Positions 1 through 64,000 of a stretch of 64,000 bases of DNA are shown here, one piece after another. The notes beneath the pieces were generated by a model, which was given only the letters and a program-made list of their open reading frames with translations, made no database searches and was not told the origin of the DNA. Position 1 is the first letter of the stretch. The number at the start of each line of letters is the position of its first letter. The position numbers were made by a program, and so were the translations under genes. Origin of the DNA: an uncultured Clostridia bacterium. Lineage in GTDB: Bacteria; Bacillota; Clostridia; TANB77; CAG-508. Where the stretch lies: positions 2,148-66,147 of the forward strand of contig CALXVM010000008.1 of the NCBI GenBank assembly GCA_944392105.1, in the 5' to 3' direction.

Positions 1-2173
1 AATCTCCCGAATTTAGTTTTCCATCATTATTTGCATCTGCTGCTTCTCCATATGGCGTACCGCTTATATTTGCATCTTTTAGTAAATGTTTTTGTAGCTT
101 TAATAAATCACCAGAATTTATATTAGCATCTCCTGTTACATCGCCTTTTTTTACAATAGTGTATGTTTTTTTATTAATTGTGACTGTGTAACCTGTTCCA
201 ACATTTGTTTTTCCTGTAATTTCTTTGCCCTTGCTATCCTTTACAACAGCACCACTAAACGCACTTTTTATAGTATTTACATTTGATACTGCATCACAGA
301 TAACTTCTGTTCCATCCATTTTTACTTGGCTGTTTTTACTTGGAATATTTTCATCTGTTCCTTCATCTTCGCCTTCGTCTCCACTGTCTCCAGCTTCATC
401 TACTGGAACTATGTAATCTTCGTTGCTGTCGCCTCTTGCTACATATCCTATAATACCATTATAGCTTACTTTATCCCAAATATATCCATCTTTGCTTGAC
501 ACATTTTTCTGCATTCTAGTCATTGTGTCACCTTTATATGCTGTTGTTAAAACTTTAGAACCTGTTCCAGGCGATTCTCTTACATTTACGCCTGCGTTAT
601 TTACAACTTTTACTTGATCATATTCGCTTGAATCTGACCACTTTTCTATATATCCATTACCTACATAGCCTTGTCTTCCATCTGGAAGCTTTACTCTATA
701 CCAACTCTCTCCATCAACATTAGGATACTTATCTTTTTCTATTACTGTAAGCTCTTGTCCTGGAGCTAAAGTCTCCAATATAGTTGTGTTTGTTACCCCT
801 GGTCCGTTTCTAAAATTAGTATATGCTGTAACTACATACTTTTCATTGCAATTTGTTATATCTGCAATTTGTGTAAGATAATTTCTTACAACATAGCCCT
901 TTCTTCCATCTGATAAAACAACTTTATCCCAATATCTCATAAATCTGCCATCTGGATCTAAAGTTTGAGATAACTCTATTCTTAAAATTTTGTCACCTTT
1001 ATTTAGTCTTGCAAGCTCTTCTCCCTCTCCTTTGCCTGCTAACACACGTACATTATCTGCGTTAATCTCAACATTTTGTGTAACTATTGTATTTGAGCCA
1101 GGACGCTCGCATTGTTTAGTTGGCATATTTTCAAATACAGGTATCAAGAATATAAAATGAGAATTTTTATTTAGTTTTCCCATTTTGCTATATGCATTTC
1201 TAGTTTCTTGTCCTTCTGACTTAGATGCAGAAACATTTGTCATATATTGATGCCAATATAAATCTCCGTCACTATTATCTACATCAAATTTTTGTAAATA
1301 TAATGTATTTTGACCATATCCAATGTACTCATTTTTTACAAACTCTGCACCACCTATAATAGCCTTTTCTGGATCTGTCCATCCTTCCTTTTTAGCCTTT
1401 TCTAAAGCATTTGTAATTATAGCTAATGTACTTTCTCCTGTTGCACCAATATTATAGTAGTTATAATATCCTCTATAACCTTTGTTATAAGAACCATTTC
1501 CTGTTCCAGTTGCTGTTTCTGAAGCATTACCTGGTCCTTGTTCTTGTCTTATTCTAGAAGCTAAATGATATGGGCTTACATTATATTTTTTTCCTGCTTC
1601 CATAATTACTTGAGTATACGTCTTATTTATGCTTTTTTTAGATCCATCTGTTGCAGTATAATTTATTTTTCCCTGTAAAAAATTACAATCAGAAACAATC
1701 CATTTAACTCCTGCTTCATCTTGAACAGAACTGTTATAATTTAATAATTCGAATTGAAATACATCATTTGTATTTAAAGAATTTCTTGGATCCATGTAGT
1801 ACGCAACTGTTGCCTCAGATGCACAATACCAACCTTTTTCGTATTGTTTATTTTTGCACACAGGACATACCCACTCTGATGCACTATTATTTGTTAAATT
1901 TCTACCATGGTCTGCTGTTGTCTCATTTTTAATAACTTGGTTCCAATCTAACCCTGTTTTAAGCATTCTAAATTCACTATTAGGAAATTCTTTCTTAAGC
2001 TGATCTATAAGTTCTTGATAACCAGGATATTTACTAAAGTCATCCGTAGCAGCTTTAGAAATATTAGAAAGTAAGAATATAAATATATATGATAATAAAT
2101 TAATTACTATAACTATGTATAACATTTTCTTCAACATAACTCTACCGTTTCCCTTAAAAATGTCTTCCAACAT
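1..2173 (-). CDS. Secreted peptidoglycan hydrolase, C-terminus cut by window edge: GH73-like N-acetylglucosaminidase + three SH3b-like modules + dockerin-like repeat
   Basis: Absent from the supplied ORF track because it runs off the left edge. Own minus-strand translation starts at ATG 2171-2173, with AAAGGAGG a few nt upstream. It gives a hydrophobic signal (MLKKMLYIVIVINLLSYIFIFLL), then NVSPYHLASRIRQEQG, GQNTLYLQKFDV and HQYMTNV (GH73-type motifs). Three ~65-aa SH3b-like modules follow (ending GRKGYVVRNYL, GRQGYVGNGYI, GIIGYVARGD), then an acidic linker. GDVTGDANINSGDLLKLQKHLL ... DANNDGKLNSGD (dockerin/EF-hand-like) lies at the edge. Confidence 0.75.
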   Translation of the reverse strand, partial: MLEDIFKGNGRVMLKKMLYIVIVINLLSYIFIFLLSNISKAATDDFSKYPGYQELIDQLKKEFPNSEFRMLKTGLDWNQVIKNETTADHGRNLTNNSASEWVCPVCKNKQYEKGWYCASEATVAYYMDPRNSLNTNDVFQFELLNYNSSVQDEAGVKWIVSDCNFLQGKINYTATDGSKKSINKTYTQVIMEAGKKYNVSPYHLASRIRQEQGPGNASETATGTGNGSYNKGYRGYYNYYNIGATGESTLAIITNALEKAKKEGWTDPEKAIIGGAEFVKNEYIGYGQNTLYLQKFDVDNSDGDLYWHQYMTNVSASKSEGQETRNAYSKMGKLNKNSHFIFLIPVFENMPTKQCERPGSNTIVTQNVEINADNVRVLAGKGEGEELARLNKGDKILRIELSQTLDPDGRFMRYWDKVVLSDGRKGYVVRNYLTQIADITNCNEKYVVTAYTNFRNGPGVTNTTILETLAPGQELTVIEKDKYPNVDGESWYRVKLPDGRQGYVGNGYIEKWSDSSEYDQVKVVNNAGVNVRESPGTGSKVLTTAYKGDTMTRMQKNVSSKDGYIWDKVSYNGIIGYVARGDSNEDYIVPVDEAGDSGDEGEDEGTDENIPSKNSQVKMDGTEVICDAVSNVNTIKSAFSGAVVKDSKGKEITGKTNVGTGYTVTINKKTYTIVKKGDVTGDANINSGDLLKLQKHLLKDANISGTPYGEAADANNDGKLNSGD

Positions 2174-2263
2174 TTTTCCTCCTTTTGTACCAAATTTCCA
2201 CATAAAGTATATCATTCTTGTATATCTTAGTCAAGAAAAAAAGTGGAAGATTTTTGGAAATAT

Positions 2264-2310
2264 AAAGACATTACATAAGTTTTTAAAGACATTACATAAG
2301 TTTTTAAAGG
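2264..2310. repeat. 21-bp tandem direct repeat (AAAGACATTACATAAGTTTTT) x2 plus a partial third copy
   Basis: Read directly: units at 2264-2284 and 2285-2305, then AAAGG. It abuts the -35 box of the promoter at 2311, in the divergent region between the hydrolase gene and the small plus-strand ORF. Confidence 0.8.
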
Positions 2311-2339
2311 TTGCTAATTTTGTGTATAAATGATATAAT
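2311..2339 (+). promoter_or_regulatory. Sigma-70-type promoter TTGCTA - 17 nt - TATAAT
   Basis: TTGCTA at 2311-2316, a 17-nt spacer, TATAAT at 2334-2339. The RBS AAAGGAGG lies ~25 nt downstream, before ATG 2379. Confidence 0.55.
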
Positions 2340-2378
2340 AAATCTATGCAAACTTTATTATAAAGGAGGCGCTAACTT

Positions 2379-2600
2379 ATGAGCTATGGACGGAGTATGA
2401 AAGATTGGGAAGCCCGCGACGATGAGCGGCGTGAGCAAATATGGCTCGATGATTTAGAAAGAGCAATCGAAGCTCACGACAAAACCAGAGTGACCGAACT
2501 CATGAAGCTCGGACTAATCAATGTCTATGATTTTCCAGACTTTCCTGTAGGGTCATGGGCAAGAGATGAACTGGAACGGCTCAAAAGAGCTGGCTACTGA
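2379..2600 (+). CDS. Small hypothetical protein (73 aa) in a G+C-rich islet
   Basis: ORF with a strong RBS (AAAGGAGGCGCTAACTT-ATG) and its own promoter. Codon usage (GAGCGGCGTGAG, GCCCGCGAC) is unlike the AT-rich surroundings. I recognise no family. Confidence 0.45.
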   Translation: MSYGRSMKDWEARDDERREQIWLDDLERAIEAHDKTRVTELMKLGLINVYDFPDFPVGSWARDELERLKRAGY

Positions 2601-2720
2601 CTTTAAGTCATATTTCAAGCTTGTCGGCATGAATCCGGCTCCATCAGTATCATTAAGTTGCAAAAGTTGCTAGAAAAGATGCTCCTGCATTGGAGCACCT
2701 TTTCATGTAGAGAGGTATTT

Positions 2721-3596
2721 ATGAAAGAATTAATAGTCCCAGAAAAATTTAATAATAAAAAATTACAATCTTTTTTAACATATAGTTTTCCTAGCTTAAG
2801 TAATTCGCTTTTTTATAAAACCCTTCGTAAAAAAGATATTAGAATAAATGATTTAAGAATTAGCGAAAATGTTATATTGCACACTGGAGATAATGTAAAA
2901 ATATACATTTCTGATGAATTCTTATCTCCAGTCATTCAAAAGGAAATAAATGTTATATATGAGGACAGTAATATTATAATAGCAGACAAACCCGCACAAA
3001 TTGAAGTCGTCGGAAATAACAGTTTGACTACTTTATTAAAAAATCAGCTTAATTTACAATACTTAGAGCCTTGCCATAGATTGGACAGAAACACTACGGG
3101 ATTAATCTTATTTGCCAAAAATCAAGAAGCTTTAAATATTTTGTTAGATAAATTTAAAAATCACGAAATAGAAAAGCACTATCTTGCTATGGTATATGGA
3201 ATTCCTAAAGATAGAGTCAAAACATTGCAAGCATATTTATTTAAAGATAATAAAAAATCGCAAGTTTACATTTCGGAAGTGGCAAAAAAAGGATATGTCC
3301 CTATTACAACCAAATATGCAATTTTATCTACAAATAAAGGAAAAAATTATTCCGTCTTAGATGTTGAGCTGTTAACTGGCAAAACCCACCAAATACGTGC
3401 ACATTTGGCATATATCGGTTACCCTATAATAGGTGATGGAAAATACGGTAAAAACGAAATAAATAAAAAATTTGGAGTTAAAACGCAAAGACTTTGTAGT
3501 TATAAATTAAAATTTGCTTTTAAAACGGATTCTACCCTTTTAAATTACCTTAAGGGAAAAGAGTTTGTTTTGTCTGAAAAAAATTTTAATTATTGA
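2721..3596 (+). CDS. RluA-family pseudouridine synthase (S4-like N-terminus + catalytic domain)
   Basis: Catalytic motif HRLDRNTTGLILFAKN and C-terminal KTHQIRAHLAYIGYPIIGDGKYG. ATG 2721 (RBS AGAGAGG) is preferred over the track start 2658, which lies inside the upstream islet and hairpin. Confidence 0.9.
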   Translation: MKELIVPEKFNNKKLQSFLTYSFPSLSNSLFYKTLRKKDIRINDLRISENVILHTGDNVKIYISDEFLSPVIQKEINVIYEDSNIIIADKPAQIEVVGNNSLTTLLKNQLNLQYLEPCHRLDRNTTGLILFAKNQEALNILLDKFKNHEIEKHYLAMVYGIPKDRVKTLQAYLFKDNKKSQVYISEVAKKGYVPITTKYAILSTNKGKNYSVLDVELLTGKTHQIRAHLAYIGYPIIGDGKYGKNEINKKFGVKTQRLCSYKLKFAFKTDSTLLNYLKGKEFVLSEKNFNY

Positions 3597-3820
3597 ATTT
3601 TATTTAGTAATTTTAGATTATTTTACCAAATTAGATTAATATTCCAAAATAGTTCAATCTTAAAAATTAATATAAAAAAAATAGTTTAATATAAAAGATA
3701 TCCAATAGCCTGGCAATTAATTAAAACTGCTATACTATTGGATATTTTTTATCATACAATTATTTTTCTTTTTTTGTAATTCTTTGTTTTATTTTTCGAT
3801 TTTATTTAATTTAAGAGTAG

Positions 3821-3960
3821 ATCGTATCTTAATTTCTTAAATCAGGAAATTAAGATCTGGTCCCAATTTCTCAAATTAGGAATTTCAGATCTGGTCCCAA
3901 TTTCTTCTGACCTGTCCCCAATTTTCCAAATCGGGAAGTTGGGACCTGTCCCTAATTTCC
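3821..3960 (-). repeat. Family-A palindromic repeat array (about 4 units of GAYCTGKTCCCNAATTTC with short self-complementary spacers)
   Basis: Units AGATCTGGTCCCAATTTC (3855, 3887), TGACCTGTCCCCAATTTT (3909) and GGACCTGTCCCTAATTTC (3941). Inverted repeat ATCTTAATTTC/GAAATTAAGAT at 3827-3856. The terminal unit supplies GGA AAT TAG, the end of ftsH. Confidence 0.85.
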
Positions 3961-5748
3961 AATTAGCTGTTGGAATTCTTCTGCAGATATAATTTCTTTT
4001 TCTATTAATGCTTGTGCTACTTTGTCTAGCTTATCCATGTTGTCTAATATAAGTTTTTGTGCTTTTACGTATGCATTATCTATCATTATTTTTACTTCTG
4101 CGCCAACTGCATCGCCGAATTTTTCTCCAAATAGTTGTAGCTCGTATGGGTCTTTTTCTGTGTCTATATAAATTGGTCCTAAGTCATCACTCATGCCATA
4201 TTTTACTATCATGTCTTTTGCTATTTGTGTGGCAACTTCTATGTCATTGCTTGCACCAGTTGATATATCGTTTAATGCAATTTTTTCTGCAGCACGTCCG
4301 CCTAATAAAGAGATAAGTTTTTCTTCCATTTCTGTTTTAGATATATAATACTTATCTTCGTTTGTTTTATACATTGTGTATCCGCCTGCTACACCTCTTG
4401 GAATTATAGAAACTTCCTTAATATCTTTTTGTGTTTCTAGTTGACTACTAACTATTGCATGTCCTGCTTCGTGATATGCAGTTAATTTTTTGTCTTTTTC
4501 TGAAACAACTCTACTATGTTTTTCTACTCCTATAGTTACTTTCTTTGTTGCATCTTCTATATCTTTATTAGTTATAGCGTCATGTTTATTTATTGTAGCA
4601 ATAATTGCAGCTTCATTTAAAATATTTGCAAGTTCTGCTCCAGAAAATCCAGCTGTATCTTCTGCAATATTTCTTAAGTCAACGTCGTCTGCCAATTTCT
4701 TATCTTTGGCATGTATTTTTAGTATTGCTTCTCTTCCATTTAAGTCTGGTAGTGCAATATTTATTTGTCTGTCAAATCTACCAGGTCTAAGTAAAGCTTT
4801 ATCTAGCATTTCTGGTCTATTTGTTGCTGCTAACACTATAATGGTTTCTTCTGTATCAAATCCATCCATCTCTACTAATAACTGATTTAATGTTTGATTA
4901 TTTTCAGACTCTGCTCCACTACCACTTGTTCTTCTAGAACCTACTGCATCTATTTCGTCAATAAATACTATACATGGAGCTATTTTTTTAGCTTTTTCGA
5001 ATAATTTTCTTACCCTAGAAGCTCCAAGTCCTGCGAACATTTCTATAAATTCTGAACCACTCATAGAAATAAAAGGTACATTTGCTTCTCCTGCAATTGC
5101 TTTAGCAATTAAGGTTTTACCTGTTCCAGGTTTTCCGCAAAGAAGTACTCCTCTTGGAATTTTAGCTCCCATTTCATAAAACTTATCTGGATTTTTTAAG
5201 AAATCTACAATTTCTATCATTTCTTGTTTTTCTTCGTCTAATCCTGCAACATCATCAAAAGTTATTTTTGATTTTGTAGTTTCTGCATCATATACCTTGC
5301 TCTTATCTCCCAACCCTTGCAACTTAAATAGCATAACAAATAGTATTACTAGAAGTATTGTTGGCAATAGTGTAAACAAATTACTAAATATAGTTACAAA
5401 TAAATTAGGCTTTTTTTGATTAAGCTCTATATTGTTTCCATCTTCTACTTTGCTCTGAATTAGCTCAACAAATGCTTGAGTATTTGGAACAATACATGAC
5501 CTTTCGTCTGTCTCGTCTTTTAATTTAACTTTAACAGTTGTGCTACCTGTTGTCATTTCTACTTTTTCTACATTACCATTGCCAATTTCTCTAATAAGCT
5601 CTGTATATGCAATTTCGGTGTTGTCATCTTTTTTATTAGTTGTTACAACATATATTGTTAATGCAACTGCGACAATTACAAGCACTATTGCAGCTATTAA
5701 GAAATACATATTCTTCTTTTTATTATTTTTCTTTTCTTCTTCCTTCAT
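3952..5748 (-). CDS. ftsH: ATP-dependent zinc metalloprotease FtsH
   Basis: Two N-terminal TM segments, AAA+ Walker A GKPGTGKT, Walker B IVFIDEID, and zinc site HEAGHA. Confidence 0.95.
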   Translation of the reverse strand: MKEEEKKNNKKKNMYFLIAAIVLVIVAVALTIYVVTTNKKDDNTEIAYTELIREIGNGNVEKVEMTTGSTTVKVKLKDETDERSCIVPNTQAFVELIQSKVEDGNNIELNQKKPNLFVTIFSNLFTLLPTILLVILFVMLFKLQGLGDKSKVYDAETTKSKITFDDVAGLDEEKQEMIEIVDFLKNPDKFYEMGAKIPRGVLLCGKPGTGKTLIAKAIAGEANVPFISMSGSEFIEMFAGLGASRVRKLFEKAKKIAPCIVFIDEIDAVGSRRTSGSGAESENNQTLNQLLVEMDGFDTEETIIVLAATNRPEMLDKALLRPGRFDRQINIALPDLNGREAILKIHAKDKKLADDVDLRNIAEDTAGFSGAELANILNEAAIIATINKHDAITNKDIEDATKKVTIGVEKHSRVVSEKDKKLTAYHEAGHAIVSSQLETQKDIKEVSIIPRGVAGGYTMYKTNEDKYYISKTEMEEKLISLLGGRAAEKIALNDISTGASNDIEVATQIAKDMIVKYGMSDDLGPIYIDTEKDPYELQLFGEKFGDAVGAEVKIMIDNAYVKAQKLILDNMDKLDKVAQALIEKEIISAEEFQQLIGN

Positions 5749-6001
5749 CTAGTCAAATCCTTTCGATTACTGTTAATTTACTGTTTACAAAATTTATTTA
5801 TATAAATTTTATAAATTATTCTAAGTTAAGTTTTATTTATATAATTAAAATACCTATATAAACTATACATTATTCATTGTTTATATAATTTAAATTTTAT
5901 ACTATTATTTTCTGCTTTATTTTTTAGTTAATATAGATTCTTTCTATTCAAAATCTACTATACCTTTTCTTATTAAATAGGGATTTCTATTCTACTTATT
6001 A

Positions 6002-7120
6002 CTAAGCAGGTTCTTCGCCTTCGCTTTTTCCACTATCTTTTTCTCTTTTAGTTTCTTTATCTTTCTTTTTTTCTTGCTCTTTTTCCTTTTTTTCTTTTTC
6101 TTGTTCTTCTTTTTTAGTTTTTTCTCTTTCAGCCTCTTCCTTTTCTTCTTGTTTTTTTCTTTCCATTTCTTGTCTTACTTTTTCTTGTTCTGACATAATT
6201 CTATTCAACTCAGCTTGCTTTTTTATTACATCGCTTCTAATTATTAATACAGTAGCAACTACATATATACTTGCAATTGCAGTATATACTACTTGGAAAT
6301 ACTCTATAACAAATCCTGTAAGAATATTAGCTATAATGTATGCTAAATTTAGTATGACAGGAAGCGATAAAGAATATACAGCAATATTATAAGCAGCAGC
6401 AGGTTTTAATCTTACTCTAACAATAACAGATGTTATATAAGCAAGGATTGCTAAAAAGATTGCATCTATTAAAACTGTAGAGAAATATACTATAAACAAG
6501 TAAATTGTAGTCATTGCAAAGAAAGACATACACAATTTTATACTTCCGTCACCTGTTATTATAGAGATAATATTGTCTTTATTAAATTCGCCAATTTTAT
6601 ATTGCTGTGAAATATCTTTATAAGTCATTGTGGTAGTAATACTACTCATATCTGTTTTAGTAATTATTTTATCTTTTAACACTACAATACCACTAGTATA
6701 GTGTTTTATTTGCTCTGTGTATTCATCAATCTTGGCTTGTTCTAAGTCTGAAGTATCTATAATAAGCTTTCCTACAGGCAATTCTTCATTTTCTATAATA
6801 ATTGGCTTGTCCTTATTATTAGTTGGAACTATGCTTAAAACTCCGTCTTTAAATTGTAATGTTTCTATTTCATTACTTATATAATTTGCTAAGTCATTTA
6901 AACTTTGAGAAAATTTATAAGTTGTTGCTGCACTTACACATAAAGCAAATACTAGCATTAGTATTAACATATATATAACTGCTTTACTTATTTTTTGTGC
7001 AGCAAGTCTTGCATAATCTTCAAACTTAAATATTGATATTTTTAGCCTTTCGAAAAAGCCTATTTTTTCTCCTGTTTCCACGAAAATTCCCTCCATTACA
7101 ATTCTACATTTTCTTAACAA
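6002..7120 (-). CDS. Multi-pass membrane protein (DUF1189-like) with K/E-rich C-terminal tail
   Basis: The N-terminal FFERLKISIFKFEDY segment followed by several TM helices resembles DUF1189 proteins (from memory). The last ~70 aa are a lysine/glutamate low-complexity tail. The start is uncertain because the ORF overlaps the cysS end by 17 nt. Confidence 0.6.
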   Translation of the reverse strand: MLRKCRIVMEGIFVETGEKIGFFERLKISIFKFEDYARLAAQKISKAVIYMLILMLVFALCVSAATTYKFSQSLNDLANYISNEIETLQFKDGVLSIVPTNNKDKPIIIENEELPVGKLIIDTSDLEQAKIDEYTEQIKHYTSGIVVLKDKIITKTDMSSITTTMTYKDISQQYKIGEFNKDNIISIITGDGSIKLCMSFFAMTTIYLFIVYFSTVLIDAIFLAILAYITSVIVRVRLKPAAAYNIAVYSLSLPVILNLAYIIANILTGFVIEYFQVVYTAIASIYVVATVLIIRSDVIKKQAELNRIMSEQEKVRQEMERKKQEEKEEAEREKTKKEEQEKEKKEKEQEKKKDKETKREKDSGKSEGEEPA

Positions 7121-8504
7121 TCATTCCATCTTTGCTATCTTCTACTTGATATCCTACTTCTATTAACTTATTTCTAATTTCATCTGATAAAGCCCAATTC
7201 TTTTCAAGTCTAGCTTGCTTTCTTTGTTCAACAAGTTCTTTTATATCTTCTGGAAGGTCTACATTTTTTTGCTCATTTAAATATTTTTCTGAATTTTTTA
7301 TATCTAGTCCTAAAACTTCATCAAACTTTTCTAATAACTTAGCATATTGTTTTGACTTTTTATCACTCCTAACAATATCCCAAATTATTCCTATTGCTGC
7401 TGGTATATTTAAGTCATTATTTATTGTTTCCAAAAACTTATTTTCATATTCTTCAATATTTTTTTCTTCAATTTCTTCGTTTCCATTTAAGTGTTTTAAA
7501 TAGCCTTCTCTTAACCTATTTAAAGCCTTTTGAGAAGCCAAAGCCCCATCAAATGTAAAGTTAAGTTTTGTTCTATAATGTGCAGAATAGCAAAATAATT
7601 TATATGCTAAAGGCTCTATACCTTTTTCTTGTAAGTCAGATATTGTATAAACATTTCCTAAAGATTTTGACATTTTTCCGCCATCTACTAATAAAAACTC
7701 ACCATGCATCCATATTTTAGCATGTATTTTGCCTGTTGCACCTTTTGCCTGTGCTATTTCGTTTTCGTGATGTGTTGGTATGTGGTCAACTCCACCGGTA
7801 TGAATATCAAATTCTTCTCCTAAGTACTTTCTTCCCATTGCCGTACATTCTATATGCCATCCTGGATATGAAAGTCCCCATGGGCTTTCCCATTTCATTA
7901 TATGATTTTCTGGAGCCTTTATCCATAAAGCAAAGTCATAAGGATTTCTCTTTTCTGGGTCTACCTCAACTCTTGCTCCTGCTATTTGGTCATCTAAATT
8001 TCTATTTGATAAAACAGGGTATTTATCTAATTTAGATATGTCAAAATAAATTCCTTTGCTTGTTTCATATGCATAACCATTTTTAATTATTTCCTTTACA
8101 TATTCCAGCATTTCCGGAATATGGTCAGTAGCTTTTGCTATAATTTCAGGTCTATCTATATTTAGTCTGTCCATATCTTTAAAAAATGCTTTTGTATAAA
8201 ATTCTGCAATTTCGTATGGATTTTTATTTTCTTTTCTTGCTGCCTTTTCCATTTTGTCTTCGCCTTCATCAGCATCTGATTCTAAATGTCCAACATCTGT
8301 AATATTCATTACATGCTTTAAAGAATATCCATTATATTTTAAAACTCTTCTTAAATTGTCCATGAATATATATGACCTAAAATTACCTATGTGGGCATAA
8401 CTGTAAACAGTTGGTCCACAACTATATATTCTAACTTCATTTCCTACTAATGGAGTAAAATCCTCTTCTTTTCTTGTTAGAGTATTATATAATTTAACTT
8501 TCAT
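7104..8504 (-). CDS. cysS: Cysteine--tRNA ligase
   Basis: Class I motifs HIGN (YAHIGNFRSY) and KMSKS. Length and overall similarity are typical of CysRS. Confidence 0.95.
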   Translation of the reverse strand: MKVKLYNTLTRKEEDFTPLVGNEVRIYSCGPTVYSYAHIGNFRSYIFMDNLRRVLKYNGYSLKHVMNITDVGHLESDADEGEDKMEKAARKENKNPYEIAEFYTKAFFKDMDRLNIDRPEIIAKATDHIPEMLEYVKEIIKNGYAYETSKGIYFDISKLDKYPVLSNRNLDDQIAGARVEVDPEKRNPYDFALWIKAPENHIMKWESPWGLSYPGWHIECTAMGRKYLGEEFDIHTGGVDHIPTHHENEIAQAKGATGKIHAKIWMHGEFLLVDGGKMSKSLGNVYTISDLQEKGIEPLAYKLFCYSAHYRTKLNFTFDGALASQKALNRLREGYLKHLNGNEEIEEKNIEEYENKFLETINNDLNIPAAIGIIWDIVRSDKKSKQYAKLLEKFDEVLGLDIKNSEKYLNEQKNVDLPEDIKELVEQRKQARLEKNWALSDEIRNKLIEVGYQVEDSKDGMIVKKM

Positions 8505-8736
8505 AAATCCCCTTTCTTAAGCTTTATTTCTATTTATTATATTATTATAAGATTTTCATGCTATTGCAATTTTATATTATAATGTTTCTATGCTATTAAA
8601 ATTTTATACTATAGTATTTACGCACATCTCTAGTAAACATTATAAAATTTATTTTATTACTAAACTTATGTCAAGTATTTTTTTAATTATACTTGGCATA
8701 AGTTTTATTTTTTTATATAGACAACAATAATATTTG

Positions 8737-11505
8737 TTAAGCATTGTTAACAACTGTATTTGTATTTTCTCCTCCAGATGGAGTTTCTGTATTACCTCCA
8801 GTTGAAGGCTCAGACGGAGTAGTTGTATTTGTGTTTCCTCCTCCTGATGGTTTTTCTGTATTCGTATCTTCTCCTCCTGTTGAAGGTGTTTCTGGTGTTG
8901 TCGTCTTTTTATTTACAGTTATAGTGATTGTAGAATTTTTAGCTACAACTTCGTTTGCCTTTACACTTTGTGCTAAAACTATTCCTTCTTGTTTTGTACT
9001 ATCTGATTTATATGTTACTTTAATTGTTAGTCCTGCTAAAGAAGTTCTAGCTGCTGCCTCTGTTTTTCCTACTACATTTGGCACTTTTACCATATTTGAA
9101 GCTGTATGCTCATCGCATTTTTCTGTTGGTCTTGTATATGTTTTGCCATTAATTGGTTTCCAAGCTGGATTTACTTCTTTTTCTGGTGTTACAGCAAATG
9201 CTTTTTCTTCTACTTCTGGACAATACTCTGTAGCAAGTTTTCCTGAAGCTTTACATACTTTTACTTTATCATGTCCATCACAGTATCCTGGAACAGTTCC
9301 TGCTTTAAATATTTCTGTATATGTTTGTGTACAGCTCTTTGTAGCAAGTTTTCCTGATTGTAAACAAATTCTTGCACTAGTTATTCCAGATGGTTCTTCA
9401 AATTCAGCATCATCTAAATCTGAATGTATATCTTTCATAATTCTTGCCCAAATTTGTTGTGCTGCATCTGCATTTCCAGATCTAACTTCCTCTGGTGTAT
9501 CATATCCAACCCATGTAGCTGCTGAATAATATGGGGTAAATCCACATAACCATTTATCTTTTTTGCTATCTGTTGTACCAGTTTTTGCTGCTACATCAAT
9601 TCCACTTATTTTACACATATACGCTGTACCACTAGAGCCAGTTACAACATCTTTTAATATATCTGCTGTAATATATGCTGTAGTTTCTTCCATTACTCTT
9701 CTTGTTTCTTGTGTAGATTCTAATACTACATTTCCATCTCTATCTTCTACTTTTGTATAGAATGTTGGCTCAGTATATTCTCCACCATTTGCTATAGTCT
9801 CATATGCAGCTGCCATTTCTAATGGTGTTGCACCTTCACTCATTCCTCCTATTGCTAATGCTAAGTTATTATCTAAATCTGGATTAACATGTTCAAGTCC
9901 CATGTCTTGTAAATACTCTATAGCTGTAGATGGTCCTACATTAGATAAAATTTTCATATTTACAACATTTGAAGATACTTCTATAGCTTTTCTTACTGTT
10001 GTTAATCCTCTATAATTAGCTACATTTTTAGGTGAATATCCTCCACCAAAATCTGACCTAGTATCGTCATAAACGGTTGCAGCTGTTATTACTCCTTCTT
10101 CTAGTCCTGGAATAACATTTGCTAAAGGTTTTATTGCAGAACCAGTTTGTCTTGGAGACTGTGCCCTGTTTAATCCTGTTGCATTAACATCTGTTCCTAA
10201 ACCTCCCATACAGCCTACAACATAACCTGTCTTATTATCTATTATTATCATTCCCGATTGTGTATGTTCTTTATTTTCTTTTGGTCCACCAGTTGTTCTT
10301 GCATAATATATATATTCATCTTTTACATACTCTTCTTCCATTCTATCTTGAATTTCTGTAACTTGAGTTGTATATATTCTATATCCACCTGTTGACAACA
10401 TATTTCTTGCCATTTTATAATCTACATCTTTTGCTTCTGCCAAGTCCTGTGCAACTTCGTCAATTGCTGCAGCTGTGTGGTATGTCATTTGAGTATTATT
10501 GTCAAACTCACCCTCTTTAAATTTTAAACCTGCATCTACTTCTGCTACAGCCTCGTTATATAGTCTTTCTGCCTCTTCTGGGTCATTACTTATTCTATTT
10601 TGATCTTTCATCTCTGCTAAAACAGTTTTTGTTCTAGTTTTAATTGCCTCTGTAACTTCTTCGTCACCTTCATACCAGAAAGGATTGTAACTATTTGGAG
10701 AGTGGTTTATACCTGCCATAAATGCAGCTTCTGCTAAACTTAAATCTTTTGCAGACTTAGAGAAATAGTACTTAGCTCCATTTTCCACCCCACATATTGT
10801 AGTTCCGCCTACATAAATTATATTCAAATATTGTTCTAATATTTGTTGTTTTGAAAGCATTTTTTCAATTTGATATGCTCTAGACATTTCTCTTATTTTT
10901 CTTGTAACACCTGCCAAACCTGTGTCATCTTGATCATTCATTAAGTTCTTAGCAAGCTGTTGAGTTATAGTACTTCCACCATAAGAAGAATGTCCTCCTC
11001 TTAAAACATATTGTATTGTTGCACTTAAAGTTCTTGATATATCTATTCCTGAATGCTCATAAAATCTTTTATCCTCTATTGCAACATATGCATTTGGTAA
11101 ATATGGTCCCATTTCTGAGTATGTAATAATTTTTCTGTTTACATCTCCTGAAGATAAGTCAAATATTTGCTTACCGTCCATATCGTAAACAATTGAATTG
11201 TTATGTCCTATTACTAAGTCTTCTTTAGTTAGTTTTAATTTATCACTAAAGAATACACCCGCAAAAATTCCTACACCAATTAAGCATAGTAAAATAAAGA
11301 TTATAAAAATTATAATCAACGCTTTTTTTAATTTAGGATGCTTACTTTTTTTCTTTCCTTTTTTATCTTTCTTATTTATTTCACTGTCTTTTACATAATC
11401 ATCTTTTGTTTTAGGTTTTGTTTTCTTCTTTTTCTTTGGATTTTCTCTTACGACTTTATACATCTTAGTTTTTCCATCGTCTTTGCTTCTTTTTCCAGTA
11501 CTCAT
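8737..11505 (-). CDS. Class A penicillin-binding protein (glycosyltransferase + transpeptidase) with PASTA-like module and T/P/S/G/N-rich tail
   Basis: GT51 motifs EDKRFYEHSGID and RKIREM. Transpeptidase motifs SAIKP, SSN and KTGT. An N-terminal basic tail plus TM segment. C-terminal VPNVVGKTEAAARTSLAGL... (PASTA-like). Confidence 0.9.
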   Translation of the reverse strand: MSTGKRSKDDGKTKMYKVVRENPKKKKKTKPKTKDDYVKDSEINKKDKKGKKKSKHPKLKKALIIIFIIFILLCLIGVGIFAGVFFSDKLKLTKEDLVIGHNNSIVYDMDGKQIFDLSSGDVNRKIITYSEMGPYLPNAYVAIEDKRFYEHSGIDISRTLSATIQYVLRGGHSSYGGSTITQQLAKNLMNDQDDTGLAGVTRKIREMSRAYQIEKMLSKQQILEQYLNIIYVGGTTICGVENGAKYYFSKSAKDLSLAEAAFMAGINHSPNSYNPFWYEGDEEVTEAIKTRTKTVLAEMKDQNRISNDPEEAERLYNEAVAEVDAGLKFKEGEFDNNTQMTYHTAAAIDEVAQDLAEAKDVDYKMARNMLSTGGYRIYTTQVTEIQDRMEEEYVKDEYIYYARTTGGPKENKEHTQSGMIIIDNKTGYVVGCMGGLGTDVNATGLNRAQSPRQTGSAIKPLANVIPGLEEGVITAATVYDDTRSDFGGGYSPKNVANYRGLTTVRKAIEVSSNVVNMKILSNVGPSTAIEYLQDMGLEHVNPDLDNNLALAIGGMSEGATPLEMAAAYETIANGGEYTEPTFYTKVEDRDGNVVLESTQETRRVMEETTAYITADILKDVVTGSSGTAYMCKISGIDVAAKTGTTDSKKDKWLCGFTPYYSAATWVGYDTPEEVRSGNADAAQQIWARIMKDIHSDLDDAEFEEPSGITSARICLQSGKLATKSCTQTYTEIFKAGTVPGYCDGHDKVKVCKASGKLATEYCPEVEEKAFAVTPEKEVNPAWKPINGKTYTRPTEKCDEHTASNMVKVPNVVGKTEAAARTSLAGLTIKVTYKSDSTKQEGIVLAQSVKANEVVAKNSTITITVNKKTTTPETPSTGGEDTNTEKPSGGGNTNTTTPSEPSTGGNTETPSGGENTNTVVNNA

Positions 11506-11642
11506 TTTAAAATTTTCCTCCTTAGGGTATTTTAAACAAACTTATTATATAATATATTGCATAAAATTAAAAGTATTTTAAGAAATTTTTCAGAAATGGG
11601 ACACAAAAAAATAGTAGAATGATGGTAGAACCTGAAAGAGAC

Positions 11643-11695
11643 ATAAGAAAATCTCCTTATGATATTTTTATTTTATCATAAGGAGATTTTCTTAT
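11643..11695 (-). terminator. Perfect 22-bp stem hairpin (bidirectional terminator candidate)
   Basis: ATAAGAAAATCTCCTTATGATA (11643-11664) pairs perfectly with TATCATAAGGAGATTTTCTTAT (11674-11695). The loop is 9 nt and the flanks are T-rich. Confidence 0.7.
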
Positions 11696-11700
11696 ATTTA

Positions 11701-11847
11701 TATTTCACACCGCAAAAATAATCGAGCTTCTATTTTAGATTTTAAGTCATTTTGTCGTGCTTTCGAATGATTTTTTATTATTCTTACTGTTTTAGGCGGT
11801 ATTTATACCTATTCTGTGCGTTTTAAGGCCATATTTTGCGGTCGCAT
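11701..11847 (-). other. Conserved 3' UTR element downstream of variable-protein gene (copy 1 of 3)
   Basis: Alignable by eye with 25581-25721 and 53892-54033. Shared blocks on the coding strand are CAAAATATGNCCTYTAAAACGCACA, AATAGG..AAATACCNCCTAAA, AAATCATTCGAAAG and GACAAAA. It lies between the stop codon and the terminator hairpin. Confidence 0.55.
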
Positions 11848-13185
11848 CTAAAGTGCGACCAAGACCGGACGGAACGAAACATTGCTGCTGCTGCCACCGT
11901 TGTTGTCGAAAGCGAACACGCCAGCACGCGAGCCATCGTAGTAATAGCCTCCGCGGCGGAAGAAAGGACTGCTCGTGAAAGGAAAGTAAGAGCAATCACC
12001 GTACCACGATCCGTTGCTTGTGTTGCCGTTCGCGCTCGTCTCATACACTGCGTCTCCATACTTACTTGCATTTTGATTATAGTTATTTGTGTTATTATCC
12101 GTACTTGCTTTTGTATACACATTCTTCGTCTTTGCGTCTCCATTTACTAAGCTTGAGCCATAGCTTGTTAAATTACCATTTCCGTTATTTACGTATCCTG
12201 CTACATATTCCCAGGCTCCTCCACTCATATCATACACTCCATACACATTTCCTGTTGTACTTTGTGCTCCATTATTTACATATGTGTTTCCACTTCCTCC
12301 TCCTGTGTAATATGAGCTATTACTGTTTATTGTTACTTCTTCTGTTTGTTTTCCATATTTACTTTTACTTAGGTATGCTACTGCTCCCCATTCATCATTT
12401 TTCATCATATGACTATTTAATGTTTTATTATAATTTAAACAATTTGTATATGCCGTTCCTATATAAATATATCTCCAGCTTGCTACTCCTGGTTTTACCT
12501 GTAATGTCTTTGTTGTTACGTTATCTCCGCTACTGCTATTACTATTTCCTTGTACACTACTTGCTTCAAATTTTGCTACCCATAGCCCACTTACTGTTTG
12601 ACCATAATTAAATGCTGGATGGATATTCCAATTTCCTGCTCCACTTGCATTATTAAAGCTTGTTCTTCCTGTACTTGTTTCGTTCGTTAAACCTTTCATG
12701 AACTCTACTTCTATTGTTCCTGTGCTACTACTATGATATCCACTTGTTATACTATATGCATATCTTGGTATCCATACCCACATGCTTCCATCACTTGTTT
12801 TTGCATTTGCCCATTTCTTTGCTGAATAATCATACCAATCTGGGTCGCTTCCTGTTGTCTCTACCCAATCTCCTGCTCCGCCATTTGCTGTTTCGTCCCA
12901 TTTTATAGGTGTCATTCCTTCCCCTAAATCTGGCGTGTTCACTCCTTTTTCTTCATTATAACTTCCATCGCTTGGTAACGTTGGCTCCTCTGGCGTGCTT
13001 CCTCCTATTGTATTATTCATAATACTTGCTAAATCATTATATAATTGGTTTAACTCGTCTTGCTCTTGTTCTACTGCTTCCTTTGTTTTATTTGCTGCCT
13101 CTTGTGCCTTTTTTATTATTCCATTATCACTAAATATTGTACTTATTGTTACACTTGCTAATATTAATAATACTACAATCGTCAC
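11848..13185 (-). CDS. Pilin-like N-terminus / C-type-lectin-fold (FGE-sulfatase-like) surface protein with hypervariable C-terminus, paralog 1; 5' end apparently frameshifted
   Basis: Paralog of 25722-27179 and 54034-55446 (WVWIPRYAYSITSGYHSS, IHPAFNYGQTVSG, HMMKNDEWGAVAYLSKSKYGK, GVYDMSGGAWEYV, SFRPVLV). The GITLIALVVTIVVLLILA segment is in this frame but has no ATG. The expected leader (ATG 13300, RBS GGGAGG, MRVKATKK...) is in another frame, which implies a 1-nt shift near 13210-13225. Confidence 0.7.
   Translation of the reverse strand: MTIVVLLILASVTISTIFSDNGIIKKAQEAANKTKEAVEQEQDELNQLYNDLASIMNNTIGGSTPEEPTLPSDGSYNEEKGVNTPDLGEGMTPIKWDETANGGAGDWVETTGSDPDWYDYSAKKWANAKTSDGSMWVWIPRYAYSITSGYHSSSTGTIEVEFMKGLTNETSTGRTSFNNASGAGNWNIHPAFNYGQTVSGLWVAKFEASSVQGNSNSSSGDNVTTKTLQVKPGVASWRYIYIGTAYTNCLNYNKTLNSHMMKNDEWGAVAYLSKSKYGKQTEEVTINSNSSYYTGGGSGNTYVNNGAQSTTGNVYGVYDMSGGAWEYVAGYVNNGNGNLTSYGSSLVNGDAKTKNVYTKASTDNNTNNYNQNASKYGDAVYETSANGNTSNGSWYGDCSYFPFTSSPFFRRGGYYYDGSRAGVFAFDNNGGSSSNVSFRPVLVAL
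11851..12055 (-). other. G+C-rich hypervariable patch (DGR-type variable region candidate, VR1)
   Basis: Hand count gives 66/120 G+C at 11881-12000, against 17/60 at 12301-12360 in the same gene. Scaffold codons are identical to VR2 and VR4. Variable codons are NNC/NNT. The hairpin GGTCGCA-N7-TGCGACC (11840-11860) encloses the stop codon. Confidence 0.65.
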
Positions 13186-13663
13186 TACTAATGCTATTAG
13201 CGTTATCCCGCTTGTTTTCTCTTTGCTTCTTTACCTTTAGCAAATTTTTTATTTCTAGCTCATCAATCTTGTTTAATTTTTTTGTTGCTTTTACTCTCAT
13301 TTTATTTTCCTCCCATTTACTTCTTTTGTTATTATTGCCAACTTTTCTAGTATTAATCATCTTTATTACATATAATTTAATATCTTTTAATATTGCTGGC
13401 CATCTTTTATTAATGTTCTTAATAAAAAATATGGAATTATTTATTCTTTTTTCTTTTATCGTATAGAATAAATATATCATTTCACTTCTTGATAGTCAAT
13501 ATTAATTATTCCTATTTTTATTACATTTTCTTTACGTTTTTATTACAATTATCTTATGACAAAATCATAGTAAAAACTTTCAATTTACCTTTTAAAGCGT
13601 AAAAATAGGCAGGTTCAAAAGACCCTGCCTATAAATTAAGTTAACACCCCTTTTACGTTTATT

Positions 13664-15055
13664 TTATGATTTGTAAATAAATATTGGCATATCATAAGTG
13701 ATGTTGTCGTATATCGTTTTTGCTGCATTGGTAGGAAGATTTATACAACCGTGCGAGCCGTTGTGTTTGTAAATATCTCCACCAAACTCATCTCTCCAGT
13801 TTGCATCATGAAGACCAAATCCTTTATAGAATGGCATCCAGTATAGTACTGGAGAAGCATAGCTACTACCATCTCGGTTTGAGCCTCTTAGAACTGTGTC
13901 ATAAACCTTGTTGTTTAGATAAAACACTCCTGTAGGAGTATAATATCCAGCTCCGATGTTGCCTGTAACAGTCGGTGTATCTACAATGCATTCTCCGTCA
14001 ACGTACATAAAAACTCGTTGCCTAGTAATATCAATTTCAATGTAACTAGTTAAGTTTTCTGTCACAGGGTCCTCATCGTAGATTGGTTTGCCAGTATAAC
14101 TTTCGCCATTTTTGAGCTTATCCACTATAAAGTCTACCATTTCCTTTTCCAATACCTTTGGAATGCGCTCTTCAAATGCTGGCATTGTTACATGCCCCAC
14201 ATCTGTTCCTTCAATCTGGACTGTTGTTACATCCTCTGCAGACTTGCTAACCTCTCCTACAAATTTTGTAACACCTTCCTCTATTTCAAAGGAAAAGTTT
14301 CTGTCGTCGTAGGTAATCCACTCATTCATAACATCTTTGTCTATAGTATAAGTGCTTCCATCCATAAGCTTGATGGTTACTACTGTAGACAGCATGTTAT
14401 TCAGTTCATTGCATGTATCTATTAGTTCTTTATCTGTGGAAAGTACCTGAGGTAACTGCATTTCAGAAGTTAAATCGATGTTTAGATTTTCATCAACACC
14501 TGTTATAGCTTCTACTACGATGCTACATGCTTTGTCATAGTCCATTTGATTTCCTATAACTTCTTTTTCAATTATAAAGTTATTTCCATCAAACTTGACA
14601 TAAGCATTTTGTGGTTTTACAACATTTTCTTCTTGAAGTTCCGGAATGTTGCTTAAAAAGTCTTTTACTTTTTCTTCGCTAATGCTTATACCATTTTCTA
14701 GCGTAAAGTCATTTTGTCCAAAAAAGTTTTGACTTTCAAGCATCTGCTCTAATTTCTCGCTGCTTACTTCTGCCCCAAAATCTCCATAAGTTGCAGTATA
14801 GCTTTTGCCGTCCAAGGTAAAGCTAATTTGTATTGTTCCTATGCTGTCTTCTAATCTCTCCTTTGCGTCTTTCACAGAAAGCCATGAGCAATCTGTTCCT
14901 TGGATAGTTGTTCTGCCAAAATGGGTCCGTGAAAATTCATAAACTCCTACCAGAACTACTCCAATTACTAGAATTAGAATAAGTCCAATTATAAGAAGTT
15001 TATTGCTCCTCTTCCGCACCTTCTTGTAGGATACATCTTTGCTTGCCATACTCAA
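13664..15055 (-). CDS. L,D-transpeptidase (YkuD domain) with N-terminal membrane anchor
   Basis: C-terminal YkuD catalytic signature GLHDANWR...HNGSHGCINLP and an N-terminal TM segment. The gene is visibly more G+C-rich than its neighbours. Confidence 0.85.
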   Translation of the reverse strand: MSMASKDVSYKKVRKRSNKLLIIGLILILVIGVVLVGVYEFSRTHFGRTTIQGTDCSWLSVKDAKERLEDSIGTIQISFTLDGKSYTATYGDFGAEVSSEKLEQMLESQNFFGQNDFTLENGISISEEKVKDFLSNIPELQEENVVKPQNAYVKFDGNNFIIEKEVIGNQMDYDKACSIVVEAITGVDENLNIDLTSEMQLPQVLSTDKELIDTCNELNNMLSTVVTIKLMDGSTYTIDKDVMNEWITYDDRNFSFEIEEGVTKFVGEVSKSAEDVTTVQIEGTDVGHVTMPAFEERIPKVLEKEMVDFIVDKLKNGESYTGKPIYDEDPVTENLTSYIEIDITRQRVFMYVDGECIVDTPTVTGNIGAGYYTPTGVFYLNNKVYDTVLRGSNRDGSSYASPVLYWMPFYKGFGLHDANWRDEFGGDIYKHNGSHGCINLPTNAAKTIYDNITYDMPIFIYKS

Positions 15056-15306
15056 AACTCCTCTCTATCCATGATGTAATCTGATATACTTTTTCACTTA
15101 ATTTGTATAAAATTTCCACAGCAATATTATAGCACCATTTACATAAAGTGTCAAAAAGTAATTTATATACATATCTTCTATCAATAACTTTTGGCTATTT
15201 TATACATAAAAATAAAGGCTTACTATCCCCTATTTAACAGTTCTATTTCTCACCTTACGTTTGCTTGTTATAGAAAACCTTTTAGAATTATTTGCTGATA
15301 CTACTT

Positions 15307-15945
15307 TTAAAGTATATCCAATATATCTTTTACACAGGTTACAGGTATGGCTCCCTGCTTTATAAGTTCGTTTGTACTATACGAATTATCACTTGTTATA
15401 TTACCTGGTATACAAAATATATCTTTTCCATGTTCTAATCCGAAGTCTACAGTAATTAAAGTTCCACTTTTTCTCCTTGCTTCAACAACTAAAATTCCAT
15501 CGGACAAAGCACTTATTATCCTATTTCGCGCAGGAAAATGCATTTTATCTGGCTTTGATTTTTTTTCATATTCTGTTATTACAGCCCCACCATTTTTTAT
15601 TATTTCTTTATAAAGCCCTATATTTTCTCTTGGATAAATATTATTTAAACCGCTACCTAAAACCGCAATTGCCTTTCCATTTGCTTTTACTACTCCCCAA
15701 TGCGAGTATGCATCTATACCTCTAGCTAGCCCACTAATTACTGTTATACCTTTTTTAGCTAATTCATACCCAAATTTATACGCGACTTCCATTCCATACT
15801 TAGAACAGTTTCTAGAGCCAATTATTGATATGCTTTTACTGTTTAAAATATTTGAATCTCCTTCTACATATAATTTTGCTGGTCTGTCATATATTTGTCT
15901 TAACTTTTCTGGATAAGTTTTGTCCATTTCTTTTATTATTTGCAA
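15307..15945 (-). CDS. dprA: DNA processing protein DprA (short form, Rossmann-like core only)
   Basis: Motifs IIGSRNCSKYG, SGLARGIDAYSH and FPARNRIISALS. It lacks the N-terminal SAM-like and C-terminal winged-helix extensions. Confidence 0.85.
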   Translation of the reverse strand: MQIIKEMDKTYPEKLRQIYDRPAKLYVEGDSNILNSKSISIIGSRNCSKYGMEVAYKFGYELAKKGITVISGLARGIDAYSHWGVVKANGKAIAVLGSGLNNIYPRENIGLYKEIIKNGGAVITEYEKKSKPDKMHFPARNRIISALSDGILVVEARRKSGTLITVDFGLEHGKDIFCIPGNITSDNSYSTNELIKQGAIPVTCVKDILDIL

Positions 15946-16134
15946 TATACTTCCTCCTTATATATTTTTTACCTTGTCCATAACTAGTGCCTTATAAATA
16001 AAAATTTAAAATAAAATATTTTTATATGTTTATCTTTTTATGTGAATAAAAAAGAGCTCACTTAAGTAAGCCCCCTATTTTATTTAATTATAAAATACAT
16101 TTTTTATATAAAATCTTTTATTATAAAATTGCTT

Positions 16135-16995
16135 TCATTCTACTTTAATTCCATTTTGCATTTTTGCAGCTTCCACAACATTGTTCATAAGCATTGCAAT
16201 TGTCATAGGTCCAACTCCGCCTGGAACAGGTGTAATATAAGATGCTTTCTTTTCCACATTTTCAAAGTCAACATCTCCTATTAATTTTCCATCTTCGTTT
16301 CTATTTATTCCAACATCTATAACAACAGCATCATCTTTTACCATGTCTTCTGTAACAAAATGTGGTTTTCCAACTGCAGCAATTAATATGTCTGCATTTT
16401 TAGTAATTTCTTTTATATTTTTTGTTTTAGAATGGCAAATTGTTATTGTAGCATTTTTATTAAGTAAGCATTGCGACAAAGGCTTTCCTACTATGTTGCT
16501 TCTGCCTATTATTACTACATTTTTTCCTTCTGGGTTTATATTATATTCTTCTAGCATCTTTACAACACCGTAAGGAGTACATGATATAAACGCTTTTTCC
16601 CCTATAACAAGTTTTCCAACATTTACTGGATTAAATCCGTCTACATCTTTTCTATAATCTATTTTGTTAAATGCTTCTCTAATATTTAATGGCTTTGGAA
16701 TAGGACTTTGTAGCAATATTCCAGATATATCATCTCTATTATTTAATTCATCTATTAAATTTAAAAGATTTTCCATTGTTGTATTTTCTGGAAGTAAAAA
16801 TTCCTCAAACTCTATTCCTACTTCATTACACGCCTTACTTTTATTCCTTACATATACCTGTGATGCTTTATCTTCTCCTACCATTATTACTGCAAGCTTT
16901 GGATAGATTTTTTTATTATTTAGCTCAGCTACCTCTTCTTTTAAATTTAATCTTATTTTCTTTGCTAATTCTTTTCCATTAATAATTATTGCCAT
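16135..16995 (-). CDS. folD: Bifunctional methylenetetrahydrofolate dehydrogenase/cyclohydrolase
   Basis: Full-length FolD-like sequence (YVRNKSKAC, GRSNIVGKP, TPVPGGVGPMT). Confidence 0.95.
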   Translation of the reverse strand: MAIIINGKELAKKIRLNLKEEVAELNNKKIYPKLAVIMVGEDKASQVYVRNKSKACNEVGIEFEEFLLPENTTMENLLNLIDELNNRDDISGILLQSPIPKPLNIREAFNKIDYRKDVDGFNPVNVGKLVIGEKAFISCTPYGVVKMLEEYNINPEGKNVVIIGRSNIVGKPLSQCLLNKNATITICHSKTKNIKEITKNADILIAAVGKPHFVTEDMVKDDAVVIDVGINRNEDGKLIGDVDFENVEKKASYITPVPGGVGPMTIAMLMNNVVEAAKMQNGIKVE

Positions 16996-17010
16996 ATATT
17001 TCCTACCTTT

Positions 17011-18912
17011 CTATTGTATGACTAGTGTTTCAACTTTGTCAACAATTTCTTCTCTACTTTTTTCGACATATTCTACTATATTTTTTTCTGTTAATCCAAA
17101 TATATCTTCTATTTCTTCTGTCTTTCCATGTTTTATAAATCTATCCGGATATCCAAATTTTCTAAATGCAACATCTGTTAATTTTTCTTCTAATATAAGT
17201 TCTTCTACAATAGTTCCTAAGCCACCTTCTATTGTTCCATCCTCTATTGTAATTACATTTTTAGTTTTCTCTATAGAATTTGCTATCGTTTCTTTATCCA
17301 AAGGCTTTAAAAATCTTGCATTTATTACTTCTGCCTCTATTCCGTTTTTTTCTAAAATTTCTGCAACATTTTGTGCTTTTGCAACCATTTTTCCAATTGC
17401 AATTATAGAAACATCTTCACCTTCTCTTAAAATTTCTGCTTTGCCCTTTTCTATTTTCTCATGAGTTATGAATTTCGTTTTTTCTTCTCCACCTCTTGGA
17501 TAACGTATTGCAATTGGTCCATTGTAATTTACTGCAAACTCTAGCATTTGTCTTAATTCCACGAAGTCTTTTGGAGCCAAAATTGTAATGTTTGGTACAA
17601 TATTTAAAAATGCTAAGTCAAACATACCTTGATGTGTTTCTCCGTCATTTCCAACAATTCCAGCTCTGTCTATGCACATTACTACGTGAAGCTTTTGTGT
17701 ACAAATATCATGGATTATTTGGTCATAAGCCCTTTGGTAAAATGACGAATATATAGAAACCACAGGAACTAACCCTTCTTTTGCCATCCCAGCTGCCATT
17801 GTTAAAGCATGTTGTTCTGCAATGGCTACATCAAAAAATCTATTTGGAAACTCCTTAGCAAAGTTAGTTAATCCTGTTCCGTCTCTCATAGCGGCAGTTA
17901 CAGCAACTATTTTGTCATTTTCTTTTGCTAGTTTTACAAGCTCATCTCCAAAGACTTTAGAATAATCATCTTTCTTTTCTTTTAGGCTTTTCCCTGTCTC
18001 TTTGTCAAAAGCATTTGTTGCATGGAACTTATCTGGATTTTGCTCTGCTGGTTCGTATCCCTTTCCTTTTTTAGTTATAACATGAATTAATATTGGTCCT
18101 GACAAACTTTTAGCTTTCTCTAATATTTGCTCTAGCTTTTCTATATTATGTCCATCAACAGGTCCTAAATATTTAAATCCAATATCTTCGAAAAACATAT
18201 TTGGTAAAAATAACTGCTTTATAGAATATTTTATTCTTCTTACTAATTTTACTATTTTTCTACCTATAACAGGAATTCGCAAAGTAAGTCTTTTTATGTA
18301 ATTGTTAGATTTATTATAAGATTTTCTTGTTCTTATTCTTGTTAAAAATGCAGAAAGTCCACCTACATTTTTAGATATACTCATCTCATTATCATTTAAT
18401 ATAACAATTAAGTTTGTATTACTTGAACCTGCATCATTCAATGCCTCAAAAGCCATTCCTCCTGTTAAAGCACCATCACCAATAACAGCTATAACACTGT
18501 TTTTCTCACCTTTAATATCCCTTGCTCGTGCCATACCAAGTGCTGACGAAATAGAAGTACTGCTATGTCCTGTATCAAAGGCATCATACTCAGATTCAAC
18601 TGCTTTTGGAAAACCTGCTAAACCATTTAAACTCCTTAACGTATTTATTTTGCTTTTTCTTCCTGTTAAAATTTTATGTATATATGTTTGATGACCTACA
18701 TCCCATACTATTTTATCTTTTGGCGTATTAAATACACTATGTAAAGCTATAGTAAGTTCCACAACTCCTAAGTTAGAAGCTAGATGTCCTCCTGTTTTAG
18801 ATACAGTATCTATTACTAATTCTCTTAATTCTTTTGCTAGTTCTTCCTTTTCTGAAATATTTAGTTTTCTTAAATCCTCAGGGTTGTCTACTTGATTTAA
18901 TATATGATACAT
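17011..18912 (-). CDS. dxs: 1-deoxy-D-xylulose-5-phosphate synthase
   Basis: TPP-binding GDGALTGGMAFEALN, WDVGHQTY, and a transketolase-like C-terminal domain. Confidence 0.95.
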   Translation of the reverse strand: MYHILNQVDNPEDLRKLNISEKEELAKELRELVIDTVSKTGGHLASNLGVVELTIALHSVFNTPKDKIVWDVGHQTYIHKILTGRKSKINTLRSLNGLAGFPKAVESEYDAFDTGHSSTSISSALGMARARDIKGEKNSVIAVIGDGALTGGMAFEALNDAGSSNTNLIVILNDNEMSISKNVGGLSAFLTRIRTRKSYNKSNNYIKRLTLRIPVIGRKIVKLVRRIKYSIKQLFLPNMFFEDIGFKYLGPVDGHNIEKLEQILEKAKSLSGPILIHVITKKGKGYEPAEQNPDKFHATNAFDKETGKSLKEKKDDYSKVFGDELVKLAKENDKIVAVTAAMRDGTGLTNFAKEFPNRFFDVAIAEQHALTMAAGMAKEGLVPVVSIYSSFYQRAYDQIIHDICTQKLHVVMCIDRAGIVGNDGETHQGMFDLAFLNIVPNITILAPKDFVELRQMLEFAVNYNGPIAIRYPRGGEEKTKFITHEKIEKGKAEILREGEDVSIIAIGKMVAKAQNVAEILEKNGIEAEVINARFLKPLDKETIANSIEKTKNVITIEDGTIEGGLGTIVEELILEEKLTDVAFRKFGYPDRFIKHGKTEEIEDIFGLTEKNIVEYVEKSREEIVDKVETLVIQ

Positions 18913-19052
18913 GTAATTCCACCTTTTTTGTTTTTTGATAATTATATCACAAATTTGTTACAATTTTGTTAAAATATTGAAAAAATGTTTTTTATATGTT
19001 AGAATTATATAGATTTAAAATGGTTAAACTATTAGAAAAGGAGAGATTTCAA

Positions 19053-20492
19053 GTGAAAAAAATAAATAAAATTTTATTTACAATTATTTTAATAATTGTA
19101 TTAGTAACAATTTCTAGCTATACATTTGCTGTAAACATTACTTCTACAAACGAAAGCGTTTCAAACACAACGCAAACAACTGGTGGAAGTTCAAAAATTA
19201 CAGTATTCGAGTTAGTTAGCGATAAATCTTGCACAATGAATTTAGGAGACAAAGGAAGATTTGAGAAAAAAGTAGCAGATTTTGATGCAACAGAAAAAAG
19301 TATTACTTTACAATTAAGCTTAGTAAATACATCTGCTCCATCTGAGGTTACAAAACCATCTGAATTATTTTTAGTAATAGATAATTCAAACAGTATGGTT
19401 GAAAACTCAACAGAAGCAGGAATTACAAGAAAAGAAGCCGTTATAGAAGCTGCTAGTAAATTATCAGAAACATTACTTAAAGCATATCCAGATTTAAAAA
19501 TTGGTGTGGTAAGTTTCTCTAGTAAAGACGGCGAAGAAGGAACTTTAGCAGATGCAAAATTGGAGCAAGGATTAACAAGTGATGAATCTCAAGTAAAAAC
19601 AGCTCTTGCAAATATAGAAACAAGTAATGGTGCAAGAACCAACATAGAAGCAGGACTTACAATAGCAGAACAAAATTATACTGATGCAGACAATACAAAA
19701 GTTTTAGTATTATTAAGTGACGGAGTTCCTAATAACGACGCACACGGAAACTTCTCTACTTATTCAGGAGATGTAGCTACTAATACTAAAGCAAAATTAC
19801 AAGAATTAGACAATAACGGAATTAGCATATTAGGTGCCATGATTGGTCTTAATGGAGACGACATCGAGCCAACTACACAAAGAACATATCAAGCTTTAGC
19901 AGAAGAAATATTCGGTACTCCAGAAGAACCTACAGTTGGAAAATTCTACTATATACAAGACCAAGAAATTGAAGAAACACTTAATAATACTATAGTAGAT
20001 ATACTTATTCCAACACCAGACACAAAATTACAAAATGTAGTAATTAAAGACTACTTCCCACAAACTATTATAGACAATTTCAATTTTGAATATGTTGCAT
20101 CACCTAATATTGGAGATGTTAGTACAGAAATAGACAAATCAGATAACAGCATTACTTGGACAATAGAAGTATTAAACGAAGACGAAGTTGCTACATTAAG
20201 CTACAAACTTACATTAAAAGATGACTTTAATAAAGAAATTCTTGATGAAATATTACCTACAAATGAAAAAGTAGACATCACTTATGGAGAAGACGGTCAC
20301 GTTGAATCAGACGACTCTCCTACAGTTAGAGTAAAAGAAGAAGTTCCTCCACAAAAGGAAGACAACACTACTGCACAAGACCCTATTCCACAAACAGGAA
20401 ATAATAGTTTTATAGCATTAGCAGTAATCGTAAGTATAGCTATAGTTTTAGCAATAGTAGGAATTCAAATAAAGAAACATAATAATAAATAA
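19053..20492 (+). CDS. Cell-wall-anchored von Willebrand factor A domain protein (IPQTG sorting signal)
   Basis: MIDAS DNSNSM and LLSDGVPN. The C-terminus is PIPQTGNN + hydrophobic helix + KKHNNK, a sortase signal. GTG 19053 (RBS AAAGGAGAG) is preferred to the track start 18996. Confidence 0.8.
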   Translation: MKKINKILFTIILIIVLVTISSYTFAVNITSTNESVSNTTQTTGGSSKITVFELVSDKSCTMNLGDKGRFEKKVADFDATEKSITLQLSLVNTSAPSEVTKPSELFLVIDNSNSMVENSTEAGITRKEAVIEAASKLSETLLKAYPDLKIGVVSFSSKDGEEGTLADAKLEQGLTSDESQVKTALANIETSNGARTNIEAGLTIAEQNYTDADNTKVLVLLSDGVPNNDAHGNFSTYSGDVATNTKAKLQELDNNGISILGAMIGLNGDDIEPTTQRTYQALAEEIFGTPEEPTVGKFYYIQDQEIEETLNNTIVDILIPTPDTKLQNVVIKDYFPQTIIDNFNFEYVASPNIGDVSTEIDKSDNSITWTIEVLNEDEVATLSYKLTLKDDFNKEILDEILPTNEKVDITYGEDGHVESDDSPTVRVKEEVPPQKEDNTTAQDPIPQTGNNSFIALAVIVSIAIVLAIVGIQIKKHNNK

Positions 20493-20505
20493 TAGAATAT
20501 AAAAG

Positions 20506-20530
20506 CACTCCCTGTAATAGGGAGTGTTTT
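20506..20530 (+). terminator. Rho-independent terminator
   Basis: CACTCCCT-GTAAT-AGGGAGTG followed by TTTT, directly after the vWA gene stop. Confidence 0.8.
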
Positions 20531-20533
20531 TGT

Positions 20534-20609
20534 TGGTTGGGGTACTAGGATTCGAACCTAGGAAATGTCGGAGCCAGAGTCCGATGCCTTACCGCTTGGC
20601 GATACCCCA
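20534..20609 (-). tRNA. tRNA-Gln (anticodon CUG)
   Basis: Minus-strand TGGGGTATCGCCAAGCGGTAAGGCATCGGACTCTGGCTCCGAC...GGTTCGAATCCTAGTACCCCAACCA. Cloverleaf folded by hand, anticodon loop CTCTGGC, encoded CCA. Confidence 0.85.
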
Positions 20610-20784
20610 ATTTAAAAAATTTATAACATAATACTTTAATATTATATCATAAATTTTTTATTTGTCTATTTTTTTACATTATATTTCAAATATTTCTTAG
20701 CTGTTTTTTGGAATGTTTTTTTGAACACCACCCGATGTTTTAAAATACATCTTTCATGTTTTTTGGACACTTTTCAAAACATAA

Positions 20785-20839
20785 GCTGACCTGTCCCCGA
20801 TTTCCCAAATCGGGAAATTGGGACCTGTCCCTAATTTCC
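20785..20839 (-). repeat. Family-A palindromic repeat, one full ~55-bp unit
   Basis: GCTGACCTGTCCCCGATTTCCCAAATCGGGAAATTGGGACCTGTCCCTAATTTCC. Its last 9 nt encode G-N-stop of the M23 gene. Confidence 0.85.
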
Positions 20840-22105
20840 AGGTGGGTTAACATATTTTAGTGGGTCTTGCGTGTAGCCGTTTATTCTTACTTCGAAGTGG
20901 CAGTGTGGACCTGTAGAATTTCCTGTTGATCCTACTTCCATTATTAAGTCGCCTTGTTTTACTTGTTTGCCTTTTTCTGTTAGTATTTTTTGTCCGTGAG
21001 CATACAATGTTGTAATTCCGTTTCCATGGTCTATCATAACGCAGTTTCCATAGCTTCCCAATTCTCCTGCATAAGATACTACGCCATCTAGTGCTGCGAC
21101 TATAGGTGCTCCATAGTCTGCTCCTCCTATGTCTAAACCTTGATGTAGTTTTACTACACCTTGTATTGGGTGCTCTCTTATTCCATAATTAGATGTTATT
21201 ACGGTTCCAGACACCGCTACAGGCCAAATTAATGCTCCTCCTGTGTATTGTATATCTATGCTTGGAGTTGTAGAAATTTGCATTATTAATGTTTCTATTC
21301 TTAATTGCTCATTTTTGTATGCTGTTATTTCGTCATTAAGCTTTTTCTCGTTTTCTTGTAGGCTGTTAACATATCCTTGTTGCAAGCTTCTTGTATTACT
21401 AAGTACAAGTGACATCTGTTCTGCTTTTGCCTTTATTACTTTTGTTTGAGCATTTTCGTTCTCTATTTTTTGTTTATATTGTTCTATCTCTTCTTTTTTC
21501 TGAGCAACTTCATTCATAAGGTTAATATCTACTTCTGTTATTTGTCTCATAAAATAAATAGATGACAAAAACTCTGGTAAACTTTTAGACCTTAATAATA
21601 CATCTAAATATGATACCTCTCCTGCTTTAGATATTGCTACAAGTCTTTTTCTTACTGTGTCGTCCTTTTGCTCATAGTCTTTTGTTGTCTCTTCTAATTC
21701 TATTGTCATTGATTTTATAGATTCTTCATAACTGTTTACTTTGTTATTTAGTTCGTTAATTTGATTTTCATAATCTCTTATAGAATCGTCCAATTTTTGA
21801 ATTTGAAGTAGAGTATTTGACATTTCGTTTTGTACATATTCAAGTTGTAAACTAGATTGATTTATTTTTTCTTCGACTTCTTCTTTTTGTTGGTTTAAAC
21901 TGTCTATAGTATTTGTAGCTTGATTTTGCTCTGTGTTTGAGCCTTCGTTATTCTGTGTAGTTGCATTTGTAGTATTTGAATTTGTGCTTGTCATAGAAGT
22001 ACCTGCATTTTCGCTTGCTATGTCTATACTACTTGCTATAACTGTAACAGAATAACTAATTATTAAAATTAAAGCAAGGAGAGTGCAAAGTATTTTGTTT
22101 TTCAA
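20831..22105 (-). CDS. Coiled-coil M23 family metallopeptidase (EnvC/PcsB-like architecture)
   Basis: Signal peptide, long coiled coil, and an M23 domain with HQGLDIG and GPHCHFEVR. It lies downstream of ftsEX. Confidence 0.85.
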   Translation of the reverse strand: MKNKILCTLLALILIISYSVTVIASSIDIASENAGTSMTSTNSNTTNATTQNNEGSNTEQNQATNTIDSLNQQKEEVEEKINQSSLQLEYVQNEMSNTLLQIQKLDDSIRDYENQINELNNKVNSYEESIKSMTIELEETTKDYEQKDDTVRKRLVAISKAGEVSYLDVLLRSKSLPEFLSSIYFMRQITEVDINLMNEVAQKKEEIEQYKQKIENENAQTKVIKAKAEQMSLVLSNTRSLQQGYVNSLQENEKKLNDEITAYKNEQLRIETLIMQISTTPSIDIQYTGGALIWPVAVSGTVITSNYGIREHPIQGVVKLHQGLDIGGADYGAPIVAALDGVVSYAGELGSYGNCVMIDHGNGITTLYAHGQKILTEKGKQVKQGDLIMEVGSTGNSTGPHCHFEVRINGYTQDPLKYVNPPGN

Positions 22106-22266
22106 TTTTACTTAGCCTCCTCCTTGTATTATATTTATGTATTTTATTTATATTTAATATGTATTTTAATCTTTTTATTTGCAATGTATTTAAATTAAAC
22201 ATTTAAAGTTTTATTTAACAATTTATTAATATTTTATGTAATGCTTTATTATAATTTATTTATATT

Positions 22267-23436
22267 TTACCAGTGAGTGTAATTTAATGGATTTACTTCC
22301 CAACCATAGCTAGGTTGCGTTAATACTTCAAAATGTAAATGTGGTCCACTTCCTATTCCAGAGTTACCACTTCTTGCAATTTGTTGTCCTCTTGATACAT
22401 ATTGTCCTGCACTAACACTTGCACTATCTAGATGTTGATATCTAGTATACAAATTACTAGCATGTCTTATTAAAACAAATAACCCTCTTGCACTTGTATA
22501 TTGTACATTTAAAACATAACCATCTTCGGCTGCATAAACTGGAGTCCCAACGGAAACTCCTATATCTATCCCTCTATGATTTGTGCTAGCTCCTGGAACA
22601 GGAGATTCTCTTCCTCCAAAGTATGATGTTATATTATTATATCCATTTGAACTAGAAGACAAAGGCCATCCTAAAGTTCCTGAAAAGTTTCCTGTATAAA
22701 TGCCTTCTTCTTCTAACTTATCATTATAACTCTCTATTTTTTTATCTACCTCTTTTAAGTCGTATATATATTTATCTAATGCATCTTGTACTTCTTTATC
22801 TTCTGCATCTAATGCTGCAACTTTTTCCTCTTTTGCTTGCTTACTTACAGATAATTGTTTTTGCTTTGCTTCAACAGATTTTTTTGAAGTATCTAACTCA
22901 GTCTTTTCAGCCTCTAGCTCTTTTTTTGCTTTTTCTATTTGTTTCTGGCTTTCTGAAATTTCCTCCATCATTTGCTTATCTGCTGCTGTTAACTCAGAAA
23001 CAATATGTGCATTTGATATAAAATCCATAAAGTTATCTGAACCAAGCAAAACATCTAAATAACTAATTTGACCATATTTTTGTGTAAAAACTAGTTTTTC
23101 TTGTAATTGCTCATCTTTTTCCTTATAATCTTCTTCTAATTGTTTTATTTCTTCTTCTTTGTTACTAATATCTGTTTCCAAAGAAGATATTTCATCTTCT
23201 AAATTTGCTATTTCCACTTCATATTTTGTTATAGAATCCTCTATAGACTGTATTTCATCTAAAGCTGTGGACTTTTCTTCTTGTATTTCGTCTTGTCTTG
23301 CTTCTTGCTCACTTATCATTTCGTTCAAATTTTCTGCTTGCTCTCTCCAATCTTCCAAACTATCTGCCATTACAGTTGTTGTAAATCCTAACAACATTAC
23401 TCCTGCTAGAAAAACTGAAATAACTTTTCTTTTCAT
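22267..23436 (-). CDS. Coiled-coil M23 family metallopeptidase (second copy)
   Basis: Signal peptide, coiled coil, and an M23 domain with HRGIDIG and GPHLHFEV. Confidence 0.85.
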   Translation of the reverse strand: MKRKVISVFLAGVMLLGFTTTVMADSLEDWREQAENLNEMISEQEARQDEIQEEKSTALDEIQSIEDSITKYEVEIANLEDEISSLETDISNKEEEIKQLEEDYKEKDEQLQEKLVFTQKYGQISYLDVLLGSDNFMDFISNAHIVSELTAADKQMMEEISESQKQIEKAKKELEAEKTELDTSKKSVEAKQKQLSVSKQAKEEKVAALDAEDKEVQDALDKYIYDLKEVDKKIESYNDKLEEEGIYTGNFSGTLGWPLSSSSNGYNNITSYFGGRESPVPGASTNHRGIDIGVSVGTPVYAAEDGYVLNVQYTSARGLFVLIRHASNLYTRYQHLDSASVSAGQYVSRGQQIARSGNSGIGSGPHLHFEVLTQPSYGWEVNPLNYTHW

Positions 23437-23617
23437 ATTGTTTCCCTCTCTTTAATTTTTTATAAATGTTTTTTTAATATTTATAAATTTTATAAAGTTT
23501 TTTATGCATATTTTTTAAGAACTATTGCTGTGTTTTTCTTCTAAAATTATTTTTAAGAATTATTAAATAATATTTCTTTTAATACCTCTTCAATTTCATT
23601 AAAGCAGTTATGGATTT

Positions 23618-24517
23618 TTAAACCTCTAGGTATTTTCTCATAGATATCATACTTCCTATAACACCTATTCCTATTCCTAAACTTAAGTAAACTGTTAATA
23701 CCAATCCAAACATGTCTGAGAACGATATAATTCCCAATGGCAATGCTGTAGTCTGTAATAAGTTTAATACCGCATTTGCAGTACCATTATAAGCAAAACC
23801 TAGTAACACTATAGAAATTAATGCAGAAATTACACCTATAATAATACCCTCTACCACAAATGGCCATCTAATAAATCCATTTGTAGCACCAACATATTTC
23901 ATAATTGATATTTCTTTTCTTCTTGCATGAACTGTTAATTTTATTGTATTTGTAATAATAAATATTGAGATAAGTACTAACAAAACAAGAATTACAATTG
24001 ATGCTGTATTTATTCCATTTGCAATTTTTACAAGTGTATTTATAGTATTTGACCTAATCTCTACATTGTCAACAATATCGTTTTTCTCTATTGCATTTTT
24101 TACTTGCTCACTTTTTTCTAAGTCTGTAAGAGTTACTACATATGAGTCTTGTAATGGGTTTCTATCTCCTTCGTACATCTCAACCATTTCTGGGTTTTCT
24201 TTAAATACTGAATCTTTTATTTGGTTTAAGCTTTCATCCTTTGTTCTAAAAACTACAGTATTTACTCCATCTAAGTTTCTTATTTGCTCACCTAACTGTG
24301 TTTTTTGCTCTTGAGTTATGCTATCATCATTTTTTATAAATACTTGCATACCTTGTTGTTTTTCTATGTCATCAATCATATGATTAACATTTTCGCCAAT
24401 TGCAAAGAATATACCAAATATAAACATTGTTGCACACATTATTACTAAAGATGCAACTGTTGATTTTTTGTTTTTGAATACATTTCTAAATCCTTCACTT
24501 ATTAAATATCCTAACAC
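23618..24517 (-). CDS. ftsX: Cell division permease-like protein FtsX
   Basis: TM1, a large extracellular loop, then three C-terminal TM helices. It follows ftsE with a 2-nt gap. Confidence 0.9.
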   Translation of the reverse strand: MLGYLISEGFRNVFKNKKSTVASLVIMCATMFIFGIFFAIGENVNHMIDDIEKQQGMQVFIKNDDSITQEQKTQLGEQIRNLDGVNTVVFRTKDESLNQIKDSVFKENPEMVEMYEGDRNPLQDSYVVTLTDLEKSEQVKNAIEKNDIVDNVEIRSNTINTLVKIANGINTASIVILVLLVLISIFIITNTIKLTVHARRKEISIMKYVGATNGFIRWPFVVEGIIIGVISALISIVLLGFAYNGTANAVLNLLQTTALPLGIISFSDMFGLVLTVYLSLGIGIGVIGSMISMRKYLEV

Positions 24518-24519
24518 AA

Positions 24520-25233
24520 TTACACCTCACTATTATAGCCACCTTTTTTGTCGTCCCTAATAATGTGGCCATCTTCTATTTGTATTACTCTTTTTTTCAT
24601 TTTGTCTACTATATCTTTTGCATGTGTTGCTACAACAACAGTTGTTCCTCTTTTATTAATGTCGTCTAGTAATGTCATAATATCCCATGCTGTGTCTGGG
24701 TCTAAGTTTCCTGTAGGCTCATCTGCAATAAGCATTGATGGGTTATTTACTAAAGCTCTTGCTAAAGCAACCCTTTGTTGCTCTCCACCAGATAGCTCAT
24801 TTGGATAAACTTTTGCTTTGTTACTTAATCCAACAAGTGACAAAACCATTGGAACTTGCCTTCTTATATGTCTTTTTGTTGCATTAACAATGTACATCGC
24901 AAAAGCAACATTGTCATAAACAGTTTTATCTGGCAAAAGTCTAAAGTCTTGGAAAACAACTCCCATACTTCTTCTTAAATATGGAACTCTTTTTGGTTTT
25001 AAATATGTTGTATCTTTGCCATTAATTATAATGTTTCCTGATGTAGGATTTTCCTCTTTTAAAATTAACTTAATTAATGTTGACTTTCCTGAACCAGAAG
25101 TACCTACTAAAAACGCAAACTCACCTTTTTCTATGTTGAAATTTGCCTTATGAACTGCTTCTGTCCCTGTATCGTATGTTTTACTAACGTTTCTAAATTC
25201 AATCATCAGTATCTCCTCGTCACTTTTTGACAT
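24520..25233 (-). CDS. ftsE: Cell division ATP-binding protein FtsE
   Basis: Walker A GTSGSGKST, ABC signature LSGGEQQRVALARAL, Walker B MLIADEPTGNLD. The true start may be the internal MIEFRNV. Confidence 0.93.
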   Translation of the reverse strand: MSKSDEEILMIEFRNVSKTYDTGTEAVHKANFNIEKGEFAFLVGTSGSGKSTLIKLILKEENPTSGNIIINGKDTTYLKPKRVPYLRRSMGVVFQDFRLLPDKTVYDNVAFAMYIVNATKRHIRRQVPMVLSLVGLSNKAKVYPNELSGGEQQRVALARALVNNPSMLIADEPTGNLDPDTAWDIMTLLDDINKRGTTVVVATHAKDIVDKMKKRVIQIEDGHIIRDDKKGGYNSEV

Positions 25234-25414
25234 TATATAATAAATTACAACATTATAATAACAATAAAATATATTATTTGCAATATATTTTTAGATAAAA
25301 TTCACAGAAAATTTACATTTGGTTAAATTTAATTTTTTTATGATGTTACATATAGTTTTATGTAAAGCAAATAATTGTATTTTAATTGTTATTAATTGTA
25401 TTGCTATGCAAAAA

Positions 25415-25450
25415 AAAGATAGTATTTTTATTTAATAAAATACTATCTTT
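25415..25450 (-). terminator. 14-bp stem hairpin ending the variable-gene 2 transcript
   Basis: AAAGATAGTATTTT (25415-25428) pairs with AAAATACTATCTTT (25437-25450). Confidence 0.6.
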
Positions 25451-25580
25451 ATCAATTTTTATATTAGGTAAACTTTTTATTCTTTTCCTCTGCCATCTCT
25501 ATTTTCCCCCAATCTATATCATCTATTATTATAGGTTACTATATAGTTTACCGTACATCTATATGAGATATTTTGGTATT

Positions 25581-25721
25581 GCACCCGTGAAATACCCGAC
25601 CTCGTATTTTGCGTTTTGAGGCATTTTGTCCGACTTTCGAATGATTTATCATAGGTTGTGCTATTTTAGGTGGTATTTACGCCTATTGTGTGCGTTTTAG
25701 AGGCATATTTTGTAGTCACAT
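25581..25721 (-). other. Conserved 3' UTR element (copy 2 of 3)
   Basis: Near-identical over most positions to 53892-54033 and more loosely to 11701-11847. Each copy has two CTCYAAAACGCA boxes, and candidate stems show compensatory changes (CCTC..GAGG, and CTT..AAG in copy 1). Confidence 0.55.
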
Positions 25722-27179
25722 CTAATTTGCGACCAAGACCGGACGGAACGAAGTGTTGCTGCTAGCACCGCCATCGTTGCCGTTGAAATAGAACACGCCA
25801 GCACTCGAGCCATCGTTGTAATAGCCTCCGCGGATGAAGAAAGGAGCGCTCGTGCCAGGAAAGCCAGAGTAATCGCCGTACCACGATCCGTTGCTTGAGT
25901 TACCGTTTGAGCTCGTCTCGTAAACCGCGTCTCCATACACTCCTGCATTTGCACTGTAATTACTACTGTTATTATCTGAACTTCCTTTTGCATACACGTT
26001 CTTCGTCTTTGAGTCACTACTATTTACTAAACTTGCTCCATAGTTTGTTAAGCTTGCATTTCCATTATTTACATATGCTGCTACATATTCCCATGCTCCT
26101 CCGCTCATATCATATACTCCATACACATTTCCCGTTGTACTTGCTTTTACTCCTTGTGTACTTGTATAATCTGTCGTTGTTCCTGTATTTTGAGATGCAC
26201 TTGCACTATTTCCTGCTGATCCTGTTATGAAACTGCTACTATTATTTATCCATACTTCTTCTGTTTCTTTTCCATATTTACTTTTACTTAAATATGCTAC
26301 TGCTCCCCACTCATCATTTTTCATCATATGGCTATTTAGTGTGCTATTATAACTTTTACATTTATTATATATATCATTTACACTTATACCTCTCCAGCTC
26401 TGTACTCCTGGTTGTACCTTTATTACTCCACTACTTCCTGCACTACTTGAGCTTGCATTACTTTGGCTTGCTTCAAATTTTGCTACCCATATTCCACTTA
26501 CTGTTTGCCCATAGTTAAATGCTGGATGGATATTCCAGTTTCCTTGTCCACTTGCATTATTAAAGCTTGTTCTTCCACTTGTTGTTTCGTTTCTTGTTCC
26601 TTTCATAAATTCTACTGCTATTGTTCCTGTACTGCTACTATGATATCCACTTGTTATACTATATGCAAACCTTGGTATCCATACCCACATACTTCCATCT
26701 GCTGTTTTTGCGTTTGCCCATTCCTTATTTTCATAATCATACCATTCTGGGTTGCTTCCGTCTGTTTCTACCCAATCTCCTGCTCCCTCATTTGCTGTTT
26801 CGTCCCATTTTATTGGCGTCATTCCTTCTCCTAAATTTGGTGTGTTTACTCCTTTGTCTTCACTAAAACTTCCATCACTTGGCAATTCTGGCTCTTCTGG
26901 TGTTGTTCCGCTTCCGCCTATTCCATTTAGCATATTTTCCATATAGTCTGCTATTTCATTCATTTGTGTTTGTTCATTTATTGTTGCTTCTTTTGTTTTG
27001 TTTGCCGCTTCTTGTGCCTTTGCTATTATTCCGTTTTCACTAAATACTAAGCTTATTGTTATTCCTGCTAATATCAATAATACTACAATTGTTACAACTA
27101 GTGCTATTAGTGTTATACCTTGTGTTTTTTTACAATATGTTTTGCTACTATCTTTTTGCAATAAAAATGTTTTCTCCAT
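25722..27179 (-). CDS. Pilin-like N-terminus / C-type-lectin-fold (FGE-sulfatase-like) surface protein with hypervariable C-terminus, paralog 2
   Basis: ATG 27179 with RBS GGGAGG is preferred over the track start 27242. Leader MEKTFLLQKDSSKTYCKKTQG, then ITLIALVVTIVVLLILAGITISLVF (class III signal-like). C-terminal GVYDMSGGAWEYV ... PFFIRGGYYNDGSSAGVFYF ... SFRPVLVAN. Confidence 0.8.
   Translation of the reverse strand: MEKTFLLQKDSSKTYCKKTQGITLIALVVTIVVLLILAGITISLVFSENGIIAKAQEAANKTKEATINEQTQMNEIADYMENMLNGIGGSGTTPEEPELPSDGSFSEDKGVNTPNLGEGMTPIKWDETANEGAGDWVETDGSNPEWYDYENKEWANAKTADGSMWVWIPRFAYSITSGYHSSSTGTIAVEFMKGTRNETTSGRTSFNNASGQGNWNIHPAFNYGQTVSGIWVAKFEASQSNASSSSAGSSGVIKVQPGVQSWRGISVNDIYNKCKSYNSTLNSHMMKNDEWGAVAYLSKSKYGKETEEVWINNSSSFITGSAGNSASASQNTGTTTDYTSTQGVKASTTGNVYGVYDMSGGAWEYVAAYVNNGNASLTNYGASLVNSSDSKTKNVYAKGSSDNNSSNYSANAGVYGDAVYETSSNGNSSNGSWYGDYSGFPGTSAPFFIRGGYYNDGSSAGVFYFNGNDGGASSNTSFRPVLVAN
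25725..25935 (-). other. G+C-rich hypervariable patch (DGR-type variable region candidate, VR2)
   Basis: See the finding at 25722-25935. Stop-spanning hairpin at 25714-25734 (7 pairs in the mRNA sense, including 2 G-U). Confidence 0.65.
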
Positions 27180-27289
27180 GTTATTCCTCCCACTTTTGTT
27201 TCTTTTGTTATTGTTTCCCATTTTTTTATTTTTAATCATCATTTTACTTATAGGAACAATCTTTTCTTTTTATTTCAATTTGCGATATT

Positions 27290-27312
27290 ATTATATCATC
27301 TCATTATGAGAT
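27290..27312 (-). promoter_or_regulatory. -10 box (TATAAT) abutted by palindrome ATCTCAT-N-ATGAGAT upstream of variable gene 2
   Basis: Minus-strand TATAAT is the complement of 27290-27295. The palindrome is at 27298-27312. The same ATCTCA-N3-TGAGAT core abuts a TATAAT upstream of paralog 4. Confidence 0.4.
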
Positions 27313-27525
27313 TTTGCATTTCTTTTATATTACATTTTTATTACAATTTCATTTCGTTTTCATATACTTTTAAGTGCATTTTATCTAAACGAATAATTAT
27401 ACTCTTATTTCTTTATCCTAAAAACCTATTTTTACATAAAAAATAGAAGGCATAGTAAAATGCCCTCCAAATATAAATTTCCTATTTTAACATTTATTAA
27501 CTTATTTAATCTATTTAATTTATTT

Positions 27526-28650
27526 CTAAAACCATATTTCTACACTTGCCTTTGTATAATAATATTCCATCCTTACTCCTAAAACTTCTTGTAATTGTTC
27601 TAAAGTTATAGTAGCTGGAAGTTTATTTCCATGAACTTCGTTATCTTTGTATTGTATTTCATAAGCTTTTCCGTTATAGTCAAATTTCAATCCTGTTGTA
27701 AGTTTATCATTTAAAAGTATTATTTGCTCTGTATTTGTTACAACATCTACTAAACTTACACTATATTCTCTTGTTTGCTTATTAAATAATGCCTTTAATG
27801 GTTGCTTTTCTCCTCCTACAGTATCTCTACTTTTTGCCTGTTTTCCATCTATAACAACCATAAGTTCTTTTGGTGTTTCAAAATTTTCTATATCTTCTGT
27901 CGGAATTTCACTTAAATCCATATTATTTGTTTTTAAATACCAGTAATACTCATATTCTTCCTCATAAATTTGTTGTTCCTCTGAGTTTTCTGGATTGTAA
28001 TATACAGAGCTTACATAATCGTCTTTCCTAATTTTTGGAGTATTTCCAAAGTTAGAAATTTGCAGTCTATATATTTGCATAATTTTCATAGCTTTTTTCG
28101 TAGCATATGGTATTTGTGAGTAATTATCTATATCTATAAACACTTTGCAAGTTAAGAAATAGAACCCCTTATTCATTACACTTTCGTTATAGCCAATTTC
28201 TATTTTAGTACCTTCAAAAAACTCCTCATATTTTGGATTCTCATAATAATACTTAACTAAGTTCTCTTCGAAATCTGTTTTATAATTCCCCTCTATTTCT
28301 TTTTCTGCATTAAACTCTATTATTGGCTCGGTTGTAGTTTTTAACACATATGTACCTGTTCCTCTTCTAGAAACAGTATTATCTTGTACTATTTCAAAAT
28401 TTCTATGGTACCTACTCTCTAACTCTTTTATAAACTTATCTTTATTAGTTCCTGTAAAAAGTTGTATTCTAGGCATTAGTAAGTAAATCATATATATACA
28501 AACTGCCACAAAAGCCAGTATTATTACAATAGTCATTAACTTTGTAAATACACCTAGCCCTTTTATAAAACTATTAGTACCTTCTGGTTTTATATCTTCA
28601 TATCCATTTGCTTTTTTATCTATAATTTCTTGCATTTTTTCAGGTTTCAT
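27526..28650 (-). CDS. Hypothetical membrane-anchored protein
   Basis: Long ORF with one TM segment (LMTIVIILAFVAVCIYMIYLL). I recognise no motif. Confidence 0.6.
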   Translation of the reverse strand: MKPEKMQEIIDKKANGYEDIKPEGTNSFIKGLGVFTKLMTIVIILAFVAVCIYMIYLLMPRIQLFTGTNKDKFIKELESRYHRNFEIVQDNTVSRRGTGTYVLKTTTEPIIEFNAEKEIEGNYKTDFEENLVKYYYENPKYEEFFEGTKIEIGYNESVMNKGFYFLTCKVFIDIDNYSQIPYATKKAMKIMQIYRLQISNFGNTPKIRKDDYVSSVYYNPENSEEQQIYEEEYEYYWYLKTNNMDLSEIPTEDIENFETPKELMVVIDGKQAKSRDTVGGEKQPLKALFNKQTREYSVSLVDVVTNTEQIILLNDKLTTGLKFDYNGKAYEIQYKDNEVHGNKLPATITLEQLQEVLGVRMEYYYTKASVEIWF

Positions 28651-28669
28651 CTTACGTTACTCCTTTTTG

Positions 28670-28699
28670 TTGTCAATTTTCTCCGTCCCCATTGACAAC
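28670..28699 (-). repeat. Family-B palindromic repeat (TTGTCAAT - 13-nt loop TTTCTCCGTCCCC - ATTGACAA)
   Basis: Perfect 8-bp arms. It encodes the last 8 codons and stop (VVNGDGEN*) of the transketolase C-terminal subunit. Two related copies are at 55764-55826. Confidence 0.8.
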
Positions 28700-29614
28700 T
28701 AACTGGCATATCGCTTGTGCGTCTATTCTAAAGTATTTCATTAAATCTGCTGCTTTTCCAGATTTTCCAAAGCAGTCTGGTATTCCCAATCTTATAACTT
28801 TAGTTGGGTATTCTTCTGCTAATACTTCGCATACAGCAGTTCCAAGCCCTCCTATTATACTATGGTCCTCTACTGTAATTATTTTATCTGTTTCTTTAGC
28901 ACATTTTACTATTAATTCTCTATCTATTGGTTTTATTGTATGTATATCAACAACTCTTACGTCAAAACCTCTTTCTTTTAGCAGTTCTTGTGCTTTTAGA
29001 GCTTCTGAAACTGTAACTCCTGTTGCAAATATTGTGGCATCTGTACCATTTCCTATTTGCACACCTTTTCCTATTTCGAATTTTTGATTTTCCTCATATA
29101 TAACAGGTGTTGCAATTCTTGCTAATCTTAAATAAACTGGTCCATCTATTTTAGATATTTCTTCAACTGCCCATTTTGTTTGTACATCATCAGAAGTACT
29201 AATTACTGTCATATTAGGTAGTCCTCTCATTAAGTTTATATCCTCTAACATTTGATGAGTTGCTCCATCTTCTCCCACTGTTACTCCTGCATGTGTTCCG
29301 CAAATTTTAACATTTAATTTTGGATATGCTACACTGCATCTTATTTGGTCATATACTCTACCTGTTGCAAATGCTGCAAACGTACTAACAAAAGGAACTT
29401 TTCCAAATGTTGAAAGCCCATCAGCTATTCCAATCATGTTCTGTTCTGCTATTCCCACATCTATAAATCTATCTGGGAACTTTTTTGCAAATAACGATGT
29501 TTTAGTTGATTTTGCTAAATCTGCATCTATTACAACTACATTTTTATTTTCTTCGCCAAGTTTTTCTAATGCTTCACCAAAACTTTGACGAGTTGCTATT
29601 TTCTCTTCTCTCAT
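28673..29614 (-). CDS. Transketolase, C-terminal (pyrimidine-binding) subunit
   Basis: Typical split-transketolase B subunit (GIAEQNMIGIADGL, EDGATHQ). Confidence 0.9.
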   Translation of the reverse strand: MREEKIATRQSFGEALEKLGEENKNVVVIDADLAKSTKTSLFAKKFPDRFIDVGIAEQNMIGIADGLSTFGKVPFVSTFAAFATGRVYDQIRCSVAYPKLNVKICGTHAGVTVGEDGATHQMLEDINLMRGLPNMTVISTSDDVQTKWAVEEISKIDGPVYLRLARIATPVIYEENQKFEIGKGVQIGNGTDATIFATGVTVSEALKAQELLKERGFDVRVVDIHTIKPIDRELIVKCAKETDKIITVEDHSIIGGLGTAVCEVLAEEYPTKVIRLGIPDCFGKSGKAADLMKYFRIDAQAICQLVVNGDGEN

Positions 29615-29894
29615 TTCTACACCATTGTATGATATGTTAAATAATCATACTCTCCTTTCCTTATTTTTAATTTAAGCTAACTATTTGTTTTTTTACTAGT
29701 TGCTCAACCCTCTATTCCTATACACATTGTACATTTATACTTATTATTTTTTATACAATATCAACTTCACTTATTTACTATTATGCATCTTAATATTACT
29801 TCATTTTTTACATATTCCTTTTAGTATTTTTTACTTAAAATTTAATTATTTTTGATTTTAATTAGTTGTCTAAGCCTTCTATTCAATTTAGCAT

Positions 29895-30716
29895 TTACTT
29901 GCTTAGTTCTTCCATTGCTTTATTATATTCATCTTCATTTGGAGCTTTTCCATGCCAACTTATTTGATTTTCCATAAAAGAAACACCTTTTCCTTTTACA
30001 GTTTTAGCAATTATTATAGTTGGCATACCTTTTTTAGTCCTTGCAGAATTAAAAGCATCAATCAAACTAGATATATTGTGTCCGTCACACTCTATTACAT
30101 TAAATCCAAAACTCATAAATTTATCTGAAATGCTAGATGGCTCAACTATTTCATCTATACTTGTTTCTAACTGTAACCCATTGTTATCTAAAATAACGCA
30201 TAAATTATCTAGTTCATTTTTACTTGCTGTCATTGCCGCTTCCCATATTTGCCCTTCATCTATCTCTCCGTCTCCAATTAAGCAATATACTCTACAACCT
30301 GCACTATCCATTTTAGAAGCAAGTGCCATACCTACAGCAGAAGATAACCCTTGTCCCAACGAACCAGTTGTCATATCTACTCCCGGAACCTTATTCATAT
30401 CTGGATGACCCTGTAGATTACTTCCTATTTTTCTAAATGTCTTTAACAACTCCTTGTCAAAATAACCCTTTCTAGCTAAAGTGGCATATAACGCAGGACT
30501 ACAATGACCTTTTGACAATACAAATCTGTCCCTACCCTCTGCATCTGGCTTTTGTGGATTTATATTCATTTGGTTAAAATATAACACTGTTAAAATATCT
30601 GCACACGAAAGTGAACCTCCTGGGTGTCCAGACTGTGCTAAATATACTTCTTCTATAATATCTTTTCTTATATCATTTGCTATTTTTTTCAAAGCATCAA
30701 TACTTGTAATTTTCAA
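29895..30716 (-). CDS. Transketolase, N-terminal (TPP-binding) subunit
   Basis: SGHPGGSLSCADIL and GDGEIDEGQIWEA. It is separated from the C-terminal subunit gene by an unusually long ~280-nt spacer. Confidence 0.9.
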   Translation of the reverse strand: MKITSIDALKKIANDIRKDIIEEVYLAQSGHPGGSLSCADILTVLYFNQMNINPQKPDAEGRDRFVLSKGHCSPALYATLARKGYFDKELLKTFRKIGSNLQGHPDMNKVPGVDMTTGSLGQGLSSAVGMALASKMDSAGCRVYCLIGDGEIDEGQIWEAAMTASKNELDNLCVILDNNGLQLETSIDEIVEPSSISDKFMSFGFNVIECDGHNISSLIDAFNSARTKKGMPTIIIAKTVKGKGVSFMENQISWHGKAPNEDEYNKAMEELSK

Positions 30717-30813
30717 AAATATTACCTCCTTTTAAACACATATATTAGTATTTCATTTTAGTTATACCATAACGAAAAATTAATTACAATAATAAATCCT
30801 AAGTTTGATTTTA

Positions 30814-31938
30814 CTGTAGGTTTGTCAAACATATGTCACACTTTCATAGAAACATCTATTGTTGAAATACCAAGTATGACTTTTCTGAACTTTAGTTTCT
30901 TATGTATTCTAAATATTTTTCTTTTGGACTTAACCATTTTAACGGTTTCATAGGAAAATCGTTGTACTCTCTTTCCCATTTTTTTAATCTATTTTTAAAG
31001 TCTTCAAAACTATAAAATACTTTATTGTAGTAAAATCTTTCTTGATCTTTTCTATGACTTCTTTCTACTTTTCCGTTATGCCTTGGTGTCTTCGGTTTTA
31101 TTAGTTTATGTTTTATCCCTAACTCTTCTAATTTCTTCTCAAATCTTGTTTTTCTCTTTGTTGGATTTGGATTTAGCCTATTAGTAAATTCAGTTCCGTT
31201 ATCTGTCTGTATACATTCTATTTTAAATGGAAATGCTTTTATGATATATTCTATAAATTCTGCTGATGCACTTGTGCTTACTTCTTTGCTTGCCCATAGT
31301 TTTCTCATTCTTGTATACTCGTCTATTGCTGTATACTGATAATATCTATCATCTGTTTCTATTACTTCTTTTGTTAAACTTTTCTTTGGTACATATTTTA
31401 CGTCTATTTGTATTCTTTCTCCTGGATACTTCATCTGTTGATATGCTTTTGCTTCATACTCTTTCTTTTTACTTGGTGTTTTCCTATATATTCCTATTCT
31501 TTGCATTACTCTATACAAACTTGTTATACTTCTTGTATATCCTGCTCTTCTTAATTTTATCCACAACACCACTAATCCTGTATCCTTATTTTTGTATTTG
31601 TAATCTTTTATTAGCTTTATTTCTTCTTTTGTATGTTGATTTGGATGGCTATGTGGTTTTCTTGATTTATTAATTAATGATTTTGCTGTACCATCATATT
31701 TTTCTCGCCATCTATATATTGTTTTTCTATGCATTTTAAATTGAATTGCTGCCTTTGTTACTCCATGTTTATAAGAATATTTGATAACTGATTGCTTATA
31801 CATTATATCTTGTGTTATACTATTCATAGGAAATACCTTCTTTCGATAAAGATTTTGTGGTTAAAATCATTTTATCATATTTTTGGTATTTCCTGTTTTT
31901 ATTTTTTCTTACTGTGACATATCTATTGTAAACCTATA
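30814..31938 (-). mobile_element. Insertion sequence (IS481/IS3-like, DDE integrase-type transposase) with ~26-bp imperfect terminal inverted repeats
   Basis: Left end TGTAGGTTTGTCAAACATATGTCACA. The right end reverse-complements to TATAGGTTTACAATAGATATGTCACA. It is flanked by identical 26-bp direct repeats AATAATAAATCCTAAGTTTGATTTTA (30788-30813 and 31939-31964). Confidence 0.8.
30892..31827 (-). CDS. DDE (rve-type) transposase
   Basis: N-terminal HTH (HRKTIYRWREKY). Catalytic candidates are IQIDVKYV, IQTDNGTEF and HNGKVERSH. Confidence 0.85.
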   Translation of the reverse strand: MNSITQDIMYKQSVIKYSYKHGVTKAAIQFKMHRKTIYRWREKYDGTAKSLINKSRKPHSHPNQHTKEEIKLIKDYKYKNKDTGLVVLWIKLRRAGYTRSITSLYRVMQRIGIYRKTPSKKKEYEAKAYQQMKYPGERIQIDVKYVPKKSLTKEVIETDDRYYQYTAIDEYTRMRKLWASKEVSTSASAEFIEYIIKAFPFKIECIQTDNGTEFTNRLNPNPTKRKTRFEKKLEELGIKHKLIKPKTPRHNGKVERSHRKDQERFYYNKVFYSFEDFKNRLKKWEREYNDFPMKPLKWLSPKEKYLEYIRN

Positions 31939-31983
31939 AATAATAAATCCTAAGTTTGATTTTATATTTTAAAAATATACTTT

Positions 31984-32247
31984 TTATAAGTCTTTTACTG
32001 TAGGTCCATATATCATTTTTCCTGTGTAATCATATCTTGAACCATGACAAGGGCAATCCCAAGTTTTGTCTAAGTTATTCCAAATAAGTTCACACCCCAA
32101 ATGTGCACATTTTGAACTAACAGTATATATCTTTCCATCTTTATCTTTGTACGCTCCTACTTTTTCTCCATCAATATCTATTATTTTACCTTCTCCTTCT
32201 TTTAAGTTTTCTTGTTCTTTTTCTGGTAATACAAACTTTTTAATCAC
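31984..32247 (-). CDS. Rieske [2Fe-2S] domain protein (short, possibly truncated)
   Basis: Cluster ligands CAHLGC ... CPCHGS. Only 87 aa. It lies next to the IS. Confidence 0.7.
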   Translation of the reverse strand: MIKKFVLPEKEQENLKEGEGKIIDIDGEKVGAYKDKDGKIYTVSSKCAHLGCELIWNNLDKTWDCPCHGSRYDYTGKMIYGPTVKDL

Positions 32248-32435
32248 AAGTGAATTTACTGTTTCTTTTGTGACAACTGTTCAAGGCTATTGCCGAGTTA
32301 CAGTTGTCCAAAAGGGGAAAGGCTTTAAAATTATAAAATACTTTTTAGGGAGCTTTTCTATATATTAAATTTTGATATGGAATTCAATAAGATTATTAAT
32401 AAAATATTGCAAAAAATAGACCTATAATAATAGAT

Positions 32436-32933
32436 CTATTTCATTGAATTAATATAATCTAATATATCTTTAGTATTCTCTTCCGATACGAAACTTGCTC
32501 CATTTTCTAATACTTGTGACAGTTCTTCACTTCCTGGTTTATTCTCTTTCTTTATAGCACTGCCTACTAATTTAATTACTCTTTTAAATAGCCAATTTAA
32601 CTTAGAATAATCAATTCCTCCACGCATATAAAACAATTCCTGATTAACATTATTTCCATTTTTTAATTCTGTTAAATACTCTGTAGTTGATGGATATATT
32701 CCCACTGCCCCACAACATTTTATATCATACATTTTATTGGATTTACTATACCCACAAATTCTACCTGCACACACCCATCCTAAATAAATAATTTCATCAC
32801 CTTTACTTAAATATTTGATTGCATCTTTAATATCATAACATGGAATATTTAATTTTTTACTTAAAAATATAGCATACTGCATTGTATGACCAGCATTACT
32901 TTTATAAACAATAGCTTTCATAATATTTCCCAC
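32436..32933 (-). CDS. Flavodoxin-like fold protein
   Basis: N-terminal KAIVYKSNAGHT pattern and size fit a flavodoxin-like domain. The assignment is weak. Confidence 0.5.
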   Translation of the reverse strand: MGNIMKAIVYKSNAGHTMQYAIFLSKKLNIPCYDIKDAIKYLSKGDEIIYLGWVCAGRICGYSKSNKMYDIKCCGAVGIYPSTTEYLTELKNGNNVNQELFYMRGGIDYSKLNWLFKRVIKLVGSAIKKENKPGSEELSQVLENGASFVSEENTKDILDYINSMK

Positions 32934-32943
32934 ATACTCTCTT

Positions 32944-33498
32944 TTAAAAATCTATATCTGGACTATCCTCTTCCCCATCTAATTCAAACAACTTCATCTC
33001 TTTAAACTTAAACAATTTAGCTACTAAATTAGTAGGAAAAGTACTAATTCTAGTATTATATCTTGTCACATCATTATTGTAAATTCTTCTTGCTGCTTGA
33101 AGTTGGCTTTCTACTTTTATTAATGTTCTTTGTAGCTTTAAAAATTGCTCACTTGCTTTTAAATCCGGATAATTCTCTATTATAGCCATTATTGATTTAT
33201 ATTGTTTTGTCAATCCATTTGCCGCTTCAACACTTTTATTCATGTTATACTCTGCTCTTAATTTAGCAACATTTTCTAAAATTTCACTTTCATGGCTTAC
33301 ATATCCCTTTGTTACCTCTACCAAATTTGGTATAAGGTCAAACCTTTGCTGTAAATATACATCTATTCCACTCTGAGACTGCACAGCCTTTTTTCTTAAA
33401 GTTACAAGGTTATTAAATATTCCAATTATCACAAACATTAATATAACTATTATTATTCCAATTATATATATCATAATTTTCTCCTCATAAAATGACAA
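32944..33498 (-). CDS. LemA family protein
   Basis: N-terminal TM segment followed by NNLVTLRKKAVQSQSGIDVYLQQRFDLIPNLV, characteristic of LemA. Confidence 0.85.
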   Translation of the reverse strand: MSFYEEKIMIYIIGIIIVILMFVIIGIFNNLVTLRKKAVQSQSGIDVYLQQRFDLIPNLVEVTKGYVSHESEILENVAKLRAEYNMNKSVEAANGLTKQYKSIMAIIENYPDLKASEQFLKLQRTLIKVESQLQAARRIYNNDVTRYNTRISTFPTNLVAKLFKFKEMKLFELDGEEDSPDIDF

Positions 33499-33606
33499 TA
33501 TATTTTATTTTTTGTTTATTTTATCATATAAAATTTTATAATACAACATTATTGTTTTTAATTTTTATCTATGATATTATCTACATATAAAAGGAGGTTA
33601 AACATT

Positions 33607-33987
33607 ATGAATAAAAGATTGTGCAATACAATTTTATTTATATATTATTTGATAGCTGTATTTATACTAAACCTTACTATGCGAAAAAGTTTCATAAACA
33701 ATTATATACGTAATACAATTATAGCTTTTGTTATTCTTGCTATAATATTTTTTATATTACTTATTATTTTTAAAATAATAGACAAAAAGACTATTGCTAA
33801 ATTTGCCACAATAACTGAACCAACAATAGAATTTGAAGACTTGTATTCTAAGTTATATGTTCTTTACGTAAAAAAATTAGAAAAACTAAAAAAACAAACA
33901 ATAATTTTTGCAATTATTTCAATAATCTTTTTTTTTCAATTATTTAGATTAATTAAATTATTTTTTATAATAGTATCTGACAAATAA
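33607..33987 (+). CDS. Hypothetical small membrane protein
   Basis: ATG 33607 is preceded by AAAGGAGG. Three hydrophobic segments. Its 3' end overlaps the convergent gene by ~50 nt. Confidence 0.45.
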   Translation: MNKRLCNTILFIYYLIAVFILNLTMRKSFINNYIRNTIIAFVILAIIFFILLIIFKIIDKKTIAKFATITEPTIEFEDLYSKLYVLYVKKLEKLKKQTIIFAIISIIFFFQLFRLIKLFFIIVSDK

Positions 33988-35801
33988 ATTTCGTTTTCCA
34001 TTTTTTGTAGTAATTTTTTTAAATCATCTGTTGCTTCTATTTCTTCTCCACTTACTCTGTCATAATATTTTCCATGCATATAGTAATATTTACTTGTAAT
34101 AAACCCAAGCCCTTTTATAAAAGAATAATCTTTATTAGAAAAAATACTAGCACCTATTGAAAATTTATCCTCTACATCTAATAGATCTAATATTGTTGGC
34201 TTTATATCAATTTTTGCCAAAGATTTCTCTATTATACTACTTTCATTTATATTTGGTATTTTTATTCCAAATGGTATATGTATATCTTTAGTTGCATCTT
34301 CAAAGTCTGTGTACTTTATTCCATTTTCTTCGTATAATCTTGTAACATCACTTATACTAGTTAAGCTTGCTCCATGGTCTCCATATACTACAATTATGCT
34401 GTTTTGCATTAGTCCTGTTTCTTCTAATCCTTCAATAAATTTGCCAAATGCATAATCAACAAAATTGCATGATATTATATAATTCCTAAATGTTTCATCC
34501 TCATACTCGCTAACATCTTCCTGTGTTATCGTAACTTTCTCAGATAAGTTTGAAACACCTGTTAAGTAAAATGGTATATGTGTTGTAACACTTACTAAAG
34601 TAGCACAAAACTTTTTGTCATACGAATCCATTATTTTAACAGCTTCCTCGAAAAATCCTTCGTCAGAATAAAACTCTCCCGCTTGCTCTATATTAGGAAA
34701 CTTGCTAATATCATTGTATTCATCCACATTATACCCAGCTTTATATACTTCTTCTCTATTCCAAAAAGTACTTGTATTAGGATGCATAAAAGATGTATAG
34801 TACCCATTACCTTTAAGTATAGAAAAAATATCTAGCCAAGTATTATTTGAATACTTTTGAAATACATATCCATTTTCTAATGGATACATTGAATTTTCCA
34901 TTTCGAACTCTGAATCTGCTGTACTGCCAAGTCCTTGATTATACATATTATTACAATAAATATTTTCACTAAAAAATATATTTAAGTTTGGCGTTATTTC
35001 TTTTCCATTAACTTTTTTTCCTATAATAAATTCGTTCAAGCTTTCTAGCTGTAAAATAATTACATTGCTATCTTTTGCTATGCCTGTATACTCAGTACTT
35101 TTTTCTTTTTCGCTTACGTTTTCTTCATACGCATTTTTCATTTTTTCTTCATCTATTTTTTCTTTTACAAACATACTAGAAAAATAATCTTTTGCATCTT
35201 CATAATGATAATAATAAATTGATGCATTTTCAACAATTAACGATTTGTTATAGCTTTTTGATGCATAAATTTCATTTATCTGCCCTCTTATTGTCAAAAT
35301 ATTTGCTAGTAAAATAATGCATATTAAAACTGTTTTTAATATTTTATTAGAATAATATGTACTTTTAAATTTTTTATAGCATAATATACTCAACAATAAA
35401 ATTAAAATATTATCAATAAAAAAGATAAATATACTCTTTATATTTATAATACAAGCCACTCCACTCGCTATTTCTTTGGAATACTTTATATTTTCAATTT
35501 GATAAAAAGATAAGAAATTGGTTGAATAACTATAATATAAAAAATCTGCATAAATTATAATTGTTACCAATAAATAAACGACATTTAAGTATATATATCC
35601 AAATTTATTTTTATGATTAATTGTCGGACACATTATTAATAACGCTACTAAAATTGTGTATAATATAGTATTTATATTTACTCCTAATCCTATTAAATTA
35701 TTTATTAATAATCCTTTATAAACTAGTAATATTACCCCTATAAAAAATATAAAATTATTTTGTAGTATATCTAATGCTACTTTTTTTATGCCTTCTTTCA
35801 T
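33936..35801 (-). CDS. LTA synthase-family sulfatase (polytopic N-terminus + extracellular alkaline-phosphatase-like domain)
   Basis: Five or more N-terminal TM helices, then a sulfatase-type domain (ILQLESLN, STADSEFE, VVYGDHGAS). Confidence 0.8.
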   Translation of the reverse strand: MKEGIKKVALDILQNNFIFFIGVILLVYKGLLINNLIGLGVNINTILYTILVALLIMCPTINHKNKFGYIYLNVVYLLVTIIIYADFLYYSYSTNFLSFYQIENIKYSKEIASGVACIINIKSIFIFFIDNILILLLSILCYKKFKSTYYSNKILKTVLICIILLANILTIRGQINEIYASKSYNKSLIVENASIYYYHYEDAKDYFSSMFVKEKIDEEKMKNAYEENVSEKEKSTEYTGIAKDSNVIILQLESLNEFIIGKKVNGKEITPNLNIFFSENIYCNNMYNQGLGSTADSEFEMENSMYPLENGYVFQKYSNNTWLDIFSILKGNGYYTSFMHPNTSTFWNREEVYKAGYNVDEYNDISKFPNIEQAGEFYSDEGFFEEAVKIMDSYDKKFCATLVSVTTHIPFYLTGVSNLSEKVTITQEDVSEYEDETFRNYIISCNFVDYAFGKFIEGLEETGLMQNSIIVVYGDHGASLTSISDVTRLYEENGIKYTDFEDATKDIHIPFGIKIPNINESSIIEKSLAKIDIKPTILDLLDVEDKFSIGASIFSNKDYSFIKGLGFITSKYYYMHGKYYDRVSGEEIEATDDLKKLLQKMENEIYLSDTIIKNNLINLNN

Positions 35802-35893
35802 TATTCCTCCAACTATTACACATATTACCTGTTATAATACCATAAAAAAGGAAATTATTCTACATAATTTCCAAATATAATTTATCTACTTTT

Positions 35894-36862
35894 TTACAGC
35901 ATACTTAATATATAAATAATATACACAACAATTAATAAAACACCTTTTTTTCTATCTAATTCCCTATTTTTATTAAAAGTTGTCATTAATTGTAAGCATA
36001 TAGTTACTGCAATTAAAACAAATATGCTGCTATTAAAATTAGCGGTAAATCTTAAAGGATTAATAATAGCTCCTAGCCCAATTAATAAACACAAATTTAA
36101 AATATTAGAACCTGTTATATTGCCCAGTAATAAATCAGACTCATTCTTTTTGGCTGATATAATTCCTGTAATAATCTCTGGTAAAGCAGTTCCAACAGCT
36201 ACAATGGTCATTCCAATAAATCTTTCCGATAGCCCTAAACTTTCGGCAATTAAAATAGAATTGTCTACCACAAAATCCGAACCAAATTTTAGCCCTAATA
36301 TTCCTAAAATAAAGAAAATAATAATTGTCCAAACAGATTTTACTTCTTTTGACTCTACTTCTTTTATAATTTCATCATCTATTTTTCTATCTTTTAACTT
36401 TTTTTCTTCATATATGGTGTAAATAATATATAATATTGTACATATTAATAATGCAATTCCTTGCCATCTATCAATAATATGAACTTCTCCTAATTTTGTT
36501 ATATTGCCTAAAAATAGTAATAGCAACATAGCCATAACACTAATTGGCAAATGTCTTTTTATAATCCTATTATCAAACTTTACAGGTCTAACTATCGCTG
36601 AAATTCCTATTACAAATAAAAAATTGCAGATACAACTACCTATAGCATTTCCAATAATTAAATCTGAATGCCCATTTATAGAAGATGTAATAGTAATAAA
36701 AATCTCCGGAAGTGAAGTACCTATTGCTACTATTGTTAGTCCTATTAGCATTTCAGAAAGCCCGAACTTTTTAGCAATGCTTGTGGCAGATTTTACTAAT
36801 AAATCTGCACCTTTTACTAGAAAAATAAAACCTATTATTATAAAAAGTATTTCCAATAACAA
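35894..36862 (-). CDS. Ca2+/Na+ antiporter (CaCA / YrbG family)
   Basis: Two alpha-repeats: GTSLPE...GNAIGSCICN and GTALPE...GNITGSNILN. Confidence 0.85.
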   Translation of the reverse strand: MLLEILFIIIGFIFLVKGADLLVKSATSIAKKFGLSEMLIGLTIVAIGTSLPEIFITITSSINGHSDLIIGNAIGSCICNFLFVIGISAIVRPVKFDNRIIKRHLPISVMAMLLLLFLGNITKLGEVHIIDRWQGIALLICTILYIIYTIYEEKKLKDRKIDDEIIKEVESKEVKSVWTIIIFFILGILGLKFGSDFVVDNSILIAESLGLSERFIGMTIVAVGTALPEIITGIISAKKNESDLLLGNITGSNILNLCLLIGLGAIINPLRFTANFNSSIFVLIAVTICLQLMTTFNKNRELDRKKGVLLIVVYIIYILSML

Positions 36863-37060
36863 ATTATTTTCCCCTTTATTTTTTATTATTTATATAAAAT
36901 TATTAAGTAAGTCAATTTAAAATAAAATATTAAATTCTATTTTAAATTAAAATATTAAATTAAACTATTAAATTTTATTTTAAATTAAAATTATACTAAA
37001 AACAGTAGCTTTATTCTATTTAGTTTTAAGTTTGAATATATAATATAAATGTAAGTTCTT

Positions 37061-37115
37061 GCTGACCTGTCCCCAATTTCCCGATTTGGGAAGTTGGGAC
37101 CTGTCCCTAATTTCC
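37061..37115 (-). repeat. Family-A palindromic repeat, one unit, central loop inverted relative to other copies
   Basis: GCTGACCTGTCCCCAATTTCCCGATTTGGGAAGTTGGGACCTGTCCCTAATTTCC. The loop is GATTT here and AAATC at 3929, 20807 and 63156. The last 9 nt encode G-N-stop of the ATPase. Confidence 0.85.
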
Positions 37116-38945
37116 AACCAGCACTCTTAACGCATTTAATATTGCTAAAACAGATACACCAACATCTGCAAAAACAGCTTGCCACATGTTAGATAAACCA
37201 ATTGCACTTAATATAAGTACTAGTATTTTTACTACAATTGCAAATATAATATTTTGTTTTACAATTTTTAATGTTTTTTTAGAAATTTTTATTGCATCTA
37301 CTACTTTTGAAGGTTCGTCTGTCATTAGTACTACATCTGCCGCTTCAATAGCAGCATCACTGCCAAGTCCTCCCATTGCAATTCCAATATCTGAAATTGC
37401 TAATACAGGAGCATCGTTAATTCCATCTCCAACAAAAGCAAGTTTTCCTTTCTCCGATTTACTTTTCATTAATTCTTCTACTTTTTCTACTTTGTCATTA
37501 GGTAATAACTCTGTATAAACTTCGTCTAAGCCTAATTCTTTTGCTACACTTTCTCCTACAGCTTTCTTATCTCCTGTTAACATTACTATTTTCTTTACAT
37601 TGTTTTTCTTTAACTTTTCAATTGCTTTTTTAGCATCTGCTTTTATTTTATCAGATATTATAATAGTTCCTTTAAATTGATTATTTATAGCTACATATAA
37701 TATTGTTCCTATTTCATTACATTTTATGTATTCAATATTTTTTTCTTGCATTAGTTTTTCGTTTCCTACAAAAACTTCTTTTCCGTCAACTACTGCATTT
37801 ACTCCTAAACCTGATAACTCATGCGTTTCTGATATTTTTTTATTGTCTATATCTTTTCCATATGCTTTTTTTAAAGAATTTGCTATTGGATGATTTGAAA
37901 AGCTTTCGGCATATGCAGCGTATTTAATTAAGTCTTCTTTTGTTATATCTACAGAGTTTACTTTTTTTACTTCAAATACACCTTCTGTTAATGTTCCTGT
38001 TTTGTCAAATACTACTACTTCTGTTTTAGATAAAGCTTCCAAATAATTGCTTCCTTTAACTAATACTCCTAATTTAGATGCCCCACCAATGCCTCCGAAA
38101 AATCCTAATGGTATTGATATAACAAGTGCACAAGGACATGATACTACTAAAAATGTCAATGCTCTATATAGCCATTGTATAAATTCCGTTTCTTTAAATA
38201 TTATTGGTGGAATTATTGCAAGTAATACTGCTATCACAACAACTATTGGTGTATAGTACTTTGCAAATTTACTAATAAAGTTTTCTGACTTAGACTTTTT
38301 ACTACTTGCATTTTCTACTAAATCTAATATTTTGCTAACAGTAGACTCTCCGAAACTCTTTGTTACTTTAATCTCTATTAAACCATTTTGATTTATACTT
38401 CCACTTAATACTTCGTCTCCAATGTTTACTTCTCTTGGAACAGATTCACCCGTTAATGCAGAAGTGTCAAGCATAGAATTTCCGTCTACTATGGTTCCAT
38501 CTAGTGGTACTTTCTCTCCAGGTTTTACTATTATTATATCTCCTATACTTATTTTATCTGGACTTACTTTCTCTATACTGCCATTTTTCTTTATATTTGC
38601 AAAATCTGGTCTAATATCCATAAGGCTAGCTATTGATTTTCTAGATTTATCTACAGCATAGCTTTGGAACATTTCTCCCACTTGGTAAAATAGCATAACT
38701 GCAACTGCTTCTGGATATTCTCCAATTGCGAAAGCACCTATTGTAGCAATTGTCATAAGAAAATTCTCGTCAAAAACTTCTCCTTTAAATATATTCTTTA
38801 TTGCTTCTATAAGTACATCTAATCCCACTATTAAATAACTAATAATATATATTCCAATATTAATCCAAGCATTTTCAAAAGGAATAATTAAAGATATTAA
38901 AAATAATATTAATGCAATTACAACTTTTATTACTTCCTTTTTCAT
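37107..38945 (-). CDS. Heavy-metal translocating P1B-type ATPase (Cd/Zn/Co class likely)
   Basis: CPC motif (VSCPCALVISIP), DKTGTLT, GDGINDAP. No N-terminal HMA domain. It is paired with an ArsR-family gene. Confidence 0.9.
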   Translation of the reverse strand: MKKEVIKVVIALILFLISLIIPFENAWINIGIYIISYLIVGLDVLIEAIKNIFKGEVFDENFLMTIATIGAFAIGEYPEAVAVMLFYQVGEMFQSYAVDKSRKSIASLMDIRPDFANIKKNGSIEKVSPDKISIGDIIIVKPGEKVPLDGTIVDGNSMLDTSALTGESVPREVNIGDEVLSGSINQNGLIEIKVTKSFGESTVSKILDLVENASSKKSKSENFISKFAKYYTPIVVVIAVLLAIIPPIIFKETEFIQWLYRALTFLVVSCPCALVISIPLGFFGGIGGASKLGVLVKGSNYLEALSKTEVVVFDKTGTLTEGVFEVKKVNSVDITKEDLIKYAAYAESFSNHPIANSLKKAYGKDIDNKKISETHELSGLGVNAVVDGKEVFVGNEKLMQEKNIEYIKCNEIGTILYVAINNQFKGTIIISDKIKADAKKAIEKLKKNNVKKIVMLTGDKKAVGESVAKELGLDEVYTELLPNDKVEKVEELMKSKSEKGKLAFVGDGINDAPVLAISDIGIAMGGLGSDAAIEAADVVLMTDEPSKVVDAIKISKKTLKIVKQNIIFAIVVKILVLILSAIGLSNMWQAVFADVGVSVLAILNALRVLVGN

Positions 38946-39119
38946 ATAAAACTCTCTTCCTTTCTTTTACAGTTTTTTATAATTCTGTATTACAGTTTTT
39001 ATTTTTCTCTATAGCTAAACATATTATGCTGTTTTCTTTAACATAACTATTGATAATTCCTGTAATACAATTATCAAATTAATATCACATATTTTTATTA
39101 ATTTTCTTCTCATATGTTG

Positions 39120-39491
39120 TTATTTTTTATGTTTGATATGTTCTAAGCCTAGCTCAAATAATTTTTGCACATGGTCGTCATCAAGCATATAATATACTTC
39201 TTTTCCATCTTTTCTACATTTTACAATTCCTGCTCTTCTTAATGTTCCTAATTGATGTGAAATAGATGATTTGCTCATCCCTAGTACATTTGCTATATCA
39301 CATACACACATTTCGTTTTGATCTAATGCAAATAAAATTTTAGCTCTAGTTGTATCTCCTAATAATTTAAAGAAATCTGCTAATTTTAAAAATGTATCAA
39401 AATCTGGAAGTTTTTTTAGTGTTGCATCTACCACCTCTTGATGTATTATATTACAATCGCAAACAAATTCGTTTTTTGACATATATATCAT
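39120..39491 (-). CDS. ArsR/SmtB-family metal-sensing transcriptional repressor
   Basis: EMCVCDIANVLGMSKSSISHQLGTLR (metal-site cysteines plus wHTH). It lies upstream of the ATPase in the same orientation. Confidence 0.88.
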   Translation of the reverse strand: MIYMSKNEFVCDCNIIHQEVVDATLKKLPDFDTFLKLADFFKLLGDTTRAKILFALDQNEMCVCDIANVLGMSKSSISHQLGTLRRAGIVKCRKDGKEVYYMLDDDHVQKLFELGLEHIKHKK

Positions 39492-39756
39492 CCTTTCTTA
39501 ATTTTGCTAATTAAAGGTTGAGTAGTTATTCAACTTTACTATATTATAGTTGAGTGTATATTCAATTGTCAATAGTTTTTTATATTTTTTATTCAAAATT
39601 AAAATTCTAGTTAATTCACATATTATAAGAAATAGAATTTACACTTATAATTGGCATTTAATTAACTCTCAAAATAAAAAAATTTATTTTCTTATAAAAT
39701 ATTGACAATATTATTAAAATAAGTTAAAATTATATATGCGTTTGTATAACGCTTAT

Positions 39757-39834
39757 GGTGGATTTAGCGTAGTTGGTTAACGCGCCAGTTTGTGGCACTG
39801 GAGACCGTGGGTTCGAGTCCCACATTCCACCCCA
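39757..39834 (+). tRNA. tRNA-His (anticodon GUG, with encoded G-1 and CCA)
   Basis: Hand-folded cloverleaf: anticodon stem CCAGT/ACTGG, loop TTGTGGC, T arm GTGGG-TTCGAGT-CCCAC. Confidence 0.85.
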
Positions 39835-39906
39835 TAAAATTTTTATTGCATTTATTATTATTTTGTTGTATAATAATAAAGTAATTTTATAATAATATAT
39901 TTATAT

Positions 39907-39981
39907 TGGGCTGTAGCCAAGCGGTAAGGCACCAGACTTTGACTCTGGCATGCGCTAGTTCGAATCTAGCCAGCCCAACCA
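39907..39981 (+). tRNA. tRNA-Gln (anticodon UUG)
   Basis: TGGGCTGTAGCCAAGCGGTAAGGCACCAGACTTTGACTCTGG...GCTAGTTCGAATCTAGCCAGCCCAACCA. Anticodon loop CTTTGAC. Confidence 0.88.
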
Positions 39982-40333
39982 ACAAAAAAATCGTTCTAAA
40001 TAGCTTGTATCTAAGGATACAGGCTATTTTATTGTTTTTCACAGTTTATATTTTCGAATAATTTTAGATATTTAATTTTCATTAGAATATCAATGTTTTT
40101 CACGTTTTTTCATTTTTCTTAATTTTTAGTTTTCTAAACTACCAACTAAACAAGCAACATCATTTTTCTTCCATAATCAAATTTTGTTTAGTTGATAAAG
40201 CGATTTTTCTAAACAAATTCTTAATTAAGAAAAATGCAAAATTTATATATGCTAGATGTACCAAAGGTTTTCAAAGAATAAATTTGTTTAGTTGGTAGCT
40301 TAAAATTTGTGATAATTTAATAATTTTTAGTAA

Positions 40334-41557
40334 TTATTTTTCATTTTCAAAGTCATTTTTTTTGTTTTTTTCACTTAATAAACTGTTTCCAATTAGATTT
40401 TCATTTAAGTAATATTGATTTACTTTGTCGATTTCTCTTTCTTTATATTTATCAAAAACTGACGTATATGTATTTAATGTAACACTAATGTCTTTATGTC
40501 CCATTAGTCTTTGAACAACGACAGGAGATACACCACTTTCGATACAACGCGTTCCGAAGGTATGTCGTAATGAGTGACTGGAAATATCAGTAACATTAAA
40601 TTCTTTTTTTAAAATTCTTTTTAATTCATTGTTTATGGTAGAACGTCTACAATATTTACTATTATAAGGTTTAAAAAGTAGTTTTTCTTCATTATTTATT
40701 TGAGTATCTGCAATTTGCATTTGTTCTACAATATAAGGAAAGAGAAAATCTGGAATAGGTAATATCCTTTTTCCTGCGTAGGTTTTAGTTTTATTTCCCA
40801 TTATAATATTACCTTTTTCATCTGTTGTTAATGTTCTATGAATATTCATCCTTTTATGCTGCAAGTCAATATCGTGTGTTGTAAGTGCTAATGCTTCACC
40901 AATTCTTAAACCTGTATACATTTGAATTAAAAATACATTTCTATACTTAAATTCATTTATTGGCTTATCAATAAGCCAATTAGTAAACTGCTGTTGTTCT
41001 TCAACTGTTAATGCACGTACGATTTTATCTTCTTTATCACTTTTGGGTCTAATAACATTTGTCATAGGGTTTTGTGTTATATATCCTTTATTTATTGCAG
41101 TACTAAAAGCCTGATTTAATTGTTGATATGCCTTTTCTATCATTGAATTGCTTAGATGTTTTAAAGAATTTAGATATTCTTGTAATTCATCTGATTTTAT
41201 TGTATCAATATTTTTATTTCCAAGTGGTAATTTTTCTAATTGCTTTATTGAGTGCAAAGTACGTCCGTATTGTGCTGGAGAAATTTGATTTGTGTTATAT
41301 TTTAAATTCAAATTTTGTTTTAAAATCTCACATAGTGGTATTCCATTGTGTTCAATATATAATGGATTTTCTTTTTGATACATAATCGTATCTAAATATT
41401 TTTTTGCATCTTCTTCAGTTTTGAAACTTTTTGTTTTTAACTGCAATTTTCCTGTGTGTATGTCATACTCTCTGTATTGTGCGTTCCAACGTTTTCTTTG
41501 TTTATTAAAAAATACATAGCCTTCACTTGTTCCTTTTTCTGCCATATTACACACCAC
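40334..41557 (-). CDS. Tyrosine recombinase / phage-type integrase
   Basis: C-terminal catalytic region TGLRIGEALAL, HSLRHTFGTRCIESG, LMGHKDISVTLNTYTSV (R-H-R-Y set). Confidence 0.9.
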   Translation of the reverse strand: MVCNMAEKGTSEGYVFFNKQRKRWNAQYREYDIHTGKLQLKTKSFKTEEDAKKYLDTIMYQKENPLYIEHNGIPLCEILKQNLNLKYNTNQISPAQYGRTLHSIKQLEKLPLGNKNIDTIKSDELQEYLNSLKHLSNSMIEKAYQQLNQAFSTAINKGYITQNPMTNVIRPKSDKEDKIVRALTVEEQQQFTNWLIDKPINEFKYRNVFLIQMYTGLRIGEALALTTHDIDLQHKRMNIHRTLTTDEKGNIIMGNKTKTYAGKRILPIPDFLFPYIVEQMQIADTQINNEEKLLFKPYNSKYCRRSTINNELKRILKKEFNVTDISSHSLRHTFGTRCIESGVSPVVVQRLMGHKDISVTLNTYTSVFDKYKEREIDKVNQYYLNENLIGNSLLSEKNKKNDFENEK

Positions 41558-41813
41558 CCTTCTTATTCATTTTCCAAAGTAAGTATGCTGCCAAAGTCAC
41601 AACTTTTCTTTTCCCTATTGTTATTGTAGGAAAATCATTTTGTTTAAATAATTCATAGGCTTGATTTATTCCAATATGTAAGTCTTTTGAAACGTCCTGA
41701 ACAGACAATATTATAAATGGGTTTTGTACTTTGTTTAGATAATTCATTACAACTTGTTCTTTTAAACTAGTTGTTTCTTTTGTATAAATTATATTCTCAT
41801 TTATATTATTCAT
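41547..41813 (-). CDS. Excisionase-like HTH DNA-binding protein
   Basis: Small protein just upstream of and overlapping int. ILSVQDVSKDLHIGINQAYELFK resembles HTH_17/Xis-type motifs. Confidence 0.55.
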   Translation of the reverse strand: MNNINENIIYTKETTSLKEQVVMNYLNKVQNPFIILSVQDVSKDLHIGINQAYELFKQNDFPTITIGKRKVVTLAAYLLWKMNKKGGV

Positions 41814-42382
41814 TTTTTGTCGCCACCTTTCAATAATTTAATTAGTGCTAACTCTATTGTAGTAAGAGAGTTTATAACAGTATTTTCATAATTAATTAAC
41901 TTACTGCCACTATCTCTTTCAAAATCTCTCTCGTAAAATTCCATAAAATTTCTAACACTATTTTTTTTCGTTGGTTTTGTATTATTAGAAACGCTACTTT
42001 TATTCATTAAATCTTGAGTGTACCATATAATATCTTCTTGTGATAGTCCTTTAAATTCTCGCAAATTTCTGTCTATATCTACTAAAATTAAATCTCCATA
42101 AATACTATAAAAAGTTAGTACAATATTTGATTTTGTATGTGATATTGATTTTTTGTTATTACAGATTATATAAAGTTTCTCATATGGGATAATGTCAAGA
42201 TTTTTTTCAACAATAGCTTTTTTTAGTTTTTGCATGTTATCTATAATTTTTATTTCAGGTGTTTGTCCAGCTTTCTTGTATAATACTCGAATAGGAGTAG
42301 TATTTTTTGATTTTGCAATAATAGTATTATCTTTTGAACTTTTTAATTTTTGCTTTTTAGTTGTAATATTTTTATTTCTCAT
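41810..42382 (-). CDS. Hypothetical protein (element-encoded)
   Basis: ORF coupled to its neighbours by 4-nt overlaps. I recognise no motif. Confidence 0.5.
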   Translation of the reverse strand: MRNKNITTKKQKLKSSKDNTIIAKSKNTTPIRVLYKKAGQTPEIKIIDNMQKLKKAIVEKNLDIIPYEKLYIICNNKKSISHTKSNIVLTFYSIYGDLILVDIDRNLREFKGLSQEDIIWYTQDLMNKSSVSNNTKPTKKNSVRNFMEFYERDFERDSGSKLINYENTVINSLTTIELALIKLLKGGDKK

Positions 42383-42753
42383 TTGTTACCACCACCGTTC
42401 CTTAATTTCTTTGCTTTATATAATGTTTTTAAATTATTTTTAAAATGCGTTATTCCTTTATTTCTTAAAGAAACAACTTCTTTCTTTTGTAGTTTTAATC
42501 TTCTACAAATATCGTTTAATCTAACATTTTCAATATATGATAGATATAACACTTTTCTTTCAAGCAATGGAACTATTTTCATAGCAGCATAATAAGTTTC
42601 ATTTGCAAAGATATTTTCTAAATGGTTAATATCTACGTCAATATTGTTTGCATTTTCCATTTGTGCTTGATAATAACTATTTGTAAGTATTTCCTTAATT
42701 TCTTCATTAGGTAGTAAAATGTCTTTTGCGTTATTAGAATTAGTTTTTTTCAT
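42379..42753 (-). CDS. Sigma-70 region-4-type small regulator
   Basis: LERKVLYLSYIENVRLNDICRRLKLQKKEVVSLRNKGITHFKNNL resembles sigma-70 region 4, as seen in regulators of integrative elements. Confidence 0.6.
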   Translation of the reverse strand: MKKTNSNNAKDILLPNEEIKEILTNSYYQAQMENANNIDVDINHLENIFANETYYAAMKIVPLLERKVLYLSYIENVRLNDICRRLKLQKKEVVSLRNKGITHFKNNLKTLYKAKKLRNGGGNK

Positions 42754-43065
42754 ATTTCTCCTTTTACTCCATGGAGATTTATTTTAATTTTCCTAGGTTG
42801 ATTATATGTTAACATAATTAAAAACAAGAAACAAAAAATTAGAAAGGTGCGTGTTGTGCACCTTTCCAAAGTAAAGCTATAACTTATAAGTATAAAACAT
42901 AATAAAAAGTGCATACCATGCACCAAACATTGCCTTGTTTTTTCACTTTTGTTATAAAAAAAGTGAAAAATAGTGATAAGTCATAATTTTGGTGATTTTT
43001 ACGCACCAAAAAATACACCTTCAAAATGAAAGTGTATTTTTTGGTTTTGTATAGTTTATGTTGTT

Positions 43066-43795
43066 TTATTCATTTACAGATATAACATAATCTTTAACAT
43101 TACTTGTTTTTATATCCCAATATTTTATATTTAGCATATCTTGTATATCATAATTATTAATACGTAATTCTTCAAATAGACTACATAGTCTTTCTTTTGA
43201 AGTAATTAGCTTATCTGTTAATATACATTTTCTTGCAGTTGGTTTATGCGTATTATTTGATATTCCTAAAAATAGACCATAATATAGGTTATTTACTTTT
43301 GAGTGTAAATCAATTTCTATTTGAAATTTGTCTAAACCGTGGGTTATTAATAGCATTTGTTAAGCAGATAAAGGCTGTGTTATAGTTACTTTCCATTACT
43401 CCAGTATATTCTTGTTTATATTTATTATTTGTTAGCCCGTTTTTCATTAATACATAGTTAGAATATTTATTTTGCGTAACTTCTAAACTTGAAATTACTA
43501 TTCCATTTTTACTTATATAATATAAATAGAGTAAATTCGTATTAAAAGGGTTTTGATACTTAATATTTTCTACATTGTGCATAGACATATCACAAATATC
43601 ATTTAAGTCAATATTTAATGCGTTGCATATTTCTATTGCCGTAAGAAAGTCTATTAATATCTCGTTGTTTTCATATCTTATAATTGTGGATTTGCTTTTT
43701 CCTATTATATTTCCTAGTTCTTCTGTACTTATATTTTTTAATTGTCTATAATATTTTATTTTCTTACCCAAATTTTCCATATTTGTATCATACAT
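43066..43795 (-). pseudogene. XRE-family HTH regulator with C-terminal domain, split by an apparent frameshift
   Basis: ORFs 43310-43795 (HTH: LGKKIKYYRQLKNISTEELGNIIGKSKSTIIRYE) and 43066-43356 overlap in different frames. Together they read as one ~240-aa protein. Confidence 0.55.
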
Positions 43796-44506
43796 GGTAA
43801 ATCCCCCTATAAAAATATTTTATGTAAAAATAAGAAACAGCATGTTTACATAATTATTATAACATATAGGTTGATATAATTCAACACAAATTGAAATATT
43901 TACCAATTTATGATATAATAAAAGTGTACTTAATAGTAGTTATAGTACATTGGGAAATCTGTTTTTGCAGTATTGTATTTTCCCATTGTAGCAAGTTAAA
44001 TCTTGCAAGATTAGAATATTTCAAGAAATATTCCCTAGCAAGAAACTTGCTAGGGAATTTATAATATTAGCTGTTGCACCTTTTAAAGTGTATTTGTCTA
44101 ATATTGAAAATTGAAAGATTTATAGTCTAAACTATAATGATATTAGTGCAAATACTAAAGAAAGGAGACAACAGCAATGTTAAAACAAAACAAAAAGCGG
44201 AGACGGTTGCGTATAAGCAATAAATATCCGCATTTTCCCAAAACAGAGCTTGATTTTCAGGCTCTGTAATTTTTGTTGACATTTTGTTCCAATTATGGTA
44301 TTATATTTATAGGGAAAATGCTTTGTTTTGTATAGCATAGCTGTACTTCTTAAAGTATTAAGCTACTATCAGTTAATCGGCTGATAGTAGCTTTTTAAAT
44401 ATTACAAATTCGTTGCAAAATTTTACATTTACGTAGATATTAAGTGAACCTATATTGATTATATAAAGGCTAAATGGTATAATTTTTAGCAAAGGGGATT
44501 AAGAAA

Positions 44507-44896
44507 ATGAAAAAAAATATAATTATATGTATTATTATAGCACTAGTGTTTGGAAGTATAGGTTTTATAATTGGATTTAACATTAAAGATAGCTTTTTAC
44601 TAAACAAAAAGGAAAAAGATTTAGTTGGAACATATAGGACACAGGATTGGAATGGACAAGAGGGAATTATAGTTTTAAATAAAGACAAAACTTGCATACA
44701 CCCTTCAGGTTATATGGGGACTTGGTATATAGAAAATGGCAAACTTTATATGGATGTAAATTTTCCAACGATAGCATCTAACAAAGAAAAAACGTCGTAC
44801 TATGAGACTTTTGAAAAAACTGAAAAGAAAAAAATAGAGGTTTTAGTTGTAGAAAAGGGACTAATGTTTTCGTCTAAATTTTTTGAAAAAATATAA
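44507..44896 (+). CDS. Hypothetical membrane-anchored protein
   Basis: RBS AAAGGGGA, N-terminal TM segment, no recognised domain. Confidence 0.5.
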   Translation: MKKNIIICIIIALVFGSIGFIIGFNIKDSFLLNKKEKDLVGTYRTQDWNGQEGIIVLNKDKTCIHPSGYMGTWYIENGKLYMDVNFPTIASNKEKTSYYETFEKTEKKKIEVLVVEKGLMFSSKFFEKI

Positions 44897-45026
44897 CTCT
44901 TTATAAACAACACAGAACACTTGCAAGTTATGAAGTTAATAGTGTATAAATATAGAAAAAATATATATTTAATTATAATATACTTATAATATAAAAAAAT
45001 AAAGCACCTCTTTTCAAAGAGGTGTT

Positions 45027-45278
45027 TTAAAAATCCATTTCTTTTGACAATTCTTCTATTGAATACACTTTATTATTTTTATTGTCTACAAATTGTATAT
45101 CAAAATCACAAACTTTTACAATTTTCATAACAGTTTCAAAAGTAGGATAACTATATCCAGTTTCATAATTAGATATAGTATTATCTGCTAAGTGTAATTC
45201 TTTTCCGACTTGAACCTGCGTCAAGTTTCTTATTTTTCTAATATTCTTTAAAATTAGTCCTATCATAACAATCACCAC
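45027..45278 (-). CDS. XRE-family HTH transcriptional regulator
   Basis: LKNIRKIRNLTQVQVGKELHLADNTISNYETG is a canonical Cro/CI-type HTH. Confidence 0.8.
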   Translation of the reverse strand: MVIVMIGLILKNIRKIRNLTQVQVGKELHLADNTISNYETGYSYPTFETVMKIVKVCDFDIQFVDNKNNKVYSIEELSKEMDF

Positions 45279-45650
45279 ACTTATTATGGCAAAAAACGAT
45301 TATGAAAACATAAAATTTCGATATTCTCGAATTTTTTATTTCCCTTTTATTGATAGATATTGTTATGTTTGATATAATAATTTTAAATATATATTTAAGG
45401 AGGTGCTAACGTTGGATACGGTCGAATTGACCAAAAAAGAACGTACCATACAATTAATAACGTATATTATTTTGTCAATTATAAATATGATATTATCTAT
45501 AAGTATATGCCAATACTTTAATATTGATAATCATATTTTGGGTTATGGACTAACAAGCTATAGTTTGACTTATGAAGCTATTGTATAGTTTGGTCTTACA
45601 CTAATAGACATTGCCATTGTCTATTGGCTATTTGGTAAAAAGTGGTTAAA

Positions 45651-45888
45651 CTAATTTTGATACTCAATAATGTCACTTAGTTTGCACTCTAAAGCATAAC
45701 AAATTTTAGCTAGATTTTCTAAATCAACTCTTATTATTTTGCTTTTATAATATCTGTCAATAACATCATATCTTATGCCAGTTGCAGTTGATAAAGCATT
45801 TCTAGTTATTCCGTTCTTTATCGAGATAGTCTTTTAATTTGATTTTAACTTTGCCAAAGTCTTTAAAATCATTATAACAGTTTCGCAT
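45651..45888 (-). pseudogene. Small XRE-type HTH gene interrupted by a 1-nt frameshift
   Basis: Own translation: ATG 45888 (RBS GGGAGG) gives MRNCYNDFKDFGKVKIKLKDYLDKERNN*. The +1 frame continues KNGITRNALSTATGIRYDVIDRYYKSKIIRVDLENLAKICYALECKLSDIIEYQN*. Restoring one A in GATAAAGAAC joins them. Confidence 0.6.
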
Positions 45889-46087
45889 AAAGTACCTCCC
45901 TTATAATGTATCAGTATATCAATAATTTAATTTTTTGGCATTTAGCATTTTATAGTTTACTTGTTATTAGTATAATTATTTATAAGGAAATATACAAAAT
46001 GTTTTAGATACAAACAGACAAAGGGAATTCACTCTTCCCTTTGTCAATAATATAAATATCCATTTTTCAAGCTCTTTTTATTAGCTC

Positions 46088-46164
46088 TTTATTATTCCTT
46101 TTTATATGAGATAGCCTTCGTAAGCTTAACAAAAATAAAATACCTCCTTTGATTTTCACTTAAA
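46088..46164 (-). repeat. 77-bp direct repeat of the mob-upstream (oriT/promoter-like) block, copy without a downstream gene
   Basis: TTTATTATTCCTTTTTATATGAGATAGCCTTCGTAAGCTTAACAAAAATAAAATACCTCCTTTGATTTTCACT matches 49280-49356 with ~3 mismatches. Confidence 0.8.
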
Positions 46165-46220
46165 TAAAACTTTTTTTAGTTTCTAACATACTAGAACGTC
46201 AAAAGACGTTTCGTATGGTC

Positions 46221-46427
46221 AGGGAAAATTCTTTTCCCTAACAACCCTTTTACGAAAGATAAATAATAAAATTCTTACGAATTTTATTACTTATCTTTCT
46301 ATGCACGATTAATATTTAATTTATTTCGCTAACGCTTCATAAATAAAATATTTTAATCGTGCTATAAAAATATGAGCCAAAGGCTCATATTTTTATAAGC
46401 TTTTGCAAGCCAAAGCTTGCAAAAGCT
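46221..46427. other. Cluster of five consecutive long hairpins (ssDNA-origin / oriT-like region)
   Basis: Stems at 46221-46239 (8 bp), 46254-46299 (21 bp, 1 mismatch), 46304-46361 (imperfect), 46364-46396 (15 bp perfect) and 46398-46427 (13 bp perfect). Confidence 0.6.
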
Positions 46428-46763
46428 ATTGTCTGCCATAATTTATGAAATAATTTTGGTTAATTTTTAATATTTTTTAATAATTTTTCTTAATTTATTT
46501 TAATTTTATATTTTATATTTTCTTAACTTTACAATTGACTTTTAATTAATATATCAATCAAGCCTAAACTGTGTTACTACAGCCTAGGCTTATTACAAGG
46601 TTTTACTATTTTTTAACTTTAAAATAGTGATAAAATTTCCTCCCCTTCAATTAAGTTTTATAATTATATTTTTTTAATTTACTAACAAAAAAATCTATCT
46701 ATTTTTAGTTTATTGCTATTTTTCTAACAAAAGGACATTAGTTTGTTACTAAATGAAATTGTG

Positions 46764-48014
46764 TTATTGCAATTCATAGTTCCATTCTTCTTCTGTTTGG
46801 TCATCTATTTTATGTATACTATCTTCTGTGACATTAGATTTTAGAATAACTACGGGGCGCACCGCAAAGCCGTAGTTGTACTCGCCGCCGTCCGAGAGGA
46901 ACTGGCCGTAACCGCGCACAACGGTATCACCGCCATCCGAATGCACAAAGCGAACACAGAAGTGAGCATAACTCGAGCCAGCAACCACGCAGCGTGAAGC
47001 GAGCCAGTACGCCTTTCCGCTTCTGTACTCAACATTGTCAAAAAGTAAATTATATAATCTCTGGTCTGTAGCTGTTGTTAAAGCTGGGTTATTAGCCATG
47101 TATCCATAATAATCACTTGTTTTACTAAAATTACTCTTTGTTCCTGCTAAGTAGTCTTCTGGACTTGCATATTGGTTTGTATATGAATAAGTCTGTCCAT
47201 AATGCCCACTTTCGTCTAAACTTGGTTTTCCTGTTTCATCTACTGTAACTCCTACTACTTGGTTTACGTCTTCTATTGTTACGCTTCTTGCTGTTTGTGC
47301 CAAGTCATTTTTATATAATGCACATATGTTGTTTAATTCTGTCTCTGCATTTATATATCCTTTAGCACCATTTAAAAAATAATATGGAACTTCTGGATAT
47401 GAAGAATTTGACTCCCTTTTCATTGGGCTTCCTGCTATTAGTTTTATTCCTCCTGTTGCTTCATCTTTTCCTAATACCCTCCATGTTAATTGGTTATTTG
47501 CTACATTAAATATTTGGTCTGAGTCTCCTCCATCTGTTATTAAATCTTCCATCCCTGTTTTACTTCCCAAACTTGTGTAGCTTCCACTTGTTGGATTTTG
47601 GTAGTTTACATAGTCTCCTATTTTTAACTCTCCTGCATCATATAATTCTACTAATGTTCTTGCTGTGTTAAATGTTATTGTTCTGCTTCCTATTGTTACA
47701 CTTCCTGTTTCTTTTATTTGTGCTTTTTCTTCTGCTGTTATTTGTTTTTGACTTTCTAAACTATCTAATAGCTCATCTAAACTTTGCGAACTTCCTCCTA
47801 CATATTCTGTTAATGATTTATCTAATTCCCACATGTCTCTTGCTTCTTCTACTGCTGCCCCTCTTGTTTCTTCTTTTGCCTCTTTTGCTTTTGTTACTAC
47901 TCCATTTTCACTAAATACTAGACTTATTGTTATTCCTGCTAGTATTAGCAATACCACAATAGTAACAACTAGTGCTATTAGCGTTATTCCTCTTTTTCCT
48001 CTTACTCTTTTCAT
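46764..48014 (-). CDS. Pilin-like N-terminus / DUF1566-like C-type-lectin-fold protein with G+C-rich C-terminal patch (element-borne)
   Basis: ATG 48014 with RBS AAGGAGGTG is preferred over the track start 48074. MKRVRGKRG then ITLIALVVTIVVLLILAGITISLVFSENG. C-terminal YWLASRCVVAGSSYAHFCVRFVHSDGG...YGFAVRPVV resembles the DUF1566/Lcl-type fold end. Confidence 0.8.
   Translation of the reverse strand: MKRVRGKRGITLIALVVTIVVLLILAGITISLVFSENGVVTKAKEAKEETRGAAVEEARDMWELDKSLTEYVGGSSQSLDELLDSLESQKQITAEEKAQIKETGSVTIGSRTITFNTARTLVELYDAGELKIGDYVNYQNPTSGSYTSLGSKTGMEDLITDGGDSDQIFNVANNQLTWRVLGKDEATGGIKLIAGSPMKRESNSSYPEVPYYFLNGAKGYINAETELNNICALYKNDLAQTARSVTIEDVNQVVGVTVDETGKPSLDESGHYGQTYSYTNQYASPEDYLAGTKSNFSKTSDYYGYMANNPALTTATDQRLYNLLFDNVEYRSGKAYWLASRCVVAGSSYAHFCVRFVHSDGGDTVVRGYGQFLSDGGEYNYGFAVRPVVILKSNVTEDSIHKIDDQTEEEWNYELQ
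46853..47030 (-). other. G+C-rich patch (DGR-type variable region candidate, VR3)
   Basis: The coding strand reads TAC TGG CTC GCT TCA CGC TGC GTG GTT GCT GGC TCG ... GGC TTT GCG GTG CGC CCC GTA. It is adenine-poor and G+C-rich inside an AT-rich gene. Inverted repeat CTACGG-N14-CCGTAG at its 3' boundary (46851-46876). Confidence 0.55.
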
Positions 48015-48181
48015 TTTTCTTGCACCTCCTTTCGCCTTTTCTTCTTTTATTTGCTTATTTTTCTCTTCTTCCATTTTTTACTTTCTCCCCCCTCTCTTTT
48101 TTGGCACGCAAAAATGACAGGCTATTTTTTATATCATTAATAAAGGCTTTTTCGCCCTTTCTTATTTCTCTAAAACTATTC

Positions 48182-48203
48182 GTGTGTGTGTGTGTGTGTG
48201 TGT
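48182..48203. repeat. (GT)11 dinucleotide microsatellite
   Basis: Counted directly. It lies ~170 nt upstream of the 48014 start, between the mob and variable-protein genes. Confidence 0.95.
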
Positions 48204-48323
48204 ACTCCCCCAACGGTTCTAGCCCCTGTCATCTTTGCGTGCTCCTTTTCTATTTTTTCGTTTGTACTTCTTTATCTTATCATTTACTTTTACTTTTTGC
48301 AATATGTTTTTATTATATTTCTC

Positions 48324-49277
48324 TTACTTCTGAAAATATTTTGTAAAATTATCTACTAATCTTTTAAATCTGTCTAAAGGAAAATCAAAAAGATGTTTTA
48401 CAACTTCAAAGGTCTTTTCAATATAATTTTTTAGTTTACTATTTTCTTTTTTTAATTCTTCGTTTTCTTGCTTTAGCATATAATTTTCTTTTTCTAGTTT
48501 TTCTACTCTATTAATTGCCATATATGATTTACTTAGTTGTTCTTTAAGTTTATTTGTATGTTTAATTAGTTCGTTATTTTGTTTTAATATTAATTCTGGA
48601 TTTTTAGTATTAATTGGCTGTATTTTTTCTTGTGTTATTTCATATTTTATATTTTCATAATTTGTTATTTGTTTTAGTGTTTCTATATTCAAATGTTTAC
48701 TATCACTTGTTTTGCCTCTTTCTAAATTAAAACCATGTTCGATAATGTATTTATAAAAATTATCTTGTAGCTCCCTATAACTATCTTTTCCTTTCCAATA
48801 TTCACTACAGGCAATTTTATCTATTTGTTTTCCTGTTTTTTTATCTTTTTTATGTATGACTGGTATAAATGTTAGATGCATATGGGGTGTAGTTTCATCC
48901 ATGTGTACTTTTGCAGAGAGTATGTATTTTTCTCCTAAGTTTTTATAGTTTGAAACAAAGTCATATGCTGTTTGAAAATATCTTTTTGTTTCTTCTTCTC
49001 CAATTTCTTTGAAATAGTCTTTATCAGATGTAATTATTAATTCACATGCAACATTAGTTGTCTTTATTATTCTTCCTTGTAAATTATTTTCCTTTTGTAA
49101 TATTTTTATTGCATTTAAATATGTAGTATTACATTGTTTTATTGAGTAATTTTTAAATGAATTATTTTTATTAATGTCTTTATTTGAATAATTGGTATTT
49201 TTTCTTTCGTTATGTTTATATAGTCCTGCTAGATTATCTTTTTTGTAATTTGCATTTCTTATAATTGCATAACTCAT
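48324..49277 (-). CDS. MobV-family (Mob/Pre) relaxase
   Basis: N-terminal MSYAIIRNANYKK...HNERK and the HxDExxPHxH motif (HMDETTPHMHLTFIPV). C-terminal coiled coil. Confidence 0.88.
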   Translation of the reverse strand: MSYAIIRNANYKKDNLAGLYKHNERKNTNYSNKDINKNNSFKNYSIKQCNTTYLNAIKILQKENNLQGRIIKTTNVACELIITSDKDYFKEIGEEETKRYFQTAYDFVSNYKNLGEKYILSAKVHMDETTPHMHLTFIPVIHKKDKKTGKQIDKIACSEYWKGKDSYRELQDNFYKYIIEHGFNLERGKTSDSKHLNIETLKQITNYENIKYEITQEKIQPINTKNPELILKQNNELIKHTNKLKEQLSKSYMAINRVEKLEKENYMLKQENEELKKENSKLKNYIEKTFEVVKHLFDFPLDRFKRLVDNFTKYFQK

Positions 49278-49279
49278 TT

Positions 49280-49356
49280 TTTATTATTCCTTTTTATATA
49301 AGATAGCCTTCGTAAGCTTAACAAAAATAAAATACCTCCTTTGATTTTTACTAAAC
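49280..49356 (-). repeat. 77-bp mob-upstream block (oriT/promoter-like), copy adjacent to mob
   Basis: Direct repeat of 46088-46164. It sits immediately 5' of the relaxase ATG. Confidence 0.8.
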
Positions 49357-49739
49357 TGCTTTATTTTTTATTTAACTCTTTTTAATTTTTACTAATTTAT
49401 TTTAATTTTTTATATTAAAACAACTAACTCAACAGTTAGAGCTTAAAGCGTTGAAATAGGTTTATGTAGTCTGTTCAGCCCAACCAACGGAAAATAGCGA
49501 CTTTCATGAAATTGAAAGTTGTTATTTTTTTATAATGTCAAACAAATTCGTTAGTTTCTACAATTTTATGATTAATAGTTATAGTATTGTTTATAAAATC
49601 AAATGCAGACCATTTTAAACTTAAAAATTCACTTCTTCTTCCCCCATAAAAACTAAATAGAAAATAATATTTATAATTTGTAGTAAAATCCAAAAAACAA
49701 TGTTATAATAATAATAGCTTTTTTTGAAAGGGTGATAAA

Positions 49740-50141
49740 ATGGATAATATAAATTTAATGAAATACTGGATAAATAGTAGTGATGAAGATTATGATGCAA
49801 TGCAAGTAATGTATAAAAATAAAAAGAATACATGGACTTTGTTTTTAGGGCATTTAGTTATAGAAAAGTTATTAAAAGGATTATATGCAAAGAAAAATGA
49901 AGAAAATCCATATACAATAAAATCTCATAATTTATTAGCATTGGCTGAAAAATGTAATTTAGATTTAACAGATGAGCAAGTCGAAAAATTACAAATAATC
50001 ACTCAATTTAATATAAGTGCAAGATATGATGATTACAAAGAAAATTTTAAGCAAAAATGCACAGACAAATATACTTCAGAGCAAGTAAAAAATATTGAGG
50101 AGGTAAGAAAATGGTTAAAAGAACTATTGACAGTAGAATAA
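49740..50141 (+). CDS. HEPN domain protein (toxin-like partner of MNT)
   Basis: HEPN-type helices with KSHNLLALAEK and ISARYDDY. The stop overlaps the next start (TAATG). Confidence 0.75.
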   Translation: MDNINLMKYWINSSDEDYDAMQVMYKNKKNTWTLFLGHLVIEKLLKGLYAKKNEENPYTIKSHNLLALAEKCNLDLTDEQVEKLQIITQFNISARYDDYKENFKQKCTDKYTSEQVKNIEEVRKWLKELLTVE

Positions 50142-50431
50142 TGGAGTCAATAAAAAAATATATAGAAAAAATAAGTCAGTATTATAAAATAGAAGCAATA
50201 ATATTATTTGGCTCTTATGCAAAAGGAACGGAAAATGAAGATAGCGACATAGATATAGCAATTATTTCAAGCGATTTTAGTGATATTATTGAAGATGGCG
50301 CAAAACTAATCGGATTAACTTGGAAAATAGATACTAGAATAGAGCCACATCCAATAACAACAGAGGATTATCAAAAAATTTCAAATCCATTTGTAAGGGA
50401 AGTTATAGACACGGGAATAAAAGTAGCATAA
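50141..50431 (+). CDS. Minimal nucleotidyltransferase (MNT, antitoxin-like partner of HEPN)
   Basis: LFGSYAKGTENEDSDIDIAI, which is the GSx10DxD nucleotidyltransferase motif. Confidence 0.8.
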   Translation: MESIKKYIEKISQYYKIEAIILFGSYAKGTENEDSDIDIAIISSDFSDIIEDGAKLIGLTWKIDTRIEPHPITTEDYQKISNPFVREVIDTGIKVA

Positions 50432-50546
50432 AGTAAAATTAGAGATCCATATCTTAAACAAACAAATCCCCAGTTCTTAATAAGAACTGGGGATTTGTTG
50501 TTGCACTGTGACAATCTAGTATTCTTAGTTGTGTGCTCTATTTTCT

Positions 50547-51251
50547 TTATACTTCCTCTGCCCAAATTATCAATCTACCAGATACATCGTCTGTACATGT
50601 TGAAAGTGATATTTCTCTTTTACCATTTGTGTCTCTTACTGCATAAGAGAAATCGTTAGCATCTGTTATGTATTTTTTAGTAACTTTATATTCAACTCTT
50701 CTATTGCTTAAGTCTGTTATATAAATTTTATCTCCTATTGAAAGCTTATCATTATCTGCGAAAAATCTACCATCCCTAAAGTTGTGACCTATAATAACAT
50801 TGTTACCAACTTCGTTTAATCCAGGTCCATACAAGAAACCAACTGCTACTTGTATTGTATCTACTGTTGCTTCTAATATTGGATACTCTAAGTCTATTTT
50901 AGGTATTTCTATTTTACCATTAACAGCATAGCCTTTATATGTTAGTTGTTGGTTGGTAGAAGTGCTCCCTCCAGTTGTATTATTAGGAACTACTTCATTT
51001 ACAGGAACATTTATTATGTTTGTGTTAGTTCCTCCTGGTAATGTACCAGTACCTGTGCCAACTTCATCGTTTAAGTATTCATCTAGTTGTCCTAATATTT
51101 CGTCACTTTCTGAAGTTTCTTGGCTCTTTTTATAATAATCTATTCCCATGTATACTAATAATCCAATAATTCCAAGTATAACTATTACTAATATTACTGT
51201 TAATACTTTGTTATATTTACTATTTCTTAACATAATTACACCTCTTTCCAA
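50547..51251 (-). CDS. Sortase (cysteine transpeptidase)
   Basis: N-terminal TM anchor, catalytic His in VIIGHN, Cys in ISLSTCT, and Arg in GRLIIWAE. Confidence 0.85.
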   Translation of the reverse strand: MERGVIMLRNSKYNKVLTVILVIVILGIIGLLVYMGIDYYKKSQETSESDEILGQLDEYLNDEVGTGTGTLPGGTNTNIINVPVNEVVPNNTTGGSTSTNQQLTYKGYAVNGKIEIPKIDLEYPILEATVDTIQVAVGFLYGPGLNEVGNNVIIGHNFRDGRFFADNDKLSIGDKIYITDLSNRRVEYKVTKKYITDANDFSYAVRDTNGKREISLSTCTDDVSGRLIIWAEEV

Positions 51252-51532
51252 ATATTTGAGATATATAAAAATGATTAATTTTAATTTCTATTTTAATAAA
51301 TTTACTTACATAATTAATTATAACATATTTTTATTTATTTTTCTACATAATACTTGGTATTTCTCTATAGTTTCTTTGAAACAATATATTCTTATATAAT
51401 AATGGCTTTATTATATAATTATTTTTTCGTCTTCTACAGTTTTATTATTATTATGCTTAATTTAATTATTATTGCTTCTTTTAATATTTTTTTAATTATT
51501 TTGTATTGCATTAAATTTCTTTATAAAATAAT

Positions 51533-51895
51533 TTAGCAAATTTTTGTGCCAAGCTTTTTACCTGCAATAATATGGAAATGTATGTGCATTACCTCTTGTC
51601 CTCCGTTTTCTCCACAATTTGCAATTACTCTAAAGCCATCCTTGTCTATATTTTGCTCTTTTGCAATTTTATTAATAGCCTTAAAAATTTCTGCAATTAA
51701 GTAGCTATCTTCATCTTTAACATTTATTATTTTGTCTATATGTTTTTTTGGGATAACTAAAATATGAACAGGAGCTACTGGATTTATATCCTTAAATGCA
51801 AGCACATTTTCATCTTCATATACTTTTTCAGATGGTATTTTTCCCGCTATAATGTTACAAAATACACAATCTTCCATATTAAAACATCCTTTCAC
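51533..51895 (-). CDS. HIT family (histidine triad) protein
   Basis: HIHFHII triad. The start is probably the internal MEDCVFCNI. Confidence 0.9.
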   Translation of the reverse strand: MKGCFNMEDCVFCNIIAGKIPSEKVYEDENVLAFKDINPVAPVHILVIPKKHIDKIINVKDEDSYLIAEIFKAINKIAKEQNIDKDGFRVIANCGENGGQEVMHIHFHIIAGKKLGTKIC

Positions 51896-51948
51896 TTTAT
51901 TTTTAATTATTTAACATTTTATTAGCTAAACTATTTTATATATCTTTC

Positions 51949-53703
51949 TTACTCTAAAATAGCTTTTATTCTTCTTACACCTGCTGAGCTTGATTCTTCT
52001 TTTAATATTTTAAACTTACCTAACTCACCTGTATGTTTTACATGAGGTCCACCGCAAATTTCTTTACTAAAGTCTCCTATAGTATAAACTTTTACCTTCT
52101 CTCCATATTTGTTTTCAAATAATCCAGTTGCTCCTGCTTTTTTAGCTTCTTCAACAGTCATTTCTTCACATGTTACAGGTAAATCTTCTTTAATTTTTTC
52201 ATTTACTATATCTTCTACTTGTTGCAACTGCTCTTTTGTCATCTTTTCTGGATGTGAAAAGTCAAATCTTAGTCTTTCTGTTGTTATATTTGAGCCTTTT
52301 TGTTTTGCGTGGTCTCCCAAAACAATCTGTAATGCTTTATGTAGTAAGTGTGTAGCTGTATGATACTTTATAGTTTGCTCATTTTGGTCTGCTAATCCTC
52401 CCTTGAATTTTTGCTCACTACCCATCCTAGATTTATCTTGATGCTCTTTAAATAATTTGTCGAATTCTGTCATGTCTATCTTAAATCCTTGCTCTTCTGC
52501 TAAATCTGATGTAATTTCTGGTGGAAATCCATAAGTCTCATACAATTTAAAAATAGTTTGACCATCTATTGTATCTTTATTTTCTTGTTTTAGCCTTTGA
52601 ATAGCTTTTTCAAACTCTTTTTCTCCATGTGACAATGTTTTTACAAACTTATCTTTTTCTTCTAAAATAACTTGCTTAATTGTATCTCTATTTTTGTCTA
52701 GCTCTGGGTACATTTCTTTTAAAATGTCAATATCTAGCTCTATTAATTCACCAAGCTCGTCAAGGCTTATTTGTAATTTATTTAAGTGTCTTGTCATCCT
52801 TCTTATTAATCTTCTTAAAATATATCCTCTGTCTATATTGCTTGGTCTACCGCCATCAGATATTATCATCATACTAGAACGTAAATGTTCCGCAATAATT
52901 CTCCTACTTTTTATGTCATCAACTTTTTGCAAACTCTCTAGTTTTTCCATTACTGGTGCAAATAATTCTGTGTCGAACGGTGTTGTTTTTCCTTGAAGTA
53001 AAAATGTTATTCTCTCTAGCCCCATTCCTGTATCTACGTTTTGTTGCTTTAATTTAGAGTATTTTCCATCTTTAGATTTATAATATTCCATAAAAACGTT
53101 ATTCCAAATTTCGACATATTTTCCGCAATCACATGATGGTTGGCAGTTTTCAGAGCATGGCTCTTTACCAGTATCATAAAACATCTCTGTATCTGGTCCA
53201 CATGGTCCGTCTTCTCCTGCTATCCACCAGTTATCATCTTTTCCATAAAAATAAATTCTTTCGTCTGGTATACCAGCTTTTCTCCAACACTCAGCTGTAA
53301 CCTCATCTCTTGGAGCATCCTCATCTCCTGCAAAACAAGTTACAGAAATTTTATCTGCTGGAATTCCAAGCTCTTTAGTTAAAAACTCAAAACTCATACT
53401 TACAGCTTCTTCTTTGAAGTAATCTCCTAAAGACCAGTTTCCTAACATTTCAAAATATGTTAAGTGCCTGTTATCCCCAACCTCTTCTATATCATTAGTA
53501 CGCACACACTTTTGATAATCTGTAAGCCTTTTGCCTGCTGGGTGCTTTTCGCCTAAAAGATATGGAACTAGTGGTTGCATACCAGCTGTTGTAAACAATA
53601 CAGATGGATCATTTTCTGGAATTAATGGTGCACTTGGAATAACTGCATGTCCATGTTTTTTAAAAAAATTTAAATATTTGTTTCTTATTTCTATTGCTTT
53701 CAT
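51949..53703 (-). CDS. alaS: Alanine--tRNA ligase, short form (catalytic + tRNA-recognition + editing domains, no C-Ala domain)
   Basis: N-terminus FTTAGMQPL, WSLGDYFK. Editing-site HTATHLLH ... CGGPHV. Only 584 aa, against ~870 aa for typical bacterial AlaRS. Confidence 0.85.
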   Translation of the reverse strand: MKAIEIRNKYLNFFKKHGHAVIPSAPLIPENDPSVLFTTAGMQPLVPYLLGEKHPAGKRLTDYQKCVRTNDIEEVGDNRHLTYFEMLGNWSLGDYFKEEAVSMSFEFLTKELGIPADKISVTCFAGDEDAPRDEVTAECWRKAGIPDERIYFYGKDDNWWIAGEDGPCGPDTEMFYDTGKEPCSENCQPSCDCGKYVEIWNNVFMEYYKSKDGKYSKLKQQNVDTGMGLERITFLLQGKTTPFDTELFAPVMEKLESLQKVDDIKSRRIIAEHLRSSMMIISDGGRPSNIDRGYILRRLIRRMTRHLNKLQISLDELGELIELDIDILKEMYPELDKNRDTIKQVILEEKDKFVKTLSHGEKEFEKAIQRLKQENKDTIDGQTIFKLYETYGFPPEITSDLAEEQGFKIDMTEFDKLFKEHQDKSRMGSEQKFKGGLADQNEQTIKYHTATHLLHKALQIVLGDHAKQKGSNITTERLRFDFSHPEKMTKEQLQQVEDIVNEKIKEDLPVTCEEMTVEEAKKAGATGLFENKYGEKVKVYTIGDFSKEICGGPHVKHTGELGKFKILKEESSSAGVRRIKAILE

Positions 53704-53840
53704 TATTTCGCCCTTTCTAAAGTATAATTATTTGAAGCTCTACTTCCTGTAGAACTTTTCTTGCTTTATATATAATTTTTTCTTTATAACTATGTAAAAT
53801 TATATAATATAACTGCCTATAAATCAATACATTAGGCAAA

Positions 53841-53881
53841 AAATAACAGTACCAAAATATAAAATATTTGTACTGTTATTT
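53841..53881 (-). terminator. 12-bp stem hairpin ending the variable-gene 4 transcript
   Basis: AAATAACAGTAC (53841-53852) pairs with GTACTGTTATTT (53870-53881). Confidence 0.55.
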
Positions 53882-53891
53882 TATTTATATT

Positions 53892-54033
53892 CTACACCGT
53901 CAAAATACTCGACCTCTTATTTTGCGTTTTGAGACGTTTTGTCCGACTTTCGAATGATTTACATAGGTTGTGCCGATTTAGGCGGTATTTGTGCCTATTA
54001 TGTGCGTTTTAGAGGCATATTTTGTGGTCACAT
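53892..54033 (-). other. Conserved 3' UTR element (copy 3 of 3)
   Basis: Aligns with 25581-25721 along its whole length. Confidence 0.55.
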
Positions 54034-55446
54034 CTAAATTGTGGCTAAGACCGGACGGAACGAGACGCTGCTGTTGCTAACGCCATAGTAACACTCGAAA
54101 TAGAACACGCCAGCACTAGAACCACCGCCGAAATAGGCTCCGCGATAGAAGAAAGGAAGGCTCGTGTGAGGAAAGCTAGAGGAATCGCTGTACCACGATG
54201 TTGCTCCGCTACCGCTTGTGCTCGTTTCGTACACCGCGTCTCCATACACTCCTGCGTTTGCGTTATAATTATTTGTTTGATTTTCTGAGCTTGCTTTACT
54301 ATACACGTTCTTCGTCTTTGGATCTCCATTTACTAAGCTTTTTCCATAGCTTGTTAAATTGCCATTTCCGTTATCTACATACGCTGCTACATATTCCCAT
54401 GCTCCTCCGCTCATATCGTATACTCCCCAGACGTTTCCGGTTGTACTTTGTGCTCCATTATTTACATATGTGTTTCCACTTCCTCCTCCGGTATAATATG
54501 AACTATTGCTATTTATTGTTACTTCATCGTTTTTTCCATATTTACTTCTACTTAAATATGCTACTGCTCCCCACTCGTCATTTTTCATCATATGACTATT
54601 TAATGTCTTATTATAATTTAGACAGTTTGTATATATGCTATCTACTGTTATACTTCTCCAACTCTGTACTCCTGGCTGTACCATTATTTTTCCATTACTA
54701 TTACTTGCTTCAAATTTTGCTACCCATATTCCACTTACTGGTTGTCCATAGTTAAATGCTGGGTGTATTACATATCCATTTGGAAATTGTGTATAATTTG
54801 TTGTTGTACTATCATTATATTCTACTATTGTTTGTCCTGTTGCTGTTTCGTTACTCGTTCCTTTCATAAATTCTATGCTTATTTCTGTTGCTGTACTTGT
54901 ATGGTATCCTGTACTTGGAATATTATATGCATATCTTGGTATCCACACCCACATACTTCCATCTGTAGTTTTTGCATTTGCCCATTTCTTTGCTGAATAA
55001 TCATACCAATCTGAGTCACTTCCGTCCGTTTCTACCCAATCTCCTGCTCCGCCATTTGCTGTTTCGTCCCATTTTATTGCTGTCATTCCTTCTCCTAAGT
55101 TTGGCGTATTTACTCCTTTTGACTCGCTATAACTCCCATCGCTTGGTAATTCTGGCTCAGGTTCCGGTGTTGTACTTCCTCCACCTATTCCATTTAACAT
55201 ATTTTCCATTGCAGCTGTTACATCATTCATTTGTGTTTGTTCATTTATTACTGCTTCTTTTGTTTTATCTGCTGCCTCTCTTGCTTTTGCTATTATTCCA
55301 TTTTCACTAAACACTAAGCTTATTGTTATTCCTGCTAGTATTAAAAGTACTACAATCGTTACAACTAGTGCTATTAGTGTTATACCTTGTGTTTTTTTAC
55401 AATATGCTTTTCTATTATCTTTTTGTAATAAAAACGTTTTCTCCAT
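54034..55446 (-). CDS. Pilin-like N-terminus / C-type-lectin-fold (FGE-sulfatase-like) surface protein with hypervariable C-terminus, paralog 4
   Basis: ATG 55446 with RBS GGGAGG. Leader MEKTFLLQKDNRKAYCKKTQG, then ITLIALVVTIVVLLILAGITISLVF. C-terminal GVYDMSGGAWEYV ... PFFYRGAYFGGGSSAGVFYF ... SFRPVLATI. Confidence 0.8.
   Translation of the reverse strand: MEKTFLLQKDNRKAYCKKTQGITLIALVVTIVVLLILAGITISLVFSENGIIAKAREAADKTKEAVINEQTQMNDVTAAMENMLNGIGGGSTTPEPEPELPSDGSYSESKGVNTPNLGEGMTAIKWDETANGGAGDWVETDGSDSDWYDYSAKKWANAKTTDGSMWVWIPRYAYNIPSTGYHTSTATEISIEFMKGTSNETATGQTIVEYNDSTTTNYTQFPNGYVIHPAFNYGQPVSGIWVAKFEASNSNGKIMVQPGVQSWRSITVDSIYTNCLNYNKTLNSHMMKNDEWGAVAYLSRSKYGKNDEVTINSNSSYYTGGGSGNTYVNNGAQSTTGNVWGVYDMSGGAWEYVAAYVDNGNGNLTSYGKSLVNGDPKTKNVYSKASSENQTNNYNANAGVYGDAVYETSTSGSGATSWYSDSSSFPHTSLPFFYRGAYFGGGSSAGVFYFECYYGVSNSSVSFRPVLATI
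54037..54245 (-). other. G+C-rich hypervariable patch (DGR-type variable region candidate, VR4)
   Basis: Same scaffold codons as VR1 and VR2, with variable NNY codons. A weaker stop-spanning hairpin at 54026-46. Confidence 0.6.
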
Positions 55447-55608
55447 GTTATTCCTCCCACTTTTGTTTCTTTTGTTATTGTTTCCCATTTTTTTATTTTT
55501 AATCATTATTTTACTTTTTGTTCTGCATTACATTTATATATTAACATTTCAAGTTAGTATAATGATTATTAACTTTAATATAGAAACAATTTTATCTCAT
55601 TTTGCAAT

Positions 55609-55634
55609 ATTATACCATCTCATAGTGAGATGGT
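55609..55634 (-). promoter_or_regulatory. -10 box (TATAAT) abutted by palindrome ACCATCTCA-N3-TGAGATGGT upstream of variable gene 4
   Basis: Complement of 55609-55614 is TATAAT. The palindrome has 9-bp arms at 55614-55634. The core is shared with 27298-27312. Confidence 0.4.
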
Positions 55635-55763
55635 ATATTTCTTTTTCTTTACATTTTTATTACAATTTTGTTTCACTTTTGATTACATTTTAAGTTATGT
55701 TTTGGCTTGCATTTTAATTGCTTCTTTGACTGCTCTTTCGATAGATTTTATCTAGTAATTAAG

Positions 55764-55826
55764 TTATCAACGTTCTCCGTCCCTATTGACAAGTTGTCAA
55801 AAATCTCCGTCCCCATTGACAAGTTT
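55764..55826 (-). repeat. Family-B palindromic repeats, two tandem units
   Basis: TTATCAACGTTCTCCGTCCCTATTGACAAG followed by TTGTCAAAAATCTCCGTCCCCATTGACAAG. The mtaB reading frame runs through both (…CQWGRRFLTTCQ*). Confidence 0.8.
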
Positions 55827-57129
55827 CGCTCTTGGCAAGCTCTCCAACTAACTCTAGCCCTTCTGCTCTTGCAATTTTTACATTGGCAATTTCATTTTCT
55901 AGCTTGCTTTCTTTTGCTTTTACTTTAACTACTCTATAATTTGTAGTATGTCCTTTTAAGTATTCTCCGTCTTGCTCTTCAAAAAGAACGCTAAGGGTTT
56001 TACCTACACATGCATTATTAAATTCTTCCTCATATTTATTTGAAAGTTCTAATAGTTTATTGCTTCTTTCTTCTTTTATATTTCCGTCTATTTGATTTTC
56101 CATTACTGCTGCTTTAGTTCCTTCTCTTATTGAGTATTTAAACACATGTATTTTATATAATTTTATTCTTTTTAGTAATTCATAAGTTTGGTTAAATTCT
56201 TCGTCTGTTTCTCCGGGGAAGCCCACTATTATATCTGCTGTTAATGCTGCATTTGGAAAGTATTTTCTTATTCTTGCTGCCGCTTCTTCTATTTCTTCTG
56301 CTGTGTATTTTCTATTCATCCTTTTTAAAGTTTCTGTACAACCACTTTGTAAAGATAAGTGAAAGTGGTCACATACTTTTTCTAACTTGCTTAGTCTTTC
56401 TACAAAGTCATCCGTTATTATTGTTGGTTCTAATGAGCCTAACCTAATTCTTTTTATTTTAGGGATTTTGTTTATATCTTCTAGTAAGTCTATAAGCCTG
56501 TAATCTTTTAATTTTTCTTTATTTTCTTCTTCCGACTTATTGCAGTCTATTTGCTCTATATCCCTATATGCAAAATCTGTACCGTAAGCAGTTAAGTTTA
56601 TTCCTGTTAACACAACCTCTTTTATTCCATTTTCTGAAATTTTCTCTATTTCTTTAATTATATGTTCAGGAAGCCTACTTCTAACTCTTCCTCTTGCATA
56701 TGGAATAATACAATATGTACAAAATTGGTTACAGCCATCTTCTATTTTTATTACTGCTCTGTTTCTCTCTGTATGCGTAATCAGCCCATATTCCTCATAA
56801 TTATCCTTTGGTGTCATATCAGAAACAGAAACTATTTTCTCTCTTTCTTTTAAATATTCTTGTGCATACTTAACTATATCTTTTTTCTCCTTAGTCCCAA
56901 GAATTAAATCTATATCTTTTATTTCTTCAAGTTTTTCCCTAGCCACTTGAACATAACAACCAACAGCTACAACTATTGCATCCTTGTTTTGTTGCTTAAC
57001 TCTCCTTATCATCTGTCTAGACTTCTTATCTGCAATACTTGTAACTGTACATGTATTTATTACATATATATCTGCTTTATCCTCAAAATTTACTACGTCA
57101 TATCCTGCTTCTATAAATTTTTGCATCAT
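55783..57129 (-). CDS. mtaB: tRNA threonylcarbamoyladenosine methylthiotransferase MtaB-like radical SAM enzyme; N-terminus apparently frameshifted
   Basis: Radical SAM CNQFCTYC, MTTase N-domain VINTCTVT, and a TRAM-like C-terminus. The expected start (ATG 57196, RBS AAGGAG, MEKGKVAFCTL) is in another frame. Confidence 0.85.
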   Translation of the reverse strand: MMQKFIEAGYDVVNFEDKADIYVINTCTVTSIADKKSRQMIRRVKQQNKDAIVVAVGCYVQVAREKLEEIKDIDLILGTKEKKDIVKYAQEYLKEREKIVSVSDMTPKDNYEEYGLITHTERNRAVIKIEDGCNQFCTYCIIPYARGRVRSRLPEHIIKEIEKISENGIKEVVLTGINLTAYGTDFAYRDIEQIDCNKSEEENKEKLKDYRLIDLLEDINKIPKIKRIRLGSLEPTIITDDFVERLSKLEKVCDHFHLSLQSGCTETLKRMNRKYTAEEIEEAAARIRKYFPNAALTADIIVGFPGETDEEFNQTYELLKRIKLYKIHVFKYSIREGTKAAVMENQIDGNIKEERSNKLLELSNKYEEEFNNACVGKTLSVLFEEQDGEYLKGHTTNYRVVKVKAKESKLENEIANVKIARAEGLELVGELAKSETCQWGRRFLTTCQ

Positions 57130-57304
57130 TGCATTTGTTTCATACTGGTTTGTTTTACAACCGCAAAGTGCAAAAAGCTACTTTTCCTTTTTCCATTATA
57201 AATCTCCTTAAAATAACACTATGTTTTATTTTAGCATATTTTAAGTAATAATTCAAATATTTAGTTTTTCTATAAAAATATAGTAAATTTATTTTATATA
57301 ATAG

Positions 57305-57340
57305 AAAAGCACGGTACGAATAACCCATACCGCGCTTTTT
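57305..57340 (-). terminator. Rho-independent terminator of the small membrane-protein gene
   Basis: Minus strand GCGCGGTA-N10-TACCGTGC followed by TTTTCT. Confidence 0.65.
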
Positions 57341-57348
57341 CGAGGAAA

Positions 57349-57564
57349 TCAATAAAAGGCAACTGTGTAAGCAGCACCAATGGCTCCCCAGATTCCGATG
57401 ATGGCAAGAAGAATCACTCCAAATTTTGTGTTAAAAAAGTACTTTAACCTTTCTTCCACAGCTGGCCACCGTGCCTGTACGAACATTAGGATAAAAGCGG
57501 AAATAACAAAGATGCAAAAAATCGCTCCTCCCATTAGCAAAATTGTGTCCAGTACCATAAACAT
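57349..57564 (-). CDS. Small hydrophobic protein (71 aa, 2-3 TM) in a G+C-rich islet
   Basis: An ORF with its own terminator. Its composition is clearly richer in G+C than the flanks. I recognise no family. Confidence 0.5.
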   Translation of the reverse strand: MFMVLDTILLMGGAIFCIFVISAFILMFVQARWPAVEERLKYFFNTKFGVILLAIIGIWGAIGAAYTVAFY

Positions 57565-57642
57565 ATTTATTCCTCTCTTCTAAAAAGTGATATAAATATT
57601 ATATCACTTAATTAACATAAAATCAAATTATATGGTATTTTA

Positions 57643-59307
<1,665 letters not shown>

Positions 59308-59473
59308 TCAAATAATTAACTGCAATTACATATCTATTTAATTAAATTACGATTAATTATCTATTCAGTTTTATCTATGTTTAGATTTATTATTTAACTA
59401 ATTATTTTCAACATTTGTTAAACTTTATACATACTGCTAAATAGTAAATTGAGTTAAGCTAAGTTAAGTTAAA

Positions 59474-59776
<303 letters not shown>

Positions 59777-59818
59777 TTATGTAGGCTCTAAATTCTCCTG
59801 CATATATTATATGTTATA

Positions 59819-59890
59819 TTAGCACTCATTATTACTGACTGCTAATATAATTTATACCTTTTTTTAGCACTTGTCAATATATATTGCTAA
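59819..59890 (-). promoter_or_regulatory. groESL promoter region with two CIRCE-like HrcA operators
   Basis: TTAGCACTC-N9-GACTGCTAA at 59819-59845 has one mismatch to the CIRCE consensus. A weaker TTAGCACTT-N9-TATTGCTAA is at 59864-59890. On the minus strand, -35 TTGACA (59872-59877) is followed 17 nt later by TAAATT. Confidence 0.8.
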
Positions 59891-59912
59891 ATTTCACAAA
59901 ACATTCACATTT

Positions 59913-59993
59913 GGAAATTGAGGACAGGTCAAAGAAATTAGGACCAGATCCAAATTTCTTATTTTAAGAAATTTAGATCTGGTCCCAATTTCC
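59913..59993. repeat. Family-A repeat cluster with units in both orientations
   Basis: GGAAATTGAGGACAGGTC and GAAATTAGGACCAGATC are inverted units. Then AAATTTCTTATTTTAAGAAATTT and AGATCTGGTCCCAATTTCC (a forward unit). It ends 2 nt before the deoD stop. Confidence 0.8.
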
Positions 59994-59994
59994 A

Positions 59995-60714
59995 CTAAAT
60001 ACTTTCCAATGCTAATTTAATCATGTTGTTTAGGCTCTTTTCCCTTTCTTCTGCTGTACTACTTTGTTTTTTTGCCAAAGAATCTACAACAGTTAATAAA
60101 CAAGATGCTTTTTTATTAAGATATTTTGCAATATAGAATAAAGCAAAAGCTTCCATTTCTGCTCCAATTATATTTAGGTCCTTTGGCAATCTATTTAATA
60201 ATGCATTTAAGTCATCTAAATATCCATCGAAACAATCTGAGCATAACGTATTTCCTTTTATATAAGGAATGTTTAACTTTTTTGCCACTTCTTCTATACT
60301 TGCATTTAGCTCTTCATCTGCTTGCATTAAATGGCAATCATTAGAATTCCATTCATATGCAAAATTTCCTTCTGTATACGTTTTATCTACTAAAATTGTA
60401 TCTAATAAGTCTATGTCTGGCGTGTATACTCCACATGAGCCTATCCTTATAATATTTTCCACATCATAGAATTTGTAAAGCTCATAACAGTAAATTCCCA
60501 TACTAGGCATTCCCATTCCAGAAGAGAATACTGTAACTTTTTTATCGCCATATTTTCCTGTATATGCAAGCATGTTTCTAACAGTATTTACTAGCTTTAC
60601 ATCTGTCAAAAAATTCTCAGCTATATATTTAGCACGTAATGGATCTCCTGGCATTAATACGTTTTTCTCAATATCATTCTTATTTGCGTTACAGTGAATA
60701 GTCATAAAACTCAT
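59995..60714 (-). CDS. deoD: Purine nucleoside phosphorylase, DeoD type
   Basis: PNP/UDP family: LMPGDPLRAKYIAE, SSGMGMPSMGIY, GAEMEAFAL. Confidence 0.88.
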   Translation of the reverse strand: MSFMTIHCNANKNDIEKNVLMPGDPLRAKYIAENFLTDVKLVNTVRNMLAYTGKYGDKKVTVFSSGMGMPSMGIYCYELYKFYDVENIIRIGSCGVYTPDIDLLDTILVDKTYTEGNFAYEWNSNDCHLMQADEELNASIEEVAKKLNIPYIKGNTLCSDCFDGYLDDLNALLNRLPKDLNIIGAEMEAFALFYIAKYLNKKASCLLTVVDSLAKKQSSTAEEREKSLNNMIKLALESI

Positions 60715-60804
60715 TCTCCTTCATTGGTTTTATTAAGATACTTTATTAGTATTAAACAGCGTAATTAATAAAATGTGAATCGTACTTTTTCCAACTTTAA
60801 AAAT

Positions 60805-60825
60805 GCTGACCTGTCCCCAATTTCC
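60805..60825 (-). repeat. Family-A repeat, solitary half unit
   Basis: GCTGACCTGTCCCCAATTTCC, just downstream of greA. Confidence 0.7.
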
Positions 60826-60830
60826 AAATT

Positions 60831-61310
60831 TTATTTTGTTATTGCTAAAATTTTATATTTCATTACTCCTGCTGGTGCTTGAACTTCTACAGTTTGATTT
60901 TTCTTAGCTCCTAATAAAGCTTTTCCTATTGGTGATTCGTTTGAGATTTTATTTTCTGCTAGGTTAACTTCTGTTGAGCCAACTATTGTATATGAAACTT
61001 CTTCGTCAAATTCTATATCTAAAACTTTAACAGTGTTACCTACTTGTACTGTTTTTGTGTCTATTTCTGATTCGTCAATAATCTTAGCATATCTTAATTT
61101 ATTCTCTAATTCAGCTATTTTAGTTTCATTAGCTGCTTGAGCATTTTTAGCTTCATCATATTCTGAATTTTCAGATAAATCTCCAAATCCTAAAGCCACT
61201 TTTATTCTTTCAGATATCTCTGTTCTTTTTTCTGTTTTTAAAACTTCTAATTCTTGTTCAAGTTTATCGTATCCCTCTTGAGTTAATAGGATTTCTTTTT
61301 CTTCTCCCAT
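60831..61310 (-). CDS. greA: Transcription elongation factor GreA
   Basis: N-terminal coiled coil with ...[13 protein letters not shown]..., and a C-terminal FKBP-like domain. Confidence 0.95.
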
Positions 61311-61410
61311 AAGTCTTTCCTCCTTTTTGTCAATATGTTTTTAATACAAAAAATAAATTTGAACGACTTCAAATTTATCCCATATATATTAATCCATTTT
61401 AATAAATTTG

Positions 61411-62700
61411 TCAATAGTATTTTTTAGCCTCATTATCGGTCAAATTCACTCGTTTATACTCATTTTCATCAATTATTCCATTATTTCCATACAGTTTTTT
61501 AACCACAAACCCTGCATCTTCAATTTTCTCCCTTATGTTTTCAAAATTTTCTTTTTTGTTCAAAAAGCTTTCATATAAAATAGACATACTAGTAATGTTT
61601 ATTAATCCATATTCTTTAAAGAATTGTTTAGTTTTATCGTTTAAATCTATTTCAAATGAATTAACAAAAATCCCCTCAAATCCTGTTAAAATCATTATGT
61701 TACGTTTCTTTTCTTGCCCAATTGCTTTTTTACTCGCTTTCCAATTTTCCTGCTTTTCAGCTCCTAACTGCATATTAATTATAATGGCTTTTCTATATAT
61801 TAAATATTCATTTAATTCTTTAATGGAATTATCTACATTTATTATATACTTTGCTCTTCTTAAACTTTTTCTTTTATTATTTAGCAAAATAACACTGTTT
61901 CCTGTATTATTATAAACAAGAGTTTCTATATAATCATACTTTCCTATATTTTTACTAACTATGTTAACATTTTTAAATTTTGTACTTAAAAATATTATAT
62001 TGCCTAACATAACTTCGTCTATATTATTAGCAATTATATAAATGTCTTCTAACTCAGGCTTTCTATTTTGAATATTTATAATATACATTAAAATTTCATA
62101 TATTATATATTCAAAAAGCCCATTTCCGTCAAAAAAAAATATTTTTCTTTCTTTAATAAAAGATTTTGTTTTTATAATATTATTTGTAGCATAATTTAAG
62201 TTTTCTATAACCTCTGTTTTTTTTAAATTTTTTTCTGACGATTTTACTGTTTTATGTTTTTTCCTTATAATCAATTTATCCAAGAAATCCGTATTTCTTT
62301 TAATATCATCTGATAAAACTATTCCATCTATATTTTTTTCATTTACAATTTTTTTAATTTTTCTTGCGATTATACAATTTTTTATCTGCATGATTTTATT
62401 TAATATAAAGTCTCTTAATGTGGTAGTTTCCTTATTTGATACCAAATTTTTAATTGCAATATTTCCTCTATTTGATACAACATCTTCAAATACAGTAGTA
62501 TTTTTATTTATCTTCTCTACTTTTTGTTTATGTTCTTCTTTCTTTATGTTTATTGGAACACTTGCTATATATCCATTAAAAATTTCTTCTAAATCAACTA
62601 TGCAAAATATTCTTTTAAAGACTTCTCTAAATTTATTTATAGCTTTATGAAACTTACTTTCTTCTTTAACCTTTATATACAATACATTCAAAAAAATCAC
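61411..62700 (-). CDS. Hypothetical protein (K/N/I-rich)
   Basis: Long ORF with host-like composition. I recognise no motif. Confidence 0.5.
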   Translation of the reverse strand: MIFLNVLYIKVKEESKFHKAINKFREVFKRIFCIVDLEEIFNGYIASVPINIKKEEHKQKVEKINKNTTVFEDVVSNRGNIAIKNLVSNKETTTLRDFILNKIMQIKNCIIARKIKKIVNEKNIDGIVLSDDIKRNTDFLDKLIIRKKHKTVKSSEKNLKKTEVIENLNYATNNIIKTKSFIKERKIFFFDGNGLFEYIIYEILMYIINIQNRKPELEDIYIIANNIDEVMLGNIIFLSTKFKNVNIVSKNIGKYDYIETLVYNNTGNSVILLNNKRKSLRRAKYIINVDNSIKELNEYLIYRKAIIINMQLGAEKQENWKASKKAIGQEKKRNIMILTGFEGIFVNSFEIDLNDKTKQFFKEYGLINITSMSILYESFLNKKENFENIREKIEDAGFVVKKLYGNNGIIDENEYKRVNLTDNEAKKYY

Positions 62701-63043
62701 CTTCTAATTCCCAGCATCTCTTATTTACAGTTCATCGCATTAATATTCAATATCGTATAAAAGCAAATACTTAGATATTTAAATTTAATGTTTGTCTTAA
62801 ATTATATTTAGGTAATCTTCTTTTTATTACTTAAGTTCTGTTATTTTTAATTCTAACTCCATAATTTTTATGTACTAGGTATTGTTTTAAATTTTCTATT
62901 TAAACATTATTTTTAATTCTTCAATTTTTTAAGTGTATTGTCTAAAGAATCACAAAAAGCTAATAACTAAGAAAATCTCTTAATTATTAGCTTTTACTCT
63001 ATTTTTCTTTATCTATCTTTATTTATCTTCATATTTTAAATTT

Positions 63044-63188
63044 AAGATCTGCCTCAAATTTCTTCTTTTAAGAAATTTAAATCTGGTCCCAATTTCTTCT
63101 TTTTAGAAATTTAGATCTGGTCCCATTTTCTTTGCTGACCTGTCCCCAATTTCCCAAATCGGGAAGTTGGGACCTGTCCCTAATTTCC
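63044..63188 (-). repeat. Family-A palindromic repeat array (5 units)
   Basis: AAGATCTGCCTCAAATTTC, AAATCTGGTCCCAATTTC, AGATCTGGTCCCATTTTC, TGACCTGTCCCCAATTTC, GGACCTGTCCCTAATTTCC. Interleaved arms are AAATTTCTT/AAGAAATTT and CCCAATTTCCC/GGGAAGTTGGG. The terminal unit encodes G-N-stop of the GH18 gene. Confidence 0.88.
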
Positions 63189-64000
63189 AAAAAGCTTTTC
63201 TTTTACTATGTCCCATACTTCTGGGCTTTCTCTGTCTTTTTCCCAATATGCTGCTCCTGCTAATTTATATTCGTTTATTAAGTCTAGCTTAGCAGAAATT
63301 GATGTAGTGTCTTCTACCCACATCTTATATACGGCACCATTTTGTGTATATTCTACATAGTATTGTTTTAAGTTGTCATCCCATCTCTTTTCTACATTTG
63401 ATGGAAGTACTTTGTCTACATCTTTTAAGTCTACTGTATCACTGCTAATCTTTCCATTTTCTTCTTTCCATAGTCTTGTATAAAATGGTACTGCTAATAT
63501 AAGTTTGTCAGGGTCTACTCCTTCTTGTCCTAAAAATTTAGTAACGTTTACTTCTACCCAGTCACATCCAGCTGTAGTTCCTTCTTTATTAGAGTTTGCT
63601 CCGTATTGGTCATATGCCATAAAAATAATATAGTCTGCTACTTTACTTATAGTATTTCTGTCAAAGCACATTGACCATGTTTCTGAGCCGTCTGGTGCTG
63701 TTACATCTACAGATAAAACTTTGCCCATTTCATTTAGTCTTGGCTCTAGCTCTATTAAGAATCTATTAAACATTGCCTTATCTTCCATGTACATGTTTTC
63801 AAAGTCTATGTTTATTCCGTCTAAATTATATTTTACAACTAAGTCCACAATATTAGCAATTAATTTATTTCTTAATTTGTAATCGTTCATAATTTCAGAA
63901 GTTGTTTCCATCATAGATTCATTTGAAATCATTGCCCATACTTCTATTCCATTGTTATGTGCCCAATTGATATAATTTAGTCCAGCTGTTCCTACATTTT
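63180..64000 (-). CDS. Glycoside hydrolase family 18 domain protein, N-terminus beyond window edge
   Basis: Catalytic DGINIDFE motif. The reading frame stays open upstream of the track Met to position 64000 (…VGTAGLNYINWAHNNGIEVWAMISNES…). Confidence 0.8.
   Translation of the reverse strand, partial: NVGTAGLNYINWAHNNGIEVWAMISNESMMETTSEIMNDYKLRNKLIANIVDLVVKYNLDGINIDFENMYMEDKAMFNRFLIELEPRLNEMGKVLSVDVTAPDGSETWSMCFDRNTISKVADYIIFMAYDQYGANSNKEGTTAGCDWVEVNVTKFLGQEGVDPDKLILAVPFYTRLWKEENGKISSDTVDLKDVDKVLPSNVEKRWDDNLKQYYVEYTQNGAVYKMWVEDTTSISAKLDLINEYKLAGAAYWEKDRESPEVWDIVKEKLFGN

What the first reader, a model, noticed from the sequence alone, without database searches (positions are those of the whole stretch)
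11840..12055. Second copy of the hypervariable patch, with a perfect hairpin enclosing the stop codon
- The hand-counted G+C is 66/120 at 11881-12000, against 17/60 at 12301-12360 in the same gene.
- The patch ends with TCG TTC CGT CCG GTC TTG GTC GCA CTT TAG. The stop codon sits in the 7-nt loop of a perfect 7-bp hairpin, GGTCGCA-CTTTAGA-TGCGACC (11840-11860).
- The paralogs keep the stem through compensatory or wobble changes: CGCA/TGCG here, CGCA/TGTG (with G-U) at 25714-25734, CACA/TGTG at 54026-54046.
- DGR variable regions are known to be followed by a G+C-rich initiation-of-homing segment and a hairpin or cruciform that promotes retrohoming. The position fits.
Basis: partly seen in the sequence, partly recalled or inferred. 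Interest (0 to 1): 0.75.

Follow-up and report, generated by a model that had tools for sequence, protein, structure and literature searches.

The report
DGR target end with boundary hairpin
The G+C-rich patch is the variable region of a diversity-generating retroelement target gene, and its stop-codon hairpin marks where template homology ends: a known kind of system with an unusual hairpin layout.

Summary

The patch (core 11851-11996, minus strand) is a diversity-generating retroelement (DGR) variable region. It ends one of three paralogous genes for a pilin-like protein with a lectin-fold domain.

The window holds no template repeat (TR) and no reverse transcriptase (RT). Related gut metagenome contigs hold non-coding TRs followed by the Rfam RT-14 RNA, with a DGR-type RT next to some of them.
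- Against one of these TRs, this patch differs at 15 of 35 adenines and at 1 of 107 other bases.
- The TR shares the A-free segment TCGTTCCGTCCGGTCTT, the hairpin's 5' arm and CTT, then diverges. It lacks the 3' arm.

Three caveats apply.
- Across 15 distinct target ends the stem is conserved, but covariation is no better than shuffles.
- The hairpins of the two other paralogs are weak.
- The geometry differs from the characterised type: the loop is 6-8 nt rather than a 4-nt GRNA loop, and the stem overlaps the end of TR homology.

It is a new member of a known kind. Whether the element is still active in this genome is open.

The parts
11848..13185 (-). Target gene, paralog 1. It encodes a pilin-like N-terminal hydrophobic segment plus an FGE-sulfatase/C-type-lectin-like C-terminal domain. 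The 5' end is disrupted in this assembly.
   Evidence: ORF. Paralog alignment: 73% amino-acid identity to the two other copies. A family profile hits PDB 5VF4, the Thermus aquaticus DGR variable protein. No in-frame start codon precedes G|ITLIALVV.
11851..11996 (-). Variable region core: the stretch homologous to the template repeats found in related contigs.
   Evidence: Against the L014 TR, 15/35 TR adenines are changed and 1/107 other bases, with one 3-nt gap. Against the L014 cis target, all 20 differences lie in columns where at least one TR has A, and 0 of 100 lie in columns where no TR has A. Coordinates.
11997..12060 (-). G+C-rich, moderately variable extension upstream of the TR homology. 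It is not covered by any TR found.
   Evidence: Alignments. It is 65/65 identical to the L014 target, while the rest of the gene is 91.8% identical. Unexplained.
11861..11877 (-). A-free G+C-rich segment TCGTTCCGTCCGGTCTT. It is shared by the variable regions and the TRs, and is the IMH-like core and probable zone of 3' cDNA integration.
   Evidence: Identical in four of the five TRs and in 12 of the 16 distinct target ends collected; the other TR has one substitution. Downstream of it, paralogs 2 and 3 differ from the TR at non-A bases.
11840..11860 (-). Perfect 7-bp hairpin GGTCGCA / CTTTAGA / TGCGACC with the stop codon (11848-11850) in the loop. The 5' arm and CTT are also in the TR. The 3' arm is found only in targets.
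   Evidence: (-7.8 kcal/mol). Megablast homology between the cis targets (L011, L014, L015) and the window stops exactly at 11840.
11690..11839 (-). Non-coding stretch of about 150 nt downstream of the hairpin. It is conserved among the three paralogs and in other remote targets. Function unknown.
   Evidence: Repeat family D4. Alignments. No terminator-like site and no Rfam match.
25722..27242 (-). Target gene, paralog 2. Variable region core is 25725-25873. The weak hairpin at 25714-25734 has two G-T wobbles.
   Evidence: Pfam FGE-sulfatase E = 4.2e-5 and N_methyl E = 5e-3. Best TR match: 18/40 adenines changed against 8/105 other bases. Hairpin -2.7 kcal/mol.
54034..55506 (-). Target gene, paralog 3. 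Variable region core is 54037-54185. The degenerate hairpin at 54026-54046 has four contiguous pairs.
   Evidence: 23/40 adenines changed against 9/105 other bases. Hairpin -1.6 kcal/mol.

Best explanation
Window 11851-11996 (minus strand) is the variable region of a remote target gene of a diversity-generating retroelement.

Shown:
- The gene's last ~146 nt match a non-coding template repeat found in related contigs.
- Differences between variable regions and TRs fall at TR adenines.
- An A-free G+C-rich segment (TCGTTCCGTCCGGTCTT) closes the mutable part.
- TR homology runs on through GGTCGCACTT and stops at the stop codon.
- Only the target then carries TGCGACC, which pairs with GGTCGCA.

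Inferred, by analogy with the Bordetella phage BPP-1 element (PMC3240598):
- An RT copies the TR RNA into cDNA and misreads adenines.
- The cDNA replaces the variable region.
- The hairpin tells target from donor and raises homing efficiency, while the integration point lies upstream in the A-free segment.
- The cDNA copy of the TR 3' end equals the hairpin's 3' arm. It could therefore invade the hairpin on the sense strand. This last step is speculation.
For: Adenine-specific variation:
- Same-cassette TR/variable-region pairs in L011 and L014 show 13/35 and 13/37 adenines changed, and 0/110 and 0/108 other bases changed.
- Window paralog 1 against the L014 TR: 15/35 against 1/107, p = 6.5e-10.
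- Paralog 1 against the L014 cis target: all 20 differences lie in columns where at least one TR has A and none at 100 other columns, while the rest of the gene is 91.8% identical.
- All 27 columns that are A in every TR vary among 13 variable regions, against 24 of 88 invariant non-A columns.
- High-entropy residues coincide with TR Asn (AAY) codons.

Retroelement parts in related contigs:
- TRs are non-coding, preceded by a terminator and a -10 box. They are followed by Rfam RT-14 RNA (L008: 49.1 bits, gathering score 48.1; L014: 46.1 bits).
- An RT with PIGNYTSQFFANIYL and YMDD lies next to the TR in L008 and L014. A bAvd gene, an RT and a TR lie together in L028.

Target protein: Pfam FGE-sulfatase; family profile hits the DGR variable protein 5VF4 at E = 9.4e-4.

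Hairpin:
- The TR lacks the 3' arm.
- The 3' arm is kept in cis targets and remote targets whose following sequences are unrelated.
- Three of the four targets with a changed IMH-like segment (L013b, L017, L034) lack this hairpin; L008cis keeps it.
- Strains with 98-99% identical flanks (window paralog 2 and L002) kept GGTCGCAAAT while their variable regions were rewritten. This places integration upstream of the arm.
Against: - No TR, RT, Avd or RT-14 RNA is in the 64-kb window. The cognate TR of this genome was not seen.
- Paralogs 2 and 3 differ from every available TR at 8-9 of 105 non-A bases, and their hairpins are weak.
- Hairpin covariation is no better than shuffles.
- L012 keeps the IMH-like segment but has lost the 3' arm.
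- In BPP-1, enlarging the 4-nt loop by 2 nt or changing GAAA to CTTT nearly abolished homing (PMC3240598). A 6-8 nt CTTTAGA-type loop is therefore not the characterised design.
- Identical target proteins recur in 19 and 14 contigs from different samples, which argues for low activity.
- Paralog 1 has a disrupted 5' end.
Confidence: 0.82

Rival explanations
1. Fossil target. The variable region and hairpin were made by a DGR that is no longer active in this genome, so they are relics with no present function.
For: - No TR or RT in the window.
- Several related RT genes look damaged: two frames in L022 and L028, a truncated copy in L025, and an internal deletion in P0257.
- Identical variable-region alleles recur across many samples.
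- Paralog 1 has a broken 5' end.
- Paralogs 2 and 3 have non-A mismatches and weak stems.
Against: - Paralog 1 has 1/107 non-A mismatches to a TR from another metagenome. Its non-A positions are identical to the L014 target, although the rest of the gene is 8% diverged. This points to rewriting after the two lineages split.
- Window paralog 2 and the same-species locus L002 differ mostly at TR-A or TR-polymorphic columns, with 98-99% identical flanks.
- The RT next to the TR in L008 and L014 is interrupted only by a group II intron, which can splice out.
Confidence: 0.25
2. The hairpin acts in the mRNA, for example on translation termination or 3'-end stability, and not as a DNA signal for retrohoming.
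For: - The stop codon always sits in the loop.
- Stems tolerate G-U-type wobbles on the sense strand only. The antisense folds are weaker for paralog 2 (-0.5 against -2.7 kcal/mol) and for the cis targets (-2.8 against -4.4).
Against: - No T-run follows the stem and no terminator-like site was found.
- The 5' arm is dictated by the TR.
- The hairpin goes together with an intact IMH-like segment.
- A fourth pilin-like paralog without a variable region (46764-48074) ends differently.
Confidence: 0.12
3. The patch is kept similar among paralogs, and varied, by ordinary gene conversion or recombination, without reverse transcription.
For: - Three paralogs share the patch and about 150 nt downstream of it.
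- Mosaic differences with insertions and deletions occur elsewhere in the gene between strains.
Against: - Recombination does not confine variation to positions that are A in a non-coding repeat.
- That repeat sits next to an RT and an RT-associated RNA.
Confidence: 0.03
4. Chance palindrome with no function.
For: Seven-base-pair stems are short, and covariation is not significant.
Against: - Only 2 such G+C-rich perfect stems occur in 64 kb, against 0.14 expected.
- The same position is occupied in 12 of the 16 distinct homologous target ends collected (15 in alignment A3 plus L035), from several species.
Confidence: 0.02

Closest known systems
Target recognition module of the Bordetella phage BPP-1 DGR: IMH plus downstream hairpin/cruciform (Guo et al. 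2011, PMC3240598)
   Same: - The variable region sits at the 3' end of the gene.
- A G+C-rich, A-free segment is shared with the TR.
- TR and variable region diverge at the extreme 3' end (IMH against IMH*).
- An inverted repeat is present at the target and absent from the TR.
- The stop codon lies close to the structure.
   Different: - The known phage examples have 7-10 bp stems and 4-nt GRNA loops, 4-34 bp downstream of the variable region.
- Here the loop is 6-8 nt (CTTTAGA, AATTAGA, CTTTAA).
- The 5' arm plus 3 loop bases lie inside the TR homology.
- Most copies carry a G-T wobble.
- In BPP-1, loops enlarged by 2 nt or changed to CTTT were nearly inactive.
DGRs with remote (trans) targets, as noted by Roux et al. 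2021 (PMC8144416)
   Same: Several target genes far from the RT share one IMH-like end. Three lie in this 64-kb window, with no TR or RT between them.
   Different: - The targets here have a pilin-like N-terminus.
- At least five TR alleles circulate in related contigs, and two TR units sit in tandem in L011 and L015.
- Orthologous loci in close strains appear to have been written from different TR alleles.
CLec-fold DGR variable proteins such as TaqVP (PDB 5VF4, PMC6328139)
   Same: - The family profile matches 5VF4 (E = 9.4e-4).
- Pfam FGE-sulfatase hit.
- Variable residues are encoded by TR AAY codons near the C-terminus, which ends in FRPV.
   Different: - Sequence similarity is marginal.
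- The AlphaFold model was unusable (mean pLDDT 34), so the fold is not confirmed here.
- The N-terminal pilin-like segment is not a feature of TaqVP, from my own knowledge.
Rfam RT-14 RNA (RF02921)
   Same: It matches the stretch just 3' of the TR in L008 (above the gathering score) and in L014 (just below it). This is the position of a DGR spacer RNA.
   Different: It is not present in the window. It belongs to the donor cassette, not to the feature under review.

Membership tests
Diversity-generating retroelement (target / variable region) | A variable region and template repeat pair whose differences are confined to TR adenines | tested here: met
   Paralog 1 against the L014 TR: 15/35 adenines changed, 1/107 other bases. 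Same-cassette pairs: 0/110 and 0/108 non-A changes. The TR comes from related metagenome contigs, not from this genome.
Diversity-generating retroelement (target / variable region) | A DGR-clade reverse transcriptase (I/LGxxxSQ motif, YxDD) encoded in the same genome | tested here: inconclusive
   None in the window. Homologs with PIGNYTSQFFANIYL and YMDD lie next to the TR in L008 and L014, and with bAvd and a TR in L028. By synteny the RT locus may lie just right of the window.
Diversity-generating retroelement (target / variable region) | An accessory Avd gene | tested here: inconclusive
   PF22296 bAvd lies upstream of the RT in L028-L033. It is frameshifted in L022. It was not seen in the window, but only 20 of its 43 ORFs of at least 150 aa were scanned against Pfam and shorter ORFs were not scanned.
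Diversity-generating retroelement (target / variable region) | An IMH: a G+C-rich, A-free end of the variable region that is shared with the TR, followed by divergence between the two | tested here: met
   TCGTTCCGTCCGGTCTT is shared. TR and variable region diverge after GGTCGCACTT.
Diversity-generating retroelement (target / variable region) | An inverted repeat at the target that is absent from the TR | tested here: met
   The 3' arm TGYGACC occurs only in targets. The TR end does not fold.
BPP-1-type hairpin/cruciform | A 7-10 bp G+C-rich stem with a 4-nt GRNA loop, 4-34 bp downstream of the variable region (PMC3240598) | tested here: not met
   The stem is 7 bp, but the loop is 6-8 nt and is not GRNA. 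The stem overlaps the last 10 nt of TR homology.
Diversity-generating retroelement (target / variable region) | The variable region lies in a C-terminal CLec/FGE-sulfatase-fold domain | tested here: inconclusive
   Pfam PF03781: 23.8 bits against a cut-off of 23.3. Family profile against 5VF4: E = 9.4e-4. Structure model failed, pLDDT 34.
Diversity-generating retroelement (target / variable region) | Retrohoming that depends on the RT, shown by experiment | not testable with these tools
   Needs a homing assay or population sequencing.
Type IV pilin-like (class III signal peptide) proteins | An N-terminal methylation motif with a hydrophobic helix | tested here: inconclusive
   PF07963 at 16.8 bits, below the cut-off of 21.2, in paralogs 2 and 3. 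The sequence G|ITLIALVVTIVVLLILAG lacks Glu at +5 (read directly). Weak profile hits to the pilin chains 7TGG and 9LAB.

The most novel reading that the evidence does not exclude
IMH and hairpin are fused into one device. The TR templates the hairpin's 5' arm, so the 5' end of the cDNA has the same sequence as the target's 3' arm. The usually wobble-weakened hairpin on the sense strand could then act as a strand-displacement gate: the cDNA opens it, and this fixes the 3' junction. That would be a mode of target recognition distinct from the BPP-1 structure with its 4-nt GRNA loop. In this clade it would serve many pilin-like surface proteins of gut Clostridia, written from several TR alleles.
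Probability: 0.15. Interest if true: 0.6.

Novelty: new member of a known kind. Interest (0 to 1): 0.4.

Why it matters
This places three hypervariable pilin-like surface proteins of a low-G+C gut bacterium under DGR control. The family is very large in gut metagenomes: more than 7,800 cluster representatives were hit.

It also gives a natural series of target ends in which the hairpin overlaps the end of TR homology and has a long loop holding the stop codon. In the one well-studied system, loop size and sequence were critical. This family is therefore a convenient test of how general the hairpin rules are, and of where cDNA integration stops.

The full-text searches of the held library listed no paper that pairs DGRs with type IV pilin-like targets. 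That library is incomplete, so this is not proof of novelty.

Tried and rejected
- Searches for a TR in the window (blastn with word size 7) and for an RT (YxDD and SQ motif scans) found none.
- An Rfam scan of the window found only three tRNAs.
- Viral contig scans with a variable-region pattern and with a TR-junction pattern found nothing.
- The ORF after the TRs in L011 is a Fic/DOC protein, not an RT. Following its homologs cost one protein search and two look-ups and led only to unrelated mobile-element contexts.
- The contexts of P0022 and P0101 showed more remote targets without a cassette.
- The AlphaFold model of paralog 2 was unusable (mean pLDDT 34), so no fold search was run.
- A single-sequence PDB search gave only E = 0.3-0.5.
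- RNAalifold on the region downstream of the hairpin proposed a long-range pairing of GTCCGGT with GTCGGAC. It is broken in paralog 1 and has no covariation, so I rejected it.
- A terminator reading of the hairpin is rejected because no T-run follows it.
- The source genome of the window could not be retrieved. The exact paralog-2 protein occurs only on a 1.7-kb contig.

Full report
**Observation.**
- The minus strand at 11840-11880 reads TCG TTC CGT CCG GTC TTG GTC GCA CTT TAG ATGCGACC.
- The hairpin GGTCGCA / CTTTAGA / TGCGACC occupies 11860-11840, with TAG (11850-11848) in the loop.
- As single-stranded DNA the hairpin folds at -7.8 kcal/mol, with 0 of 200 shuffles as good.
- G+C-rich perfect 7-bp stems are rare in this 30% G+C window: 2 observed against 0.14 in shuffles.
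- The gene (11848-13185) has two paralogs, 25722-27242 and 54034-55506, and a more distant fourth, 46764-48074.
- The three close copies share the patch and about 150 nt downstream of the stop.
- The coding strand of the patch is 14-17% A, against 43-44% in the rest of each gene.

**Context.**
- The window is chromosomal, from a low-G+C Firmicute-like gut bacterium. It encodes a class A penicillin-binding protein, YkuD, CysRS, AlaRS, a MiaB-like enzyme, GroEL, GreA and FtsH.
- The only species-representative genome hit was a human-gut MAG labelled 'uncultured Clostridium sp.'.
- The target proteins have a pilin-like N-terminal segment. The N_methyl hit is below the curated cut-off.
- Paralog 2 also has a marginal FGE-sulfatase hit, and a family profile matches PDB 5VF4 at E = 9.4e-4. 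5VF4 is cited in the paper on the Thermus aquaticus DGR variable protein.
- The family is very large in gut metagenomes, with more than 7,800 hits.

**No donor in the window.** Blastn finds only the three copies. Motif scans find no RT. Rfam finds only three tRNAs.

**Donors in related contigs.** One metagenome scan with two invariant blocks of the patch returned contigs with a target gene followed by non-coding copies of the patch. These are L011 and L015 (two tandem copies each), L014 and L008.
- These copies have AAC or AAT where the variable regions vary.
- They are preceded by a terminator and a -10 box.
- They end ...TCGTTCCGTCCGGTCTTGGTCGCACTT|CGATACAACG.
- They are followed by a stem-loop region that matches Rfam RT-14 RNA: L008 at 49.1 bits (gathering score 48.1) and L014 at 46.1 bits.
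- In L008 and L014 the 3' exon of an RT gene lies convergent to the TR. It is preceded by the 3' end of a group II intron inserted right after the YMDD codons.
- Homologs of this RT carry PIGNYTSQFFANIYL and VRYMDDF and have Pfam RVT_1 hits.
- In L028, bAvd, an RT and a TR of the same family sit together.

**Adenine specificity.** The comparison uses a core that runs from CTCTAAC to GCACTT.

| Comparison | Adenines changed | Other bases changed |
|---|---|---|
| L011 variable region vs its own TR | 13/35 | 0/110 |
| L014 variable region vs its own TR | 13/37 | 0/108 |
| Window paralog 1 vs L014 TR (p = 6.5e-10, one 3-nt gap) | 15/35 | 1/107 |
| Window paralog 2 vs best available TR | 18/40 | 8/105 |
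| Window paralog 3 vs best available TR | 23/40 | 9/105 |

- The poorer fit of paralogs 2 and 3 suggests TR alleles that were not sampled, or decay.
- Paralog 1 and the L014 cis target differ at 20 positions in the core. All 20 lie in columns where at least one TR has A, and none lies at the 100 other columns. The rest of the gene is 91.8% identical.
- All 27 columns that are A in every TR vary among 13 variable regions, against 24 of 88 constant non-A columns.
- At the protein level the high-entropy residues are those encoded by TR Asn codons.
- Window paralog 2 and the same-species locus L002 (flanks 98-99% identical) differ at TR-A columns. They also differ at columns that are polymorphic among TR alleles, as if written from different TR alleles.

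**The hairpin in this light.**
- The TR contains the 5' arm and the first three loop bases, but not the 3' arm. The TR end does not fold.
- The 3' arm (TGYGACC) is present in 12 of the 16 distinct target ends collected (15 in alignment A3 plus L035). This includes cis targets whose following sequence is unrelated to that of the remote targets.
- Megablast homology between cis targets and the window stops exactly at 11840.
- Three of the four targets with a changed IMH-like segment (L013b, L017, L034) lack this hairpin; L008cis, with two substitutions in the segment, keeps it. L017 has a different one, with a 7-bp stem and a 4-nt loop, just after its stop codon. L012 keeps the segment but has lost the arm.
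- Covariation is not demonstrated. 80.8% of cells pair, against 29-50% for slid controls, but shuffles give 79.5%. Only one stem position alternates between G-U, A-U and G-C, and always through one-sided changes.
- Wobbles make the sense-strand fold better than the antisense fold in several copies.
- Paralogs 2 and 3 differ from the TR at non-A bases within GGTCGCACTT, yet their variable regions were rewritten. So 3' integration probably occurs in or before the A-free 17-mer. This is inference.

**Comparison with known systems.** Guo et al. 2011 (PMC3240598) describe 7-10 bp G+C-rich stems with 4-nt GRNA loops, 4-34 bp downstream of variable regions.
- The structure raises homing efficiency but does not set the integration site.
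- Loops enlarged by 2 nt or changed to CTTT were nearly inactive.
- The present element shares the logic but not the geometry: the inverted repeat is in the target only, next to an IMH-like segment, but the loop is long and the stem overlaps the homology end.
- Remote targets are known but are missed by RT-centred surveys (PMC8144416).

**Verdict.**
- This is a DGR remote-target variable region with an IMH-like end and a boundary hairpin.
- It is a new member of a known kind.
- Present activity in this genome is unproven.
- By synteny with L022, L025 and L028 (GreA, an unknown gene, GH18, then a MutS_I fragment, avd, RT and TR), the donor locus may lie just beyond the right end of the window.

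Noticed in passing
window 3797-3971, 20786-20850, 37062-37126, 59919-59994, 60787-60827, 63023-63199; also L008 ~440-500 and L014 ~470-530: An intergenic repeat family (CTGACCTGTCCCCAATTTCCCAAATCGGGAAGTTGGGACCTGTCCC) with internal inverted repeats. In L008 and L014 a copy abuts the RT gene and is read as its C-terminal tail. This suggests those contigs come from close relatives of the window's organism.
   Followed up: partly
window 13100-13480 (minus strand): Paralog 1 has no in-frame start codon before the pilin-like G|ITLIALVV. The leader lies in another frame (ORF 13130-13480), with A-runs nearby. Its closest homologue found (90.7% identical), the L014 cis target, is intact. This could be a pseudogene, phase variation or an assembly error.
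   Followed up: partly
window 46764-48074 (minus strand): A fourth paralog shares the pilin-like N-terminus but has a diverged C-terminal part without the G+C-rich patch or the hairpin.
   Followed up: no
window 11997-12060; L014 target: The G+C-rich, moderately variable block extends about 65 nt upstream of every TR found. These 65 nt are 65/65 identical between paralog 1 and the L014 target, although the rest of the gene is 91.8% identical. Either a longer TR exists or the replaced tract is longer than the TR.
   Followed up: partly
window 11690-11839, 25568-25713, 53880-54025: About 150 nt of non-coding sequence downstream of the hairpin is conserved among the three paralogs and other remote targets. 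Its first ~60 nt resemble the spacer between variable region and TR in the cis targets. No Rfam match, no terminator and no supported structure.
   Followed up: partly
L011 3165-3310 and 3650-3795; L015: Two TR-plus-spacer units sit in tandem after one target. The cis variable region fits TR1 in L011 (0/110 non-A changes) and TR2 in L015. At least five TR alleles occur among the contigs.
   Followed up: partly
L014 1-97 and L008 1-40: A group II intron (Rfam Intron_gpII, 46.2 bits) ends immediately before the codons FVMLL that follow YMDD in the DGR RT. The RT gene is therefore interrupted by an intron at its catalytic motif.
   Followed up: partly
L022 ~9970-10000 and L028 ~3140-3160: Two RT genes from this RT family (69% and 55% identical to the L008 RT) share one extra C at the same place (GGT AGA C GGx). 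It splits the RT into two frames, and both halves stay open with their motifs conserved. This may be a conserved frameshift that needs recoding, or an old lesion. P0257 lacks the extra C.
   Followed up: partly
window 60831-64000; L022, L025, L028: The gene order GreA, an unknown gene, GH18, then a MutS_I fragment, bAvd, an RT and a TR is seen in related contigs. The window ends within the GH18 gene. The DGR core of this genome may therefore lie 1-3 kb to the right of the window.
   Followed up: partly
L002-L005 and L035-L040: Identical target proteins, including their variable regions, recur in 19 contigs (P0008) and 14 contigs (P0046) from different samples. At least some loci are therefore static across hosts.
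   Followed up: no
window 18996-20492 (plus strand): A VWA-domain protein with a weak GBS104-like tip-pilin Ig domain. It is the only large plus-strand gene in this stretch, and a G+C-rich hairpin lies at 20506 just after it.
   Followed up: no

Follow-up and report, generated by a model that had tools for sequence, protein, structure and literature searches.

A non-coding block of about 140 nt recurs behind three genes of an uncultured Clostridia bacterium, and the question it raises is whether the block is a functional element or DNA that was carried along when the genes were duplicated. We analysed a 64,000-nt stretch of DNA (contig C8:2148-66147, hereafter the window) from a genome of 1.5 Mb in 31 contigs with 28% G+C. 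A first-pass annotation had suggested a structured RNA or a DNA element tied to the variable region, for example a recognition or priming platform for retrohoming, with duplication as the alternative.

The three target genes and the conserved block

According to the ORF list the three window genes with the block are all on the minus strand (11848-13185, 25722-27242 and 54034-55506; copies 1, 2 and 3). Pfam assigns their products an N-terminal methylation motif (N_methyl), as in pilins, and a C-terminus with the FGE-sulfatase/C-type-lectin fold. Each gene ends in a G/C-rich variable region (VR) followed by TTCGTTCCGTCCGGTCTTGG and by a 7-bp hairpin with the TAG stop codon inside its loop (stop codons at 11848-11850, 25722-25724 and 54034-54036). 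In the copy-2 gene the VR spans about 25725-25880, the IMH-like TTCGTTCCGTCCGGTCTT at 25735-25752 lies immediately upstream of the hairpin, and the true start, with an SD, is likely near 27179. The main features are listed below.

25722..27242, minus strand: DGR target gene, copy 2 (ORF list; Pfam N_methyl and FGE-sulfatase; VR comparison with the template repeat, TR)
25714..25734, minus strand: DGR target hairpin, copy 2 (GGTCGCA, 7-nt loop AATTAGA with the TAG stop, TGTGACT)
11840..11860: the same hairpin at copy 1
54026..54046: the same hairpin at copy 3
25570..25713, minus strand: block copy 2 (alignment; BLAST; covariance-model match 25570-25734, 180.6 bits)
11696..11839, minus strand: block copy 1, the most A/T-decayed copy, 31% GC (covariance model, 166.7 bits)
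53883..54025, minus strand: block copy 3 (alignment, BLAST; covariance model, 172 bits)
25411..25455, minus strand: first terminator-like hairpin with T-run after copy 2, ~115 nt beyond the block
11645..11693, minus strand: A/T-rich terminator-like hairpin after copy 1, locus-specific, resembling the IS256-family right-end hairpin (85% over 59 nt, BLAST)
53838..53882, minus strand: terminator-like hairpin with T-run after copy 3, locus-specific; paralog homology ends here

The annotation had placed a block of ~140 nt after the stop-codon hairpins of these genes, at 25581-25721 for copy 2. BLAST and alignment bear this out as homologous sequence in all three, with copy 2 at 25570-25713 by our coordinates. 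The homology extends ~140-165 nt past the hairpin and is far above chance. Copies 2 and 3, described earlier as matching at most positions, are 90% identical over 132 nt (BLAST, E 1e-45), and copy 1 is 76% identical to each of them (E 1e-21 to 1e-23). The block is also G+C-rich for this genome, as had been noticed, copy 1 having 31% and the other two copies 38-40%, compared to 28% for the genome.

Two boxes had been described in every copy. They are exact in copies 2 and 3, as CTCTAAAACGCA and CTCAAAACGCA (box 1 at 25689-25706 and box 2 at 25607-25624 in copy 2), but copy 1 has the variants CCTTAAAACGCA and CTTAAAATCTA. The boxes make up two ~22-nt direct repeats ~80 nt apart, and a genome-wide search found neither the box sequences elsewhere nor an inverted partner of them.

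Past the block, each locus goes into its own terminator-like hairpin and unrelated DNA, and the position of these hairpins suggests that the block belongs to the 3' UTR. The strict terminator rule misses A/T-rich terminators that are visible by eye, including that at 11645-11693. No consistent promoter or terminator was found within the block. Coding potential was considered for a 21-codon frame and rejected, its ATG not being kept in copy 3.

Several observations concern the genes themselves. The leader of the copy-1 gene (window 13185-13365, minus strand) is out of frame with the pilin-like hydrophobic segment, near an A7 run, which could mean a pseudogene, phase variation or an error in the assembly. 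The motif ATTGTAATAAAAATGTAA is found upstream of the TATAAT boxes of the paralogs (window 27330-27350, 55655-55675 and 13535-13560, minus strand) and also at 18938-19000, and is a candidate operator of a common regulator. A 436-aa ORF at window 46764-48074 (minus strand) has an N-terminal pilin-like region like that of the targets (76% over 170 nt) and carries neither VR nor IMH.

Distribution among paralogs and related genomes

The annotation spoke of three paralogs. Three full block copies do exist, but the family is larger, with eight VR paralogs plus the TR: the IMH occurs at nine genome loci, eight VR genes and one assembled TR. Each paralog stands alone between housekeeping genes, and in this genome the block does not stand at the 3' end of all of them: three have it in full, one has half of it (C13a), one has a copy displaced by an insertion sequence (C2) and three have none (C13b, C26 and C27). 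The mutual homology of C8a, C8b and C8c extends 130-190 nt beyond the hairpin, while for C13b, C26, C27 and C2 homology to the other paralogs ends at the hairpin. In C13a the block breaks off after its first half and gives way to a MITE-like palindrome and IS sequence; the VR of C13a has a 2-nt deletion that breaks the frame.

The C2 block copy (C2:96891-97024) lies 1.45 kb from the C2 VR, behind a REP-like 30-mer and a 1.4-kb IS256-family element. We rejected this solo copy as a sign of independence from the VR: the IS/REP insertion has split a formerly adjacent pair, and at the syntenic locus of the species CAG:273 VR and block adjoin. Apart from this displaced copy, the block was never found away from this gene subfamily. 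Matches to a strict 30-nt pattern (18 metagenome contigs and two genome hits) nearly all have the IMH exactly 107-108 nt upstream.

Repeats are frequent around these loci. The IS256-family element at C2:95481-96888 encodes a 411-aa transposase; its ends are also found at C27 left, C13 right and C31 left, and in three target genes the VR hairpin is interrupted or directly followed by an element of this family. Block copy 1 is followed by a remnant of the right-end hairpin (window 11642-11697). The REP-like unit TGTCAATGGGGACGGAGATTTTTGACAACT of ~30 nt, with a TTGTCAA/TTGACAA inverted repeat, is present as two tandem copies at window 55770-55830 and at least 15 more times genome-wide, one copy lying between the C2 VR hairpin and the IS. 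Two further families of palindromic intergenic repeats, such as CTGACCTGTCCCCAATTTCCCAAATCGGGAAGTTGGGACCTGTCCC, occur at window 3797-3971, 20786-20850, 37062-37126, 59919-59994 and 63023-63199.

Using the covariance model, we found the block in 3 of the 51 species of genus CAG-273: our species, CAG:273 and G173. BLAST over 151 genomes of the family revealed no further carriers. A blastn search of 50,697 phage records, sensitive to ~65-70% identity, did not find the block either, and none of the IMG/VR viral contigs matches the strict 30-nt pattern exactly. The genome G151 has a related DGR whose remote targets lack the block and carry other 3' flanks, two of them alike; paralog-shared tails therefore recur with unrelated sequences. 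VR genes without the block are also present in G003 (L058 and L061).

Relation of the block to the DGR

The TR is located at C8:68420-68565 (minus strand), 2.3 kb past the window end and outside any gene, and is A-rich at the variable positions. Upstream, the TR unit has a promoter-like sequence of its own and a terminator, and 146 nt upstream of the TR the contig ends; downstream comes a conserved spacer of ~110 nt. The spacer is unrelated to the block and there is no block at the TR. Complementarity between block and TR-spacer RNA is within the control range, and comparison of the block with TR spacers from three species gave no significant local similarity (1 of 12 tests at P = 0.007).

The TR has a clean cognate target in C13b, which is intact and actively diversified: mismatches to the TR fall at 16 of 39 TR adenines and at 1 of 84 other positions. 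C13b adjoins the TR by synteny with a CAG:273 contig. It has the IMH and the hairpin and lacks the block, which is therefore not present at every functional VR. Across metagenome samples, adenine positions vary at loci that bear the block as well. Together, a cognate target without the block and diversified loci with it suggest that the block is neither required by the DGR nor inhibitory to it.

The idea of a recognition or priming platform for retrohoming gains no support, the TR, its spacer and the cognate C13b all being devoid of the block. The annotation had recommended looking beside a TR and beside unrelated genes; the block is confined to this paralog subfamily. In phage BPP-1 the requirement does not extend past +24, and a foreign gene can be made a target with IMH plus hairpin (PMC3240598). 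A G/C-rich inverted repeat within ~35 bp 3' of the VR is provided here by the hairpin at 25714-25734; in the block, which comes after this hairpin, no stable inverted repeat is present. The C2 and C26 VRs (C2:95270-95438 and C26:10259-10427) have lost the 3' arm of the hairpin and differ from the TR at 18/84 and 26/84 non-adenine positions, compared to 1-12/84 in intact targets. VR decay thus tracks the loss of the hairpin (C2, C26) and not the loss of the block, and these hairpin-broken, decayed VRs are a natural experiment that supports the hairpin requirement.

Two RT fragments are found at contig ends (C25:54-740 and C10:71-424, both minus strand), and the C25 cassette has the order target, MutS-like, avd, RT. 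The C25 RT frame stops at YMDG and is followed by GTGCGACCCG, which is like the 5' end of a group II intron; the contig ends 66 nt later. A group II intron at this position was considered and rejected, given that its one sign is the GTGCG after YMDG, that Rfam finds nothing and that so little of the contig follows. The C10 RT fragment runs into a multi-copy repeat that is also present at the ends of C1 and C9.

A 5' patch distinguishes the main-group VRs from the assembled TR (CCTnnCACGAGC versus CCGTATTCGAGC). The patch matches TR1 of the CAG:273 species and not the assembled TR, and therefore a second TR is probably missing from the assembly. In the CAG:273 species, L050 (G003 C22:1-1345) has two stand-alone TR units in tandem ~950 nt apart with the same spacer, each with the promoter-like TTGATATAAT and with no RT between them.

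RNA structure

The annotation had further proposed a structured RNA, with stems showing compensatory change. The Rfam search that it called for returned no family in the window at the gathering threshold, and at E <= 10 over 25380-25800 gave one chance 13-bit match outside the block. The folding energies of four copies, on both strands, do not differ from those of dinucleotide-preserving shuffles (z -0.2 to -1.5), and the predicted folds differ from copy to copy. For 12 distinct sequences RNAalifold gives no consensus helix beyond the stop-codon hairpin, which is the sole helix retained and is 96% paired. No long imperfect palindrome or long-range pairing was found in the block, and in 6 of 8 types the stability of a terminal A/U hairpin does not exceed that of shuffles.

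Neither of the two stems put forward as compensatory holds up well. Among distinct sequences, the TAGGC/GCCTA stem is broken in half, with 52-61% of cells paired; the CAG:273-type, L033, L039 and G173 sequences have lost it. Pairing reaches 86% in the GCCTC/GAGGT stem (HP2), where two pairs have changed on both sides, but with 5 bp and a 14-nt loop this stem is weak, and it is absent from the RNAalifold prediction. A further pairing around box 1, (A)TGCCT...AGGC(GT) (HP1), has 4-6 bp in most types, with one pair varying between G-C, G-U and A-U. Both hairpins, (A)UGCCU...AGGC and GCCUC...GAGGU, enclose AAAACGCA in their loops and are mostly kept, with few two-sided changes. Their stems have 4-5 bp and their loops 14-16 nt, and the commonest type, L029, is mismatched in both.

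These helix comparisons involve about 8 independent sequences. Two of the three varying pairs (HP1 pair 3 and HP2 124/139) are accounted for by G:C to A:T transitions on each side, the commonest mutations to be expected in a genome of 28% GC. The third, a C-G/G-C change at HP2 pair 121/142, needs transversions and depends on the alignment register. A structured RNA is not demonstrated, and the block is unfit for filing as a candidate RNA family.

Evolution of the block

Synonymous p-distances between the paralogs are 0.35-0.42 overall, 0.26-0.54 per 60-codon window outside the VR and 0.38-0.54 just before the VR. With overall values of 0.35-0.42 the duplications must be old, and the similarity of the block therefore needs either ongoing gene conversion or some constraint. 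The p-distance of the block (0.10-0.30) is below that of the adjacent synonymous coding sites in every pair, which excludes pure neutrality without recent conversion.

Comparison with related genomes bears on the choice between conversion and constraint. Three loci of the CAG:273 species have blocks that are identical or differ from one another at 1-2 of 178 nt: the CorA-adjacent locus, which is the ortholog of the C2 locus, the PBP-adjacent locus (L045), which is the ortholog of the copy-1 locus, and L042. The gene bodies at these loci are ~9-14% different, and the block there differs from ours by ~25-30%. The block at L045 is identical to that at L029/L043, orthologs of the C2 locus, and ~70% identical to our copy 1. 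Between the two species the copy-1 locus is ~93-95% conserved in the neighbour gene and promoter and ~70% in the block, and the terminator is unalignable. In G173 the two block copies are closest to each other. Copies within a genome are more alike than copies at orthologous loci across species, and this combination of within-genome identity and between-species divergence points to concerted evolution rather than purifying selection.

Exchange between paralogs can be seen in a closely related strain. L036 (an ERZ1643246 contig) is 95-100% identical to window 25000-29400 in the flanks and ~83% identical overall in the target gene, which is a mosaic of C13a-like and copy-3-like segments and returns from C13a-like to copy-2 sequence in the middle of the block. 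This is the one exchange junction mapped in the block; others end upstream of the VR (L043 versus L047).

Within CAG:273, polymorphism is 1/137 sites in the block and 2/222 in adjacent intergenic DNA, a comparison of low power. The invariant columns of the block are A in 34 of 55 cases and show mild clustering (P = 0.025), and the older-looking copies are G+C-poorer (31-32% versus 38-41%). The A-rich invariant columns and the level of polymorphism are consistent with neutral A/T-biased decay. Along the block, mean pairwise identity falls from 0.85 at box 1 to 0.65-0.68 in the middle and rises again to 0.80 around box 2; an identity gradient away from the hairpin was looked for and not seen, the profile being blocky.

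The last of the earlier proposals, that the block is carried along by gene duplication, is the one that gains support: the block occurs with a single paralog subfamily, in 3 of 51 species, and evolves in concert with the genes. The annotation had set against a functional element the lack of covariation together with occurrence as part of recent whole-gene duplications alone. This is essentially what we find, except that the duplications are old (pS 0.35-0.42) and not recent.

Explanations of the block

We think it probable that the block is the ordinary co-duplicated 3' tail or flank of one DGR-target paralog subfamily, kept alike by recombination, and that it is neither a folded RNA nor needed for retrohoming. 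Expansion of the family would have copied the block together with the promoter and the gene, and ongoing homologous recombination (gene conversion) among the paralogs would keep the block copies alike. The near-identical VR scaffold, IMH, hairpin and block would form the downstream homology arm, and the conserved pilin N-terminus and promoter the upstream arm. Retrohoming would be served by the IMH and the stop-codon hairpin and not by the block. We infer that recombination rather than selection lies behind the lower divergence of the block relative to synonymous sites.

That lower divergence might alternatively reflect a functional 3' UTR element, in which two tandem stem-loops present the A-rich AAAACGCA to a protein or small RNA and control the stability, translation or localisation of the adhesin mRNA. 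Such an element would fit the two conserved sub-blocks with one box in each, boxes that occur nowhere else in the genome, and the pairing of HP2 (86%, two pairs doubly changed) and HP1 (4-6 bp in most types). However, the stems are short (4-5 bp, with 14-16-nt loops) and not in the RNAalifold prediction, the energies do not beat those of shuffles, L029, the most abundant type, has a mismatch in each stem, and transitions from G:C to A:T explain two of the three varying pairs, the third being register-dependent. Moreover, four of eight paralogs have no VR-adjacent block (three lack it and that of C2 is displaced), with the intact and diversified C13b lacking any; the block outpaces the genes overall in divergence between species, and its polymorphism equals that of neighbouring intergenic DNA. 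The blocky conservation, the clustered invariant columns and the two weak hairpins nevertheless leave real 3' UTR function a small but appreciable chance. We give less credence to a selected recombination-promoting sequence with a role like that of Neisseria Sma/Cla, allowing efficient cassette exchange, possibly via a protein on the two direct repeats. The genes are indeed mosaic between strains at a fixed locus with one junction inside the block, the block is homogenised within species, and it has the two ~22-nt direct repeats ~80 nt apart. Yet that junction is the single one mapped in the block and the other exchanges end upstream of the VR, any shared flank is a homology arm without selection for that role, paralogs lacking the block (C26 and C13b) also share segments with others, and a candidate binding protein was not found. 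A combined version, where the two boxes are stem-loops displaying AAAACGCA that are bound by a dedicated protein and mark the remote DGR targets of one adhesin subfamily for regulated expression or for paralog exchange at the DGR hairpin, strikes us as a long shot.

The position of the block, directly abutting IMH and hairpin, could suggest an accessory cis element of the DGR for remote (trans) targets only, acting for example in the recruitment of RT, Avd and cDNA or in replication stalling. The block is found at remote targets only and not at the TR-adjacent target, and the loci that bear it show adenine-specific VR variation across metagenome samples. We consider this very unlikely: IMH and hairpin are enough in the characterised system (PMC3240598), the block has no similarity or complementarity to the TR or spacer, the remote targets of the related DGR in G151 and the VR genes L058 and L061 in G003 do without it, and VR decay follows the loss of the hairpin in C2 and C26 rather than that of the block. 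Least credible of all, and already largely refuted, is a part of a mobile element (MITE, transposon end or integron attC-like cassette site) that moves the target genes. Paralogs scattered singly among housekeeping genes and the abundance of REP, MITE and IS copies beside these loci would agree with it; against it, the boxes have no inverted partner anywhere in the genome, there is no attC-like long imperfect palindrome, the block is never away from the gene subfamily save for the IS-displaced C2 copy, and the homology also spans the promoter and the whole gene.

Comparison with known systems

The setting of the block is that of the BPP-1 IMH and hairpin/cruciform (Guo et al. 2011, PMC3240598): here too an IMH-like VR end is followed by an inverted repeat, in this case over the stop codon, and the block comes immediately 3'. 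As in the BPP-1 paradigm, the hairpin is found at all intact targets and is absent from the TR. The known requirement in BPP-1 ends ~24 bp after the VR, and the block corresponds to the next ~140 nt. In contrast to BPP-1, the hairpin loop has 7 nt and holds the stop codon, instead of a 4-nt GRNA, and for the block the cognate and other targets have no copy and the TR RNA no counterpart.

All pil loci of Neisseria (pilE/pilS) are followed by the Sma/Cla repeat. It is similar in being a conserved non-coding 3' block in a recombining pilin-type family, where the exchanged segments are bounded by conserved ends. Unlike Sma/Cla, to which it has no sequence relation, our block follows expressed-type genes with promoters in all copies, not silent cassettes; variation here is made mainly by the DGR, and a role of the block in recombination is putative. 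Integron attC sites (59-be) resemble the block in length (57-141 nt) and in lying directly 3' of a single gene, but the block has no imperfect palindrome and no R''/R' core sites, and there is no integrase and no array, the copies being dispersed. REP and MITE sequences are likewise short non-coding multi-copy repeats, of which this genome has several families, some beside these loci; the block differs in being non-palindromic, without terminal inverted repeats or target-site duplications, and confined to a gene subfamily.

The block thus gives no ground for extending the known DGR target signal of IMH and hairpin. Were a residual constraint on it real, the block would be a small regulatory element with a restricted taxonomic distribution, and if the box-binding reading were true it would couple retroelement mutagenesis with cassette shuffling. 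As a by-product, the analysis reveals a multi-target DGR in CAG-273 gut Clostridia, with eight pilin-like targets and stand-alone TR units. The target genes are diversified by the DGR and are also reshuffled between paralogs and strains, and therefore two layers of diversification act on the same adhesin family.

What the first reader, a model, noticed from the sequence alone, without database searches (positions are those of the whole stretch)
25722..25935. DGR-type variable region at the 3' end of a pilin-like lectin-fold gene, with no retroelement in sight
**Seen in the sequence.**
- The last ~210 nt of this gene form a sharply G+C-rich patch. It uses codons that are rare elsewhere in the window (TCG, CGC, CCG, GGC, GTG, ACG).
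- I aligned the coding strands of the three close paralogs (ending at 11848, 25722 and 54034) over an ungapped 31-codon block: W Y x D x S x F P x T S x P F F x R G x Y x x x G S x A G V F.
- 18 codons are identical in all three, without one synonymous difference.
- 13 interspersed codons vary. Most vary at positions 1-2 and keep a pyrimidine at position 3: TGC/TAC/TCC, TAC/GGC/AGC, TTC/GGC/CAC, AGT/GCT/CTT, CGC/ATC/TAT, TAC/AAC/GGC, CGT/AGT/AGT. Further 3' come GCT/TAT/TAT and, in the last codon, CTT/AAT/ATT.
- The AT-rich remainder of the genes diverges in the ordinary way.

**Established knowledge.**
- Randomised positions 1-2 of AAC/AAT-derived codons within an otherwise homogenised block is what DGR mutagenic retrohoming produces.
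- DGR targets typically carry the variable region at the C-terminal end of a C-type-lectin fold (FGE-sulfatase or DUF1566-like). The protein here ends ...GVYDMSGGAWEYV...RGGYY..AGVFYF...SFRPVLV.

**Inference.**
- These are remote targets of a DGR whose reverse transcriptase, Avd and template repeat lie outside this window.
- Display on a pilin-like N-terminus in a Gram-positive-type genome, in several scattered copies, would be an unusual configuration.

**Caveats.**
- One-codon indels between paralogs, a few third-position changes, and several conserved adenines in scaffold codons argue against a single template. They suggest more than one template, or partial decay.
Basis: partly seen in the sequence, partly recalled or inferred. 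Interest (0 to 1): 0.9.

Follow-up and report, generated by a model that had tools for sequence, protein, structure and literature searches.

The report
Retroelement-diversified pilin-like lectin genes
Three copies of a surface lectin-like gene in a human-gut Clostridium end in a short segment that a diversity-generating retroelement rewrites at adenine-templated positions, and in near-identical strains that retroelement starts about 1 kb past the edge of the window, so this is a real but already known kind of system.

Summary
The 3' ends of the three paralogs (A 11848-13185, B 25722-27242, C 54034-55506, all on the - strand) carry a roughly 145-nt patch that is G+C-rich and adenine-poor. Within it, scaffold codons are identical and the variable codons change mostly at positions 1-2.

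The interpretation also holds. Database scans recovered non-coding template repeats that have AAC/AAT exactly at the variable codons. VR_A differs from the nearest template at 15 adenines and 1 other base. A strain allele of locus B differs at 21 adenines and 1 other base.

Contigs 98-99.6% identical to the window's last 7-13 kb continue into a cassette that starts about 1.1 kb past position 64000. In order it holds a MutS-like gene, Avd, a DGR reverse transcriptase split at YMDD by a group II intron, Fic, two templates and a cis target.

The three targets are in different states:
- B varies between strains only inside its VR.
- C has a mutated IMH/hairpin and is frozen across five strains.
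- A has a perfect hairpin but a frameshifted N-terminus.

This is the MutS-like ("Architecture D") DGR type with non-adjacent targets, so it is a new member of a known kind. The pilin-like N-terminus lacks Glu5 and remains unproven. The lectin fold rests only on a threshold-level Pfam match.

The parts
25722..27242 (-). Target gene B (506 aa). It has a pilin-like N-terminal hydrophobic segment (KTQ-GITLIALVVTIVVLLILAG), an FGE-sulfatase-like C-terminal half and a VR at the 3' end.
   Evidence: ORF. Pfam FGE-sulfatase covers residues 292-426 at 23.8 bits (cut-off 23.3). N_methyl covers residues 38-62 at 16.8 bits (cut-off 21.2). There are more than 7800 homologs, mostly from ENA gut metagenomes.
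25728..25873 (-). Variable region of B (the TR-homologous stretch). The mutagenised part is about 25752-25865.
   Evidence: Aligned to templates: 18-21 mismatches at TR adenines against 5-7 elsewhere. Strain allele L003 has 29 substitutions within 25738-25865. It has none in 25866-26171 or in 25619-25737. Of the 29, 22 fall on TR adenines (p = 1e-9).
25728..25751 (-). G+C-rich 3' end of the VR (IMH-like): TCGTTCCGTCCGGTCTTGGTCGCA. It is shared with the templates.
   Evidence: Exact in A and B, with 3 mismatches in C. It is identical in all templates.
25714..25734 (-). Weakened inverted repeat straddling the stop codon of B (GGTCGCA / AATTAGA / TGTGACT).
   Evidence: DNA fold gives -2.7 kcal/mol, z = -0.86. 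The templates lack any such repeat (sixth sequence).
11848..13185 (-). Target gene A. The longest ORF is 445 aa. The true N-terminus (ATG near 13361) is out of frame, so A is probably a pseudogene or phase-off copy.
   Evidence: The same split (116-aa ORF plus 445 aa) appears in independent assemblies L048 and L049.
11854..11996 (-). Variable region of A, including the intact IMH-like end at 11854-11877.
   Evidence: Against the template in L022: 15 mismatches at adenines, 1 elsewhere, and one 3-nt deletion opposite an AAC run. Fisher p = 1.4e-9.
11840..11860 (-). Perfect 7-bp inverted repeat at the end of VR_A (GGTCGCA / CTTTAGA / TGCGACC).
   Evidence: -7.8 kcal/mol, z = -2.9.
54034..55506 (-). 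Target gene C (490 aa).
54040..54185 (-). Variable region of C, apparently inactivated. The IMH-like end carries 3 substitutions (GGTCTTAGCCACA) and the hairpin is lost.
   Evidence: The VR is identical in the window, L043, L044 and L045, with 1 difference in L047. L042 and L046, which keep an intact IMH, have very different VRs. There are at least 8 non-adenine mismatches to every template seen.
25568..25721 (-). Conserved 3' flank shared by the non-adjacent targets. The equivalents are 11694-11847 and 53880-54033. Its function is unknown.
   Evidence: (family D4). No Rfam family matches it. Cis targets beside the templates have a different flank.
63180..64000 (-). 3' part of the GH18 gene that borders the DGR cassette in syntenic contigs. 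It marks the DGR-proximal edge of the window.
   Evidence: L034 6239-7062 matches window 63177-64000 at 99.6%. In L033, L034, L043, L044, L045 and L047 the next genes are MutS_I, bAvd and the RT.

Best explanation
The G+C-rich 3' ends of genes A, B and C are variable regions (VRs) of a chromosomal diversity-generating retroelement.

**The cassette.** In strains of the same species it begins about 1.1 kb beyond the right end of the window. In window orientation it reads as follows.
- On the + strand: a MutS-domain-I accessory gene (MSL), Avd, and a DGR reverse transcriptase. The RT gene is split at the YMDD codons by a 2.65-kb group II intron.
- On the - strand: Fic, two template repeats (TRb, TRa) and a cis target gene.
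- TRb in L020 and TR1 in L002 have a scanned or hand-read promoter match. A TTGATATAAT motif precedes both L002 TRs. Each TR is followed by a conserved, structured spacer of about 120 nt.

**Mechanism (inferred from the Bordetella, Legionella and Treponema paradigm).**
1. A TR-spacer RNA is reverse-transcribed by RT-Avd, with random misincorporation opposite template adenines.
2. The cDNA replaces the homologous ~145-nt VR of any target that keeps the G+C-rich 3' end (TCGTTCCGTCCGGTCTTGGTCGCA) and the adjacent inverted repeat.
3. Because template adenines sit at positions 1-2 of AAC/AAT codons, about 15-20 residues of the C-terminal lectin-like (FGE-sulfatase/CLec-type) domain are recoded while the scaffold codons stay identical.
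4. This avoidance of adenine also explains the G+C-rich, A-poor patch in a 30% GC genome.

**State of each target.**
- B is or recently was an active target.
- C has lost its IMH/hairpin and is a frozen fossil.
- A keeps perfect targeting signals, but its reading frame is broken near the N-terminus.

**What is shown.** The repeat anatomy, adenine specificity, cassette content, synteny, and strain-level VR turnover.

**What is inferred.** That this very genome carries the cassette, that the RT is spliced and active, and that the proteins are surface-displayed binding proteins.
For: **Templates.**
- A scan with the scaffold pattern found non-coding copies with AAC/AAT at the variable codons.
- A second scan found 20 metagenome loci.
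- The template cores are invariant across many contigs (10 and 8 loci with identical cores), whereas the VRs all differ.

**Adenine specificity.**
- VR_A against the L022 TR: 15 adenine and 1 non-adenine mismatch.
- L003 (an allele of locus B) against the L023 TR: 21 and 1.
- VR_B: 18-21 against 5-7.
- Fisher p is 1e-9 to 1e-13.

**Cassette.**
- RT with IGNYTSQ and YMDD motifs, and RVT_1 at 58.5 bits.
- bAvd PF22296 at 81 bits, and NF033474 'DGR protein Avd' at 82.8 bits (cut-off 80).
- MutS_I at 31 bits.

**Synteny.**
- L033, L034, L043, L044, L045 and L047 match window 50.8-64.0 kb at 98-99.6% and run on into the cassette.
- The tiling path L034 to L035 to L020/L023 overlaps at 97.4-99.5%.
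- L045 carries TRb about 7.2 kb past the window end.

**Strain-level turnover confined to the VR at locus B.**
- DNA comparison with L003; 22 of 29 differences fall on TR adenines.
- P0124 differs only in the 3' half of the VR, as expected for 3'-anchored homing.

**Targeting signals.**
- A hairpin is present after the VRs and absent after the TRs.
- C, with mutated signals, is invariant in 5 strains.

**Splicing.** Joining the exons in silico restores a 347-aa RT with YMDD. Rfam RF02004 (175.8 bits), RF00029 (46.2 bits) and TIGR04416 (350 bits) identify the intron.
Against: - The window's own cassette and cognate templates were not seen. Look-ups of the 68.7-kb source contig failed or did not show it.
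- Two more divergent strains (L042, L046) have lost the RT, so presence in this genome is likely but not proven.
- VR_B has 5-7 and VR_C at least 8 non-adenine mismatches to every template sampled. That requires unsampled TR alleles or later ordinary mutation.
- Several scaffold adenines (TAC, GAT, ACG, AGC, GGA, TAT) are unchanged in all copies. That implies selection or incomplete mutagenesis.
- The RT gene is interrupted by an intron, and some assemblies call only a truncated 228-aa product. Activity therefore depends on splicing, which was not tested.
- The lectin fold was not confirmed. Two AlphaFold runs gave pLDDT 34-35, and the PDB sequence and profile searches found no CLec chain.
Confidence: 0.9

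Rival explanations
1. Fossil targets. The patches were written by a DGR in the past, but in this particular genome the retroelement is absent or inactive, so the three VRs now evolve only by ordinary mutation. The RT could be lost as in some relatives, or disabled by the group II intron.
For: - L042 and L046 lack the RT at the syntenic site.
- In L044 the cis target has recombined with the template.
- VR_C is frozen with mutated signals.
- Gene A is frameshifted.
- The RT is intron-split, and some assemblies call it as a 228-aa product.
- VR_B carries 5-7 non-adenine mismatches to the sampled templates.
Against: - All six contigs that are at least 98% identical to the window over the overlap keep MSL and Avd. 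L033, L034, L043, L044 and L045 also keep RT exon 1. L047 shows only a 137-aa RT fragment before its contig ends.
- The intron has intact ribozyme domains and an intact maturase, and removing it in silico restores the frame.
- Locus B shows three VR alleles on nearly identical backgrounds.
Confidence: 0.08
2. Ordinary paralog evolution. Gene conversion homogenises the 3' ends of the three paralogs, and diversifying selection acts on ligand-contact codons, with no retroelement involved.
For: - Patchy gene conversion among the paralogs is real. L003 differs from B in two body patches that resemble other paralogs.
- The synonymous deficit inside the VR is not significant on its own (p = 0.078).
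Against: - This does not explain non-coding copies with adenine exactly at the variable positions, nor the adenine-specific mismatch spectrum.
- It does not explain the adjacent Avd and RT.
- It does not explain the A-depleted composition.
- It does not explain the loss of variation precisely where the IMH/hairpin is mutated.
Confidence: 0.01
3. Foreign cassette. The G+C-rich ends are a horizontally acquired exon-like module from a higher-GC donor that spread among the paralogs by recombination.
For: The local GC is sharply different (0.53 against 0.30).
Against: - The composition shift is specifically a loss of A on the coding strand (16% against 44%). That is what a template that restricts adenines predicts.
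- The same sequence exists as promoter-driven non-coding templates beside an RT in the same species.
Confidence: 0.01

Closest known systems
Legionella pneumophila DGR (Avd + MutS-like accessory; 'Architecture D' of Wu et al. 2018, PMC5758913)
   Same: - The accessory set is MSL + Avd + RT.
- It is chromosomal, not phage-borne.
- The VR sits at the C-terminal end of a surface-destined protein.
- There is a G+C-rich IMH-like end plus a downstream inverted repeat.
   Different: - Here there are two tandem templates, on the strand opposite the RT. A promoter match precedes TRb in L020 and TR1 in L002.
- There are several non-adjacent targets.
- The RT is split by a group II intron.
- The target has a pilin-like N-terminus rather than a lipoprotein/TAT signal.
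Treponema denticola DGR (TvpA plus up to seven scattered targets)
   Same: - One retroelement serves a family of paralogous FGE-sulfatase/CLec-type targets scattered over the chromosome.
- The cassette varies between strains.
   Different: - Treponema uses an HRDC accessory, and its targets are lipoproteins.
- Here the targets lie within about 12-54 kb of the RT, and the accessory is MSL.
Trichodesmium erythraeum DGR (12 VR-bearing genes; TR expressed as a separate 265-nt RNA; PMC4143802)
   Same: - The template is transcribed as its own small RNA.
- It has many targets.
- The RT gene is disrupted (by a stop codon there, by an intron here).
   Different: - It is a cyanobacterial system with a different target family.
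- It has a single TR.
Bordetella phage BPP-1 DGR (Mtd/Avd/TR/Brt), the mechanistic prototype
   Same: - Adenine-specific mutagenesis.
- AAC-rich template.
- The VR lies at the C-terminus of a CLec-type fold.
- An IMH plus hairpin defines the recipient.
- A structured spacer follows the TR.
   Different: - It is phage-encoded with a single adjacent target.
- All parts are on one strand, with avd-TR-brt transcribed together.
Bacteroides DGRs that diversify type V pilus adhesins (bioRxiv 10.1101/2024.11.15.621889)
   Same: A human-gut commensal in which a DGR diversifies putative pilus-associated adhesive proteins.
   Different: - That is a Gram-negative type V (chaperone-less, lipoprotein-processed) pilus system.
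- Here the organism is a Gram-positive-type Clostridium.
- The N-terminus resembles a type IV/class III signal, which is unproven.

Membership tests
Diversity-generating retroelement (target/VR) | A VR-TR pair whose differences are confined, with minor exceptions, to template adenines. | tested here: met
   - VR_A against the L022 TR: 15 adenine mismatches and 1 other.
- The locus-B allele L003 against the L023 TR: 21 and 1.
- VR_B: 18-21 and 5-7.
- VR_C: at least 8 non-adenine mismatches.

The templates are from same-species or sister contigs, not from this genome itself.
Diversity-generating retroelement (target/VR) | A DGR-clade reverse transcriptase (motif [I/L]GxxxSQ, YxDD) next to the template. 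| tested here: met
   - The RT has IGNYTSQ and YMDD, with RVT_1 at 58.5 bits.
- It is present in contigs 98-99.6% identical to the window's right end, starting about 1.9 kb past position 64000.
- None lies inside the window.
- No formal RT phylogeny was made.
Diversity-generating retroelement (target/VR) | An accessory protein (Avd, HRDC, MSL or CH1). | tested here: met
   NF033474 DivGenRetAVD scores 82.8 bits (cut-off 80). PF22296 bAvd scores 81 bits. PF01624 MutS_I scores 31 bits, cut-off 20.6.
Diversity-generating retroelement (target/VR) | A G+C-rich IMH at the 3' end of the VR, with an inverted repeat just downstream that the TR lacks. | tested here: met
   - A: exact IMH-like 24-mer plus a perfect 7-bp hairpin (-7.8 kcal/mol).
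- B: exact 24-mer, weak hairpin.
- C: 3 substitutions, hairpin lost.
- TRs: no hairpin.

Function was not tested experimentally.
Diversity-generating retroelement (target/VR) | The VR lies in the C-terminal part of a C-type-lectin (FGE-sulfatase/DUF1566) or Ig fold. | tested here: inconclusive
   - PF03781 scores 23.8 bits against a cut-off of 23.3 for B, and is matched by 23 of 37 family members.
- AlphaFold models were unusable at pLDDT 34-35.
- No CLec chain was found by sequence or profile in the PDB.
Diversity-generating retroelement (target/VR) | Variation between or within populations is concentrated in the VR. | tested here: met
   - Locus B: 29 substitutions inside the VR and none in 305 nt upstream or 118 nt downstream.
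- Three VR alleles occur in one 90% cluster.
- Locus C is invariant in 5 strains.
- Read-level data were not available.
Type IV pilin / class III (prepilin) signal peptide protein | N-terminal G-[FIMLV]-T-L-[IL]-E motif with Glu at +5, followed by a hydrophobic alpha-helix. | tested here: not met
   - The sequence is KTQ-G-ITLIA-LVVTIVVLLILAG, with Ala in place of Glu5.
- PF07963 scores 16.8 bits against a cut-off of 21.2, and matches 11 of 37 members at E <= 0.01.
- A PDB profile search hits geopilin and MshA N-termini only at E = 0.05-0.3.
- From general knowledge, Glu5-less minor pilins such as GspK exist. 'Works like a tip pilin' is therefore not excluded.
Type IV pilin / class III (prepilin) signal peptide protein | Prepilin peptidase and filament assembly genes (PilB/PilC-type) in the genome or neighbourhood. 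| tested here: not met
   No such Pfam families appear among 30 large ORFs of the window scanned. The rest of the genome is not available.

The most novel reading that the evidence does not exclude
The targets could be Glu5-less, modular type IV 'tip' pilins of a Gram-positive gut Clostridium, with a C-terminal lectin module that a DGR hypervariates.
- One retroelement would then reprogram the binding specificity of a type IV filament.
- Individual paralogs would be switched in or out of diversification by decay of their IMH/hairpin. Loci B and C would offer a natural experiment on this.
- The whole system might be gated by splicing of a group II intron inserted at the RT's catalytic YMDD codons.
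Probability: 0.2. Interest if true: 0.6.

Novelty: new member of a known kind. Interest (0 to 1): 0.4.

Why it matters
The finding documents a widespread family in human-gut Clostridia. There are more than 7800 database relatives of the target, and 206 sequences fall in the RT's 90% cluster.

One chromosomal DGR serves a cis target plus several non-adjacent paralogs, and individual targets can be seen in active, frozen and broken states within one species. That gives a ready-made natural test of which cis signals (IMH, hairpin) are needed for retrohoming.

It also points to possibly pilus-displayed variable lectins in a Gram-positive commensal.

For genome scanning, the lesson is practical. 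An adenine-depleted, G+C-rich 3' patch with variation at codon positions 1-2 is a reliable DGR flag even when the retroelement falls outside the window.

Tried and rejected
**RT or TR inside the window.** None was found. There is no Y[x]DD-bearing RT-like ORF. Only the three VRs match the scaffold or IMH patterns with up to 3 mismatches.

**Phage origin.** Two scans of IMG/VR with TR-specific patterns found nothing. The cassette sits among housekeeping genes.

**Known RNA in the conserved 3' flank.** Rfam at gathering thresholds finds only three tRNAs in the window.

**Fold confirmation.**
- The full-length AlphaFold model with 37 sequences gave pLDDT 34.3.
- The C-terminal 239-aa model with 119 sequences gave pLDDT 35.4.
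- Both were too poor for a fold search, so none was run.
- PDB phmmer and profile searches gave no lectin or FGE hit.

**Recovering the window's own contig.** It is 68,711 nt and holds P0121, P0303 and P0304. Exact-protein look-ups failed or returned other contigs.

**A single cognate template for all three VRs.** Rejected. No sampled TR explains B or C without 5 or more non-adenine changes. TR alleles are polymorphic, with 14 distinct cores matching the TR-type pattern in 21 loci (L002 plus the 20 metagenome loci), about 10 of them templates and the rest VRs.

**The synonymous-site deficit as stand-alone proof.** It is not significant (p = 0.078).
Full report
**What is in the window.**
- Three paralogous genes lie on the - strand: A (11848-13185), B (25722-27242, 506 aa) and C (54034-55506). 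They are 73-75% identical as proteins.
- A distant fourth paralog (46764-48074, 28% identity) shares only the N-terminal hydrophobic segment.
- The neighbours are housekeeping genes: a class A PBP, an L,D-transpeptidase, FtsE/FtsX, transketolase, AlaRS, MiaB and GroEL.
- The window is 29.7% GC.

**Check of the observation.**
- The last ~200 nt of B reach 53-55% GC.
- The 31-codon ungapped block is as described. 18 codons are identical in all three copies. 11 are non-synonymous, 9 of them varying only at positions 1 and/or 2. 2 are synonymous changes, both in copy C.
- Over the whole repeat, variable codons keep their third base far more often than elsewhere in the gene (14/25 against 58/218, p = 0.0045).
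- The lack of synonymous change is only a trend (p = 0.078).
- The coding strand of the patch has 16% A, against 44% in the rest of the gene.
- Conservation does not stop at the stop codon. It continues for about 150 nt.

**Finding the templates.**
- No second copy of the patch and no RT-like ORF exists in the window.
- A scan of one genome per species, using the scaffold with N at the variable positions, returned two loci. One was another target gene in a gut Clostridium MAG (L001). The other was a 1345-nt scaffold of Clostridium sp. CAG:273 (L002).
- L002 holds two non-coding copies in which the variable codons read AAC or AAT. Each is preceded by TTGATATAAT and followed by a conserved ~120-nt tail.
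- A TR-specific pattern then found 20 metagenome loci, mostly human gut and many with two templates.
- The template cores are identical across 10 and 8 loci respectively, while every VR differs. This is the expected relation of master copy to recipients.

**Adenine specificity.**
- Against L002 TR1, VR_B has 21 mismatches at the 45 template adenines of the 147-nt TR1 stretch and 6 at the 102 other positions.
- Templates from closer relatives fit better. VR_A against the L022 template gives 15 adenine and 1 non-adenine mismatch, plus a 3-nt deletion opposite an AAC run. Wu et al. 2018 describe that kind of indel (PMC5758913).
- The VR of L003, a strain allele of locus B, against the L023 template gives 21 and 1.
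- Fisher tests give p = 1e-9 to 1e-13.
- VR_B (5-7 non-adenine mismatches) and VR_C (at least 8) fit no sampled template cleanly.
- Among 14 distinct cores that match the TR-type pattern, about 10 are templates and the rest VRs, so template alleles are polymorphic. B looks like the product of an unsampled allele that combines L022-type and L023-type features.

**The retroelement.**
- In L015 and L004 the two templates are followed, on the opposite strand, by three genes.
  - A 356-aa RT with IGNYTSQ and YMDD (RVT_1).
  - A 120-aa Avd: PF22296 at 81 bits, and NF033474 at 82.8 bits against a cut-off of 80.
  - A 140-aa MutS-domain-I protein.
- This matches the MSL-containing 'Architecture D' of Wu et al. 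2018. That paper also records templates and RTs on different strands, and non-adjacent targets in 45 of 372 DGRs.
- In L020 and L022 a cis target gene sits directly upstream of the templates.
- A promoter-like site (TTGCAA-17-TATAAT) precedes TRb.
- The spacer after each template folds into a conserved multi-stem structure. It shows no compensatory changes, because the sequences are nearly identical.

**Where the retroelement is relative to the window.**
- The RT cluster includes 228-aa forms that end YMD-GATRF. Looking up one of them (P0290) returned contigs with the gene order MiaB-GroEL-GroES-PNP-GreA-hypothetical-GH18-MSL-Avd-RT. That is the gene order of the window's last 8 kb.
- L034 aligns to window 56917-64000 at 98.1-99.6%, and L033 likewise.
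- Four longer contigs (L043, L044, L045, L047) match window ~50.8-64.0 kb at 98-99% and continue into the same cassette.
- From these, MSL starts 1088 nt past position 64000 and RT exon 1 about 1.9 kb past it. In L045, TRb ends about 7.2 kb past it.
- The tiling path window-L034-L035-L020/L023 overlaps at 97.4-99.5%.
- The targets are therefore about 12 kb (C), 40 kb (B) and 54 kb (A) from the RT. That is non-adjacent rather than remote.
- The window's own continuation could not be retrieved. Its proteins are recorded on a 68,711-nt contig, but look-ups did not return it.
- Two more divergent strains have lost the RT: L042 and L046, which are 94-99% identical to the window over segments of the overlap.
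- I therefore rate presence of the cassette in this genome as likely, not shown.

**States of the three targets.**
- Every VR ends in TCGTTCCGTCCGGTCTTGGTCGCA, followed by an inverted repeat that straddles the stop codon. The templates diverge at exactly that point and have no repeat.
- **A** has the exact 24-mer and a perfect 7-bp hairpin (-7.8 kcal/mol). Its ATG-initiated frame is shifted relative to the pilin-like segment. The same split appears in independent assemblies.
- **B** has the exact 24-mer and a weak hairpin.
  - Within its 90% protein cluster there are three VR alleles.
  - At the DNA level, L003 differs from B by 29 substitutions in 25738-25865. It has none in the 305 nt upstream or the 118 nt downstream.
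  - 22 of the 29 fall on template adenines.
  - P0124 differs only in the 3' half of the VR, as expected for 3'-anchored homing.
- **C** has three substitutions in the 24-mer and no hairpin.
  - Its VR is identical in the window and three strains and differs by one base in a fourth, although these strains differ elsewhere.
  - L042 and L046, which keep the intact 24-mer at this locus, have very different VRs.
  - C therefore looks like a target that dropped out of diversification when its recognition signals mutated.

**The protein.**
- B matches FGE-sulfatase (PF03781) just above threshold over residues 292-426, as do 23 of 37 relatives.
- The motif GVYDMSGGAWEYV and the terminal SFRPVLV are typical of this fold (general knowledge).
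- Two AlphaFold runs failed at pLDDT 34-35, so the fold is not independently confirmed.
- The N-terminus (…KKTQ-GITLIALVVTIVVLLILAG…) resembles a class III signal. However, it scores below the N_methyl cut-off and has Ala where type IV pilins have Glu5.
- No pilus assembly genes are in the window.
- One survey lists a 'GspG-type pilin' domain among rare DGR target domains (PMC11661182).
- I found no paper in the held library describing DGR-diversified type IV-like pilins in Firmicutes.

**Verdict.**
- The system is a new member of a known kind: an MSL/Avd-type chromosomal DGR with two templates, one cis target and several non-adjacent targets.
- The points of moderate interest are the pilin-like display domain, the side-by-side active, frozen and broken targets, and the group II intron at the RT's YMDD site.
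- Interest is 0.4.

Noticed in passing
L035 2058-4706 (also L036, L043, L044, L045; 3' end in L020, L022, L023): The DGR reverse-transcriptase gene is split by a 2649-nt group II intron, inserted exactly in the YMDD codons (…TATATGGATG|GTGCGACC…ATTGCTAT|ACTTTGTA…).
- Rfam RF02004 scores 175.8 bits and RF00029 scores 46.2 bits.
- The intron ORF matches TIGR04416 at 350 bits and has an HNH domain.
- Joining the exons in silico restores a 347-aa RT with YMDD.
- Sister-species contigs (L015, L004) lack the intron.
- Several assemblies break at this point.
- I found no report of an intron-split DGR RT in the held literature.
   Followed up: yes
window 13130-13361: Target gene A is frameshifted between its ATG-initiated leader (MINTRKVGNNNKRSKWEENKM…) and the pilin-like hydrophobic segment. 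A-runs (A6-A7) lie nearby. The same split (116-aa ORF plus 445-aa ORF) appears in independent assemblies L048 and L049. It could be a pseudogene or a slippage-type phase switch.
   Followed up: partly
window 39758-49373: The fourth, VR-less pilin-like paralog (46764-48074) appears to lie on an integrated mobilisable element beside two tRNA genes (39758-39978).
- The element carries a tyrosine integrase (40334-41557), DUF3846 and a Mob_Pre relaxase (48324-49277).
- 94-nt direct repeats (46088-46181 and 49280-49373, 88% identical) bracket the paralog and the relaxase.
   Followed up: partly
window 3797-3971, 20786-20850, 37062-37126, 59919-59994, 63023-63199: A family of intergenic palindromic repeats (REP/MITE-like) has the core CTGACCTGTCCCCAATTTCCCAAATCGGGAAGTTGGGACCTGTCCCTAATTTCC. 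Copies are 64-94% identical, and some are in tandem. One copy also lies between the hypothetical gene and GH18 in L033.
   Followed up: no
window 25568-25721, 11694-11847, 53880-54033: About 150 nt downstream of each non-adjacent target is conserved. It is also conserved in other species (L001, L011, L014). It contains two copies of a motif AAAAT(AT)GCCTC(T)AAAACGCA about 95 nt apart. It matches no Rfam family. Cis targets next to the templates have a different flank. Its function is unknown.
   Followed up: partly
L044 399-1331 and 1090-1330: In one strain the cis target gene runs straight into a template and its spacer (…FPNTSNPFFKRGGNYNNGSNAGVFYFNNNNGNSNSNN…RYNEKFKRR…). This is evidently a VR/TR homologous-recombination deletion, which also removed most of Fic.
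   Followed up: partly
L042 5422-6329; L046 3423-6245: Two more divergent strains have a decayed cassette at the same chromosomal site.
- L042 keeps only MSL and an Avd-like ORF.
- L046 keeps a target, one template and MSL, but no Avd or RT.
   Followed up: partly
L002 897-1040 and L015 (between TR1 and TR2); L020 4237-5232, L045 558-1553: Toxin or defence-type genes are nested in the cassette. A ToxN/AbiQ-like N-terminal fragment lies between the two templates in the CAG:273-type locus (identified by eye only). A Fic/DOC + HTH gene lies between the templates and the RT in the window's species (Pfam Fic at 73.7 bits).
   Followed up: no
window 18996-20492 and 50547-51251: A VWA-domain protein with a GBS104-like tip-pilin Ig domain and a C-terminal hydrophobic segment is present, and a sortase lies elsewhere in the window. 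These are hints of a sortase-type pilus unrelated to the DGR targets.
   Followed up: no
window 30892-31827: An IS-type transposase (rve integrase core) lies next to the split transketolase genes.
   Followed up: no

What the first reader, a model, noticed from the sequence alone, without database searches (positions are those of the whole stretch)
46851..47030. A different G+C-rich C-terminal patch in a pilin-like gene carried on the integrative mobilizable element
- The gene at 46764-48014 shares the leader and hydrophobic N-terminus of the other three (RG then ITLIALVVTIVVLLILAGITISLVFSENG). Its body is unrelated.
- It ends in a DUF1566-like motif set (YWLASR ... A.F.V.F ... YGFAVRPVV).
- About 180 nt encoding exactly this part are G+C-rich and adenine-poor, inside a very AT-rich gene.
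- The patch ends at an inverted repeat CTACGG-N14-CCGTAG.
- 26 ordinary AT-rich codons follow the patch, so it is not terminal.
- Inference: this is a second class of DGR-like target, and it is mobile because it rides an element bounded by att repeats. That could spread targets between hosts of the retroelement.
- There is no paralog in the window, so hypervariability itself cannot be shown here.
Basis: partly seen in the sequence, partly recalled or inferred. Interest (0 to 1): 0.7.

Follow-up and report, generated by a model that had tools for sequence, protein, structure and literature searches.

The report
Orphaned DGR variable region on IME
The G+C-rich patch is the hypervariable region of a diversity-generating-retroelement (DGR) target gene that has lost its own retroelement and now rides, apparently frozen, as cargo on a small mobilizable island; it is a clear but not unprecedented case.

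Summary
Window 46851-47030 is 55-60% G+C and 14% A on the coding (-) strand, inside a gene that is otherwise 46% A.

It is a real DGR variable region (VR, 47005->46851). Two related metagenome loci (L006, L009) carry the whole cassette: target, MutS-like gene, Avd, template repeat (TR), reverse transcriptase (RT). 30 of the 35 differences between the window's VR and their Asn-codon-rich TR fall at TR adenines. Close homologues differ almost only in residues 362-402.

The window holds no TR, Avd or RT. The MutS-like gene, Avd and TR have been deleted, leaving a 14-nt gene remnant and the post-TR region.

The gene does sit on a 9.5-kb integrative mobilizable element (39984-49488). It has a tyrosine integrase, a Mob_Pre relaxase and 13-bp repeats at tRNA-Gln. 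A related strain has the empty site.

This VR allele recurs unchanged in many samples and carries one non-adenine mutation. It is therefore most likely a frozen, orphaned VR, not a currently diversifying one. Diversification in trans by a DGR elsewhere in the genome is not excluded.

This is a new member of a known kind. The ectodomain has no Pfam domain and no detectable fold match.

The parts
46851..47005 (-). DGR variable region (VR), 155 nt, residues W357-V408
   Evidence: It aligns without gaps to the TRs of L006 (12127-12281) and L009 (12250-12404). 30 of 35 mismatches to TR_L006 are at TR adenines, binomial p about 1e-12. Close homologues vary almost only here.
47006..47030 (-). G+C-rich coding flank 5' of the VR (E349-Y356), not templated
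   Evidence: It has no homology to the TRs of L006 or L009. TR homology starts at GGCTCGC.
46850..46875 (.). Inverted repeat CTACGG-N14-CCGTAG inside the invariant G+C-rich 3' end of the VR (GGCTTTGCGGTGCGCCCCGTAG), the IMH-like end
   Evidence: Single match, none in shuffles. The sequence is identical in all VRs and TRs compared. Folding is not exceptional. TR and VR diverge immediately 3' of GTAG.
46764..48074 (-). Target gene, 436 aa (alternative start 48014): basic leader, hydrophobic helix, helical stalk, globular ectodomain 125-415 with C-terminal VR, acidic tail
   Evidence: AlphaFold2 gives pLDDT 88 for the full length and 93.7 (pTM 0.90) for residues 125-436. There is no Pfam domain.
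47910..47990 (-). Pilin-like hydrophobic N-terminal helix GITLIALVVTIVVLLILAGITISLVFS
   Evidence: Shared with the paralogues. The matches to N_methyl and GspG are below threshold. There is no Glu at +5.
46749..46762 (-). 14-nt remnant (ACAATTTCATTTAG) of the MutS-like accessory gene (codons about 11-15)
   Evidence: It matches the truncated MSL gene of L001 and L007 and the intact MSL genes of L006 and L009.
46544..46748 (-). Relic of the region that follows the TR in complete cassettes (post-TR region)
   Evidence: It is homologous to L006 12320-12500, L009 12548-12761 and L001 11617-11873.
48182..48203 (.). (AC)11 tract about 107 nt upstream of the ATG at 48074, length-polymorphic among homologous loci (n = 3-11)
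39984..49488 (.). Integrative mobilizable element, 9,505 bp, carrying the target gene
   Evidence: The empty site in L015 joins window 39983 directly to 49489, and the flanks are 96-98% identical. Parts of the element are 100% identical in three other samples.
39971..39983 (+). attL core CAGCCCAACCAAC at the 3' end of tRNA-Gln (39907-39981)
49476..49488 (+). attR core CAGCCCAACCAAC
40334..41557 (-). Tyrosine integrase of the element
   Evidence: Pfam Phage_integrase 1.4e-29, plus Arm-DNA-bind_4.
48324..49277 (-). Mob_Pre (MobV-type) relaxase, directly upstream of the target gene
   Evidence: Pfam Mob_Pre 8.4e-42.
46088..46181 (.). Partial duplicate of the region upstream of mob (second copy at 49280-49373). 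Together the two copies bracket the post-TR relic, the target gene and mob.
   Evidence: 96% identity over 76 nt.

Best explanation
What it is:
- The patch is the variable region of a diversity-generating retroelement (DGR) target gene.
- In intact relatives, a reverse transcriptase copies an Asn-codon-rich template repeat with adenine-specific errors. Avd and a MutS-like accessory protein (MSL) are encoded alongside it. The cDNA replaces the last 155 nt of the ectodomain-coding sequence.
- This explains the composition. The invariant positions avoid A and are G+C-rich. The former A positions are randomised.
- The product is a membrane-anchored or pilin-like surface protein. Its predicted C-terminal beta-sheet carries about 20 variable residues.

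State of the window's copy:
- It has lost MSL, Avd, TR and RT through deletions.
- The remaining module is the target gene plus the post-TR relic. It sits as cargo in a 9.5-kb integrase + Mob_Pre element inserted at tRNA-Gln.
- The VR is most likely a frozen allele that now changes only by ordinary point mutation.

Shown: VR identity, hypervariability in relatives, absence of the machinery from the window, the deletion scars, the boundaries of the element.
Inferred: that the allele is currently static, and that the protein is displayed on the cell surface.

Confidence by part: about 0.95 that this is a DGR variable region, about 0.9 that it lies on the mobilizable element, and about 0.65-0.7 that the allele is currently static. 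The overall figure of 0.7 refers to the whole statement.
For: TR/VR relationship:
- Against the TRs of L006 and L009, 30 of 35 mismatches are at TR adenines.
- The own TR/VR pairs give 23 of 26 (L006) and 30 of 33 (L009).
- The TR has 15 AAY codons.

Cassette in relatives:
- L006 and L009 carry target, MutS_I-like gene, bAvd, TR and RVT_1 RT. The Avd family is confirmed by NCBIfam.

Hypervariability:
- 93-99% identical homologues differ almost only at residues 362-402.

Absence from the window:
- No TR, RT or Avd is found.
- An MSL remnant and the post-TR region lie directly after the stop codon.
- The RT at the equivalent chromosomal locus (L001) is truncated and fused to a YefM-like antitoxin.

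Frozen allele:
- The same VR protein sequence occurs in 11 distinct protein variants, counting the window's own. They lie on more than 20 contigs.
- L001-L005 come from five samples, and in each of them the VR matches TR_L006 with the same identity. Compared base by base, L001 differs from the window's VR by 1 nt.
- That difference is T->A at a non-adenine TR position. Any new retrohoming event would erase it.
- Loci that carry a cassette show a different VR in nearly every protein.

The element:
- Empty site in L015, integrase, relaxase and 13-bp direct repeats.
Against: - L001, L007 and L008 share one deletion junction yet carry different VR alleles, and the differences sit at TR adenines (26 of 29 and 20 of 25). 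Diversification after loss of the local cassette, in trans, therefore cannot be excluded.
- Only 64 kb of the genome is visible. A compatible DGR could lie elsewhere.
- The G+C-rich 3' end of the VR is intact.
- The allele counts come from clusters built at 90% identity, which biases them somewhat towards shared VRs.
Confidence: 0.7

Rival explanations
1. Live remote target. The VR carried on the element is still diversified in trans, by a DGR of the same TR family located elsewhere in the host genome or on a prophage. The element would then deliver a ready-made substrate to hosts that own the retroelement.
For: - Remote targets and trans action of avd-TR-rt are established for DGRs (PMC5758913, read).
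- The invariant G+C-rich 3' end is intact and identical to that of the TRs.
- Loci without a cassette that share one deletion junction still carry 11 VR alleles, which differ at TR adenines.
- L006 shows an intact cassette at a chromosomal locus next to a prophage lysis module.
Against: - No TR or RT lies in the 64 kb.
- The allele is identical across samples and across the chromosome-to-element transfer.
- It retains a non-adenine mutation that retrohoming would overwrite.
- Alleles are few and widely shared. They are not unique per strain, as they are in the cassette-bearing types.
Confidence: 0.22
2. Not DGR-related. The patch would be a foreign G+C-rich segment, acquired by recombination or kept by structural or codon constraint.
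For: The composition is atypical for the host. There is no repeat within the window.
Against: - Non-coding TR copies exist next to Avd and RT in related loci.
- The mismatches are adenine-specific, p about 1e-12.
- Variation among homologues is site-restricted.
Confidence: 0.02
3. The gene is chromosomal and only adjacent to mobile genes. The att repeats would be a chance match, so the target would not be mobile.
For: - The repeat is only 13 bp.
- The target module is mosaic, with a duplicated mob-upstream segment. It is homologous to chromosomal loci such as L001.
Against: - The empty site in L015 joins the two flanks exactly at the repeat.
- Other strains carry different elements at the same tRNA-Gln site.
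- The integrase and the relaxase are both intact.
- The element is 100% identical in other samples.
Confidence: 0.04

Closest known systems
DGRs with a C-terminal variable region and the Avd + MSL (MutS-like) accessory pair, e.g. the Legionella pneumophila LdtA DGR (VR class CLec2 / category 'd' of Wu et al. 2018, PMC5758913)
   Same: - C-terminal VR and a TR rich in AAY codons.
- Adenine-specific TR-to-VR differences and an invariant G+C-rich 3' end.
- Avd together with a small MutS-like gene.
- G+C content atypical for the host, and location on a horizontally acquired island.
- VR motifs of the kind YW..S ... VRPV.
   Different: - No DUF1566, DUF823 or Fib_succ_major hit here.
- A pilin-like anchor instead of a lipoprotein signal.
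- In the window the RT, TR, Avd and MSL are missing.
Remote (non-adjacent) DGR targets, e.g. the Treponema denticola TvpA paralogues
   Same: A target gene with a VR but no adjacent RT or TR. There are several targets per genome (here, the three FGE-type genes plus this one).
   Different: - The Treponema targets match a TR in the same genome. No TR is visible here.
- The deletion scars show that this locus once had its own cassette.
[quoted passage not shown]
   Same: DGR-diversified surface or pilus-related proteins carried on integrative elements inserted in tRNA genes. Evolvable loci are transferred horizontally.
   Different: - There the whole DGR is on a self-transmissible ICE and is active.
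- Here only the target gene is on a small mobilizable element in an uncultured Clostridia-like organism.
- Here the N-terminus is type-IV-pilin-like, and the match is below threshold.
Bordetella phage BPP-1 Mtd / brt (prototype DGR)
   Same: The mechanism inferred: TR RNA is copied into cDNA with errors at A, and homing into the VR is bounded by a G+C-rich IMH.
   Different: - The protein fold and domain are different, and the target is cellular rather than a phage tail fibre.
- In the relatives the RT is encoded on the opposite strand.

Membership tests
DGR variable region | A cognate template repeat that differs from the VR (almost) only at adenines | tested here: inconclusive
   Not met inside the window. 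Met against the TRs of homologous loci: 30 of 35 mismatches at TR adenines. The own TR/VR pairs give 23 of 26 (L006) and 30 of 33 (L009). The rest of this genome could not be searched.
DGR variable region | DGR-type reverse transcriptase and an accessory protein (Avd) in the locus | tested here: not met
   The window has none: tblastn with the L006 RT, Avd and MSL, plus a motif scan. They are present in L006 and L009. The window keeps only a 14-nt MSL remnant and the post-TR region.
DGR variable region | Site-restricted hypervariability among otherwise near-identical homologues | tested here: met
   (residues 362-402). (26 of 29 and 20 of 25 nucleotide differences at TR-adenine positions).
DGR variable region | VR at the 3' end of an ORF, with an invariant G+C-rich end (IMH-like) where TR and VR homology stops | tested here: met
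   GGCTTTGCGGTGCGCCCCGTAG is identical in all VRs and TRs. The sequences diverge right after it. The function of this end was not tested.
DGR variable region | TR rich in AAY (Asn) codons | tested here: met
   15 AAY codons in TR_L006.
DUF1566 / C-type-lectin-fold variable protein | Match to Pfam DUF1566, FGE-sulfatase or related models | tested here: not met
   The protein has no hit, and no such family is among the 25 most-matched of the 63 families hit by the 66 relatives. hhalign against the FGE-type paralogues aligns only the VR, with probability 2.6%.
DUF1566 / C-type-lectin-fold variable protein | Structural similarity to solved C-type-lectin-fold DGR proteins (Mtd, TvpA, AvpA) | tested here: not met
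   A confident model (pLDDT 93.7, pTM 0.90) finds nothing in the PDB (best E 0.086, TM below 0.2) or in BFVD. Foldseek may miss a small, divergent sub-domain, so a lectin-like core is not excluded.
Type IV pilin / pseudopilin | Class III signal: G(-1), hydrophobic +1, Glu at +5, N_methyl motif above threshold | tested here: not met
   The sequence is KRG|ITLIA, with Ala at +5. N_methyl scores 14.7 bits against a cutoff of 21.2. GspG scores 22.8 bits against 88.9. No pilus assembly genes are found among the ORFs scanned.
Integrative mobilizable element (IME) | Integrase plus relaxase, direct repeats at the ends, an empty site in a relative, and no conjugation apparatus | tested here: met
   Integrase and Mob_Pre. 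13-bp direct repeats at tRNA-Gln. Empty site in L015. No type IV secretion genes were found among the called genes of the 9.5 kb; not every small ORF was scanned. Excision and transfer were not tested.

The most novel reading that the evidence does not exclude
The element is a portable 'plug-in' DGR substrate: an IME that carries only a target gene, with an intact VR and IMH-like end. Any host or prophage that owns a DGR of the same TR family could then diversify it in trans, which would uncouple the spread of targets from the spread of the diversifier. In addition, the ectodomain may be a DGR scaffold that is not a C-type-lectin or Ig fold. The family has 991 clusters at 50% identity, no Pfam domain and no structural match.
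Probability: 0.15. Interest if true: 0.65.

Novelty: new member of a known kind. Interest (0 to 1): 0.4.

Why it matters
- It documents, with breakpoints, how a DGR decays. A complete cassette loses MSL, Avd and TR and has its RT truncated, and a further deletion follows.
- It shows that the surviving, still intact variable-protein gene can be picked up by a small mobilizable island.
- If resident retroelements can re-activate such orphan targets, mobile elements would be trading 'evolvable' surface-protein genes in gut Clostridia.
- The target family is large and unannotated, and its confidently predicted fold has no match. It is a candidate new scaffold for programmed hypervariation.

Tried and rejected
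- Repeat search of all four G+C-rich patches against the whole window. It finds only the mutual similarity of the three FGE-type VRs and no TR.
- tblastn of the L006 RT, Avd, MSL and orf93, plus RT motif regular expressions, over six frames of the window. Nothing found.
- Exact 22-mer of the VR/TR end. In genome contigs it finds only three related VRs in uncultured Clostridia MAGs, so the window's own genome is not there. In viral contigs it finds nothing.
- TR-specific 24-mer in metagenome contigs. One short MSL-Avd-TR contig, L024.
- Profile search of viral contigs with the ectodomain alignment. No relatives.
- Sequence search of the PDB with the family profile. Only weak pilin-like N-terminal hits.
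- Foldseek of the full-length and trimmed models against the PDB and BFVD. No significant hit.
- Pfam, NCBIfam and PHROGs. No domain beyond the pilin-like matches below threshold.
- The inverted repeat as a special hairpin. Rejected, because its folding energy is ordinary.
- Rfam over the element. Only the two tRNAs.
- Look-up of P0129, which carries the same VR allele including Q391. Not on record.
- The G+C-rich ORF at 2379-2600, considered as a possible TR. It has no similarity to any VR.

Full report
**1.

- The ORF at 46764-48074 (- strand) encodes 436 aa. A second possible start at 48014 has an AAGGAGG Shine-Dalgarno sequence.
- Its N-terminal helix GITLIALVVTIVVLLILAGITISLVFSENG is identical to that of the ORFs at 25722-27242 and 54034-55506, and close to that of 11848-13185.
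- Window 46851-47030 has G+C of 0.55-0.59. The rest of the gene is 0.30-0.37 and the downstream spacer about 0.2.
- On the coding strand the patch is 14% A and its 155-nt core is 11% A. The rest of the gene is 46% A.
- The inverted repeat CTACGG-N14-CCGTAG is at 46850-46875, with none expected by chance. Its predicted stability is ordinary.
- 28 AT-rich codons follow the patch. Nothing else in the window resembles it.

**2. It is a DGR variable region**

- A homology search found more than 5,500 relatives, none of them named or carrying a Pfam domain.
- In an alignment of the 24 closest relatives, sequences 93-99% identical to the window's protein differ almost only at residues 362-402, at a fixed set of positions.
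- Two homologous metagenome loci carry a complete cassette directly after the target gene: a 150-aa MutS_I-like gene, bAvd, a non-coding repeat of the patch, and an RVT_1 reverse transcriptase on the opposite strand (L006; L009). NCBIfam confirms the Avd family.
- The repeat in these loci is a template repeat. It encodes WLASRCVNANSSNANFNVRYVKSNDDDTNVNGNNLFNSNGDENNNGFAVRPV, with 15 AAY codons.
- It differs from its own VR at 23 of 26 (L006) and 30 of 33 (L009) positions that are TR adenines.
- The window's patch differs from TR_L006 at 35 positions, 30 of them TR adenines. The binomial p is about 1e-12, given 28% A in the TR.
- The TR homology defines the VR as window 47005->46851. The next 25 nt upstream (47006-47030) are G+C-rich but not templated.
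- TR and VR are identical through GGCTTTGCGGTGCGCCCCGTAG and diverge immediately afterwards. This is the expected position of an IMH-like boundary.
- The small MutS-like accessory gene (MSL) that accompanies Avd is a described DGR accessory class. Remote targets and atypical G+C content are also described features (PMC5758913).

**3. The window's copy has lost its retroelement**

- No TR, RT, Avd or MSL is detectable in the 64 kb. The ORFs scanned are housekeeping genes, the four targets, an IS and the island.
- The sequence right after the stop codon (46748-46544) is homologous to the region that follows the TR in L006 and L009.
- A chromosomal relative, found as L001-L005, L007 and L008, shows the intermediate state. 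The target, its terminator and the first 17 codons of MSL are joined by a GATA(T)AATAT microhomology to the post-TR region. The RT is reduced to a fragment fused to a YefM-like antitoxin.
- The window retains 14 nt of that MSL remnant (46762-46749). It has a further deletion of about 230 nt that removes the original stop codon and terminator. This changes the C-terminus from ...NYEGGLD to ...NYELQ.

**4. The mobile-element claim is correct**

- The 13-mer CAGCCCAACCAAC occurs at the 3' end of tRNA-Gln (39971-39983) and again at 49476-49488.
- A strain with 96-98% identical flanks (L015) joins 39983 directly to 49489, which is the empty site.
- The 9,505-bp insert encodes a tyrosine integrase (40334-41557), DUF3846, two HTH proteins, the target gene and a Mob_Pre relaxase (48324-49277). 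It has no detected conjugation genes. It is therefore an integrative mobilizable element (IME).
- Other strains carry unrelated elements at the same tRNA.
- Parts of this element are 100% identical in three more samples.
- The target module (46544-48329) lies between mob and a partial duplicate of the mob-upstream region (46088-46181 and 49280-49373). The island is therefore mosaic.
- L009 has the complete cassette flanked by a mob fragment, an integrase fragment and a sequence 81% identical to the island's attL-proximal arm. A related element probably once carried a whole DGR.

**5. Is the VR still diversifying?**

Most likely it is not diversifying in this lineage.

- The VR protein sequence of the window is shared by 11 distinct protein variants, counting the window's own. 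They lie on more than 20 contigs. Base by base, L001 differs from the window's VR by one base, and L002-L005, from four further samples, match the TR with the same identity as L001.
- That base is a T->A change (Leu391 to Gln) at a non-adenine TR position. Retrohoming would erase it.
- The same Gln variant is also found in chromosomal-type (EGGLD) proteins P0003 and P0129.
- Among 38 cassette-less 'EGGLD' proteins there are only 11 VR alleles, and three of them are shared by 7-12 variants each. Proteins of the cassette-bearing types almost all have unique VRs.

Two caveats apply.

- Loci that share the same deletion junction still differ from each other at TR adenines (26 of 29 and 20 of 25). 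Rare trans-diversification or recombination of VR alleles is therefore not excluded.
- Only 64 kb of this genome is visible.

**6. The protein**

- AlphaFold2 predicts a basic leader, a hydrophobic helix (29-55), a helical stalk (59-123) and a globular ectodomain (125-415).
- The last five long beta-strands of the ectodomain are the VR (pLDDT 88.4 for the full length; 93.7 and pTM 0.90 for residues 125-436).
- Foldseek finds no significant match in the PDB or BFVD, including the C-type-lectin-fold DGR proteins.
- Pfam, NCBIfam and PHROGs give nothing beyond N_methyl and GspG matches below threshold.
- hhalign against the FGE-type paralogues aligns only YW...VRPV of the VR, with 2.6% probability.
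The pilin label is not established, because there is no Glu at +5.
- The ectodomain family comprises 991 clusters at 50% identity. It is absent from IMG/VR.

**7. Comparison with known systems, and verdict**

- Mechanistically this is an ordinary Avd/MSL-type DGR target.
- DGRs on integrative elements at tRNA genes that diversify pilus-associated adhesins are already known in Bacteroides (10.1101/2024.11.15.621889). Remote targets are known too (PMC5758913).
- What is particular here is a target gene alone, stripped of its diversifier, carried by a small IME in an uncultured low-G+C Clostridia-like organism (related VRs occur in Clostridia MAGs). Its scaffold is unannotated.
- Verdict: a new member of a known kind, of moderate interest.

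Noticed in passing
window 48182-48203: There is an (AC)11 tract on the coding strand, about 107 nt upstream of the target's ATG. The same tract is present in every homologous locus, with n = 3, 8, 10 or 11. It may be a phase-variation switch for the DGR target.
   Followed up: partly
window 11750-11847, 25620-25721, 53935-54033: The three FGE-sulfatase-like pilin-like targets share a conserved non-coding element of about 100 nt immediately after their stop codons. It is a candidate cis element for retrohoming or termination. Their common TR is not in the window.
   Followed up: partly
window 11848-13238: The ORF of the first FGE-type target starts inside the hydrophobic helix (VTIVVLLILAS...), although nucleotide similarity to the leader continues upstream to about 13238. 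Its N-terminus is probably disrupted.
   Followed up: no
window 46088-46181 and 49280-49373 (also 46454-46515 and 49366-49417): The region upstream of the Mob_Pre gene is partly duplicated on the far side of the target module. The two copies bracket the post-TR relic, the target gene and mob. It could be an oriT or promoter copy that marks how the module was acquired.
   Followed up: partly
window 39907-39983; loci L014-L020: tRNA-Gln is an integration hot spot. Other strains carry a different integrase + Mob_Pre + ABC-transporter element (L014, L016-L018, L020) or a serine-recombinase element (L019) at the same site, and L015 is empty.
   Followed up: yes
L001 11879-12451 (also L007, L008): The ORF annotated as PhdYeFM antitoxin at the decayed chromosomal DGR locus is an RT fragment fused to a YefM-like domain.
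   Followed up: partly
window 30892-31827: An rve-family transposase (IS) is absent from the otherwise collinear strain L015.
   Followed up: no
window 3899-3962, 20781-20840, 37063-37117, 59952-59992, 63045-63192: A dispersed intergenic repeat of about 60 nt is also present in loci L001 and L013-L019. It looks like a REP-like or terminator-like element.
   Followed up: no
window 2379-2600: A G+C-rich (0.48-0.51), A-rich short ORF lies upstream of a pseudouridine synthase gene. It has no similarity to any VR in the window.
   Followed up: partly
L006 12299-12321 and L009 12422-12444: An AT-rich hairpin directly after the TR shows compensatory changes between the two loci. It falls within the segment deleted from the window.
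   Followed up: no
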